32,000 nucleotides of DNA from Candidatus Saccharimonadota bacterium (GTDB lineage Bacteria > Patescibacteriota > Saccharimonadia > Saccharimonadales > Saccharimonadaceae). Made by a program: the position numbers and the translations under genes. The DNA is taken from contig MKSO01000001.1 of assembly GCA_001897305.1 (NCBI GenBank), positions 868,472-900,471 of the forward strand, in the 5' to 3' direction. Positions 1 to 32,000 of the stretch are shown here, piece by piece; the first letter of the stretch is position 1, and every line of letters begins with the position of its first letter. The notes under the pieces are model-generated. The model was not told the DNA's origin and did not search any database. It worked only from the letters and a program-made list of their open reading frames with translations.

Positions 1-1415
1 AGACTGGCTTGAATACGGCCGCGGACGGTGCTACTCAGTTGAGTAACGGTTCGGCACAGCTGCAGTCGGGCATCCGTACCTACACCGGTGGTGTTGCTAA
101 GGTGCATAATGGCATAGAGCAGCTCTCAGCCGGGCTACCTACAGCGTCACAAATTGCACAACTTTCAGATGGGGTTAAAAGCGTACAGTCGGGCGTAAAT
201 GCCCTAAACAATGCCGTGTCTACACCTAGTGGAGCTTTGGTTGCTCAGCAAACACTCGTGCAAAGTGATGCGGCCGCTCTGCAAGCGGCACTTGTGAACT
301 ATCAAACAGCCGCCTCAAGCGCCCAACCAAGCTTGGCTGCCTTGCAAACGGCGCTAGCGGCAGGCACTTCAACAGTGACCGTCAATTCGAGCGATATATC
401 TGCAGCACTTCAGATAGTGAGTGCCTCGCAAACCATTACACAGAAGTCTGCGAGCCTACTCACAAACCTAAATACGCTCACTGCCATGCTCACTGCGCAG
501 CAGGCTACCCTGAAAAGTTCGGTAGCAACCCTTAATACCGGTGTCAACACGCTTACTCCCGGTCTCCTAAGTGCTGTCGATGGGTATACGACGCTGGCTT
601 CTGGCAGCTCGCAACTTCTGGCTGGTACGAACCAGCTGTCCGCTTCGTCAGCCGCGTTGAATGACGGTGCCACCCAGATCAGCGATGGATCGGCAAGGCT
701 TGCAAGCGCCCTAACAAGCGCCGCACAGCAGGTATCTGTTCAGCCGACAGGTGAGGCCACAGCCAAACAGCTCGCCCAACCAGTCGATACTCATCACAGC
801 GAAACCGCCCACGTGCCTAATTATGGCTACGCACTGTCGCCCTATGTTCTATCCCTCGGTCTTTACGTAGGTGCGTTGGTGTTTAACGTTATCTACCCGG
901 TACGTCGCTTATACGCAAACCCTCGAAACTCTCGTTCATGGTGGTACGCCAAAATGTCCGTTGCCTTTGCCGTGGCAATTGGTCAGGCGCTCGTGCTTGA
1001 TGCCATTATGGTGATAGGCCTTGGCCTCCACCCCGACCAGCCCGGCAAATTTATACTGCTGAGCATCGTTACGTCAATGACCTACATGTCAATTGTTTCA
1101 TTTCTAGCAATTGCGCTCGATAACATCGGCCGCTTCCTTGCCATGTTACTACTGGTATTACAGCTTAGCGCGGCCGGTGGCGTCTTCCCCATTCTCCTTT
1201 CATCTGGCTTCTTCCAGGCAGTGAACCCTTTGATGCCAATGACGTATTCAATTTATGGTTTCCGAGAAGCAATTTCCTCGGGTCTTGGTGCTGGGGTCTA
1301 TTGGTCTAGCCTACTTATACTCGTTGCGATTGGCGTGGTGGCCAACCTTATGCTTATTACTGCATTTCGCATCCATGGAAACCGACGCTTCCAGCATGAA
1401 AGCATAGATACCTAG
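1..1415 (+). CDS. YhgE/Pip-domain membrane protein, C-terminal part (5' end runs off the window)
   Basis: The frame is open from the window edge; the track 'M' at 9 is a TTG inside a continuing frame. A long Q/L/S/A/T-rich segment with recurring 'G..QL..G' units is followed by about 5 hydrophobic helices (YhgE/Pip, ABC-2-like C-terminal pattern). Confidence 0.7.
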   Translation, partial: TGLNTAADGATQLSNGSAQLQSGIRTYTGGVAKVHNGIEQLSAGLPTASQIAQLSDGVKSVQSGVNALNNAVSTPSGALVAQQTLVQSDAAALQAALVNYQTAASSAQPSLAALQTALAAGTSTVTVNSSDISAALQIVSASQTITQKSASLLTNLNTLTAMLTAQQATLKSSVATLNTGVNTLTPGLLSAVDGYTTLASGSSQLLAGTNQLSASSAALNDGATQISDGSARLASALTSAAQQVSVQPTGEATAKQLAQPVDTHHSETAHVPNYGYALSPYVLSLGLYVGALVFNVIYPVRRLYANPRNSRSWWYAKMSVAFAVAIGQALVLDAIMVIGLGLHPDQPGKFILLSIVTSMTYMSIVSFLAIALDNIGRFLAMLLLVLQLSAAGGVFPILLSSGFFQAVNPLMPMTYSIYGFREAISSGLGAGVYWSSLLILVAIGVVANLMLITAFRIHGNRRFQHESIDT

Positions 1416-1502
1416 TAAACGCATGGGTGCTGTGCTGACGATTGCTACGGCCAATGCTTCATGTTATACCCATTGTACTATGGCATACAGAACTAACTGC
1501 TA

Positions 1503-1850
1503 TTACTTCAGCAAATATTGCCGCAGCACTTCAGCTTCATTATTCGCACTATCCCGTGCGCCATATAGTAATGTTACCTTATCGTGCTTGCGCCAATTGC
1601 TAATGATTCCGGCAGCTTCGGGGTTCTGCTTTACTTCATCAATATACCGCTTGGTAAATGCCGCAAACTTGGCTGGGTCGTGCGCGAACCACTTGCGCAG
1701 GTCGGTGCTGGGTGCAATATCCTTAGCCCATTCGTCCAGTGCGGCTCGCTCCTTACTCACGCCGCGCGGCCACAGCCGGTCTACCAGCACGCGGTAGCCG
1801 TCATTCGGATTGGCTGGTTCATATATCCGTTTTATAACAAACTGGGTCAT
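1503..1850 (-). CDS. DUF488 family protein
   Basis: 115 aa with 'RVLVDRLWPRGVSKE' and 'W.KDIAPSTDLRKWF', typical DUF488 signatures. GGAGG lies upstream of the ATG. Confidence 0.8.
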   Translation of the reverse strand: MTQFVIKRIYEPANPNDGYRVLVDRLWPRGVSKERAALDEWAKDIAPSTDLRKWFAHDPAKFAAFTKRYIDEVKQNPEAAGIISNWRKHDKVTLLYGARDSANNEAEVLRQYLLK

Positions 1851-1865
1851 ACCTCTAGTTTCCTC

Positions 1866-2447
1866 CTACTTTTTCGATACATATGGATTATTTGTGACAT
1901 AAAACCGCCGCAGCTCATGCACAGCCTTTGAAATGCCAATGCGCTTGCCGGTAGTAACTGCGCTATCCGGCAGTGCCGGCTTTTTAATTAATTGCACAGG
2001 CGGCTCGGCTAAATCATGGCCGCTGTAGCGCCGATCGATATCCAGCGCCGCGCATATTTTACCCGGGCCATTGGTTACATTCACACCCGTCATGCCCCGC
2101 CGCGCTTCAATAGCCTCTATTCCCTCCAACGGCTCGACCGCCCGTATCAGCACGCCCGAGCCATACCCTTCCGGCCCGCACACCACATTGCAGCAATGGT
2201 GCATACCGTAGGTAAAGTATACATACATATGCCCGGCGCTTTTAAACATCGCGTCATTGCGTCCCGTCCGCCCATTGAATGTATGGCTGGCTTCGTCTCC
2301 TTGGTCGTACGCCTCTGTCTCCACAATCCGCACACGAATCTCCCTACCCCCAATTTCTCGCACCAGCTCACAACCCAGCAACCGCCGTGCCGCTACCTCG
2401 GCCGGCACATTGAGCCATGCAAAGTCATCTTTTCTCATTACTTTCAT
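1866..2447 (-). CDS. DNA-3-methyladenine glycosylase (Mpg/AAG family)
   Basis: Motifs 'RIVETEAY', 'DEASHTFNGRTGRN' and 'MYVYFTYGMHHCCNVV'. The start is ambiguous: ATG 2447 is chosen, ATG 2438 sits 7 nt after a TATAAT box (2446-2451), and the track start 2492 is less likely. Confidence 0.8.
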   Translation of the reverse strand: MKVMRKDDFAWLNVPAEVAARRLLGCELVREIGGREIRVRIVETEAYDQGDEASHTFNGRTGRNDAMFKSAGHMYVYFTYGMHHCCNVVCGPEGYGSGVLIRAVEPLEGIEAIEARRGMTGVNVTNGPGKICAALDIDRRYSGHDLAEPPVQLIKKPALPDSAVTTGKRIGISKAVHELRRFYVTNNPYVSKK

Positions 2448-2548
2448 TATACTCTGTGTAATGGATGCGTGGTGAAGGCAACCCAATCCCACTACAACCT
2501 AGAGGCTATACAGAATCTAAAAGATATCTCGTCATTTACTAACAAAGG

Positions 2549-2618
2549 GAATCCAGTAGCACTCATACTACTGGATTCTCTAAAATATAATTTTGGCTCA
2601 GCATACGAGTCACGGAAT
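2549..2618 (-). repeat. Junction repeat copy A3 (hairpin + tRNA-3'-end-like 25-mer)
   Basis: 11-bp stem GAATCCAGTAG/CTACTGGATTC (2549-2559 / 2568-2578), a spacer, then TGGCTCAGCATACGAGTCACGGAAT (2594-2618). It aligns with the copies at 4400-4476 and 5577-5646. Confidence 0.7.
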
Positions 2619-2777
2619 AATCACGGCGGGGGTGGGGCACGAGATGAGACAAATGAGACACGAAACACATATACTTGAAATGTCTCGTTTTTACGGATTT
2701 AATAGATTTTTACGAACATAATCCGCACTTAGATTAACTCTTCTTATAGAAAGGTTTGTTTAGATGACTTATGGTGA

Positions 2778-3281
2778 TTAACCCGCTCTGTCTGTTAGTT
2801 CGTCACGATGATCGGGGTTACGTCCGGCGTCAGCTAACATATCACGCCGTTTTTCTGTCTGTATCCAATGAGGCACGTCTACTACTCCCGAGTCCTCGAG
2901 AAGCAGCCCTTCAATAATCTCTTTCGCTTCAACTGCTACTTTCTTGTTTAAGCCTTTTATATTTAGTTCGTGAGCCGTATTTTTGCCAATGATTCGCAAG
3001 CCACCAAAAATTGGTGTGTTTACGTAAACAATCCGCCCTATATCTTTTACAGGCATGGTTTCTACATACGAAAACAAGAAATCATTATGGACAACCGAAA
3101 TGGTCTTTTCCTGAATAACTAACTCGTCAGGGAATATGTCAGTAATCCAATGGGCCTTTACCCTAAACAGTTCGCGGTTACGTTTTTTGGTTGAGGGTAG
3201 ATTGCTAGATTCAACCCTGCCGCTTTGTATCTGCGCGGGATACGGTGTTCTTCGACTGATTTTGTTCTGATCATCTACCAT
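2778..3281 (-). CDS. Hypothetical protein (167 aa)
   Basis: Intact ORF with GAGGG 8 nt upstream of the ATG. Its ATG overlaps the stop of the upstream ClpB-like ORF by 7 nt. No motif recognised. Confidence 0.55.
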   Translation of the reverse strand: MVDDQNKISRRTPYPAQIQSGRVESSNLPSTKKRNRELFRVKAHWITDIFPDELVIQEKTISVVHNDFLFSYVETMPVKDIGRIVYVNTPIFGGLRIIGKNTAHELNIKGLNKKVAVEAKEIIEGLLLEDSGVVDVPHWIQTEKRRDMLADAGRNPDHRDELTDRAG

Positions 3282-3718
3282 AAAGTTACCCTCTGCTTTG
3301 TATCAAAGCTGTATTTGTTATTGTCGTATTTAACAATTACCTCGCTTCCCTGTTTTATCGAACCATCAATGATGTTTTTTGCTAGTGCATTCAATTTGCG
3401 ATTTTGTATGACGCGTTTGAGCGGGCGAGCGCCAAATGCCAGGTCGTAACCTTCTGTTGCTAGCGCTTTTTTTGTGGAGTCGGCAAATTCCAGCCTAATG
3501 TTCTTTGATGCTTCAATGTGGCGAGCGAGGGCCGATAGCTGCACATCGACAATCTGTTGCATATCGTCCTGCTTGATGCGATCGAATATCACGATGTCGT
3601 CGATACGGTTCAAAAACTCAGGGTATAGCGAATATACATCATCATCGAGAGATACAATTGCATTGCCTTCGGCAATTATCGCGAGTCTGTAGTTACCCCA
3701 TTGAATCAATCTAATCAT
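3275..3718 (-). pseudogene. ClpA/ClpB C-terminal (D2 small domain) fragment, 147 aa; a remnant or a stand-alone domain protein
   Basis: 'YPEFLNRIDDIVIFDRI..DDMQQIV' and 'GYD..FGARPLKRVIQ' match the last ~130 aa of ClpB-type AAA+ chaperones. Walker A/B and the whole of NBD1/NBD2 are absent. Confidence 0.6.
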
Positions 3719-3846
3719 CTAACTCCATTATACCACCATCTTTGATCGAGGGGCGGGGCCGCCTATAGATCGGCACTTCAGGAAAATTGCCCCGCCTACG
3801 CTCTCGATATATGGCGAACACCCGTCAGATCTAACCCCTAGAAATG

Positions 3847-4272
3847 CTACTTCTTTTTTGATGCGATAGTAATTTTCTTTGGTTCAGGCAGTGGTGCGAG
3901 CGGAATACTGACCTTCAAAACGCCATCATCCAGGTGCGCTTCGATCTTGTCGGTATCAGCCTGCTTTGGCAGTGCAATTCGTCGATAGAAACTACTTGAG
4001 CTTTCACGCACCACGTACTGCTTACCCTTATCTTCCTCTTTTTCGTGACGTTCGGCACTAATCACGAGTGTACCGTTCTCCACTTCGATATTGACATCTT
4101 TCTGCTCAAAGTTAGGCAGATGCGCCTCAACCACAAGGTTATTATCTTTAGTAAAGACATCAGTCGTCGGAATGTTAACGCCTTTTAGGGGCGACATCCA
4201 GTCATCACCAAAGAATTGTTTTTGTAATGCAGAAAGTTCCGCAAAGGGATCCCACTTTACAAGATTGCTCAT
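3847..4272 (-). CDS. Hsp20/alpha-crystallin family small heat-shock protein
   Basis: 141 aa with alpha-crystallin core 'VVEAHLPNFEQKDVNIEVENGTLVISAER' and 'FYRRIALP...DGVLKVSIP'. AAAGGAG RBS; CIRCE operator upstream. Confidence 0.9.
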   Translation of the reverse strand: MSNLVKWDPFAELSALQKQFFGDDWMSPLKGVNIPTTDVFTKDNNLVVEAHLPNFEQKDVNIEVENGTLVISAERHEKEEDKGKQYVVRESSSSFYRRIALPKQADTDKIEAHLDDGVLKVSIPLAPLPEPKKITIASKKK

Positions 4273-4334
4273 AATTTTCTCCTTTCATCATTGCATTAAT
4301 GGTTTCCTGGAGAAGCATAGAAGCTTCTGAATTT

Positions 4335-4363
4335 AGTATAGAAAATTAGCACTTACATGTCAA
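4335..4363 (-). promoter_or_regulatory. Sigma-70-type promoter of the hsp20 gene
   Basis: The minus strand reads TTGACA (4363-4358), 17 nt, TATACT (4340-4335), about 60 nt upstream of the ATG at 4272. Confidence 0.6.
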
Positions 4364-4372
4364 GAGTGCTAA
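4346..4372 (-). promoter_or_regulatory. CIRCE element (HrcA operator)
   Basis: The plus strand reads TTAGCACTT-ACATGTCAA-GAGTGCTAA against the consensus TTAGCACTC-N9-GAGTGCTAA (1 mismatch). It overlaps the -35 box and spacer of the hsp20 promoter. Confidence 0.85.
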
Positions 4373-4399
4373 TTCAGATGATTTAGTTGTTATCAAAAT

Positions 4400-4476
4400 A
4401 CCCAGTAGCGTGAATGCTTACTGGGTACACTTTAAGATATGCGCTCTTGGCTCAACTTCGCGGTCTTGAACTTAAT
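4400..4476 (-). repeat. Junction repeat copy A1 (terminator-like hairpin + tRNA-3'-end-like 25-mer)
   Basis: Stem ACCCAGTA/TACTGGGT (4400-4407 / 4419-4426) with an 11-nt loop. TGGCTCAACTTCGCGGTCTTGAACT starts at 4448 and abuts the stop codon of the 4477-4995 gene. Confidence 0.75.
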
Positions 4477-4995
4477 TCACAAATTTTCAACGATAGCATC
4501 TGCTGCCTTATAGGGAGATAGGGCGGATGTGTCAATTTTAAGCGACTTTACAAAAGGAATAGAATAGATATCCATATCCTCTGTGATAGTTTTCATAATC
4601 TCTGGGTCTGTAAGCTTTTTATATCTCTTACGTGATTCATTACCAACGCGAGCAATTAAATCATCCCTATTAGCACTTAATTCAACAAAGAATATCTCTC
4701 CTTTATTGTCCTCAACCGTCTTTATGAATTCGCGGACATTATCGTCGTCGTCCGAACCCTCGTATACGTATGTAAATATAAGATCCGTGTCGTTCTTTGA
4801 GCAATAATCTAAAACATCAAATCGTATACGATCTACCAAGGCATAATTTTCTCTCAGTTTATCTTTATAAATATCCTTTACCAGGTCACGAGATAGATGG
4901 TTATGAAACAGGGGGATGCCAGTACGCTCAGCTAATTTCTCGGCTACCGTAAGCTTACCAGAGGCAGGCGGGCCATATATAAATATCAGTTTCAT
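4477..4995 (-). CDS. P-loop NTPase / small-molecule or nucleotide kinase-like protein (AAA_33-like)
   Basis: 172 aa with the N-terminal Walker A-like 'IYGPPASGKLTVAEKLA'. Size and layout are typical of small kinases. Confidence 0.6.
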   Translation of the reverse strand: MKLIFIYGPPASGKLTVAEKLAERTGIPLFHNHLSRDLVKDIYKDKLRENYALVDRIRFDVLDYCSKNDTDLIFTYVYEGSDDDDNVREFIKTVEDNKGEIFFVELSANRDDLIARVGNESRKRYKKLTDPEIMKTITEDMDIYSIPFVKSLKIDTSALSPYKAADAIVENL

Positions 4996-5244
4996 AATGA
5001 TAGCATATCATACATTCCGGTCTTGAACTTTAACTCATAGTTTCAGGGAAAGCACACAGGTCTAGAACCAAATCTAAAGAGGTGTCTATAAAAATCAGCT
5101 AGCTTCTTAAATCAACCGCTCAGCAAAAGACGCTCCCACTTAAATGGCCAGCACTTTTAACAGCGGTAAATTAAAGACCAGTCAGAAAGACTGGTCTCGA
5201 ACTATTCGGGTGTCTAGTTTGGCTCAGCAGGCCGGTCACGGACC
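4996..5244 (-). repeat. 249-bp spacer R1 with four GGTCNNGAAC-type motifs; includes junction repeat B1 (5175-5244)
   Basis: GGTCTTGAAC 5019-5028, GGTCTAGAAC 5059-5068, hairpin AGACCAGTC/GACTGGTCT (5175-5183 / 5189-5197), GGTCTCGAAC 5193-5202, TGGCTCAGCAGGCCGGTCACGGACC 5220-5244. Same length and same motif order as 6382-6630. Confidence 0.7.
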
Positions 5245-5559
5245 TTAAATAGACGCAGTTATATCACGAGAGCTCACGACCCTTTTCTTGACCGATCCAA
5301 CATATAGCCGATAAGCTGGTCTGTCTTCCTTCTTGTAATTAATGAGGTTACCTAAGATCCTGTTGCATACTGTACAAGTTAGTTCACTTCCATTCGGTCT
5401 ACTGTCAATAAAACGGTCTGTATACATCCGCTTTAAGACTCCCGGTCCATCTTTTTGATAAAACGTTATATGAGCATTACAGCCTTCACAGGTAATATCC
5501 AGGACCCGTGAGCGGCCGCCGCGCGACTTTTGATACTTATCAGTCTTAAACTTGTACAT
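5245..5559 (-). CDS. Zn-ribbon protein, function unknown (104 aa)
   Basis: Two CxxC pairs ('CEGC', 'CTVC'). The stop abuts repeat B1, and an extended -10 box lies 6 nt upstream of the ATG. Confidence 0.55.
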   Translation of the reverse strand: MYKFKTDKYQKSRGGRSRVLDITCEGCNAHITFYQKDGPGVLKRMYTDRFIDSRPNGSELTCTVCNRILGNLINYKKEDRPAYRLYVGSVKKRVVSSRDITASI

Positions 5560-5576
5560 ACTCTAACTATAGCAAA

Positions 5577-5646
5577 ATCCAGTAGCGTGAATGCTTACTG
5601 GATAACCTGTAAAATATATGCTCTTGGCTCAGCTTGCCGGTCTTGA
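5577..5646 (-). repeat. Junction repeat copy A2
   Basis: Stem ATCCAGTA/TACTGGAT (5577-5584 / 5596-5603) with the same loop as A1 and one compensatory base-pair change. TGGCTCAGCTTGCCGGTCTTGA (5625-5646) abuts the stop of the EEP gene. Confidence 0.75.
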
Positions 5647-6381
5647 TTATTTAACTTCGAAATCGAGCACCAACCCCTGGTGGTCGGATGCTACAACTTC
5701 TGAGGCATAGAAATCATTCACCGCGACCTTGTCATTCACAAAGATAAAGTCGCAGGGCTCGCTTTTATGCGTCAGGTCGGTACGTGTCGTTTGTAAACCG
5801 TACTCTTTCGTCAGATTACGGAAATCTTTGTTCAGAATCTCTATCGATTCGCTATCCGGGAGAAGATTGAAGTCGCCCGTAATAATCACCGGGCCATCGA
5901 GTTGCCTTGCGTAATCAGCTATCTGTTGACACGCCTTCATGGTGAAATCATTGCCGTTCTTATGACCTGGAACATGATAGCCGTGGTGATTGATAATATG
6001 AATCTGTCGTCCATCTTGGTCCTTAATGGTAACGTGCTGAAAATTCCGTACATTGTAGTCATCATTTTCAAGCGACATGCTTGGATTGTATTCGAGGTTT
6101 GTGAAATAAGTCTGCTTATCCTCAAGCGCAAGATTACTCACAATCGCATTACCAAACTCAGGTTTGCTTGTCATCAGTTGAATTGCGTAGACCGGCGAGT
6201 GGTATCTATGATGAAAACGTAGATTATCCGCAAGTTCAGTTAAAGTGGGGAAGAAACCTAAGTCGGCAACAGACTCAAATACCTCTTGTAACGCGATTAT
6301 GTCCGGAGCCTCTTTCATCACCATATCTTCAATACGAGTCGCAAGGCGAATTGTCCACGCATTCAATTGTAGTAATCTCAT
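5647..6381 (-). CDS. Endonuclease/exonuclease/phosphatase (EEP) family protein
   Basis: 244 aa with 'DIIALQEV', 'GNAIVS', 'ITGDFN' and 'SDHQGL', the EEP catalytic motif set. Confidence 0.8.
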   Translation of the reverse strand: MRLLQLNAWTIRLATRIEDMVMKEAPDIIALQEVFESVADLGFFPTLTELADNLRFHHRYHSPVYAIQLMTSKPEFGNAIVSNLALEDKQTYFTNLEYNPSMSLENDDYNVRNFQHVTIKDQDGRQIHIINHHGYHVPGHKNGNDFTMKACQQIADYARQLDGPVIITGDFNLLPDSESIEILNKDFRNLTKEYGLQTTRTDLTHKSEPCDFIFVNDKVAVNDFYASEVVASDHQGLVLDFEVK

Positions 6382-6630
6382 GTTATGAGTATAGCAGGGT
6401 TGCGGTCTCGAACATTATCGCAAATTTTAGATAGGGGCATACCGGTCTAGAACTATTTTTCCAGAGGTCGCTATGAGTTCCTAACTGCCATCATGTATTT
6501 AGTAGTTTAGATAAAATACCTTGATCTGGGTAGCTGACGCCTTTATCAGAGGTAAAGCAAAGACCAGCCACAAGGACTGGTCTCGCACTATTTGGGTGTC
6601 TAGTCTGGCTCCGCTTACAGGTCACGAACT
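6382..6630 (-). repeat. 249-bp spacer R2, paralogue of R1; includes junction repeat B2 (6561-6630)
   Basis: GGTCTCGAAC 6404-6413, GGTCTAGAAC 6444-6453, hairpin AGACCAG../..CTGGTCT (6561-6583), GGTCTCGCAC 6579-6588, TGGCTCCGCTTACAGGTCACGAACT 6606-6630. Confidence 0.7.
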
Positions 6631-6710
6631 CTTTAACAGGGGTAGAACGCTACAAATCGGACACGGCGTGTATAGAATTAGACTGCGGCAACAATAAGCC
6701 GCAAGGAGGT

Positions 6711-7169
6711 ATGGTTATGAGCGAAAACGAGCATTTAAAGCGCGAATTTACGGATGAAGAGCGCCGTAGGTTAGTCGACTACTTTAACTTACTAATTGAG
6801 ATAGATCAACGAGAAAAAGCACGATATGCCAAACTCAAAGATTTCCCGAAAGGATTTGCTATGGACGGCGAAGGTCGAGAGTGTGGACTATGTTTCAGGC
6901 CTGTATATGATATTGCTGGCTGGTTCGATAAATGGGGCTTTAAATGCTCTAATTGCCAGGATGCAGTGAACAAGCGAAAAATACCAGGATCTTTGTGTAG
7001 CGATTATCGACACGAGAAGTCTATTCCCGATACGATGCTTGCTTCAAAGCTTAATATAAGCGTGCGAACGATTCGCAAGCAGATTCATGAAGGAAAGATA
7101 ATTGGGCGAAGAATTCCGAATGGGCCATACATGATTCTACGGAAGGACAATCCTAATCTTCAGCGTTAA
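6711..7169 (+). CDS. Zn-ribbon + C-terminal excisionase/MerR-type HTH DNA-binding protein
   Basis: AAGGAGG RBS. CxxC-x18-CxxC ('CGLC...CSNC'). C-terminal 'LNISVRTIRKQIHEGKIIGRRIPNGPYMI' resembles excisionase-family HTH_17. Confidence 0.6.
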   Translation: MVMSENEHLKREFTDEERRRLVDYFNLLIEIDQREKARYAKLKDFPKGFAMDGEGRECGLCFRPVYDIAGWFDKWGFKCSNCQDAVNKRKIPGSLCSDYRHEKSIPDTMLASKLNISVRTIRKQIHEGKIIGRRIPNGPYMILRKDNPNLQR

Positions 7170-7869
7170 ATATGCGTTCAAATTCTTCGAGCTCACCTTT
7201 AAGCCATTTTTGATACTTTTCATCAAAAATCAAATCAATTCTTTCTTTTATTTCTGTATTTACCGACGAAGCTCCCTTGTCCACAATTTCTTTTACATTG
7301 GACCAGTCTGGCAGTTTGAAGTTAAATATATCATCGAGAGCTTCATTAATGAGCTGTAGTGTCAAAAAATCGACCTTATAACCACCGTTTTCATATCCAT
7401 AACGTGCAGTGACAAAGATATTATCGGAGGACTTAATAACCTCTGACCATTTACCCGGCTTTAATCCATTGTCCACAAGATGCTTCTCTATATAGTTTCT
7501 GTATCTTGGATCAAGTTTGCTCAAAAGAGCTTTCATCCCATGACCTCTTTCGAGTTTGCCTGTGCTCCCTAGTAGAACTGCTTTTAGGAGCAGCTCGTTT
7601 GACAGAGCTAGCTGCACAACCAGTGCCTGAGGAATAGAATAAACAAATTTCCAATCATCTACTGGAATCGGGTAGCCCCCTGGAACTGATACCTTTTTTG
7701 ATAGCGCTTTTGATTTTTCATATACGTCTCTAAAAGCTACGGCATAAGCATAAATATCATTTGGAGTGATGGTGTTGCTCGTGTGATTAATGTTAAGAAC
7801 ACCATAGGCAGGAAGTTTTTTGAAACGGTATCCCTGTTTGTTGTTTGTGTAGTCTTTTGATTTAGCCAT
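7153..7869 (-). CDS. HEPN-like helical protein (238 aa), last gene of the MTase/helicase operon
   Basis: 'ELLLKAVLLGSTGKLERGHGMKALLSKL' followed by 'FVTARYGYE' resembles the HEPN helix pattern (A..E.aLKA.L....tH.L..L ... RY). Start set at ATG 7869 behind GGAGAGGG; the track start at 7884 is a GTG. Confidence 0.5.
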   Translation of the reverse strand: MAKSKDYTNNKQGYRFKKLPAYGVLNINHTSNTITPNDIYAYAVAFRDVYEKSKALSKKVSVPGGYPIPVDDWKFVYSIPQALVVQLALSNELLLKAVLLGSTGKLERGHGMKALLSKLDPRYRNYIEKHLVDNGLKPGKWSEVIKSSDNIFVTARYGYENGGYKVDFLTLQLINEALDDIFNFKLPDWSNVKEIVDKGASSVNTEIKERIDLIFDEKYQKWLKGELEEFERIFNAED

Positions 7870-7945
7870 TACGACCCTCTCCACCAGTTTCTATTACGCC
7901 ATGACCCTTTGTTGTGTAGTCGGAGTAAGAGTAGCGAATGCCCAT

Positions 7946-10459
7946 TTAAATCACCTCGCTTAAGATAACCTCGTCAATTTCATCGCGCGTAAGAGTAGTG
8001 TCAAAGCCACCGATCTTTTCATCACCAGACAAGCTGCGACCGCCAGCGTAAATCAAGCTTGAATCTTCAAACCTCTTAAACATAAAGATCGCTTGGTTAA
8101 GTTCATTCTGATTGAATACACCGATCTCGCACATACGATCGAAGTCACGCACTGACAAACCGGTAACTTTCGTGAACAATTCGGGCTCTAGGTTTCGAAT
8201 GACATCAATCAAGGTCTCCTCACGATAATCAGTAAGATACATGAAAACTGGGATACGAGTTATAAACTTCAATAACTTCTCGCGCAGCTGGCGCTTGAAC
8301 CCTTTATTCTCTTTTTCTTCAGCATCTTCTTTCTTTTTCTCTTCTTTCGTAGGCTCGTCGCCAGTTTCGGCACGCTCCTTCTTTTTCTCGTTCAAAGACT
8401 TCTCACTATTGATAGTCTTGGTGATATCTTGCCGTAAATTACGGAAATCCTCGATTTTCTCTAACGCCGCGAGAACATCAGGAGCATTCAATACTTTCTC
8501 AAGTACAATCGTCGTGACATCTACGAGCCGTGCCGACTGCCAGCGCTTCGCGAGCATCGTACTGGCCGTACCGTAGGTTGATATATCAAGAATTGCCGTA
8601 GCATCTAGTTTCGTCATCGATACGCCGTCATAACACAGGACAGGCAAGAACTCGATAAACTCCTCAAGTCGCTTTTCGGTAGTCCGGTTATCGCTCACAC
8701 CACCAAGTTCATTGCTGTAATTTGCCATGAGTTTCAAAGCGCGGCTCGGCGCAAAGTCCAATAGATAGCAAGTAGGCTTTATGATCTCTTTTTCGTTTGG
8801 ATTCTCTGCATTCGTGATTGACCAAGGGCTTTGCGCACGAAACGCGGTCTGAAAATAAGTCTCCGGACTGTCCGTATTTCTAAGGAAGAATACGCCGCTC
8901 CAAGGCTTGACCGTAACACCAGTAGTAAGCTTGCCACACGAAAGAGTAATCGTCCTTGTCTTGAATGGATCTCCTATTTTATCCAGCACTGGGTCGAGTG
9001 CCTCTTTGCCAATTCCGGCATCTTTACCGGCCGCATTGATAATTTCATACTCGCCAAAGAACGGATCATTATCGAGAAGCCGCTTCATTGCTTTACAGCT
9101 TGAGACACGCGGCAGGAACCAAAAGGTATGCTTAAGTGTAGATAGAAGCCGAGCGTCCTCAAAGGGTAGTGCTGGTTTTTGGTGGTCCATCTTATTCTCT
9201 ATAGCGACATCAAGGTCCATGCCGCGAAGAATATTCAAAAACTTCTGAACGTCGTTTTCACGCTCAAAAACATATTCACCTTCATCATTTTTCTTAGCAC
9301 TAAAAAACTTATTGAGATCAAACTCATTAAATTCACCCTGTTTGGCGATTTCTCGCAAACTATCTGGCATCTGATATGTCATCATGACAATCTGCGGCAG
9401 TTCAGCATACGGATTATCCTCATCTCTGCCTTGCCAGTTCTTTTTTTCACGCTGCTCGTCTGCGTAAGTCCAGTTGAATATTTGGTCTTCGCTAAACTCA
9501 CCACCAGCCAAGGCTCGGAACGGAGTACCCGATAGGTAAAGATAGGAACCGATCTTAAACGGTAGTATTTCCTCGATTTGGCCTTCTTCTAGGTCTGTGA
9601 GCGGATCTTTTTCATCTTTATCTTCTGAGGTAAGCTCTTTCGCACTATCTCGCCAGGCACCAAAGTGGTATTCATCAATTACTAGGCAGTCCCAATCTTC
9701 CTGACGCATGCGCTTGTGACGTTCTTTCAGGGCACCCGACTCTTTGTCTTTGCCCATGACATCTTGGAAGCTGGCAAACCAAACTACAGGCTTTTCTTCA
9801 TCTATGTTTTCCCAGCCCTGCTTGCCACCAATAAACTGCCATCCCTCAAAATCAACATGACCGTCTAAGTCTTCGCGCCATTGCTTCTCGGTAGCCGGCT
9901 TGTAGGTGAGTACCAATATGCGTTTCCACCCCATTTCTTTTGCAAGCTGGTACGAGGTGAAGGTTTTTCCGAATCGCATTTTCGCATTCCACAAAAAGTG
10001 CGGCGCGCGACCTTCGTGTGTTTTTGGATACTTAGAAAAATAAAGAGATGTCTTCTCTACCGCATTTTTTTGCTCAGGACGCATCGGAAAGGTGCCGAGA
10101 CGATTGCGATCGGTACGTATGCCAGTTTTCATCTCTAGAATTGCAGCCTTTACATCTTCAACGCTACAGTCAAACCACTCCGTAGCAAGTCGGCGAATAC
10201 CGCGGTTTAGGAGTATCTTATGAATCGCATGATCGCGGAAATATGCACCATCATTTGTAATTGCTTCAGTAAAATATTCAAGCTTATACTGTTTGTTCGG
10301 TGTATTGACTAGCCCTTCCTCAATGCGAGCAACCACAGCGTCAACATCCCGGTCGGATTTTGTTCGACGTGACGTGTCGCCGACTTTAACGCCAGGTTGA
10401 TTCGGCACGGAGTATACATAGATTTGAGGCTTTTTTCGGTAATCAAGAAGTTCGGCCAT
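7946..10459 (-). CDS. T5orf172 (GIY-YIG-like) domain fused to an SF2 (Res/DEAD-like) helicase; putative restriction/translocase subunit
   Basis: N-terminus 'IYVYSV..GVKVGDTSRRT...HKIL...TEWF' (T5orf172 pattern). Helicase motifs 'RFGKTFT' (I), 'VIDEYH' (II), 'LSGTPF' (III), 'QTAFRAQS' (VI). K/E-rich linker near the C-terminus. Confidence 0.75.
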   Translation of the reverse strand: MAELLDYRKKPQIYVYSVPNQPGVKVGDTSRRTKSDRDVDAVVARIEEGLVNTPNKQYKLEYFTEAITNDGAYFRDHAIHKILLNRGIRRLATEWFDCSVEDVKAAILEMKTGIRTDRNRLGTFPMRPEQKNAVEKTSLYFSKYPKTHEGRAPHFLWNAKMRFGKTFTSYQLAKEMGWKRILVLTYKPATEKQWREDLDGHVDFEGWQFIGGKQGWENIDEEKPVVWFASFQDVMGKDKESGALKERHKRMRQEDWDCLVIDEYHFGAWRDSAKELTSEDKDEKDPLTDLEEGQIEEILPFKIGSYLYLSGTPFRALAGGEFSEDQIFNWTYADEQREKKNWQGRDEDNPYAELPQIVMMTYQMPDSLREIAKQGEFNEFDLNKFFSAKKNDEGEYVFERENDVQKFLNILRGMDLDVAIENKMDHQKPALPFEDARLLSTLKHTFWFLPRVSSCKAMKRLLDNDPFFGEYEIINAAGKDAGIGKEALDPVLDKIGDPFKTRTITLSCGKLTTGVTVKPWSGVFFLRNTDSPETYFQTAFRAQSPWSITNAENPNEKEIIKPTCYLLDFAPSRALKLMANYSNELGGVSDNRTTEKRLEEFIEFLPVLCYDGVSMTKLDATAILDISTYGTASTMLAKRWQSARLVDVTTIVLEKVLNAPDVLAALEKIEDFRNLRQDITKTINSEKSLNEKKKERAETGDEPTKEEKKKEDAEEKENKGFKRQLREKLLKFITRIPVFMYLTDYREETLIDVIRNLEPELFTKVTGLSVRDFDRMCEIGVFNQNELNQAIFMFKRFEDSSLIYAGGRSLSGDEKIGGFDTTLTRDEIDEVILSEVI

Positions 10460-10460
10460 A

Positions 10461-11984
10461 TTACTTCATCTCCGCAATAACGGACTCAATAAACTTTTGT
10501 TCTGCCTGTGTTATTTCGTAACGTTCATATAACTTTTCGTCTGTCCACGTCTGGTCCATCGGAAGGTTCGGTACAAATCCGTAAACTCTAGCCGTAGCAT
10601 CATGTGTGACTTTTTTGAGAGATATCAAGAACCTTACAAATCTCGTCTGCAGATATTTTTTTAAGTTCTCAGCCTGCTCCTTTGAGTGAAGTTGTCCAGC
10701 ACCTATTACAACATACGTTTCCGTACAGCATGTTCCCGGCTCGCCAATTATAACGTTTAGATTATCATCGGGTGACTCTGTACCAATATTGTTAGCTTTT
10801 GCGGTGAATATTTTCCAGGAATTGATCCATGAAGAGTTAACTTGTACCCGCTCACGCCTAATGTAGCCTGTCTTTTTATTTGCATAAATCTTGACCTTGT
10901 CTGGATTATTTATTTGATCATAATCCGCAAAATTAGTTGCGAGACCGAAAGGCTTGCGAGATGACACTATTTTATCTAACGTCTCCTCGTTCCTATCCTT
11001 AACTTTTTCATAAATTGGTACTGCTTGGTTGTAACGAATAAATACATCGAATTCATTCAGTGGGCGCTTCGTAACAGGAAGCTCCTCTTCTCCAATTAAA
11101 GTATGGACTTCACAGTCACCTGAATATTCAGCTTCCCATACGAAATACATCACTCCGCCTTTTATCTCTACGCCAGGGAAGCAGTCACTCGCGCGCGGAT
11201 AGTCGTACATAACCTTGATCCGCTTATCAGCCAGCATCTCAGCCCTAAACTTATCTAAACCTTTTCCTCCGGAGAACCAGCGCGACGGTATAATAAATGA
11301 CATATATCTCGGCTGAAGTCTTTTTGCCTGCTGAACAAATAGCTGGTAAATAGGCGCGGCACTCGATCCGTGACCGCCATCCTTCAGTTGATACGGCGGG
11401 TTTCCTACGATAACATCAAACTTCATATTGCTCGCCTCCTCTGCTGTTAAATGAATAAATTTATATGCGTGACGTTCTTGGTCTTCACCGCGACCACCGA
11501 GCTGTGCGTCGGTTTCTTTATTGCCACAGTATTTACAATTTCCGTTTACGTATGTGTGTGTGCGGTTTTCGTAATCAATGTTGCCGTTTGGGCTCTGGAA
11601 GTGCGCGACGGATTCTTCGCTACTTGCGTTCTTGCTTGTATATAAGCTTCTTCGAGCCATCAAAGCCGTAAGCTCAGTAATACCAATGCCGTATATCATA
11701 TTTTGGAAGATATGCTGGCGTCGCTCTTCCTCGTCAGGAAATTTATCCTTCAGGCCGATCATTAAACGATAAGTAATTTGGCGTAAAAAGACACCAGTTT
11801 TGGTTGCAGGATCGAGCCACTTTAGGCTTGGATTGCTCCAGACCTCTTCGGGTAGCGCGTCAAGCACCTTATCTACCATATTCGGCGGCGTGAAGACTTC
11901 GTCACTCGATAGATTGGCAATACAGTCAAGAATATCTGGTCGGTGATCAACTTCATTTAGAATACGTGTGACAATATTAGACAT
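10461..11984 (-). CDS. Gamma-class N6-adenine DNA methyltransferase (Eco57I/TaqI-like) with C-terminal target-recognition-like region
   Basis: Motif X 'DEVFTPP', motif I variant 'LDPATKTGVFL', motif IV 'VIVGNPPYQ'. Separated from the downstream helicase gene by 1 nt. Confidence 0.8.
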   Translation of the reverse strand: MSNIVTRILNEVDHRPDILDCIANLSSDEVFTPPNMVDKVLDALPEEVWSNPSLKWLDPATKTGVFLRQITYRLMIGLKDKFPDEEERRQHIFQNMIYGIGITELTALMARRSLYTSKNASSEESVAHFQSPNGNIDYENRTHTYVNGNCKYCGNKETDAQLGGRGEDQERHAYKFIHLTAEEASNMKFDVIVGNPPYQLKDGGHGSSAAPIYQLFVQQAKRLQPRYMSFIIPSRWFSGGKGLDKFRAEMLADKRIKVMYDYPRASDCFPGVEIKGGVMYFVWEAEYSGDCEVHTLIGEEELPVTKRPLNEFDVFIRYNQAVPIYEKVKDRNEETLDKIVSSRKPFGLATNFADYDQINNPDKVKIYANKKTGYIRRERVQVNSSWINSWKIFTAKANNIGTESPDDNLNVIIGEPGTCCTETYVVIGAGQLHSKEQAENLKKYLQTRFVRFLISLKKVTHDATARVYGFVPNLPMDQTWTDEKLYERYEITQAEQKFIESVIAEMK

Positions 11985-12675
11985 TTCCAGACTCCTTATA
12001 AAATAGTGTAGCTTGGCCGCTCATTAAATCGATATTACCAAATGGCTTTGGGTGATATTTTGCTAAATTGATAGGCTCCATCGCTGATAACTTAACCAGT
12101 GGAAATTCTTCCGAAACTGAATCATCACCATTTTCCATGCTTGTTAGTGCATAGACCTTGCGCTTAACGCTGGCTTTTGTAATGTATTCGGCGCCATGAA
12201 AGCCGTATTCAACAAAAAAAACTTTATCTTTACCATTCAACATATCACCGAGCTGAATATTTGTATCGAGGATGTTTTTTACCGCAAGTAAAAACGCTGC
12301 CGATGACTTCTTTGGGGCGAACATAAAGATTTCGTCCATAATGCGTTTTTTGCATTCAGCGATATTATCGTCAGCGATATCGACACCATAAATAGTAGAT
12401 ATCATCTTAACGATTGCGTACTCACGTTTGTCAGCCGGGCGATAGGTAGGTGTTTGCTTGATCCGCATGAGTCGTTGTCGAACAATTTCTACCAAAAAAT
12501 TACCATCCCCACATGCGGGTTCAAGAAACTTCCAAAATATATTGTCGGTTGCTTGGGTGAGAGCCAGAATATTTTTTACTTCACGCTCCCGAGTAAAAAC
12601 TTCGCCCTGATCACGTACACGATTTTTAGATTTGATGATTTTCTCTTTTGATAGCGAAGACATATTACACAACAT
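11977..12675 (-). CDS. Methyltransferase-like SAM-binding protein lacking the catalytic (D/N)PPY motif (232 aa)
   Basis: 'GEVFT' (motif X), 'FLEPACGDGNFL' (canonical motif I), 'IYGVDI', 'IQLGDML'; no NPPY follows. 8-nt overlap (ATGTCTAA) with the next gene. Alternative start ATG 12663, 10 nt after a TATAAT box. Confidence 0.65.
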   Translation of the reverse strand: MLCNMSSLSKEKIIKSKNRVRDQGEVFTREREVKNILALTQATDNIFWKFLEPACGDGNFLVEIVRQRLMRIKQTPTYRPADKREYAIVKMISTIYGVDIADDNIAECKKRIMDEIFMFAPKKSSAAFLLAVKNILDTNIQLGDMLNGKDKVFFVEYGFHGAEYITKASVKRKVYALTSMENGDDSVSEEFPLVKLSAMEPINLAKYHPKPFGNIDLMSGQATLFYKESGNV

Positions 12676-12712
12676 TATACCTTAATTACCTCAAGAAATC
12701 ACTCTCCATAGT

Positions 12713-12752
12713 CGAGAACGTACGAGAATTGTCAAGAATTGACGAGAATTGT
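12713..12752. promoter_or_regulatory. Four phased 10-bp direct repeats (putative operator/iteron) upstream of the MTase operon
   Basis: cgagaacgta|cgagaattgt|caagaattga|cgagaattgt with exact 10-bp periodicity. A fifth CAAGAA core sits at 12692-12697. The array lies 38-77 bp upstream of ATG 12675. Confidence 0.6.
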
Positions 12753-12768
12753 AAATGATTTTTTAATA

Positions 12769-12798
12769 TTGACTGTTCACGTTGCGTAATGCTATCCT
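12769..12798 (+). promoter_or_regulatory. Candidate promoter for the ParB-MTase transcript
   Basis: TTGACT (12769-12774), 18 nt, TGcTATCCT (extended -10, 12790-12798). This would give a ~190-nt leader before ATG 12992. Confidence 0.35.
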
Positions 12799-12991
12799 AA
12801 ATATAGCCACATGGCTAGCACCTTACCGGATCACAAGTCCCAATTCATTCAAGGCTATATACGGCATAGAAAGAGTTGATCGAAAGGAGGCGAACCTTTT
12901 ATCTCAACCGAGGTAAATTGTTTGTGCATCCATTTCTATCAACTAAATCTATGCTCTTTTTATTTGGAGAGCATAAGAAAGGAAGCGTCTT

Positions 12992-14362
12992 ATGACCTCC
13001 TCAACCTCTCAGCTGCACGTGCAGCACATCAACATCAACGAACTGAAAGCCAGCGAGTTCAACCCGCGCACTTGGTCGGATCACCAGCTGGCGAAGCTGC
13101 GTGAAAGCATCAAAAAGTTTGGTGTAGTTGACCCACTCATCGTCAACGCTCACCCATCGCGCAAAAATATTGTGATCGGTGGCAATATGCGGCTCGAGGT
13201 ACTCCGGGAGATCGGTCACACCGAAGTGCCCGTCGTTGAGCTACACCTAACCGAGCGGAAAGAGCGTGAACTCAACCTACGTCTTAATAAAACCGGAGGC
13301 GACTGGGATTACGCTCTACTAAAAGAGTTCGACGAAGATCTACTAGCCGACGTCGGCTTTGAATCCGAAGAGCTCGATGACGTTTTCGCTATCGAGGATA
13401 CCGAAGAAAAGGCTTCATTCGACCTGAAAAAGGAGCTGAAGAAGCTTGATATCAAGAAAATCACCGTTCAAAAAGGCGATGTTTACCAACTAGGCGAATC
13501 ACGGTTAATGTGCGGTGATTCCACCGTCGAAGCTGATTTCGACAAACTGATGGACGGCGAAAAAGCTGATATGTGCATGACCGACGAGCCGTATATCCTG
13601 GACTACCTGCACGCCAAGCGCGGCGGTAAACCTGTCAAAGGCTTTGGTGCTAAGCGTGACCGCATTTACCTCGAAACTGAAACGTTACCAGATAACTTCA
13701 TCGAGCTCTGGATGGCTAATGTCGCCAAACATGCCAAGCCGGACTTCAGCATCATCTCGTATGAGAACTGGAAGAACCTGCGTGAAATGTGGAACGCGAT
13801 GGAGAAGTACTGGAAAGTTAAAAACATGATCGTCTGGCACTTGCCGAACCGCCACCAAGGTTTTTCATCGAAATACAAATTCTTCTCGAAGCACGATATT
13901 GCCGTTGTGGGTGGCTCTGGCGACGTACCATATAACACCGATGACGAAGAGGGCCCGCTACAGGAAATGTACGAAACCGCTCTGTTCGCCATCTCCGGTA
14001 AGCCACAGTGGGAGGGTTACGAAAAAGGCAAGAAATACATGCCGACCGACTTCATCGAGTTCAATGCCGATGACCTGAAAGGCTCCGGCCAGGGCGTCGT
14101 GTTCGGCACGAAGCCACTTGATATCCTTATTCCCTACATCAAGGTCCTGACGCGGCGTGGTGACCTCGTAGTGGAACCGTTCGGCGGGTCAGGGAGTACG
14201 CTCATCGCATCGATCAAGCTTAATCGCCGCTGCTACATCATGGAAAAAGTGCCAACCTACGCCGAAGTGATCTTGCGGCGCTGGGAAAAAGAAACTGGCT
14301 TGAAGCGCAAGCTGATTGTACGAGGTAGCGATGACGAAGTTCAGTCGAGCGTACAGGAATAA
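12992..14362 (+). CDS. ParB-like nuclease domain fused to a beta-class N4/N6 DNA methyltransferase
   Basis: N-terminus 'FNPRTW', 'VIGGNMRLEVL' (ParB/Srx fold). Motif IV position reads 'CMTDEPY'. C-terminal motif I 'VVEPFGGSGST'. AAAGGAAG RBS. Confidence 0.8.
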   Translation: MTSSTSQLHVQHININELKASEFNPRTWSDHQLAKLRESIKKFGVVDPLIVNAHPSRKNIVIGGNMRLEVLREIGHTEVPVVELHLTERKERELNLRLNKTGGDWDYALLKEFDEDLLADVGFESEELDDVFAIEDTEEKASFDLKKELKKLDIKKITVQKGDVYQLGESRLMCGDSTVEADFDKLMDGEKADMCMTDEPYILDYLHAKRGGKPVKGFGAKRDRIYLETETLPDNFIELWMANVAKHAKPDFSIISYENWKNLREMWNAMEKYWKVKNMIVWHLPNRHQGFSSKYKFFSKHDIAVVGGSGDVPYNTDDEEGPLQEMYETALFAISGKPQWEGYEKGKKYMPTDFIEFNADDLKGSGQGVVFGTKPLDILIPYIKVLTRRGDLVVEPFGGSGSTLIASIKLNRRCYIMEKVPTYAEVILRRWEKETGLKRKLIVRGSDDEVQSSVQE

Positions 14363-14942
14363 GATCCTCGGTCTCCTCCGGGAGAATCCAAACCTTCAGC
14401 GTGCCTGCAAAAAAGCAGGCATCGCTCGAAGTACGCTCTATCGCTGGATGGAAGACGATATCGAGTTTCGTGATGACATCCGCGATGCTCAAGAAATCGG
14501 CCAAGATACCATGAATGATTACGTCGAGGCTAAGCTTATGGAAAACATCCAAAACAACACGCAGCGCTCGATTGAGTTCTACCTGCGCCATAACAGCCCG
14601 AAGTACGCCTCTACTCGTGTCGAAACCGAGTACTTCGATAAACGTGGTGCTGGGCGAATTACCCACTTGCCTGTTGGCATCGACCCGATGTATTACAGCG
14701 GCGAAATCGACATACTGGACAAGCTCGCCGAACGAATGGAACTTCGTCGTGCTATGAATGAGGTAAAGCTGAAGACCGAAGGTTACGACCCTAACAGGCC
14801 AATTCGCCCCGAAAAACTAGGTAAGATGTTCGCCGAAGAGTTCTATCAGGCGTTTCCTCACGCCAAGGATATAATCGACGATCAACTATACGAATACGAT
14901 AAGAAAAAGCAGCAAGAAGATTGCGAGCAGGATGATCGCTAG
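14331..14942 (+). CDS. Phage terminase-small-subunit-like HTH protein
   Basis: 'ACKKAGIARSTLYRWMEDDIEFRDDI' followed by 'IEFYLRHNSPKY' matches the phage TerS / phBC6A51-type homeodomain pattern. ATG 14331 is preferred over the track TTG at 14316. Confidence 0.55.
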   Translation: MTKFSRAYRNKILGLLRENPNLQRACKKAGIARSTLYRWMEDDIEFRDDIRDAQEIGQDTMNDYVEAKLMENIQNNTQRSIEFYLRHNSPKYASTRVETEYFDKRGAGRITHLPVGIDPMYYSGEIDILDKLAERMELRRAMNEVKLKTEGYDPNRPIRPEKLGKMFAEEFYQAFPHAKDIIDDQLYEYDKKKQQEDCEQDDR

Positions 14943-14993
14943 ACTTATACCCCGCTTGGCGGTATGTTGTGTTGCTGAAGAAAGGAATTACAG

Positions 14994-15299
14994 ATGAAAA
15001 TGACAGATGATGCGATGAAGATGCGAAATGGAACCAGTTTCCGGAGCTATATCAATGCCCAGTATGACAAACTGGTTGAACTATTCGGTGAGCCGTTTAC
15101 CGATACCAATAATCATAAGACGGATGCTGAATGGATCGTCGCTACTCCATACGGCCCAGCCACGATCTACAATTACAAGAATGGCTTCTCATATTTAGGA
15201 CTTAGCGGATTAAAGCTCGAAGAGATGAATGAGTGGCACGTTGGTGGCAGAAATAAGCAAAGCTACGAGTGGATCGTAGAAAAAATCACTACTGGTTGA
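14994..15299 (+). CDS. Hypothetical small protein (101 aa), phage-like
   Basis: AAAGGAA RBS-like sequence and an intact ORF. 'TIYNYK' and 'WHVGG' resemble motifs I recall from phage hypothetical proteins, but no family can be assigned. Confidence 0.5.
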   Translation: MKMTDDAMKMRNGTSFRSYINAQYDKLVELFGEPFTDTNNHKTDAEWIVATPYGPATIYNYKNGFSYLGLSGLKLEEMNEWHVGGRNKQSYEWIVEKITTG

Positions 15300-16209
15300 T
15301 ATCGTAACTCTGTTGGATGAGATTCATCACATAATCTAAATCAGTAGCGGACGTGACTTCAACTTCATAGTCACCATTGCCCCAATGGCCTATGTGCACA
15401 GGTGACTCAACGTCACGAGCAAGTCCCCGCGGGTCATCTAGCGTGCCGGTCTTCATGTTGATATAAAGTTTTAGCTTAGACTTCTTGAAGACGACATCAA
15501 CAAAGTTTCGTGTCGTTTTGTAGGCTACGTACATCTTCTTTGGATCCTCGATAATTTCCGTATCGATAGCCAAGATCCGCTCTTTCAGTGATGCAAATAG
15601 CGCTTTGGTCTCTTCATTTGCCATTGCTAAGTGATACTCAAGTGTGAACGTTTCCTGCAGCTTCTCTGGCTTGCCAGAGTCAGTGGTGAACTTCGGTACG
15701 TCTTGCAGCTTCACCTTTTGATAGTTTTCAGTATCCAGTGTTAGCAAACCATCTTCATATAGCTTGTACCGATACAGTTCGATGTTAATAGGCAATAAGT
15801 CGGCGGTGTCTGTGTCGAACTTGTTATAACTCTCGGCAACGCAAATCACTCGCGGAGCGGCCCATTGAATAGCTATCGTAATATTCTTTTCATTGCAAAG
15901 CTTCTCAAAACTATCTTTATGATCAAGCAGCCAACGAAGATATGACAGGCCCTGGTTGATTACGTTCTCGTTATGCCCCTTTTTGTATTCGATAATGCAC
16001 GGATTACCTTCGTCATCGATACCAAGCGTATCCATACGCCCACCAAAACTCGTTGAATATTCGCTCGCTAAAAAGTGAACGCCAAGCAGTTCATGAAGAC
16101 TAGCTTCGAAGATACGCTGAACATCGCGTTCAAGGATTCGTTTGCCGTTTAAGTTTGTGATTGGCTTCAGTCGAGAGGCGTTATTGTTAGATACTTTAAA
16201 TAAACTCAT
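15289..16209 (-). CDS. NucS/DUF91-like PD-(D/E)XK nuclease-fold protein with DUF5655-like C-terminal domain
   Basis: 'GGRMDTLGIDDEGNPCIIEYKKG' gives D...E-x-K. The C-terminal 'YVAYKTTRNFVDVVF...KLYI...GHWGNGDYEV' resembles DUF5655. Confidence 0.6.
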   Translation of the reverse strand: MSLFKVSNNNASRLKPITNLNGKRILERDVQRIFEASLHELLGVHFLASEYSTSFGGRMDTLGIDDEGNPCIIEYKKGHNENVINQGLSYLRWLLDHKDSFEKLCNEKNITIAIQWAAPRVICVAESYNKFDTDTADLLPINIELYRYKLYEDGLLTLDTENYQKVKLQDVPKFTTDSGKPEKLQETFTLEYHLAMANEETKALFASLKERILAIDTEIIEDPKKMYVAYKTTRNFVDVVFKKSKLKLYINMKTGTLDDPRGLARDVESPVHIGHWGNGDYEVEVTSATDLDYVMNLIQQSYDINQ

Positions 16210-16260
16210 AATTTCATATATTATCTCACTTTTCGCTAGACTTTACTACTGTTAGGCGGT

Positions 16261-17565
16261 ATGTTGGTGCTTGCAATGGAAACACAAGCACCTCAACTAA
16301 AATATTGCCTCTACGCACGAAAATCGTCTGAATCGGACGAACGTCAGGCTATGAGCATTGATTCACAGCTGGCCGAGATGCGAGCCCTCGCAGTAAACGA
16401 AGGATTAAACGTCGTCTGCGAGCTACAGGAGAGCCACTCAGCAAAAGACTCAGGCAAACGCCCGGTATATAACCAAATGCTCGCTGGAATCGCGAACGAG
16501 GAATATAATGCCGTGCTTACTTGGGCGCCGGATCGGCTCAGTCGAAATGCTGGCGACTTAGGGTCAGTAGTCGACTTGATGGATCAGCACAAGCTACTTC
16601 ACATACGTACCTATTCACAAACATTTACCAATAGCCCGAATGAGAAATTCCTTCTCATGATCCTCTGCTCACAAGCAAAGCTTGAGAATGACAACAAAAG
16701 CATCAATGTAAAGCGTGGCATCCGAACTAAGTGCGAAATGGGGTGGCGACCTGGCACCGCTCCACTCGGCTATATAAATAGATCATTCGGCGGCGTCACT
16801 GACATCATCCCTGACCCTGACCGTTCCGATATCATCACCGAGATGTTTCATAAAGCCGCTCAGGGCTGGAGCGGCAGGAGGCTAAAGGCCTGGCTTGATG
16901 AGCAAGGTATTACGACCAGAAGTGGACGAACCGTGCCAGTGAGTAGTGTCCTCGCGATGCTTATAAACCCCTTCTACTACGGTGAGTTCCAGTACCCCGA
17001 AGGTCCAGGAAATCCATGGTACAAAGGAGCGCATAAACCACTCATTTCCAAGGAGTTGTGGGATGAAGTACAGCAGACACGTGGAGTAAATAAAGGCGTG
17101 TGGGGATCGAAGCAGTTTGCCTTCCGCGGTCTACTAAAATGCGGTCGGTGCGGGGCTGAAGTAACGGCACAGGAAAAGATAAAGCTACTCAAGAAAAAAG
17201 GCGTGCATAAAAGGTTCGTCTACTATAACTGCACCCGCAAGATAGATCCGAACTGTAAAGAGAAATACATTAACGAAGACGTACTATGCGAGCTACTTGA
17301 ACCGCTAATCGAAAAACAGGTAAAAAAGATCCGCGTAACCCCTAAACTACAAGCAAAGATAGATCGACACTACGCCGTCGCACAAAATATCCTACATCAG
17401 TACGGAGTGGAACGGCCGCCAGCAACTCCGCTCGTCGAATACTCTAGATACGTACTGCGAAGCGGTAGCGAAACAGAAAAAACCGCCTTCGCCAATGGGA
17501 TCATGAATAAGATAGCCGTAAGGAATGGTGAATTAAAAATCACCCATGAACGGACCGATCCGTAG
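16261..17565 (+). CDS. Large serine recombinase (resolvase N-terminal + recombinase + Zn-ribbon domains)
   Basis: 'YCLYARKSSESDERQAMSIDSQ' (catalytic Ser region), 'DRLSRN', a recombinase-domain stretch, and 'CGRCGAEV...YYNCTRK' Zn ribbon. Confidence 0.85.
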   Translation: MLVLAMETQAPQLKYCLYARKSSESDERQAMSIDSQLAEMRALAVNEGLNVVCELQESHSAKDSGKRPVYNQMLAGIANEEYNAVLTWAPDRLSRNAGDLGSVVDLMDQHKLLHIRTYSQTFTNSPNEKFLLMILCSQAKLENDNKSINVKRGIRTKCEMGWRPGTAPLGYINRSFGGVTDIIPDPDRSDIITEMFHKAAQGWSGRRLKAWLDEQGITTRSGRTVPVSSVLAMLINPFYYGEFQYPEGPGNPWYKGAHKPLISKELWDEVQQTRGVNKGVWGSKQFAFRGLLKCGRCGAEVTAQEKIKLLKKKGVHKRFVYYNCTRKIDPNCKEKYINEDVLCELLEPLIEKQVKKIRVTPKLQAKIDRHYAVAQNILHQYGVERPPATPLVEYSRYVLRSGSETEKTAFANGIMNKIAVRNGELKITHERTDP

Positions 17566-17572
17566 CAGACGA

Positions 17573-18526
17573 CTAATTTGAGTCGATTCCGTAGAAGGAC
17601 TTCAGCTTCTTTGCGACACGCGGCGCCAGCTTTCGGGGTATAAACTTAAGCACATTATTAGCCTTATCAATTCTTGAAGGTGGAAGGTTATTGAACCCCG
17701 CGTCAATAAGTTTTTGCTCATAACCGAAAGGCATCGCGATCAATGTCTCAAAGGGTGTGCCAGCATCGTAACCACCAATACATCTAAATCCTATCACACC
17801 ATACCTCTTACGAACTATGAGAGTTACGTCGATCGGCGTCCCATGACCGAATGAGGCACTGCTCTTTATGACAGTAGATCTCTTATAATATGATCTATAG
17901 TGTTTTATCAGCGAACGGATCACGACATGCAGTGCAACCGCACGATTAATTAAATCATTTGTTCTTTGCAATTCGTATATTGTCGGGTATCCGGCATCAT
18001 CAGCAATAGTAACCCCCGACCTGCCAGTACTCTTAATTGCATAGTCACCATGTGCGATTGCATTTCTAAACCTTGCATCGAAAGCCGATTCGAAAGGTTG
18101 ATATACATTTTCAAAATCCGTTCCCCGCGCAATCGACTTGAGTCTATCGATTTTTTGCTCAACTTTTAGATTTGCAAACTTCTTATTTCTATGGTTTGCA
18201 ATTATGTAATCTTCGCCCTTCACCGTGTTAACTAGGTTAGCGATAATTTCATAGTGCTCAGAACTCTCAATTAGATGGAGGTAGGTCCACAAGTTGATGT
18301 TAAATCCCAATGATCCCCTGAATTTGCGCTGTTGCTTATAAATCTCTTCGAAAACATTCTGCGTATTCTCGAACGGGTCCCATCCATCATCACTCATCCC
18401 GCGCATCGCGAGTATCGTCATAATTACGTTAAATTCCGACACATCGAAGGCTTTCTTGAAAAGAGGTTCAAAAACCTCCATGTATTCCTCGACAAATTGA
18501 GAGTAGTTATTTGTTACCTGAGCCAT
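17573..18526 (-). CDS. HEPN-domain (Rx4H) protein, Abi-like
   Basis: 'FDARFRNAIAHGDYAI' contains the canonical RNxxxH HEPN motif in a helical context. ATG 18526 is preferred (the track start at 18550 is a TTG). An extended -10 box lies 7 nt upstream. Confidence 0.6.
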   Translation of the reverse strand: MAQVTNNYSQFVEEYMEVFEPLFKKAFDVSEFNVIMTILAMRGMSDDGWDPFENTQNVFEEIYKQQRKFRGSLGFNINLWTYLHLIESSEHYEIIANLVNTVKGEDYIIANHRNKKFANLKVEQKIDRLKSIARGTDFENVYQPFESAFDARFRNAIAHGDYAIKSTGRSGVTIADDAGYPTIYELQRTNDLINRAVALHVVIRSLIKHYRSYYKRSTVIKSSASFGHGTPIDVTLIVRKRYGVIGFRCIGGYDAGTPFETLIAMPFGYEQKLIDAGFNNLPPSRIDKANNVLKFIPRKLAPRVAKKLKSFYGIDSN

Positions 18527-18631
18527 ATAAAATATCTTATCACTGGTCAAGGAACTCGGTCAGTATTTCGGCTGTCCAGTCGCCCTAGGAGAAACCAGTC
18601 AATTTCAGGACTAAACATCAAGGGTGAACAC

Positions 18632-18655
18632 GAAAAAACCGCCCTTTCGGACGGT
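18632..18655 (-). terminator. Rho-independent terminator downstream of tRNA-Asn
   Basis: The minus strand reads ACCGTCC-GAAA-GGGCGGT (7-bp stem with one G-U, GAAA loop) followed by TTTTTT. Confidence 0.6.
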
Positions 18656-18763
18656 TCTATCGGTTTCTGTACCTTTTGATAACAATTGGTACTCTTGTCT
18701 GACTCAAGGGGTAAATCTGACTTTTGGTCAGGGAACCCGGTCTGGGTATTTACCTGCTGAGTC

Positions 18764-18838
18764 TGGCTCCGGCGGCTGGATTCGAACCAGCGACCTCGAA
18801 GTTAACAGCTTCTTGCGCTACCGCTGCGCCACGCCGGA
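18764..18838 (-). tRNA. tRNA-Asn (anticodon GTT), CCA encoded
   Basis: Reverse complement: TCCGGCG-TG-GCGC-AGCGGTA-GCGC-A-AGAAG-CTGTTAA-CTTCG-AGGTC-GCTGG-TTCGAAT-CCAGC-CGCCGGA-G-CCA. Full cloverleaf with 7-bp acceptor stem, canonical T-loop and anticodon GTT. Confidence 0.92.
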
Positions 18839-18870
18839 ATAGTGGCACGTTTATTAAAACGCTAGGCCGT

Positions 18871-18899
18871 ATTATACCGCTCTTATCAGGGGTAGTCAA
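18871..18899 (-). promoter_or_regulatory. Sigma-70-type promoter of tRNA-Asn
   Basis: The minus strand reads TTGACT (18899-18894), 17 nt, TATAAT (18876-18871), about 30 nt upstream of the tRNA 5' end. Confidence 0.6.
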
Positions 18900-18922
18900 G
18901 CGCCTAAAACACCCTCACCCAA

Positions 18923-19228
18923 TTACTCTACTTGCCGGGCATACACCACCACACGGTGATCAAGGGTCTCGCGGTCTTTCACCCATGCGCCGGTGCAGGT
19001 CATCAGTGTTAAGCCGCGCGACACGCCCTCGTAGGGCAGTAGCGCAGCACGCATATCAACGCCTGCAAGGGGGGACCGTTTCGGTCTTCACCACCGTGTA
19101 CTTTACGGTGCTTTTAATAGACTGGTCGTTTTTTGTTCAACAGCCCATTAGTCGTATGCAATAAAGCCTGCTATGCCAGCAACAATAACCGCTATACCAA
19201 TAACAAAAACCAGGGTGTGTTTCTTCAC
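18923..19228 (-). pseudogene. Sortase remnant (internally deleted and frameshifted)
   Basis: A 26-codon TM anchor ORF (GTG 19228 to TAA 19148) is followed in other frames by 'KYTVVKTETVPP' and 'GLTLMTCTGAW...DHRVVVYARQVE*' (sortase TLxTC + R signature). The frame changes at a G6 run (19069-19074). Only ~47 codons separate the anchor from TLxTC. Confidence 0.5.
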
Positions 19229-19230
19229 CC

Positions 19231-19659
19231 CTACTTCATCTCCCGGGCCAGCTTTATACGCATCGCATCGTAAGCGCTCTCGAACCCAAGCACCTTCAAG
19301 GCTCCGATTAACACGTACAGTTCATCAAGCAGCTGGGAGCTTGGGGCACTACGATAACGGCCAAATCGTTCCTCTACCGCATCCACCAGCCATTTTTCCT
19401 TGGCGGGGTCAACAGACTTTACTGGTTCACTCGCCGTGTATTGAGACGACACAACCTCTAATGAACGAGCCGAATTATCCCGTTTGCGTACATAGCCCTT
19501 GGCAATCAGCCCATCAATATGAATCGCCACTGTCGAGACGGACTTATACCCTAAACCGCTCATAATTTCACGGTAACTTGGGCCGTAGCCATGCTCTTTA
19601 ATAAATGCATCGACAAAATCAAGCAGTTCTTTTTGTCGCCTGGTAGACCGTTCAGCCAT
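19231..19659 (-). CDS. LexA-type winged-helix DNA-binding domain protein without the S24 peptidase domain
   Basis: 'LLDFVDAFIKEHGYGPSYREIMSGLGYKSVSTVAIHIDGLIAKGYV' matches the LexA N-terminal domain. No Ala-Gly/Ser-Lys autocleavage module in the 142 aa. Its ATG directly follows the TAA of the upstream gene. Confidence 0.7.
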   Translation of the reverse strand: MAERSTRRQKELLDFVDAFIKEHGYGPSYREIMSGLGYKSVSTVAIHIDGLIAKGYVRKRDNSARSLEVVSSQYTASEPVKSVDPAKEKWLVDAVEERFGRYRSAPSSQLLDELYVLIGALKVLGFESAYDAMRIKLAREMK

Positions 19660-20982
19660 TTAGCGCCTCGCTTTCTTTTTAGGCTTTGTCGTCTTAGCTA
19701 GTGGTACCGCTAAAGCAATTGCCGCCATACCCCACCAAATAATCGAGACTGTATCGTCTGCCCACACCGGCAAAACAAAACTCGCCACTGCCAACCCAAT
19801 ACCCGAAGCAAATACTGCTAACGCAAACCATTGCGCCCGCCGCTTCCATAAGGCCTTAAGCACCATAATAGTAATGGCAATGAATAAGGCAAGCCCCAGC
19901 CAACCAGTTTCATGGGCAATAAACAAATAGTGGTTCTCGATAATAACACCCTTATCAGACAGAAGCGATGCCGAGCCGGTGCTGCCAATACCCGCTCCAA
20001 ACGGCTGGCGCAGCAACCGAGCGGTGCCATCTGCTAGCGATTCGGCATGGCCGTCATTTGAGTTAACGTTATTTCCCTGGTTAGGGTCCTCGTGCAGAAT
20101 AACCTGCGACACAAACGTGGTGTCACGAAATACCACTGCGCCCACACCCACCAGTACTACCAGCACCGCTAGTCCAGCCCATACCCAAACCGACACTTTT
20201 TTGCCAAATACCACCACCGCCAGCAACACTACCGCTACAATCGCTGCCAAGAGAGCGCTGCGCGAATAGCTTGCCCACAGCGCCACTACAGAACCAATCA
20301 CCAAAAAGGCGAGTCCCCAGGCCTCTTTCTTAGCGAGCTGTCGCGGTTTTCGCCACAGCACCGACAATGCCACCGCCAAAACAATAACCGCATACACACC
20401 CAGCGGGTTCGGTCCACGCAGCGTACTATTAATACGAATGTAGTCCATATTTTCATCAACCGTCAGGAAGGGTGCTATTGTTGCCTTGCTGTATCCCAAG
20501 TACTTCAAAATATCATGTGGCAATACCGTAGCCTGCAATACGGCGAACCCAATCACTACGAAAGCGCCGGCAATAAACACCTTCACAAATAATCCGTAAT
20601 ACTGTGGGAATAACCGTAGGGCTACATATACCAACCCAAAGAAAAGGAAAAAGCGCAAATTTGCCAGTATACCCGCTACTGTCGCCTCGAAGCCGGTGTA
20701 AAAGAAGGGGATGAGCACCAAACACAGCGCCGTAAAAGCCGTAATACCGTAAATAATAGGGCTACGAAGGATATCCCACTGCTTACGCCTGTACAAAATA
20801 ATGCAGCCTATCAGTAAAGCTACGCCCATAAGTATTTCTTTCCACGACTTTACAAGCAGCGAAGCGTCCGGCCACAGTGTTGAAAGCGCCACCGTCAATG
20901 GCGCGTGCAATACAATACCCCCGAAAATAACCAGCAAAATAGCAATGTATACTTTTTCGAGTAGCGAAGTGGTTTTAGCCAT
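19660..20982 (-). CDS. O-antigen ligase/polymerase (Wzy_C) family membrane protein
   Basis: 440 aa, polytopic. 'SRSALLAAIVAVVLL' and the loop 'ENHYLFIAHETGWLGL' are typical of the O-antigen ligase family. Confidence 0.75.
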   Translation of the reverse strand: MAKTTSLLEKVYIAILLVIFGGIVLHAPLTVALSTLWPDASLLVKSWKEILMGVALLIGCIILYRRKQWDILRSPIIYGITAFTALCLVLIPFFYTGFEATVAGILANLRFFLFFGLVYVALRLFPQYYGLFVKVFIAGAFVVIGFAVLQATVLPHDILKYLGYSKATIAPFLTVDENMDYIRINSTLRGPNPLGVYAVIVLAVALSVLWRKPRQLAKKEAWGLAFLVIGSVVALWASYSRSALLAAIVAVVLLAVVVFGKKVSVWVWAGLAVLVVLVGVGAVVFRDTTFVSQVILHEDPNQGNNVNSNDGHAESLADGTARLLRQPFGAGIGSTGSASLLSDKGVIIENHYLFIAHETGWLGLALFIAITIMVLKALWKRRAQWFALAVFASGIGLAVASFVLPVWADDTVSIIWWGMAAIALAVPLAKTTKPKKKARR

Positions 20983-21025
20983 ATCCCCTAGTTTACCCCA
21001 GAAAATGGTACAATGAATAGTACTT

Positions 21026-22462
21026 ATGAGCCGCCGAAATTCTAAGCTGTATAGCTTTATCCTTATGCTCGTTGATGCACTAGTGTTGATTGTTTCCTTT
21101 GTTATCGCCTACATCGCTCGTGTTCAGTACGACCCACGCCCGCTTCTACATAATATTTACGCCTACGACTACCTGTTTGCGTTCTTACTCATTATCCCCT
21201 TCTGGATTGCTATTTTTGGCCTCATTGGCCTGTATCAGCCTAAAACCTATAACCGCCGCCTCATTGAGTGGGGTAAGATCGCGATTGGCTCATTTTTGGG
21301 TATTCTTCTTATTATTGGTTGGGAATACGTCAGCACTAAGGAACTATTCCCCGCCCGCTTGGTTGCGGCCTATGCCCTAGTGGCGTCATTTATCCTTATT
21401 GTTATTGAGCGCGAAGCAATGCGCTTAGTCCGGACCTTAAGCTACCGCTACGGCCGAGGCGTTCGTCGCGTCCTGCTTATTGGGTCGTCCGATGCCGCCG
21501 TGGATATTGCCGAAACCCTAGCCGACACCAAACATAGTGGGCATCGTATCGTCGCTGTGGCTGGGCCAAAACGGCTACTCGGCACTATTGAACATGCTGT
21601 ACATTTTTCTACCCCCGAGGCGGCTTTAAAAGAAATTGAAGCATTAGGCATCTCAACTATTATTCAAACTGATCTTTACGAGGACACTGCACGCAATCAA
21701 CACATCCTTGGGGCAGCCCAAGCACAGCACATTGATTATAATTTTATCCCCGGCGAGTCTGAATTTTACTCTGGTAAAAATACTGTTGATGTCTTCCTTG
21801 GCTACCCGATGATTACCGTTTACCAAACACCCCTTGTGGGTTGGGGCGCAATTATTAAACGCATTTTTGACCTTGTAGCAGGGTCACTAATTACCCTAGT
21901 GTTATCACCCCTCCTCATCGTTATCTTCATCATTAAAAAACTGGTCGATCGTGGCCCGGCATTCTACATCAGCCCTCGACTGAGCCGTTTCTCCGAGCCA
22001 ATTGGTCTTATCAAATTCCGCAGTATGGGCGCGCAATACGGCAGCCGCGATGCCGCCGATGAATTCCGCAGCATGGGCAGGGAAGACCTAGCATTAGAGT
22101 ACGAAACCAACCGCAAAGTCGACAACGACCCTCGCGTTACCCGTTTCGGCAATTGGCTGCGCAAAACCTCAATCGACGAGTTGCCTCAAATTTTCAACGT
22201 TCTGCGTGGCGATATCAGTTTGGTTGGGCCGCGTCCAATCCTTCCCCAAGAAGTAAAACTCGCTAAAGGCCGCACCGCTCTTCTTCATAGTGTTAAGTCG
22301 GGTATGACAGGGCTATGGCAAGTATCTGGGCGTAGCGAGCTGATTTTTGAGGACCGCATTGAACTCGAGCTCTTTTATGCCCAAAACTGGACTTTTTGGC
22401 TTGATATTAAAATTCTATTCAAGACATTCTGGGTGGTTGTTCGCGGCAAAGGAGCAAAATAA
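21026..22462 (+). CDS. Polyprenyl-phosphate glycosyl-1-phosphate (priming) sugar transferase, WbaP/EpsB-like
   Basis: N-terminal TM helices, 'IKRIFDLVAGSL' and 'DELPQIFNVLRGDISLVGPRP' (bacterial sugar transferase domain). Confidence 0.85.
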   Translation: MSRRNSKLYSFILMLVDALVLIVSFVIAYIARVQYDPRPLLHNIYAYDYLFAFLLIIPFWIAIFGLIGLYQPKTYNRRLIEWGKIAIGSFLGILLIIGWEYVSTKELFPARLVAAYALVASFILIVIEREAMRLVRTLSYRYGRGVRRVLLIGSSDAAVDIAETLADTKHSGHRIVAVAGPKRLLGTIEHAVHFSTPEAALKEIEALGISTIIQTDLYEDTARNQHILGAAQAQHIDYNFIPGESEFYSGKNTVDVFLGYPMITVYQTPLVGWGAIIKRIFDLVAGSLITLVLSPLLIVIFIIKKLVDRGPAFYISPRLSRFSEPIGLIKFRSMGAQYGSRDAADEFRSMGREDLALEYETNRKVDNDPRVTRFGNWLRKTSIDELPQIFNVLRGDISLVGPRPILPQEVKLAKGRTALLHSVKSGMTGLWQVSGRSELIFEDRIELELFYAQNWTFWLDIKILFKTFWVVVRGKGAK

Positions 22463-22464
22463 TC

Positions 22465-23613
22465 ATGCCTAGTCGTCGAGCGCCTAAGATAGCTATTATT
22501 CATGACTGGCTCACCAACATGGGTGGCGCCGAGCCGCTCGTATTAGAGATTCATAAGCTCTTCCCAAAAGCCCCTATGTATACGTCGGTATTTGACGCCG
22601 ACAAAATGACCGCCTTTAAAGACATCGACGTACGTACTACCAATCTGCAAACAAAGCTCCCCAAGAAGCTTCGCTTCAAACACATCCTTTGGCCTACCCT
22701 GCGCGCCAAAGCCTTTCGCCAACTCGACCTGTCGGAATTCGATATTATTATTTCCAGTTCAAGCGCAGAGGCAAAGGCTATTCGCAAAACCCGGCCTGGG
22801 CAAGTCCACATCGCCTATATCCACACCCCGCCTCGTTACTACTGGAGCCACTATGAAGAGTTTAAGAACGAATTTACCTTCGGCCCGTTCACCCCTTTTA
22901 TTCGTCCAGTCATTCCCTACTTTGTAAAAAAAATGCGCCAACTAGACCTCGAGTCTACTAAAGATATCGACGTCTTTATTGCCAACTCCACTGTTACCCA
23001 ACAGCGTATTAAAGAGTATTACAATAAGCCAAGTACTATTATTTACCCACCCGTAAACGTCGACCGATTTACCCCGCCGCCAAAAGGTGAACGCTCTGGG
23101 TACGTGGTATGGGGGAGGCACGTCCCCTACAAGCGTTTCGACCTTGCTATCAAAGCCGCCAACAAACTGGGTGCTCAGCTTACTATCGCCGGTACCGGCC
23201 CCGACACCGAGCGGCTCAAAAGCCTGGCTGGCCCAACCGTTACTTTTGTAGGGCGCATTAGTGACGAAGAACTCGTAAAACTAGCGCAATCGTCGAAAGC
23301 TTTTCTTTTCCCAAATGAAGAAGATTTTGGCATTTCAGCCGTGGAAGCATTAGCCGCCGGCACCCCCGTCATCGCCTATAAAAAAGGTGGCGCATTAGAC
23401 ATCGTACAAGACGGCGAAACAGGTGTCTTTTTTGAGAAACAAACTGTTGAGAGCCTCGTGGAAGCTATGCAAAAGTTTGAACAACAGACCACAGAAGACT
23501 CACGTGCTTTCCTTCCTGCTACACTTCACCGCAAGGCTAAGCGGTTCGACAGAGGTTTTTTTGCAACAAAAATGCAGAAAATTGTTAGTGACTATACCCC
23601 AAAAGACTTATAA
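22465..23613 (+). CDS. Glycosyltransferase family 4 (GT-B)
   Basis: 'EDFGISAVEALAAGTPVIA' EX7E-type motif; GGAG RBS. Confidence 0.8.
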   Translation: MPSRRAPKIAIIHDWLTNMGGAEPLVLEIHKLFPKAPMYTSVFDADKMTAFKDIDVRTTNLQTKLPKKLRFKHILWPTLRAKAFRQLDLSEFDIIISSSSAEAKAIRKTRPGQVHIAYIHTPPRYYWSHYEEFKNEFTFGPFTPFIRPVIPYFVKKMRQLDLESTKDIDVFIANSTVTQQRIKEYYNKPSTIIYPPVNVDRFTPPPKGERSGYVVWGRHVPYKRFDLAIKAANKLGAQLTIAGTGPDTERLKSLAGPTVTFVGRISDEELVKLAQSSKAFLFPNEEDFGISAVEALAAGTPVIAYKKGGALDIVQDGETGVFFEKQTVESLVEAMQKFEQQTTEDSRAFLPATLHRKAKRFDRGFFATKMQKIVSDYTPKDL

Positions 23614-25440
23614 CTATTCAACAGTGACACTCTTTGCTAAGTTACGAGGCTGATCCACGTCATTACCTCTTGCGACAGCAATATAGTAGGCGAGCAATTG
23701 CGACACCACATTAAAAACCATAGGTGTCAGAATCTCTAGTTTTGTTTTTATACGAACAACTTTTTCGGCACTTATTCGCTTGTCGGTGTTGGTAATAACT
23801 ACAGCATGGGCACCTCTAGCGTTCATTTCAATAAGGTTGCTTTGTGACTTCTCATACAGCCAATTATCTTGCAAGAAATATACTTCAAAGAAACGATCAT
23901 CAATCAAAGCTATTGGACCATGCTTAAGTTCGCCAGCCGCATACCCCTCGGCTTGAATATATCCGACTTCCTTGAGTTTTAGAGCACCCTCAAGCGCTAT
24001 AGGGAATTGGGTATCTCGACCAACATATAATGCATGTTCAAAGCGAGCATACTCCTTGGCTATCTTCTTAATTTCGGTTGATGTATTTTCTAAGACCGCT
24101 TCAATCTCGCCTGGTAACAGATATAGCTCTTTAACGTAGGTATTTAATGCTTTGACACTCGCTCCTTTGGCCTGCGCGACCATAAGACCAAACATAGTAA
24201 TAGCAGCGACTTGTGATGTAAAAGCTTTAGTACTTGCCACGCTAATTTCAGCACCAACATGCACGTAAACTCCACCATCAACCTCTCGCGCAATAGTACT
24301 CCCAACTGCATTAACAATGCCCAAGCATTTTACACCCCGGCGTTTCAGTTCTTGTAAACAAGCCAGCGTATCGGCGGTCTCTCCAGACTGGGAAACAATC
24401 AGCGCAACAGTATTATCGGGCACATGAAAAGATCTATACCGCAACTCGCTGGCTACTTCAGAACGAATAGTGATATCGTCTGTAAATTGTTCGATAAAGT
24501 ACCCCGCCATCATGCCTGCGTAATAGGCCGTGCCGCAGCCAACAATCATGATGTTACGAATATCTCGCAACTCATCGTCGCTCATGTTGACCCCACCAAG
24601 CTTTACACTGTTTGTTTTGACATTAATACGACCACTTAAAGTCGAGCGAAGACTGGCTGGTTGTTCGTATATTTCCTTAAGCAAAAAGTGATCAAAACCT
24701 TCTTTTTGAATGGCTTGTAAATCGAGTTCCAATTTCTCTACCTCAGCATCAACCACTTGCGCATCAAGATCATACAACTGAATACCCTCACGACTACACA
24801 CGCCAATTTCACTGTCGTGTAGGTAAATAACTCGGTCAGTATGACCAACCAGCGCCGAGGCATCACTTGCGATAAAAACCTCACCCTCAGCTATACCTAC
24901 AATGAGTGGGCTGCCTTTTCGGGCAATAATAATTTCGTTTGGGTCTTTAACACTAAAAAGTGCAATCCCATATGCCCCTACCACCATCTTCAGAGCACCC
25001 GTAACAGCCTCAAGGAGCGTGCTTGTATCTTTGTTGAGGTAATCAATTAATGCCGCAAGCACTTCGCTATCAGTATCACTCTTAAAAATATAGTCATGCT
25101 TGGCAAGCATGTGCTTTAGATCTTGATAATTCTCAATAATTCCATTGTGTACAAGATAGATATCCCCAACGTGATGTGGGTGTGCGTTACGCTTACTCGG
25201 CTCTCCATGGGTTGCCCAACGAGTGTGTCCAATACCTACGGTATCTTTGGTTTTATGTGTCTGCGCCCTGGCTTCTAGTTCGGTAACTTTACCCTTTGAC
25301 CGCAGGAGGGTAGTTTTTGCATTTTTATCCATAGTTGCAACACCCGCACTATCATAACCTCTATATTCCAGACGCTTTAAGCCACCAATTAAAATTTGCT
25401 GCGCTTCTTTATGTCCAATGTATCCGACAATTCCACACAT
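23614..25440 (-). CDS. glmS: Glutamine--fructose-6-phosphate aminotransferase (isomerizing)
   Basis: 608 aa with N-terminal 'MCGIVGYIG' (Ntn Cys), two SIS-domain regions and C-terminal '...NLAKSVTVE'. Confidence 0.95.
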   Translation of the reverse strand: MCGIVGYIGHKEAQQILIGGLKRLEYRGYDSAGVATMDKNAKTTLLRSKGKVTELEARAQTHKTKDTVGIGHTRWATHGEPSKRNAHPHHVGDIYLVHNGIIENYQDLKHMLAKHDYIFKSDTDSEVLAALIDYLNKDTSTLLEAVTGALKMVVGAYGIALFSVKDPNEIIIARKGSPLIVGIAEGEVFIASDASALVGHTDRVIYLHDSEIGVCSREGIQLYDLDAQVVDAEVEKLELDLQAIQKEGFDHFLLKEIYEQPASLRSTLSGRINVKTNSVKLGGVNMSDDELRDIRNIMIVGCGTAYYAGMMAGYFIEQFTDDITIRSEVASELRYRSFHVPDNTVALIVSQSGETADTLACLQELKRRGVKCLGIVNAVGSTIAREVDGGVYVHVGAEISVASTKAFTSQVAAITMFGLMVAQAKGASVKALNTYVKELYLLPGEIEAVLENTSTEIKKIAKEYARFEHALYVGRDTQFPIALEGALKLKEVGYIQAEGYAAGELKHGPIALIDDRFFEVYFLQDNWLYEKSQSNLIEMNARGAHAVVITNTDKRISAEKVVRIKTKLEILTPMVFNVVSQLLAYYIAVARGNDVDQPRNLAKSVTVE

Positions 25441-25548
25441 GGGTAGTACCTTTCTTGAGCCCTATCAGACAAGCCCAATACATTCTATTAAAACGTAATC
25501 GATATAGAAAATCCATAAAAATATTATAATTTCTTATAAAATCAAAAA

Positions 25549-26778
25549 TTACAACGACTTATCTTTTTTGTTCAAAGAGGTATTTTTTGAAGCAACCGCT
25601 TCACCAAAGAGCCAATTAGCAAACAAACCAGAGACACGTATCGATGGCGTATCGACATACCGCTCAAATATATACACCGCTGGAACAAGTACAATGCAAG
25701 CGGCAAGTAGCGCAAGCGCTACAGCCAGGCCATAGTACATATGTGAGTGTAGTAGCAAGAATACCCCAGCGGCAACAGTAAAAAGTACCGCCATATGAAC
25801 AAGGTAGATTGAAAAACTATATTTACCCAATATATATATTCTCTTACTAGCAAAGAAGCTTGATACTCTTCTAAGTGAAATAACTGCAATAAGCACTGCC
25901 GTAGCACCCAGTGACAGATACATTATTTGATTTGCGCCAACACTAAGCCACGGTATTTGCAAGGCTGCGTAGATACTTCCTTCTGGAATACTGTAAGGAT
26001 ACCCGCCAAGGAAAAGACCGATTAGTAAAATAAGCACGAGCCAACCTTGAGCCTTGGTTTCAACGAAAGGAAACTTCTTATGGCTATATAGGTCGGCAAG
26101 TATCATACCGGTGACAAACGCAAGGTACCAGGTTTGAAAAGTAGCAAATATAAGCAGGCTATATATAGCCCAACGATTTTTAGCCTTTCCAAACAATAAA
26201 ATGACCGCAAACACCAATAAAGAACCTAGTAGTTCGTAGCGCATTGTCCATAGTACAGGGTTATAAGCCTCTGCACCGAGCGTACCAAAGAAAATATTCC
26301 ACAGCCCCTCACTAAAAACCTGTTCAATCGAAACAGTTTGCGGCCAAAGGTGCGCCAACCACAACGACCCGGTAATTGTGGCTGTATCATTCTTTAACCA
26401 GGATAAACCAAACCCAACGACCAAAAAAGTTATTACAATGGATGAAAAGGCCGGAAGCATAAGACGTAAATACCTTTTCCCAGCTATACGCATAACCAAC
26501 CCGTCACCCTTACCATTAAAGTAGCCTGTAGACAACACGAAGCCGCTTAGTACAAAGAAGATAGCAACCGCAAATGCACCAGATGTAAATACACTCAAAG
26601 GGTTACCGTACATAACGTCCTCTATGCGGGAGTGGTGCAATGCGGACATACCAAGAGTTGTTCCATACACCAATGAAGGATAGAACATACTAAGACCATG
26701 GAAAAGAACGACTATAATTGCCGCAACTCCTCTTAAGCCCTCGAGAGCTTGTAACCTCTCACCTTCTTGCACACTCAT
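25549..26778 (-). CDS. Acyltransferase family 3 membrane protein (O-acyltransferase)
   Basis: 409 aa with about 10 TM helices and N-terminal 'LEGLRGVAAIIVVLFH', typical of Acyl_transf_3. Confidence 0.75.
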   Translation of the reverse strand: MSVQEGERLQALEGLRGVAAIIVVLFHGLSMFYPSLVYGTTLGMSALHHSRIEDVMYGNPLSVFTSGAFAVAIFFVLSGFVLSTGYFNGKGDGLVMRIAGKRYLRLMLPAFSSIVITFLVVGFGLSWLKNDTATITGSLWLAHLWPQTVSIEQVFSEGLWNIFFGTLGAEAYNPVLWTMRYELLGSLLVFAVILLFGKAKNRWAIYSLLIFATFQTWYLAFVTGMILADLYSHKKFPFVETKAQGWLVLILLIGLFLGGYPYSIPEGSIYAALQIPWLSVGANQIMYLSLGATAVLIAVISLRRVSSFFASKRIYILGKYSFSIYLVHMAVLFTVAAGVFLLLHSHMYYGLAVALALLAACIVLVPAVYIFERYVDTPSIRVSGLFANWLFGEAVASKNTSLNKKDKSL

Positions 26779-26819
26779 GCAAGAATTATTCTACAGTAGA
26801 CGCCGCTTAAGACAAAGGT

Positions 26820-27575
26820 CTACCTGATGACCGCTAGAATCGTTTCAAGTCGATGAACAGTATCTTCCCATTTGTCGACATCTAGACAGTCAATACCAAA
26901 AGCCTTAACAGGATAGTCATTGCCACCTTCTTGAAGACGGTCTCCAAAAAAGAGAATATCATCTTTACTAATATCAATTGCATCAATTAATTTTTGCATG
27001 CCATATGCTTTATCAATACCCTCTCTGGTAACATCAATTGAAGTTGAGCCACCAGCGCGCACCTCTAAGCCAGGCAGCGACCGTGAAGCAAGGTCACGCA
27101 AAGCAGCCTTTTTGGTCCCCTCTGGGTCCCAGGCATACTTATCTTCCGGTGTTGCTTTTTGTCCTAAAGCCGAGAAAGTAATTTGACTACCACGATCTTC
27201 AATAATATCACCAGCCGGGTGTGCCTCCCATAGACCTAACTCTTTTGCAGATACTTCGAGTACATCAATAACTTGCTGTTTCTGTTCATCCGTAAGATCC
27301 TCCGCATACTGCAGCTGCCATTCATCGTCGAGTTCATCATAGCGATAGTACCTGGTTCCACAAGTAGGCATTAGGTGGAGTCGATTCAACTTGTGAGGCT
27401 CAATGTGCAAACGATCAACAACTTGAGTTTTGAATTGTTCAAACTTTCCACCAGAAATAATACAAACTTCAAAATGCTCTAGTATGTTACCAAGTGTTTC
27501 AGCCATTTGGTCACTAATAGGAGATTTAGTAATAGCTAACGTGTCATCAAGATCAAAGGCAAGAACTTTTTTCAT
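26820..27575 (-). CDS. HAD-IIB hydrolase, eukaryotic-type phosphomannomutase-like
   Basis: 'LAFDLDDTL' (HAD motif I), 'ISGGKFEQF', 'SIDVTREGIDKAYG', 'FGDRLQEGGNDYP'. Sits adjacent to the mannose-1-P guanylyltransferase gene. Confidence 0.6.
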   Translation of the reverse strand: MKKVLAFDLDDTLAITKSPISDQMAETLGNILEHFEVCIISGGKFEQFKTQVVDRLHIEPHKLNRLHLMPTCGTRYYRYDELDDEWQLQYAEDLTDEQKQQVIDVLEVSAKELGLWEAHPAGDIIEDRGSQITFSALGQKATPEDKYAWDPEGTKKAALRDLASRSLPGLEVRAGGSTSIDVTREGIDKAYGMQKLIDAIDISKDDILFFGDRLQEGGNDYPVKAFGIDCLDVDKWEDTVHRLETILAVIR

Positions 27576-27578
27576 TTT

Positions 27579-28628
27579 TTACTCTCCTTTGTCAGCTTTA
27601 ATTTGCGCCACAGCATCTTTTACTTTTTGGCTTAAGTCCTTACGAGCTACAAGTATGCCGTTTGGTGTATTGATAACAACAATATTGTCGAGTCCAATTG
27701 TTACAACAGGTTTTTCTTCATCGTTTTGAACATAAATATTTTCACTATCAATAGTGTAAATAGCTTTTCCTTTTGTGAAATTGCCGTTCTCGTCAGAACT
27801 ATTAGCTTCGTGAAGATCTTTAAACGAACCTATATCCATCCAGTCAAAACTTGCCGGCACGACGGCTAGGTTTTGCGAGCGCTCAGCTAAGGAATAGTCA
27901 ATAACAAGTTCAGGGAAAGACAGATAGGTTTGATTGTATTCTTCGGATAAGGGAGCGTGGATGGCAGCTAGTCGGTCGTAACTCTCTTGAAGGTCAGTTG
28001 CAACCGCACGGATTTCCGACAGGAAGGTGTCGACCGACCCTACAAAGTACCCGCAATTCCAGAGATAATTACCAGCCTGAAGATACTCTTGCGCAGTAGT
28101 AAAGTCAGGCTTTTCTTTAAACGACTCTATACTGTACGCACCAGTACCTTGCAACTCACCATCACGTTCGATATACCCAAAGCCCGTGGCCGGGAAGGTT
28201 GGTTCGATACCAATAAGAGTTACCTTATGTGTTTCGGATGAAGCCTTAGCGGCAGTCTGGAGTGATTTTACATACCCTTCAACATCGCGAATATTGTGAT
28301 CCGAGTGTACAAATGCAACCGGCTCATTATGGCTATGATTACGGGAAATAATATCGAGAGCGAAAACAATACAGTTACCCGTGCCACGACGACCAGGCTC
28401 AATTAAGAAATGGTCCTCGGCTAATTCAGGGAGTTGGTCTTTTACATGATGAGCATGGCTTGCTTCGGTAACCACATATACCGTTTCACCTACGCGAACA
28501 GCGCGGTCATAGGCGGATTGCAGCAAACTTCGTTCACCAGTTAATTTTAATAGATGCTTCGGGTAGTCACTCGTTGAGAGGGGCCACAGGCGGGTGCCAG
28601 AGCCACCGGCAATTATTACAGTAATCAT
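27579..28628 (-). CDS. Mannose-1-phosphate guanylyltransferase (NTP-transferase domain)
   Basis: 'VIIAGGSGTRLWPLS' nucleotidyltransferase signature; 349 aa. Confidence 0.8.
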   Translation of the reverse strand: MITVIIAGGSGTRLWPLSTSDYPKHLLKLTGERSLLQSAYDRAVRVGETVYVVTEASHAHHVKDQLPELAEDHFLIEPGRRGTGNCIVFALDIISRNHSHNEPVAFVHSDHNIRDVEGYVKSLQTAAKASSETHKVTLIGIEPTFPATGFGYIERDGELQGTGAYSIESFKEKPDFTTAQEYLQAGNYLWNCGYFVGSVDTFLSEIRAVATDLQESYDRLAAIHAPLSEEYNQTYLSFPELVIDYSLAERSQNLAVVPASFDWMDIGSFKDLHEANSSDENGNFTKGKAIYTIDSENIYVQNDEEKPVVTIGLDNIVVINTPNGILVARKDLSQKVKDAVAQIKADKGE

Positions 28629-28714
28629 AAAACCATTATAGCATTACAATTACCTGTTTAAAGTTAGGCAAAATACCTTTATACTACAAGGGATATAATA
28701 GTTTGGAGAGTCCT

Positions 28715-29698
28715 ATGTTAATTTCAGTTGTCGTCCCGCTTTACAACGAGTCGGAAGGAATTGAAACATTTCACAGCAAACATCTAGCGCCCGCCTTAAA
28801 AAAACAAACCGGGTTATCTTTTGAAGTTATATACGTCAACGACGGAAGTAGCGATGATACTCTTAGTAAAGTCCATAAAATTGCTAAAGAAGACTTGTCT
28901 GTTCGCGTTATTAACCTATCAAGAAACTTTGGCAAAGAAATCGCAACCACTGCTGGCATTTTTCATGCTAATGGAGATGCACTTGTAATCATGGACGGAG
29001 ACGGGCAGCACCCGCCTGAAAAAATAGGTGAATTTATCGCTCATTGGCAAAAGGGTGCTCAAGTTGTGGTCGGAATACGCTCGAGCAACGAAAAAGAGGG
29101 TGTTGTAAAGAAGTACGGCTCAAAACTCTTTTACAAACTATTTAATGCAACAGCCGGCCATGAAATTATACCAAGATCAACCGACTACCGTTTGATCGAC
29201 AAAGTTGTCCAGCAAGAGTTTATAAGTTTTGACGAACGCAACCGTATAACCCGTGGGCTTATAGACTGGCTTGGATTCGATAAAGAATATGTTGTTTTCC
29301 AATCCCCCGAGCGTATTGCCGGCTCAGCATCATACTCGATCAACCAGTTATTCAAATTAGCTTTTAATAGTTTCGTCTCTTTGTCTCTTCGTCCCCTGTT
29401 TTTGGTTGGGTGGGCCGGCGCTTTCATTACCCTTGCATCACTCATTTTAGGTATAAGTGTCTTTATAGAACAATTTATCTTAGGTGATCCTTTAAAACTA
29501 AACATTACTGGCTCTGCCCTGCTGGGGATATTTATTTCATTTCTTGTTGGTATCGTTCTTGTGTCACAAGGTATCATTGCTGTTTATCTTTCGCACGTAC
29601 ATGGTCAAACCCAGGCTCGACCTTTATTCGTCATAAATCCAAAAGGATCAATTAAGGTTAATGAAGAACGCAAAAAGGCTACTAAGAAACGCTCGTAA
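28715..29698 (+). CDS. GT2 polyprenyl-phosphate glycosyltransferase (GtrB/ArnC/DPM1-like)
   Basis: 'ISVVVPLYNESEGI', 'VNDGSSDDT', 'MDGDGQHPP' and two C-terminal TM helices. ATG 28715 behind GGAGAG is preferred over the track TTG at 28703. Confidence 0.8.
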   Translation: MLISVVVPLYNESEGIETFHSKHLAPALKKQTGLSFEVIYVNDGSSDDTLSKVHKIAKEDLSVRVINLSRNFGKEIATTAGIFHANGDALVIMDGDGQHPPEKIGEFIAHWQKGAQVVVGIRSSNEKEGVVKKYGSKLFYKLFNATAGHEIIPRSTDYRLIDKVVQQEFISFDERNRITRGLIDWLGFDKEYVVFQSPERIAGSASYSINQLFKLAFNSFVSLSLRPLFLVGWAGAFITLASLILGISVFIEQFILGDPLKLNITGSALLGIFISFLVGIVLVSQGIIAVYLSHVHGQTQARPLFVINPKGSIKVNEERKKATKKRS

Positions 29699-30068
29699 CT
29701 CACAGTTCATCCGCTACATTTTTGTTGGCGGTACGTCATACATCCTTGAAATTGGGTTACTGGCATATTTAGAATATGGGCTATACATCCCTACTGTTGT
29801 GTCGGTCAGTATTAGTTTCTGGTTTGGGTTCCTGGTTGCTTTTGTGTTACAAAAAATAGTTACGTTTGAAGACCGTCAGCGCTCTGTAAAGAAAATAGCA
29901 TGGCAAAGCATAAGTTACGCACTTCTTGTTGCTTTCAATTTCATATTTACTCTGGTATTTGTTCAGCTATGTAGTCCAGTTGCAGGAGTGCTCATTGCTC
30001 GAACCATCGCCCTTGTGATTACAACAATATGGAATTATGTGGTTTATTCTAAGGTGATTTTCAAGTAG
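29661..30068 (+). CDS. GtrA family membrane protein
   Basis: 135 aa, 4 TM helices, 'FIRYIFVGGTSYILEIGLL'. Overlaps the GT2 gene by 38 nt. Confidence 0.75.
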   Translation: MKNAKRLLRNARNSQFIRYIFVGGTSYILEIGLLAYLEYGLYIPTVVSVSISFWFGFLVAFVLQKIVTFEDRQRSVKKIAWQSISYALLVAFNFIFTLVFVQLCSPVAGVLIARTIALVITTIWNYVVYSKVIFK

Positions 30069-30150
30069 GGTCATATATTAGGAAATATGACAATTTCCTG
30101 CTATTTTTATAGTATAATAGTGTACATAAGCATAAGCTGGTTACACAAAA

Positions 30151-30681
30151 ATGAAAACGAACAACAACCCTTCTCGCAAGAGCTCAAAAAAAATACTCAT
30201 TATCGTTACGGCGATCATTATTCTTCTGGGTGCTGGCACGGCTGTATATGCCTATGTGTCTAATAATCAAGAAACCCGATCCCAAACCGAGTCTAAACCC
30301 CAAGTAAATCTTGATACTAACACAAGCACAGCTACAAATGTAGACACAAAGCCAGACACCAATGATTCGCAACCATCCGACACTACAACACCGAAGGACC
30401 AACTGCCAGCTTCGATTACATCTTCCGGTGTTTCAGATGGATCAGTGCAGGTACGAGTGCTCATCGGAGAAGTAGTCGGCACAGGAGACTGTACATTTAC
30501 TGCCACACAAGGCCAAAAACAGGTTGTAAAGACCGCCAAAATCCAGCCCCTTGCAAGTAGCTCAACATGTCAAGGATTCACTATACCAACAACTGAATTT
30601 ACAAGCGGCGACTGGTCGTTTACTATTGATATTTCAACCGACGCCAAAGCGGCTCACTTAACAGGAACTTTCAGGGTATAG
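30151..30681 (+). CDS. Membrane-anchored/secreted hypothetical protein with T/S/P/D-rich linker
   Basis: N-terminal TM helix ('ILIIVTAIIILLGAGTAVYAY'), a low-complexity linker, and a C-terminal ~90-aa domain with two Cys. Confidence 0.6.
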   Translation: MKTNNNPSRKSSKKILIIVTAIIILLGAGTAVYAYVSNNQETRSQTESKPQVNLDTNTSTATNVDTKPDTNDSQPSDTTTPKDQLPASITSSGVSDGSVQVRVLIGEVVGTGDCTFTATQGQKQVVKTAKIQPLASSSTCQGFTIPTTEFTSGDWSFTIDISTDAKAAHLTGTFRV

Positions 30682-30686
30682 GTACC

Positions 30687-32000
30687 ATGGGAACACTCAA
30701 GTTACGGAGAAATAAGAGAATCATCTTCTTGATTGCTCTAGTTTTTTCTATAAGCTCTATTGCTTCAGGTTTTTCATTATACCTTAGCCATAAAGTCGAT
30801 GCAGCAGAAGCTTCCTGGAATCCAGGGCGCATTATTGACGATGCCGTCTTTACTGACTACAACTCTATGACAGCAGATCAAATTCAGCTCTTTCTTAAAA
30901 GCAAAGTACCTAAGTGTGATAACTGGGCAACAGGTGGTAGCACCACAACAGCAAGGCGTGACTATGTCAGAAGCAAGGGCTTTGATGTACCCCTTACTTG
31001 TATAGCCGACTTTAATGAGAATGGTAAGAGCGCGGCACAAATTATTTATGACACTGCTCAGGAATTTAAGATTAGCCCAAAGGTACTCCTTGTTCTTATC
31101 CAAAAAGAACAAGGTCTCATAACCGATGACTGGCCATTACCAACACAGTACAGAAGTGCCACTGGCTACGGCTGTCCCGACAGTACCCCTGGGGTATGCG
31201 ATGGCCAGTACTACGGATTTACCAACCAAGTAAGGTGGGCCTCTAAAATGTTTAGGGCAATTATGAATAATTCCCCTACTTGGTACACGCCATACATTTT
31301 AGGCTCTAATGTTATACAATATAACCCTTCAAGTAGCTGTGGAAGTTCAACGGTTATTATAGAGAACCGGGCCACACAAGCACTTTACAACTACACCCCC
31401 TACCAACCCAATGATGCAGCCCTAGCTGCACAAATGGGAACGACGGTTAATTGTGGTGCTTATGGAAACTTAAATTTTTATCGTTACTTTACAAACTGGT
31501 TTGGCAATCCACTTGATACATCCGAGGATAAGTTTGAGGGTGTTTCTTCACGAACAGAAACTATAAGTTACGGCACAAGCACCTATAGCTTCTACTACGA
31601 TAAAATTAACCGAAACATTTCATATGTCAAAATGGACGCGAATGGTACATCTAGCGACATAATGCTCGACGGAAGTAGCTCGAGTGGCGGAAGGATTATG
31701 GCTGACGTTGGTGAGGGCCTGACAGCATTAGAGTATGGAGGATCGCTTCAAGTATTCTACTACGATCGTACAAACGGTGATTTGCGTCACGCTTGGATGA
31801 CCAATGGTAGTTGGCAATTTGAGACACTCGACGGAGGCGGTTCGGGTTCAATATCAAAATATAGTGGATCGGCAGGTATGAATCCGTCAGCGGTTGTGTA
31901 TCAAGATTCTCTCCAGCTCTACTACTACGACAAGTCTAACGGCAACTTACGTCATGCTTGGGCTAATGCAACTGGTTGGCACTTCGAGAATCTAGACGGC
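30687..32000 (+). CDS. Secreted protein: conserved N-terminal domain + beta-propeller-like 'YYD..NG.LRHAW..W.FE.LDG' repeats (3' end runs off the window)
   Basis: Missing from the ORF track because no stop is reached. ATG 30687 opens 438 sense codons to the window end. Signal/TM 'IIFLIALVFSISSIASG'. At least three ~50-aa repeats at the C-terminal end. Confidence 0.75.
   Translation, partial: MGTLKLRRNKRIIFLIALVFSISSIASGFSLYLSHKVDAAEASWNPGRIIDDAVFTDYNSMTADQIQLFLKSKVPKCDNWATGGSTTTARRDYVRSKGFDVPLTCIADFNENGKSAAQIIYDTAQEFKISPKVLLVLIQKEQGLITDDWPLPTQYRSATGYGCPDSTPGVCDGQYYGFTNQVRWASKMFRAIMNNSPTWYTPYILGSNVIQYNPSSSCGSSTVIIENRATQALYNYTPYQPNDAALAAQMGTTVNCGAYGNLNFYRYFTNWFGNPLDTSEDKFEGVSSRTETISYGTSTYSFYYDKINRNISYVKMDANGTSSDIMLDGSSSSGGRIMADVGEGLTALEYGGSLQVFYYDRTNGDLRHAWMTNGSWQFETLDGGGSGSISKYSGSAGMNPSAVVYQDSLQLYYYDKSNGNLRHAWANATGWHFENLDG

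What the first reader, a model, noticed from the sequence alone, without database searches (positions are those of the whole stretch)
2549..6630. Mostly single-gene cassette array delimited by hairpin + tRNA-3'-end-like junction repeats
Five same-orientation copies of a 70-80-bp element sit at gene boundaries: A3 2549-2618, A1 4400-4476, B1 5175-5244, A2 5577-5646, B2 6561-6630. Each is a terminator-like hairpin, about 20 nt of spacer, and then a 25-mer that aligns with the 3' end of the tRNA-Asn gene at 18764 in the same orientation. The 25-mers are: tRNA TGGCTCCGGCGGCTGGATTCGAACC; B2 TGGCTCCGCTTACAGGTCACGAACT; B1 TGGCTCAGCAGGCCGGTCACGGACC; A1 TGGCTCAACTTCGCGGTCTTGAACT; A2 TGGCTCAGCTTGCCGGTCTTGATTA; A3 TGGCTCAGCATACGAGTCACGGAAT. 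Read on the minus strand, these correspond to T-loop / acceptor strand / discriminator / CCA. The stop codons of the P-loop, Zn-ribbon and EEP genes abut the 25-mers within 0-5 nt. The hairpin stems covary: ACCCAGTA/TACTGGGT versus ATCCAGTA/TACTGGAT, and A3 keeps the stem while carrying a different loop. The P-loop gene is flanked by a perfect 13-bp direct repeat, CGGTCTTGAACTT (4461-4473 and 5018-5030). The spacers upstream of the P-loop and EEP genes (4996-5244 and 6382-6630) are both exactly 249 bp. They carry the same order of four GGTCNNGAAC-type motifs around divergent centres. Inference: these are serial integration or recombination scars (att-like tRNA 3' fragments) that build an accretion hotspot between the core genes (ending ~2500) and tRNA-Asn. 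Alternatively, they are a lineage-specific mobile terminator/promoter cassette system.
Basis: partly seen in the sequence, partly recalled or inferred. Interest (0 to 1): 0.7.

Follow-up and report, generated by a model that had tools for sequence, protein, structure and literature searches.

The report
Gene-cassette array anchored at tRNA-Asn
The five repeats are junctions of a site-specific gene-cassette array built onto the 3' end of the tRNA-Asn gene in Saccharibacteria: an integron-like gene-capture platform that seems undescribed, and whose only linked recombinase is a large serine recombinase.

Summary
Five same-sense copies of [hairpin, ~20 nt, TGGCTC + 19-nt arm] lie at gene boundaries, and nowhere else in the 32 kb except the 3' end of tRNA-Asn.

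Genes here are on the minus strand. In gene sense each junction reads: stop codon, 19-nt arm, invariant GAGCCA (the tRNA A72-G73-CCA end), ~20-nt trailer, hairpin plus T-run.

Related Saccharibacteria genomes show these are recombination junctions:
- Cassettes are present or absent exactly at GAGCCA. The EEP cassette is missing in L004, and a 97-aa cassette is extra there.
- Contig L198 shares both flanks with the window but carries two different cassettes.
- A Zn-ADH cassette that is 98-99% identical has at least 3 left and 5 right neighbours.
- 65 of 185 homology breakpoints lie within 10 nt of a GAGCCA, against 3.7 expected.
- Arrays start at tRNA-Asn, and each genome shows only one such locus.

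Small cassettes (median about 0.7 kb) carry no recombinase. Many carry a terminator hairpin and a -10 box exactly 6 nt before the start codon.

The only recombinase found is a conserved large serine recombinase, at window 16261-17565. It sits next to tRNA-Asn in six independent contexts. That it moves the small cassettes is inferred, not shown.

The parts
18764..18838 (-). tRNA-Asn (GTT), the head of the array. Its 3' end GAGCCA (18764-18769) is the first recombination core. It is followed directly by the P' end of the serine-recombinase island.
   Evidence: ARAGORN; Rfam tRNA, 65 bits. The same tRNA-Asn|P' junction occurs in L176, L183, L185 and L187.
6612..18763 (-). Island of about 12.2 kb inserted at the tRNA core. 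Contents: a 325-aa ORF, the large serine recombinase (16261-17565, +), DUF5655/PDC-S18, a small terminase subunit, a ParB-methylase, a split type IIG restriction-modification system, a HEPN protein, and a zinc-ribbon/HTH_17 protein (6711-7169, +) next to the distal arm.
   Evidence: Pfam; PHROGs; PADLOC. IMG/VR contig L188 shows the same ends joined, with the same gene order.
16261..17565 (+). Large serine recombinase with Resolvase + Recombinase + Zn_ribbon_recom domains and an N-terminal YARKSS catalytic motif. It is the candidate integrase for the GAGCCA site.
   Evidence: Pfam; PHROG 95 integrase, 4.5e-66; translation. More than 120 clusters at 71-92% identity. Found next to tRNA-Asn in L183, L185, L187 and the start of L158.
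6606..6630 (-). Junction B2: distal arm of the island (6612-6630, AGTTCGTGACCTGTAAGCG in gene sense) plus core GAGCCA (6606-6611).
   Evidence: The same arm, next to a homologue of the HTH gene, occurs in L004, L139, L157, L188 and L198.
5631..6605 (-). EEP cassette. It comprises the B2 trailer with hairpin 6561-6583, a leader with GTTCNNGACC motifs (6444-6453, 6404-6413), TGCTATACT (6388-6396) 6 nt before the ATG, the EEP nuclease/phosphatase gene (5647-6381), and an arm (5631-5649). Its core is at 5625-5630.
   Evidence: It is absent from L004, whose junction is the B2 arm + GAGCCA + A2 trailer. Pfam Exo_endo_phos.
5226..5624 (-). Zn-ribbon cassette. It comprises the A2 trailer with hairpin 5577-5603, TGCTATAGT (5566-5574) 6 nt before the ATG, a 104-aa gene (5245-5559) and an arm (5226-5244). 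Its core is at 5220-5225.
   Evidence: A 66%-identical homologue in L158 is also bounded by two cores.
4454..5219 (-). P-loop cassette. It comprises the B1 trailer with hairpin 5175-5197, a leader with GTTCNNGACC motifs (5059-5068, 5019-5028), a 172-aa P-loop kinase-like gene (4477-4995) and an arm (4454-4472). Its core is at 4448-4453.
   Evidence: The Zn-ribbon + P-loop block is 97.8% identical in L004, in a different array.
2600..4447 (-). Chaperone unit. It comprises the A1 trailer with hairpin 4400-4426, a CIRCE operator (4346-4372) with TTGACA-17-TATACT (4363-4335), hsp20 (3847-4272), a clpB C-terminal fragment (3275-3718), a 167-aa gene (2778-3281) and an arm (2600-2618). Its core is at 2594-2599.
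   Evidence: In L004 and L164 the unit ends with the same arm + GAGCCA but is followed by different flanks. In L175 the matching arm follows the 167-aa and hsp20 genes.
2546..2599 (-). Junction A3: core (2594-2599), trailer and hairpin (2546-2581). Next comes the chromosomal flank starting with the MPG glycosylase gene (1866-2492).
   Evidence: The same trailer and flank, at 97.8-99.65% identity, follow a complete tRNA-Asn in L135, a partial tRNA arm in L150 and an ADH-cassette arm in L198. Homology starts at GAGCCA in L135 and L150, and 8 nt upstream of it in L198.

Best explanation
The five elements are junctions between neighbouring units of a site-specific insertion array built onto the 3' end of tRNA-Asn in a Saccharibacteria genome of about 1 Mb.

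Anatomy, read in gene sense on the minus strand. Every unit ends with a roughly 19-25-nt arm followed by the invariant hexamer GAGCCA. That hexamer is the A72-G73-C74-C75-A76 end of tRNA-Asn. Every unit begins, immediately after the previous GAGCCA, with a roughly 20-nt trailer and a hairpin plus T-run.

Mechanism. Recombination happens inside GAGCCA. The arm therefore travels with the gene upstream of it, and the trailer and hairpin travel with the gene downstream.

Order in the window: tRNA-Asn | 12.2-kb island carrying a large serine recombinase | EEP cassette | Zn-ribbon cassette | P-loop cassette | hsp20/clpB-fragment unit | chromosomal flank (MPG gene).

Expression. The trailer hairpin ends transcription coming from upstream. 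In many cassettes it is followed at once by a -10 box (TGnTAnnnT or TATAAT) exactly 6 nt before the start codon. Each such cassette is therefore an insulated, self-expressed and probably leaderless gene.

What is shown: the junction anatomy, the presence/absence and reshuffling of cassettes at GAGCCA across genomes, the restriction to one locus per genome, and the linkage of the recombinase island to this site.

What is inferred: that the large serine recombinase catalyses the exchange (about 0.75 for its own island, about 0.45 for the recombinase-less small cassettes, acting in trans), and that the hairpin/-10 module works as a terminator plus promoter.
For: 1. Cassette indels fall exactly at the core.
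- Window 4402-5635 matches L004 at 97.8%, but window 5636-6605 (EEP) is missing. L004 carries the hybrid junction B2 arm + GAGCCA + A2 trailer.
- L004 also has an extra 97-aa cassette inserted at the GAGCCA of A1.

2. Same flanks, different contents. L198 shares the island arm (85%) and the A3 + MPG flank (98.1% over 1616 bp) with the window, yet has two other cassettes in between.

3. Reshuffling.
- The 1054-bp Zn-ADH cassette is 98-99% identical in L137, L151 and L152, and its arm is identical in L196, L197 and L198. It has at least 3 different left arms and 5 different right trailers.
- A 425-bp cassette follows tRNA-Asn itself in L173 and a type I arm in L178.

4. Breakpoint statistics. 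Of 185 internal homology-block ends, 65 lie within 10 nt of a GAGCCA against 3.7 expected. Starts of homology pile up at -2..0 and ends at 0..+5 relative to the core.

5. The anchor is tRNA-Asn.
- A complete tRNA-Asn on the same strand was found in 13 of 41 Saccharibacteria loci.
- An A-type trailer follows the tRNA directly in L135, L141, L170 and L173. True 25-nt tRNA-Asn fragments serve as arms in L157, L160 and L181.

6. There is one locus per genome, and no copy elsewhere in the window.

7. Recombinase.
- Pfam shows an intact large serine recombinase, and the family is very abundant.
- In L183, L185, L187, L176 and the window, tRNA-Asn is followed by the same P' sequence (GAGCCA|GACCAAGCAG...GTTCCTAGACC). 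The recombinase gene lies 0.65-7 kb away on the opposite strand in L183, L185, L187 and the window.
- L188 carries the predicted joined configuration: recombinase, cargo, P', GAGCCA, type I arm, HTH gene.
- Small-cassette arms are nearly identical to the island arm. For example, AGTCCGTGACCTGTAAGCG in L162 against AGTTCGTGACCTGTAAGCG in the window.
- No tyrosine recombinase was found in about 0.45 Mb of array loci or in the window.

8. Expression module. The hairpin covaries. A -10 box lies 6 nt before the start codon in at least 12 cassettes, including the Zn-ribbon and EEP cassettes of the window.
Against: - No excision product or empty site was seen within the window's own species. More than 20 contigs from different metagenomes carry the same array, so activity is slow or rare.
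- Canonical large serine recombinases join attP only to attB. Arrays whose internal junctions are arm|trailer hybrids need a more permissive enzyme, as reported for CcrAB or TnpX (from my own knowledge, not tested here).
- Many arrays (L131, L151, L162, L175) show no recombinase within the 4-8 kb that was fetched.
- Arm types II-IV share nothing with the island arm except GAGCCA. One enzyme recognising all of them is not obvious.
- I found no convincing inverted-repeat half-site symmetry around GAGCCA.
Confidence: 0.8

Rival explanations
1. The cassette junctions are made by an unidentified tyrosine recombinase encoded elsewhere in the genome (integron-integrase-like or Xer-like), using GAGCCA(AG) as its overlap region. 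On this view the serine recombinase moves only its own island.
For: - A 6-8-bp invariant core with variable flanks is typical of tyrosine-recombinase overlap regions.
- Arrays of near-identical simple sites are natural for such enzymes.
- Many arrays have no serine recombinase within the fetched DNA.
- Arm types II-IV are unrelated to the island arm.
Against: - No tyrosine recombinase was found in the 32-kb window (Pfam) or in about 0.45 Mb of array loci (a weak screen).
- The only recombinase physically linked to the site, in six contexts, is the serine recombinase.
- Small-cassette arms match the island arm.
Confidence: 0.15
2. There is no dedicated cassette recombinase. Arrays are reshuffled by natural transformation and homologous or microhomology-mediated recombination between the repeated trailers and arms, after rare integrations of larger elements that later decay to single genes.
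For: - Trailers are 80-95% identical over about 60 nt and could serve as portable homology.
- Long flanks are near-identical between otherwise different genomes. L135 matches the window at 99.65% downstream of the core while its tRNA is only 79% identical. This points to recombination-driven exchange.
- The array is stable within the species.
Against: - Breakpoints are confined to the hexamer: -2..0 for starts and 0..+5 for ends. They are not spread along the 60-nt trailers.
- Trailers always travel with the downstream gene and arms with the upstream gene.
- Junctions join arms and trailers that share only GAGCCA.
- Cassettes are too compact and too intact for decay products. Arms abut stop codons and -10 boxes lie 6 nt from start codons.
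Confidence: 0.1
3. The elements are only a lineage-specific terminator/promoter module, or a tRNA-like 3' UTR that is processed or stabilises mRNAs, and have no role in DNA recombination.
For: - A hairpin plus T-run lies downstream of each gene, and the stem covaries.
- A -10 box follows the hairpin.
- The 25-mer is in register with T-loop, acceptor strand and CCA.
Against: - There is one locus per genome, not a genome-wide family.
- Cassette indels and reshuffling occur exactly at GAGCCA.
- There is no 5' acceptor or T-stem partner upstream of the arms.
- Rfam finds no partial tRNA or any other family in the region.
- Arms of types II-IV are not tRNA-like.
Confidence: 0.03

Closest known systems
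SCCmec-type composite islands in staphylococci. Large serine recombinases CcrAB/CcrC insert them at the 3' end of rlmH (orfX).
   Same: - A large serine recombinase is linked to a short core at the 3' end of a conserved gene.
- Units sit in tandem, separated by direct repeats of the core.
- Arrays include units without a recombinase that could be moved in trans.
- Cargo is adaptive or defence-related.
   Different: - The target here is a tRNA gene tip (GAGCCA), not a protein gene.
- Units can be as small as about 0.4 kb with one gene.
- Each small unit carries a terminator + -10 module.
- The host is an ultrasmall epibiont (Saccharibacteria).
- No recombination assay exists for this system.

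The comparison rests on my own knowledge of SCCmec, not on a test here.
Integrons and CALINs (IntI tyrosine recombinase, attI, attC-bounded cassettes)
   Same: - Arrays are mostly single-gene, mostly co-oriented cassettes without their own recombinase.
- Cargo is diverse.
- The same cassette is found with different neighbours.
- There is one platform per genome.
   Different: - The core is GAGCCA, not GTTRRRY.
- There is no attC-type R''/L''-L'/R' imperfect palindrome.
- No IntI was found.
- Many cassettes carry their own promoter and terminator instead of depending on Pc.
- The platform is a tRNA gene.
Tycheposons of Prochlorococcus (bioRxiv 10.1101/2020.12.28.424599)
   Same: - Integration is at tRNA genes of a streamlined genome.
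- Partial tRNA repeats flank the elements.
- Successive integrations push older elements further into the island.
- A minority use a large serine recombinase.
   Different: - Tycheposons are defined by their own integrase (910 of 937 carry a tyrosine recombinase) and by replication hallmark genes.
- Here the small units have neither.
- The crossover here is at the extreme 3' tip of the tRNA.
CIMEs and the accretion-mobilisation model of streptococcal ICEs (ICESt1/ICESt3 at fda)
   Same: - Elements are bounded by att sites but lack a recombination module.
- They are accreted in tandem next to an autonomous element that could mobilise them.
   Different: - CIMEs are deletion derivatives of ICEs, several kb long, and depend on a tyrosine integrase.
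- Here the units are compact single genes with a dedicated expression module.

This comparison is from my own knowledge.

Membership tests
Integron / CALIN | An IntI-type tyrosine recombinase next to the array (integron). For a CALIN, attC sites alone. | tested here: not met
   There is no Phage_integrase-type domain in the window ORFs (Pfam). phmmer with XerD finds nothing in about 0.45 Mb of array loci.
Integron / CALIN | attC sites: imperfect inverted repeats R''-L''...L'-R' with core GTTRRRY, with the crossover in R'. | tested here: not met
   The core is GAGCCA. The sequence on the far side of the hairpin is not complementary to the arm or the core. The hairpin lies about 20 nt away from the crossover point.
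Integron / CALIN | An array of mostly single-gene, recombinase-less cassettes that recur with different neighbours. | tested here: met
   There are 30 cassettes of 3 kb or less, with a median of 728 bp; 19 hold one ORF. No recombinase was found among cassette cargo. The ADH cassette occurs in six contexts.
tRNA-targeted integrative island (att site = 3' end of a tRNA gene) | The island starts at the 3' end of an intact tRNA gene and ends with a direct repeat of that end. | tested here: met
   The tRNA-Asn core is at 18764-18769, with direct repeats of GAGCCA plus an arm at 6606, 5625, 5220, 4448 and 2594. True 25-nt tRNA-Asn fragments serve as arms in L157, L160 and L181.
tRNA-targeted integrative island (att site = 3' end of a tRNA gene) | Presence/absence polymorphism with breakpoints at the att repeat. 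| tested here: met
Large-serine-recombinase integrative element | A recombinase with Resolvase catalytic domain + Recombinase domain + zinc ribbon, and an intact catalytic serine motif. | tested here: met
   Pfam PF00239, PF07508 and PF13408. N-terminal YARKSS...Q motif. PHROG 95 integrase.
Large-serine-recombinase integrative element | The recombinase gene is consistently linked to the att site, and an attP (the two island ends joined) exists. | tested here: met
   The recombinase island abuts tRNA-Asn in the window, L183, L185, L187 and the start of L158. L176 shows the same tRNA-Asn|P' junction. L188 has the arm|GAGCCA|P' joint between the recombinase side and the HTH side. Whether L188 is a free circle or a tandem copy was not resolved.
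Large-serine-recombinase integrative element | Catalysis of attP x attB recombination with a 2-bp crossover. | not testable with these tools
   The crossover is only narrowed to the 6-bp GAGCCA.
Tycheposon | Each element carries its own hallmark integrase (a deep-branching tyrosine recombinase) and, often, replication genes. | tested here: not met
   Small cassettes carry single cargo genes only.
Intrinsic-terminator / REP-like repeat family | Copies dispersed genome-wide behind unrelated genes. | tested here: not met
   There is one locus per genome in about 38 Saccharibacteria assemblies, including a complete genome and contigs of 0.4-1.0 Mb. There are none in the remaining 25 kb of the window.

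The most novel reading that the evidence does not exclude
Saccharibacteria carry a functional analogue of the integron that evolved independently. It would be a single chromosomal gene-capture platform at the tip of tRNA-Asn. A conserved large serine recombinase, possibly with the adjacent zinc-ribbon/HTH_17 protein as directionality factor, would insert and excise recombinase-less single-gene cassettes. Each cassette would bring its own terminator and leaderless promoter. Some of the cargo may come from the actinobacterial hosts.
Probability: 0.4. Interest if true: 0.85.

Novelty: new variant of a known kind. Interest (0 to 1): 0.75.

Why it matters
Saccharibacteria and other Patescibacteria have genomes of about 1 Mb and depend on a host. 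How such genomes gain and exchange accessory genes is poorly understood.

This locus looks like a dedicated and widespread gene-exchange platform. It was found in about 38 species-level genomes. It sits at a defined site, has a defined 6-bp crossover, and comes with a candidate enzyme.

If the serine recombinase does move recombinase-less cassettes, three things follow:
1. It would be a second, mechanistically distinct solution to the problem that integrons solve.
2. It would help explain how strains and species of these epibionts come to differ in defence and metabolic genes.
3. It would offer a natural, compact landing site and enzyme for engineering organisms that are hard to manipulate genetically.

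The hairpin + -10 + 6 nt + ATG module is also a ready-made hypothesis about transcription and leaderless translation in this phylum.

Tried and rejected
1. Sigma-54 promoter reading of TGGCTC...: rejected. The GG/GC spacing is wrong, and the site would point away from the genes (by eye).

2. Integron attC reading: rejected. There is no GTTRRRY core, and no pairing between the arm and the far side of the hairpin.

3. Partial-tRNA detection with Rfam at E up to 10 on 2500-6700 found nothing tRNA-like. The arms are too short or too diverged for that test.

4. A first broad collection scan (GAGCCA + CCAGY hairpin + TTT in viral contigs) returned 120 single chance hits and was useless.

5. Idea that type II arms are promoters for reverse-oriented genes (TTGGCT-17-TTATAA): dropped. 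Most type II arms follow co-oriented genes.

6. Idea that the conserved hairpin loop (TTCACG) is the -35 box of clpB/hsp20: not needed there. A better TTGACA-17-TATACT promoter lies inside the CIRCE region. It remains possible for cassettes whose ATG is about 20 nt after the hairpin.

7. Search for inverted-repeat half-site symmetry around GAGCCA, and for a 5-bp shift between attB-type and attP-type arms: inconclusive. The island's own arm has the same register as the tRNA.

8. More distant ADH homologues (L199, L202) are not in GAGCCA-bounded arrays, so they added nothing.

9. A metagenome scan for the ADH arm gave only 3 loci and no circular-junction evidence.

10. Literature searches found no description of this array in Saccharibacteria or Patescibacteria.

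Full report
**What is in the window.**

The genes between 2500 and 6400 lie on the minus strand, so the elements are best read in that sense. Each one then reads: stop codon of a gene, a 19-nt arm, the hexamer GAGCCA, about 20 nt of trailer, and a hairpin followed by a T-run.

The five copies are real. A1/A2 are 84% identical over 73 nt and B1/B2 are 82% over 88 nt.

Two controls show they are not chance. The composite pattern occurs 7 times against 1.69 expected, and the only hits outside the array are the tRNA-Asn 3' end and one 3-mismatch match at 5272-5295. The motif GGTCNNGAAC occurs 7 times, all within 4462-6629, against 0.81 expected.

The end coordinates it gave for A1 and A2 are off by 3-4 nt.

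The resemblance to the tRNA-Asn 3' end is strong for B1 and B2 (17 and 16 of 25). Only four other 25-mers among about 64,000 in the window score 16 or more, and two of those are B1 and B2. For A1, A2 and A3 the resemblance rests mostly on the shared GAGCCA. Rfam finds only the real tRNA.

**Context.**

Between the MPG glycosylase gene (1866-2492) and tRNA-Asn (18764-18838) lie the small genes of the finding and a 12-kb block. The block holds a split type IIG restriction-modification system, a HEPN protein, a ParB-methylase, a small terminase subunit, DUF5655/PDC-S18 and a large serine recombinase.

The organism is a Saccharibacterium. Identical proteins sit on contigs of 0.9-1.05 Mb in many metagenomes. 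All DNA relatives are Saccharibacteria MAGs.

**The decisive comparisons.**

*L004.* This is a 306-kb contig from a related lineage. It carries the Zn-ribbon + P-loop block at 97.8% identity but lacks the EEP cassette. Window 5636-6605 is absent, and the L004 junction is the B2 arm + GAGCCA + A2 trailer. L004 also has an extra 97-aa gene with its own trailer and arm, inserted at the GAGCCA of A1.

*L198.* This contig shares both outer flanks with the window: the island arm at 85%, and the A3 trailer plus MPG at 98.1% over 1.6 kb. Between them it holds two different cassettes.

*The A3 + MPG flank.* It follows a complete tRNA-Asn in L135 (99.65%), a partial tRNA arm in L150, and the ADH arm in L198. 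Homology starts at GAGCCA in L135 and L150, and 8 nt upstream of it in L198.

*The Zn-ADH cassette.* This 1054-bp cassette is 98-99% identical in three species-level genomes and recurs in three metagenome contigs. It has at least three different left arms and five different right trailers.

*All loci together.* Across about 47 loci, 65 of 185 internal homology-block ends fall within 10 nt of a GAGCCA, against 3.7 expected. Starts of homology pile up at -2..0 and ends at 0..+5.

The crossover is therefore inside the hexamer. The arm belongs to the unit upstream, and the trailer and hairpin belong to the unit downstream.

**Distribution.**

One scan of 185,579 species-representative genomes with an A-type pattern returned 53 loci. 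About 38 were in Saccharibacteria, and the rest look like chance hits.

Every Saccharibacteria genome gave a single locus. This includes a complete 1.04-Mb genome and contigs of 0.4-1.0 Mb. That rules out a genome-wide terminator family.

A complete tRNA-Asn on the same strand lies within the fetched DNA in 13 of 41 loci.

Arrays are common. L162 has tRNA-Asn followed by six further cores and then clpB. L131 has six cores in 3.7 kb. L151 and L175 are similar.

Among 30 cassettes of 3 kb or less, the median is 728 bp and 19 hold one ORF. Of their ORFs, 26 run in the tRNA sense and 10 run opposite.

Cargo is diverse: LD-carboxypeptidase, DHH phosphoesterase, RsgA, histidine phosphatase, a DUF84 NTPase, Zn-ADH and a DedA/VTT protein. 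None is a recombinase.

Arms fall into families. Type I is GTyCGTGACCTGTAAGCG, which includes the window arms. Types II, III and IV are unrelated to the tRNA. Some arms are genuine 25-nt tRNA-Asn fragments.

**Expression module.**

In 47 distinct A-type copies the inner stem (CCAGTA/TACTGG) and the loop (AAGCATTCACGCT) are almost invariant. The six outer pairs covary: 44 double-change cells against 17 in shuffles, with 0 of 500 shuffles as high.

After the T-run, many cassettes have TGnTAnnnT or TATAAT exactly 6 nt before the start codon.

In the window this holds for two cassettes:
- Zn-ribbon gene: TGCTATAGT-TAGAGT-ATG, at 5574-5557.
- EEP gene: TGCTATACT-CATAAC-ATG, at 6396-6379.

This geometry predicts leaderless transcripts. 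The function is inferred, not shown.

The A1 trailer is followed by a CIRCE operator and a TTGACA-17-TATACT promoter for hsp20.

**Recombinase.**

The window enzyme has the full domain set of a large serine recombinase and an intact catalytic motif. Its family is very abundant: more than 120 clusters at 71-92% identity.

In three further contexts (L183, L185/186, L187) the gene lies 0.65-7 kb from the 3' end of a tRNA-Asn, on the opposite strand. The tRNA is followed by the same P' sequence as in the window. L176 has that junction too, and L158 begins with a similar one beside a partial recombinase homologue.

The distal end of these islands carries a type I arm next to a divergent zinc-ribbon/HTH_17 gene.

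An IMG/VR contig (L188) has the two ends joined: recombinase, cargo, P', GAGCCA, arm, HTH gene. This is the predicted attP, or else a tandem junction. L157 and L178 also show arm|P' junctions.

No tyrosine recombinase was seen in the window or in about 0.45 Mb of array loci. That screen was limited.

A 47%-identical relative of the recombinase lies next to a tRNA-Ser in the same geometry.

**Interpretation.**

The finding is a site-specific insertion array at the tip of tRNA-Asn.

- I rate the statement that these are recombination junctions of mobile units at about 0.9.
- I rate the serine recombinase as integrase of its own island at about 0.75.
- I rate its role in moving the recombinase-less cassettes at about 0.45.

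The last figure is low for three reasons. Canonical enzymes of this class do not recombine hybrid sites. Arm types II-IV are unrelated to the island arm. The array is invariant within the window's species.

The rivals are an unseen tyrosine recombinase, homologous or microhomology exchange after natural transformation, and a purely regulatory or RNA role. The last is contradicted as a sole explanation.

**Comparison and novelty.**

The closest known systems are SCCmec-type composite islands, integrons, tycheposons and CIME accretion.

This system fails the defining tests for integrons (no IntI, no attC) and for tycheposons (no integrase in each element). It meets those of a tRNA-targeted island linked to a serine recombinase.

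Five literature searches found no description of it.

I class it as a new variant of a known kind, and of high interest if the trans-mobilisation model holds.

Noticed in passing
window 4335-4372: A CIRCE (HrcA operator) inverted repeat, TTAGCACT-N9-AGTGCTAA, lies at 4346-4372. It overlaps a near-consensus TTGACA-17-TATACT promoter (4363-4335, minus strand) upstream of hsp20. The same CIRCE precedes clpB in related genomes.
   Followed up: partly
window 2778-3718: clpB is reduced to a 147-aa C-terminal fragment (ClpB_D2-small) followed by a 167-aa ORF, and hsp20 sits upstream of it. Relatives (L004, L142, L143, L162, L164, L175) have a full clpB of 713-730 aa after the same trailer and CIRCE.
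   Followed up: partly
window 5019-5068, 5193-5202, 6404-6453, 18720-18735; P' arms in L157, L176, L183, L187, L188: The near-palindromic motif GTTCNNGACC (gene sense) recurs as direct repeats in four places: the arm, beside the B-type hairpin, twice in the 249-bp leaders of the P-loop and EEP cassettes, and about 30-40 nt into the P' end of the recombinase islands. What binds it is unknown; candidates are the recombinase, the HTH_17 protein or a regulator.
   Followed up: partly
L135 5372-6507 vs window 2599-1464: A MAG labelled Nanoperiomorbaceae shares 99.65% identity with the window downstream of GAGCCA (the MPG and DUF488 genes). Its tRNA-Asn is only 79% identical and its upstream DNA is unrelated. 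This is either very recent transfer of the flank or a mis-binned contig.
   Followed up: partly
window 19231-19659 (minus strand): A 142-aa protein with only a LexA DNA-binding domain, followed by a Wzy-like gene, lies just upstream of tRNA-Asn. This synteny is conserved in L142, L152, L162, L177 and L183.
   Followed up: no
ADH cassette protein (L151 897-1847); Outside Saccharibacteria, the named relatives of the cassette-borne Zn-dependent dehydrogenase (53-56% identity) are all from Actinobacteria (Nocardia, Nonomuraea, Streptomyces, Micromonospora). Actinobacteria are the known hosts of Saccharibacteria, which hints that cargo comes from hosts.
   Followed up: no
L192 10001-12342: A 47%-identical relative of the serine recombinase lies about 1 kb from the 3' end of a tRNA-Ser, on the opposite strand. 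This is the same geometry as at tRNA-Asn, so the clade may generally target tRNA 3' ends.
   Followed up: partly
window 15289-16209 and L183 9029-9949: The DUF5655 / PDC-S18 candidate-defence gene sits directly beside the recombinase gene. It is 96% identical in L183, although the recombinases there are only 74% identical.
   Followed up: no
window 2016-2678 (+): A 220-aa ORF on the plus strand runs antisense through the MPG gene and across the A3 junction. Some metagenome annotations call it as a gene in place of MPG (L005, L008). It is probably spurious.
   Followed up: no
window 7946-12675: The type IIG restriction-modification system is split into three ORFs: T5orf172 + ResIII (837 aa), an Eco57I-type methylase (507 aa) and an N-terminal methylase piece (232 aa).
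   Followed up: no

Follow-up and report, generated by a model that had tools for sequence, protein, structure and literature searches.

On its minus strand, the 32,000-nucleotide window (the whole stretch of DNA that was analysed) carries four closely packed genes, A232, M507, H837 and N238, which are met at their downstream end by a convergent gene, HTH152 (Table 1). The initial annotation had reported the four open reading frames, a 27-codon "bridge" frame and coupling-type junctions between them; all of the frames are present at the coordinates it gave, the junctions can be read directly in the sequence, and every peptide motif quoted from the translations was found there.

Table 1. Features of the locus, in window positions.
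Feature	Position	Strand	Assignment or basis
A232 (M1 subunit)	11977..12675	-	Motifs X, I, II and III; no catalytic NPPY
M507 (M2 subunit)	10461..11984	-	Eco57I-family gamma-class m6A methyltransferase; Pfam, PADLOC and pDrdVI match
H837 (R subunit)	7946..10459	-	T5orf172/GIY-YIG-superfamily nuclease and SF2 translocase; Pfam, homologues
H837 nuclease domain	10130-10423 (aa 13-110)	-	T5orf172/GIY-YIG superfamily, N-terminal
H837 SF2 DExH translocase core	8660-10090 (about aa 124-600)	-	
H837 linker		-	K/E-rich, between motor core and C-terminal domain
H837 C-terminal domain	about aa 640-837	-	Helical, conserved
27-codon "bridge" ORF	7862..7945	-	H837-N238 spacer (78 nt); open by inspection only
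N238	7153..7869	-	HEPN-like protein (Pfam HEPN); Saccharibacteria-restricted accessory gene of varying R-M neighbourhoods
HTH152	6711..7169	+	HTH_17-type, convergent gene; weak Pfam HTH_17 match
Divergent intergenic region	12676..12991		A232 to ParB-MTase gene; sequence reading, repeat family D8
Integrated island, ~12.2 kb	6589..18838		Carries the system; tRNA, repeat family D1, recombinase matches

At GGAAATGTCTAAT the A232 stop codon overlaps the M507 start, with AAGGAG upstream, and M507 and H837 are joined by TAA-T-ATG. The 27-codon frame between H837 and N238 is flanked by TAAATG and ATGGCTAA, and a Shine-Dalgarno-like GGAGAGG stands upstream of the N238 ATG. The bridge frame itself is probably not a gene: a Pfam search gave no family match, what speaks for it is its openness, and by our estimate about a quarter of random frames of this length are open too. 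We found no second H837-N238 junction in which its conservation could be followed, and a weak similarity between the spacer and the DNA that precedes the N238 homologue in locus L091 is confined to the spacer's final ~45 nt. At the other end of the operon, the true start of A232 is probably the ATG at 12663 rather than that at 12675, since many close homologues are 228 aa long and begin MSSLSKEK, and since the 12675 ATG falls within TATAATG.

A232 is a small protein that descends from the SAM-binding N-terminal half of a gamma-class N6-adenine methyltransferase of the Eco57I type. An alignment of 43 diverse relatives shows little or no variation in motifs X, I, II and III (conserved residues R19, E25/V26/T28, E52/P53/G56/G58/F60, Y96/G97/D99 and N139/G143), and NPPY is absent. 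The family comprises at least 1780 cluster representatives (E<=1e-10), nearly all of them stand-alone proteins of 180-300 aa, and its profile matches HsdM (3ufb, E 1.7e-4) and MmeI in the motif X/I region. The AlphaFold2 model (pLDDT 78.7) gave as top Foldseek matches, with weak E-values, the methyltransferase domains of BrxX, BsaXI, MmeI, DrdV and LlaGI.

M507 carries the catalytic NPPY at aa 194-197 (nt 11394-11405) and matches Pfam Eco57I (E 7e-35) as well as positions 853-1359 of the PADLOC profile PDLC03626 (E 6e-68). Its motif X reads DEVFTPP and its motif I is a family-specific variant, DPxxK(S/T)GVFL, in which Lys replaces the first Gly; the motif II acid is missing from its usual place in this family. 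A conserved Cys/His insert at about aa 128-153 precedes the NPPY, and a variable C-terminal target recognition domain (TRD) occupies about aa 301-465 (nt 10590-11084), where orthologues are 35% identical as against 52-60% in the catalytic parts. A single protein, P0334, an unsplit methyltransferase of 504 aa, relates the two subunits to each other: the N-terminal half of this chain shares 42% identity with A232, and the C-terminal half, which contains NPPY and the TRD, can be aligned with residues 186-507 of M507. Together with the invariant motifs of A232 and the motif I and II changes of M507, this alignment supports reading the pair as a split methylase.

For H837, Pfam agrees with the proposed fusion of a T5orf172/GIY-YIG-like module to an SF2 helicase. 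T5orf172 is matched at 21.2 bits (cut-off 20) and by 14 of 15 family members (best E 1e-9), and ResIII at E 8e-7; the core motifs are GKT (164-166), DEYH (262-265), SGTP and Q..FR.Q (537-543). More than 8000 homologues were found, with 50-65% identity across bacterial and archaeal phyla, and Y14, Y16, K25, R45, H80, E94 and the ATPase motifs are invariant. No solved structure was detectable by sequence, and a low-confidence model (pLDDT 63.8) matched Snf2/ISWI/RadD-type SF2 motors in Foldseek. Nuclease activity of a T5orf172 protein has a precedent in ICP1 Odn (PMC8263062).

These three genes form a conserved unit. In 53 genome loci the sequence upstream of the H837 homologue extends for 3.2 kb or more, and every one of them has M507 and A232 homologues there in the same orientation; the order A232-M507-H837 is kept in 58 of 58 loci. 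The trio was met in archaea and in many bacterial phyla, also on plasmids and in one gut phage, and most of the 80 loci are chromosomal and set amid defence genes. In other loci the M2-R interval holds inserted DUF1016/YhcG, RhuM, AlbA_2 or AAA_15/21 genes, and GmrSD, Mrr, Fic and Piwi are among the genes that follow the trio downstream; DUF1016 and RhuM have also been reported inside Type I operons (PMC9881135). Such insertions and neighbours, and the variable TRD, support R-M-like behaviour as far as sequence and context can indicate it.

The initial annotation had ranked the operon as its best candidate for an undescribed system, and this cannot be maintained, because DrdVI of Deinococcus wulumuqiensis has the same M1-M2-R architecture and its REBASE entry covers three of the four genes. 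Homology and gene order place A232-M507-H837, as a new member, in a known, mechanistically under-studied R-M family, the DrdVI type of REBASE. Plasmid pDrdVI (strain NEB 479) carries this trio in unchanged order, without any further methylase gene: A232 is 34% identical to M1.DrdVI (a 212-aa gene, E 2e-26), M507 46% identical over its full length to M2.DrdVI (a 539-aa gene, E 2e-159) and H837, across 97% of its length, 46% identical to the plasmid's helicase. M1-2.DrdVI cloned in E. coli produced m6A at GCAGCC and is listed as type IIG (PMC6430315), and MaeIV of Methanococcus aeolicus, which places m6A at GCACY, is grouped with it as "split methylase/RM" (PMC10113651); in the R subunit of this type a GIY-YIG-type nuclease and a translocase are joined in one protein. 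The PADLOC profile PDLC03626, matched by both M507 and H837, further weakens the claim of novelty. Two other parts of that annotation stand, namely that neither layout nor homology agrees with Type I, Type III or Type ISP, and that the core is a modification-linked defence module with a T5orf172 nuclease-SF2 translocase effector and an extra SAM-binding methyltransferase paralogue.

Our preferred interpretation, which we hold to be very probably correct, is that 7946-12675 encodes a DrdVI-type R-M system ("split methylase/RM", Type IIG) and that N238 and HTH152 belong to a separate module. By analogy with the orthologues, in which co-expressed M1 and M2 put m6A on a single strand of a short, asymmetric motif, A232 and M507 would jointly form the modification enzyme, M2 contributing the catalytic NPPY and the variable TRD that sets the DNA motif and M1 carrying the strictly conserved S-adenosylmethionine-binding motifs. 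This division of labour is conjectural, the more so since M2 itself keeps motif X and a near-canonical motif I, so that SAM binding need not be supplied by M1. We further infer that R, which has no DNA-recognition module of its own, would dock on M1-M2 through its conserved C-terminal domain, that its DExH SF2 motor would use ATP to translocate along unmodified foreign DNA, and that its N-terminal T5orf172/GIY-YIG nuclease would cut it. In its overall logic, restriction would follow the Type III and Type ISP enzymes, with other parts doing the work.

It is also conceivable, although in our judgement unlikely, that the trio is a relic or epigenetic system in which the methylase is active and R no longer restricts, leaving an orphan methylase for gene regulation or element maintenance. 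DnmA-YeeB-YeeC of B. subtilis, the closest analogue that has been studied, is made of the same components; it neither restricted DNA nor protected against phages and was taken to be a relic (PMC9973331), and the DrdVI-like copies of Bibersteinia are decayed, fragmented and inactive. The DrdVI and MaeIV papers likewise deal with methylation only, and we found no published demonstration of DNA cleavage or of phage or plasmid restriction by a DrdVI-type R subunit. However, all three window proteins are full length and have lost none of the residues that stay constant across phyla, nuclease and ATPase motifs included. The strict three-gene linkage over hundreds of species and the high identity of R across domains of life argue for selection on R as well, and YeeAB homologues protect Vibrio crassostreae from phages (bioRxiv 10.1101/2021.05.05.442762).

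The fourth gene behaves differently from the other three. N238 was correctly called HEPN-like, scoring 23.4 bits against Pfam HEPN (cut-off 22), a domain matched by 17 of 18 family members, and inspection of its sequence finds no Rx4-6H catalytic motif. HEPN domains are frequent in defence systems, and this, with the four co-oriented genes, the coupling-type junctions and the GGAGAGG, would favour a single undescribed four-component defence system with the HEPN-like protein as a dedicated subunit, such as an RNase effector linked to the methylase and the translocase. The expected co-occurrence of all four genes was borne out for the trio and failed for this protein, which has homologues at none of the 67 trio loci with downstream DNA; where the helicase is 95-96% identical to H837, GmrSD or an unrelated 139-aa gene occupies its position. 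Its family, moreover, is small, with 36 clusters that bear Saccharibacteria names where the trio has thousands, and its homologues adjoin other genes instead (Type I hsdM-hsdS in L095, DUF6994 near hsdR in L091, and HNH genes elsewhere). With the trio already catalogued as DrdVI-type, we regard a four-component system as highly improbable. Because N238 is absent even beside nearly identical helicases, it is not part of the DrdVI-type system but an unrelated neighbour, adjacent and co-oriented. N238 and HTH152 overlap by 17 nt at their 3' ends, and L091 has the same convergent pair with the same overlap (HTH protein 84%, N238 homologue 97% identical); from these sequences, the pair is best explained as a separate portable module that would lie at the operon's 3' end by chance.

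The surrounding island is bounded by tRNA-Asn (18764-18838, minus strand), with degenerate copies of the tRNA 3' end at its edges (6589-6613 and 18747-18771) and a repeat family D1 alignment that extends into the T-arm; a large serine recombinase gene lies inside it (16261-17565). This location, and the occurrence of the trio on plasmids and in a gut phage genome, could suggest a mobile-element weapon, used for plasmid or phage self-methylation (anti-restriction) or for attack on competitors rather than for host defence, but R-M systems normally ride mobile elements, most trio loci are chromosomal and among defence genes, a sequence-specific methylase with a variable TRD and a nuclease-translocase is an R-M design, and there is no sign that the proteins are packaged or injected, all of which makes that idea scarcely credible. 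Upstream of A232 we observed TATAAT at 12674-12679 and a tandem 20-nt repeat at 12708-12747. A consensus promoter scan gave no enrichment over shuffles, and we therefore only presume that the divergent intergenic region contains the operon promoter and a possible operator.

Compared with DrdVI and MaeIV, the DrdVI-type system described here has the same three proteins in the same order, encoded by overlapping or abutting genes, and differs in its host, a probable Saccharibacterium, in its position in a tRNA-Asn island and in the unrelated HEPN-like gene that abuts the operon; its TRD has diverged, so its recognition motif is probably different. Fused chains from Enterococcus plasmids (PDLC03626, "REase_MTase_IIG") share the T5orf172, helicase and Eco57I-methyltransferase parts, being 34% identical to H837 over aa 10-645 and 27% identical to M507 over nearly its full length. 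These fused relatives also have a separate upstream M1-like gene (248 aa), whereas their R and M2 form one 1445-aa polypeptide of nuclease, motor, methylase and TRD, in which the conserved H837 C-terminal domain is not detectably kept. The same domain order is found in Type ISP enzymes (LlaGI, LlaBIII), which likewise unite nuclease, SF2 motor, gamma-class m6A methylase and C-terminal TRD and methylate one strand of an asymmetric site; they are, however, single polypeptides with an Mrr/PD-(D/E)XK nuclease instead of T5orf172 and no M1 subunit, and show no detectable sequence similarity to our system and a weak structural echo in the methylase domain (Foldseek). Type III systems (EcoP15I, EcoP1I) share separate Mod and Res genes, a Res with SF2 ATPase and nuclease, Mod-dependent recognition, and asymmetric, hemimethylated sites. 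Their Mod, in contrast, is beta-class with an internal TRD, the Res nuclease is a C-terminal PD-(D/E)XK domain and there is no M1-like third subunit; neither M507 nor H837 matched a Type III profile in the PADLOC search.

For N238, the PrrC and RloC anticodon nucleases, HEPN-type-fold accessory genes of Type I R-M loci, offer a lead only, as N238 differs from them in lacking the Rx4-6H motif and an ATPase domain. For the trio, DnmA(YeeA)-YeeB-YeeC of B. subtilis, which has homologues in V. crassostreae, similarly clusters a gamma-class methylase with a TRD, an SF2 helicase and a T5orf172/GIY-YIG protein, and its m6A mark falls on a single strand of an asymmetric site (PMC2731913, PMC9973331). 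M507 scored below threshold against Pfam MmeI_Mtase, and YeeB and YeeC are set apart from H837 by their descriptions: the DnmA system uses a large MmeI-family methylase and no M1, and encodes its helicase and a C-terminal T5orf172 in separate genes, where the DrdVI type joins motor and N-terminal nuclease in one chain.

Judged by its sequence, the locus is a member of the DrdVI-type split-methylase restriction-modification (R-M) family, which has been catalogued and whose mechanism is little studied. A plasmid protein search matched pDrdVI, a 15.5-kb plasmid of Deinococcus wulumuqiensis NEB 479, which encodes a 212-aa 'DNA methyltransferase' related to A232, the M1 subunit of the window (34% identity over 154 aa, E 2e-26), a 539-aa Eco57I-domain methylase related along its full length to the M2 subunit, M507 (46% identity, E 2e-159), and an 851-aa helicase related to the R subunit, H837 (46% identity over 97% of H837). 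The gene order on pDrdVI is the M1-M2-R order of the window, and no other methylase gene was found on this plasmid. After cloning in E. coli, M1-2.DrdVI was assigned m6A methylation at GCAGCC and REBASE type IIG (Fomenkov et al. 2019, PMC6430315); the methylation motif of MaeIV, the Methanococcus aeolicus member, is GCACY (PMC10113651), and the DrdVI R subunit has been described as a GIY-YIG-type nuclease fused to a translocase (PMC4996451). All sequence hallmarks of the DrdVI type, namely homologues of M1, M2 and R encoded in M1-M2-R order within one operon, were found here. In addition, the PADLOC profile PDLC03626 ('REase_MTase_IIG', 1359 positions) is matched by H837 over 173-808 and by M507 over 853-1359. 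This profile is the counterpart of relatives whose parts are fused into a single chain, for instance a 1445-aa protein of Enterococcus plasmids; the Enterococcus relatives retain a separate upstream M1-like gene (248 aa), while the conserved C-terminal domain of H837 is not detectably retained in fused relatives. The initial annotation had proposed an undescribed system of four components. Its reading of the domains stands, but neither of these two attributes does, and the first is contradicted both by the existing DrdVI designation of the trio (A232, M507 and H837) and by a PADLOC profile that covers the family.

The minus-strand ORFs of the operon, including a 27-codon ORF and N238, the HEPN-like gene 3' of the trio, are real and lie where they had been placed (see table), and the coupling-type junctions are identical in sequence at all positions to those originally read. 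The A232/M507 junction reads GGAAATGTCTAAT, with AAGGAG upstream, the M507/H837 junction reads TAA-T-ATG, and the 27-codon ORF is flanked by TAAATG and ATGGCTAA, with GGAGAGG upstream of the N238 start. The true start of A232 is probably the ATG at 12663 rather than that at 12675, since many close homologues are 228 aa long and the latter ATG lies within TATAATG. That its frame is open is the sole support for the 27-codon ORF; examined as a possible vestige of the DUF6994 gene found ahead of N238 in another context, it showed only weak similarity, over ~45 nt. A promoter and terminator scan performed no better than on shuffled sequence. A tandem 20-nt repeat (ATAGTCGAGAACGTACGAGA / ATTGTCAAGAATTGACGAGA), situated in the promoter region from which the R-M operon and the ParB-methylase gene diverge, may be an operator.

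Features of the R-M operon and the surrounding island (coordinates refer to the window)
Feature	Coordinates	Strand	Remarks
tRNA-Asn 3'-end copy	5203-5227		degenerate
tRNA-Asn 3'-end copy	6589-6613		degenerate; island boundary
HTH152, HTH gene	6711-7169	+	convergent with N238
N238	7153-7869	-	ORF, counted from its ATG
27-codon ORF	7862-7945	-	open frame
H837 (R)	7946-10459	-	ORF
M507 (M2)	10461-11984	-	ORF
A232 (M1)	11977-12675	-	ORF
Tandem 20-nt repeat	12708-12747		
ParB N-terminal domain fused to N6_N4 DNA methylase	12992-14362	+	divergent from R-M operon
Sf6-type small-terminase-like HTH protein	14316-14942	+	start inside last 47 nt of ParB-methylase gene
DUF5655 protein, 306 aa	15289-16209	-	PADLOC candidate defence family PDC-S18, E 1e-95
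Large serine recombinase	16261-17565	+	CcrB/XisF-like matches; tRNA-proximal island end
325-aa protein	17573-18550	-	adjoins serine recombinase, tRNA-proximal end
tRNA-Asn 3'-end copy	18747-18771		degenerate
tRNA-Asn	18764-18838	-	island boundary

The composition of the unit is indicated by its conservation across genomes. A scan using one genome per species gave at least 600 pattern matches, and 599 of the matches listed encode an H837 relative. From the matches listed, 80 loci were fetched, and the window's proteins served as tblastn queries against them. The M507 and A232 test used the loci having 3.2 kb or more of upstream DNA, and the N238 test those having 1 kb or more of downstream DNA. 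Homologues of H837 that are 50-65% identical along the whole length occur in Saccharibacteria, Proteobacteria, Bacteroidota and archaea. Both M507 and A232 homologues were present upstream and on the same strand in 53 of 53 loci with sufficient upstream DNA, and the order A232, M507, H837 was kept in 58 of 58 loci, but no N238 homologue was found in any of the 67 loci with sufficient downstream DNA. Even among close relatives the downstream genes differ: contigs with helicases 95-96% identical to H837 carry GmrSD or an unrelated 139-aa gene at this position, an 88% relative is followed by an unknown gene of 314 aa, and an 86% relative by a small T5orf172/MUG113 gene. We therefore consider the unit to consist of three genes, not the four that had been claimed.

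In about 25 of the 80 loci (L013, L015, L023, L044, L045, L052, L054, L066, L074, L076 and L079 among them), M2 and R are separated by one to three inserted, unrelated genes, including DUF1016/YhcG, RhuM, AlbA_2/Schlafen, AAA_15/21 with DUF4276, Bro-N and transposases. DUF1016 and RhuM are among the gene families found within Type I operons (PMC9881135), and Hma operons likewise have gene insertions inside the operon. Genes downstream of the trio in related loci include GmrSD, Mrr, Fic, HD and Piwi. In its genomic context, the trio locus behaves as an R-M system.

A complete M1-M2-R trio, with a longer R subunit (974 aa), was also observed at 2652-7883 of the human-gut Caudoviricetes phage NatCom_35866 (PV036449.1; locus L103), and a DNA-level search of the E. 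coli genome found no copy.

Domain searches with A232 gave weak methylase matches only. Across its family (at least 1780 representatives when clustered at 50%, almost all of them 180-300 aa long), motifs X, I, II and III are invariant or nearly so and NPPY is missing, which bears out the description of A232 as a protein with these methylase motifs and no (D/N)PPY. The family profile aligns with HsdM and MmeI in their SAM-binding region. The A232 model has a half-Rossmann fold, which Foldseek matched best, if weakly, to methylase domains of the gamma class (best E 0.06). M507 is an Eco57I-family methylase (Pfam Eco57I, E 7e-35) with the gamma motif order (X, I, ... IV, then a C-terminal TRD). 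As expected of a methylase with a TRD-like tail, which is how it had been read, its family has NPPY and a variable TRD (35% identity versus 52-60% in the catalytic parts). In this family Lys replaces the first Gly of motif I, motif II lacks its acid at the standard position, and a conserved C...H...C..C insert lies between motifs II and IV (aa ~128-153 of M507, ~11526-11603). The insert, which is responsible for spurious cytochrome c7 matches, looks like a zinc-binding element. A PDB sequence search with M507 returned nothing useful. An unsplit relative of 504 aa, P0334, combines an A232-like N-terminal half (42% identity) with an M507-like C-terminal half in a single chain, and no H837-like gene was found beside it. 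This architecture fits the curators' term 'split methylase'; M2, however, also retains a diverged copy of the N-terminal half.

For H837, domain search identified T5orf172 at the N-terminus and an ATPase of the ResIII type, in agreement with the earlier motif reading of a T5orf172/GIY-YIG-like module joined to an SF2 helicase. Candidate nuclease residues Y14, Y16, K25, R45, H80 and E94 are invariant, and the ATPase motifs GKT, DEYH, SGTP and Q..FR.Q are kept. For T5orf172 domains, nuclease activity has a precedent in Odn of phage ICP1 (PMC8263062). Searches of the PDB with H837 by itself and with its family profile yielded no chain that matched significantly. The AlphaFold2 model of H837 is poor (pLDDT 63.8), and its Snf2/RadD-like Foldseek matches therefore show an SF2 motor and nothing finer. 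PD-Lambda-5_A, a weak PADLOC match to H837 (E 1.9e-5), was set aside because it covers only part of the C-terminal region.

N238 scores 23.4 bits against the Pfam HEPN profile PF05168, marginally above the curated threshold of 22, and 17 of 18 of its relatives match this profile at E<=0.01, in support of the HEPN-like reading. The Rx4-6H RNase motif is absent from N238, there being no His 4-6 residues after a conserved Arg; its invariant residues are H110, R122 and R156 (ARYG), and a search of the PDB with the N238 profile detected no solved relative. The family is small (36 clusters); its entries bear names of Saccharibacteria and are labelled 'HEPN domain-containing protein' by NCBI. Its members are found in several settings: a 97% identical copy on the metagenomic contig L091 is preceded by a DUF6994 gene in the vicinity of a Type I hsdR, a 74% copy comes after a Type I hsdM-hsdS, and 49% copies lie near an HNH gene and a recombinase. 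Given these other contexts, and its absence from the 67 trio loci, N238 is a portable accessory gene that abuts the operon by chance. By analogy with PrrC, N238 may have a functional link to R-M systems. The R-M contexts of N238 are Type I twice and DrdVI-type in the window, and its gene overlaps the convergent HTH152 by 17 nt, an overlap that is reproduced on L091, where the 97% copy is paired with an HTH copy of 84% identity. N238 and its HTH partner could be a portable Saccharibacteria guard module carried on the 3' ends of unrelated R-M operons. Such a module could serve as a backup in the manner of PrrC, or else have a regulatory role, and would be triggered by neutralisation of the R-M complex. 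If true, this would constitute a second defence layer common to different R-M types in bacteria whose genomes are very small. A separate possibility is that M1 provides the sole functional SAM site of a composite M1-M2 methylase; the degenerate N-terminal half of M2, with its Cys/His insert, would then have been re-used for docking of R. We consider these readings improbable.

The R-M cluster lies within an island of ~12.2 kb that ends at tRNA-Asn. Three tRNA-Asn 3'-end copies, similar over ~40 nt and into the T-arm, delimit this island and an adjoining 1.4-kb segment, and the extra copy at 5203-5227 suggests tandem integrations at tRNA-Asn. The ParB-methylase, which has a PADLOC match to MTase_II PDLC03229 (E 1e-53) and a weak one to MADS mad2, is a second, independent methylase of the island, and the DUF5655 gene is its second defence-type gene. 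Given its small-terminase-like HTH protein, the island might be a phage satellite or phage-derived element. The 325-aa protein had no match in Pfam, NCBIfam or PADLOC.

In orthologues, to which the published demonstration is confined, co-expression of M1 and M2 produces m6A on one adenine of a short asymmetric motif (PMC6430315, PMC10113651); the opposite strand of GCAGCC contains no adenine. As R has no recognition domain, the M1-M2 complex would target R to DNA, with R docking perhaps via its conserved C-terminal domain, after which R would translocate on unmodified DNA and cleave it in the manner of Type III and Type ISP enzymes. We found no published cleavage, restriction or structural data for any DrdVI-family member in the literature. 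Of the analogous clusters, DnmA-YeeB-YeeC of Bacillus subtilis shows no restriction (PMC9973331), and Vibrio yeeAB gives phage protection (bioRxiv 10.1101/2021.05.05.442762).

For the window itself these results are of little consequence. They allow annotation of the locus as a DrdVI-type R-M system (M1, M2, R) in a tRNA-Asn defence island of a probable Saccharibacterium. The family, on the other hand, is very large, with more than 8000 clusters of R-subunit (H837) homologues, occurrence in at least 599 species genomes of bacteria and archaea, and plasmid and phage copies, and annotation pipelines call its parts 'hypothetical protein', 'DEAD/DEAH box helicase' or 'GIY-YIG nuclease'. Concrete hypotheses for a study of the family come from the comparative data, namely an obligatory M1 subunit with invariant SAM-binding motifs, an M2 subunit that has a Cys/His insert and in which motifs I and II are altered, the unsplit P0334, the fused relatives with a separate M1, and the Type I-like hitch-hiker genes within the operon.

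The assessment that this operon matches no Type I, Type III or Type ISP layout held for each of the three. Type I systems need HsdS, HsdM and HsdR, and no Methylase_S or HsdR/HsdM family match was found in or beside the trio operon. The Hma system (Snf2-nuclease, methylase, ATPase) was rejected: its nuclease is PD-(D/E)XK, no Hma PADLOC profile was matched, and the only PADLOC profiles matched by the four proteins were R-M, PD-Lambda-5_A and DndD. Type III Mod enzymes are beta-class with an internal TRD, whereas M507 has the gamma order, a C-terminal TRD and no MTase_III profile match. Similarly, in Type III Res the SF2 ATPase precedes a PD-(D/E)XK nuclease at the C-terminus, whereas the nuclease of H837 is an N-terminal T5orf172 domain, and no Type III Res profile matched, the generic ResIII ATPase domain alone being matched. 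Type ISP enzymes join an Mrr-type nuclease, motor, methylase and TRD in a single polypeptide, in contrast to the three genes and T5orf172 nuclease found here. DnmA-YeeB-YeeC is set apart by its described layout, an MmeI-family methylase with separate helicase and T5orf172 genes: the MmeI_Mtase match scores 23.7 bits, below the 27-bit cut-off, and H837 carries its T5orf172 domain fused at the N-terminus of the helicase.
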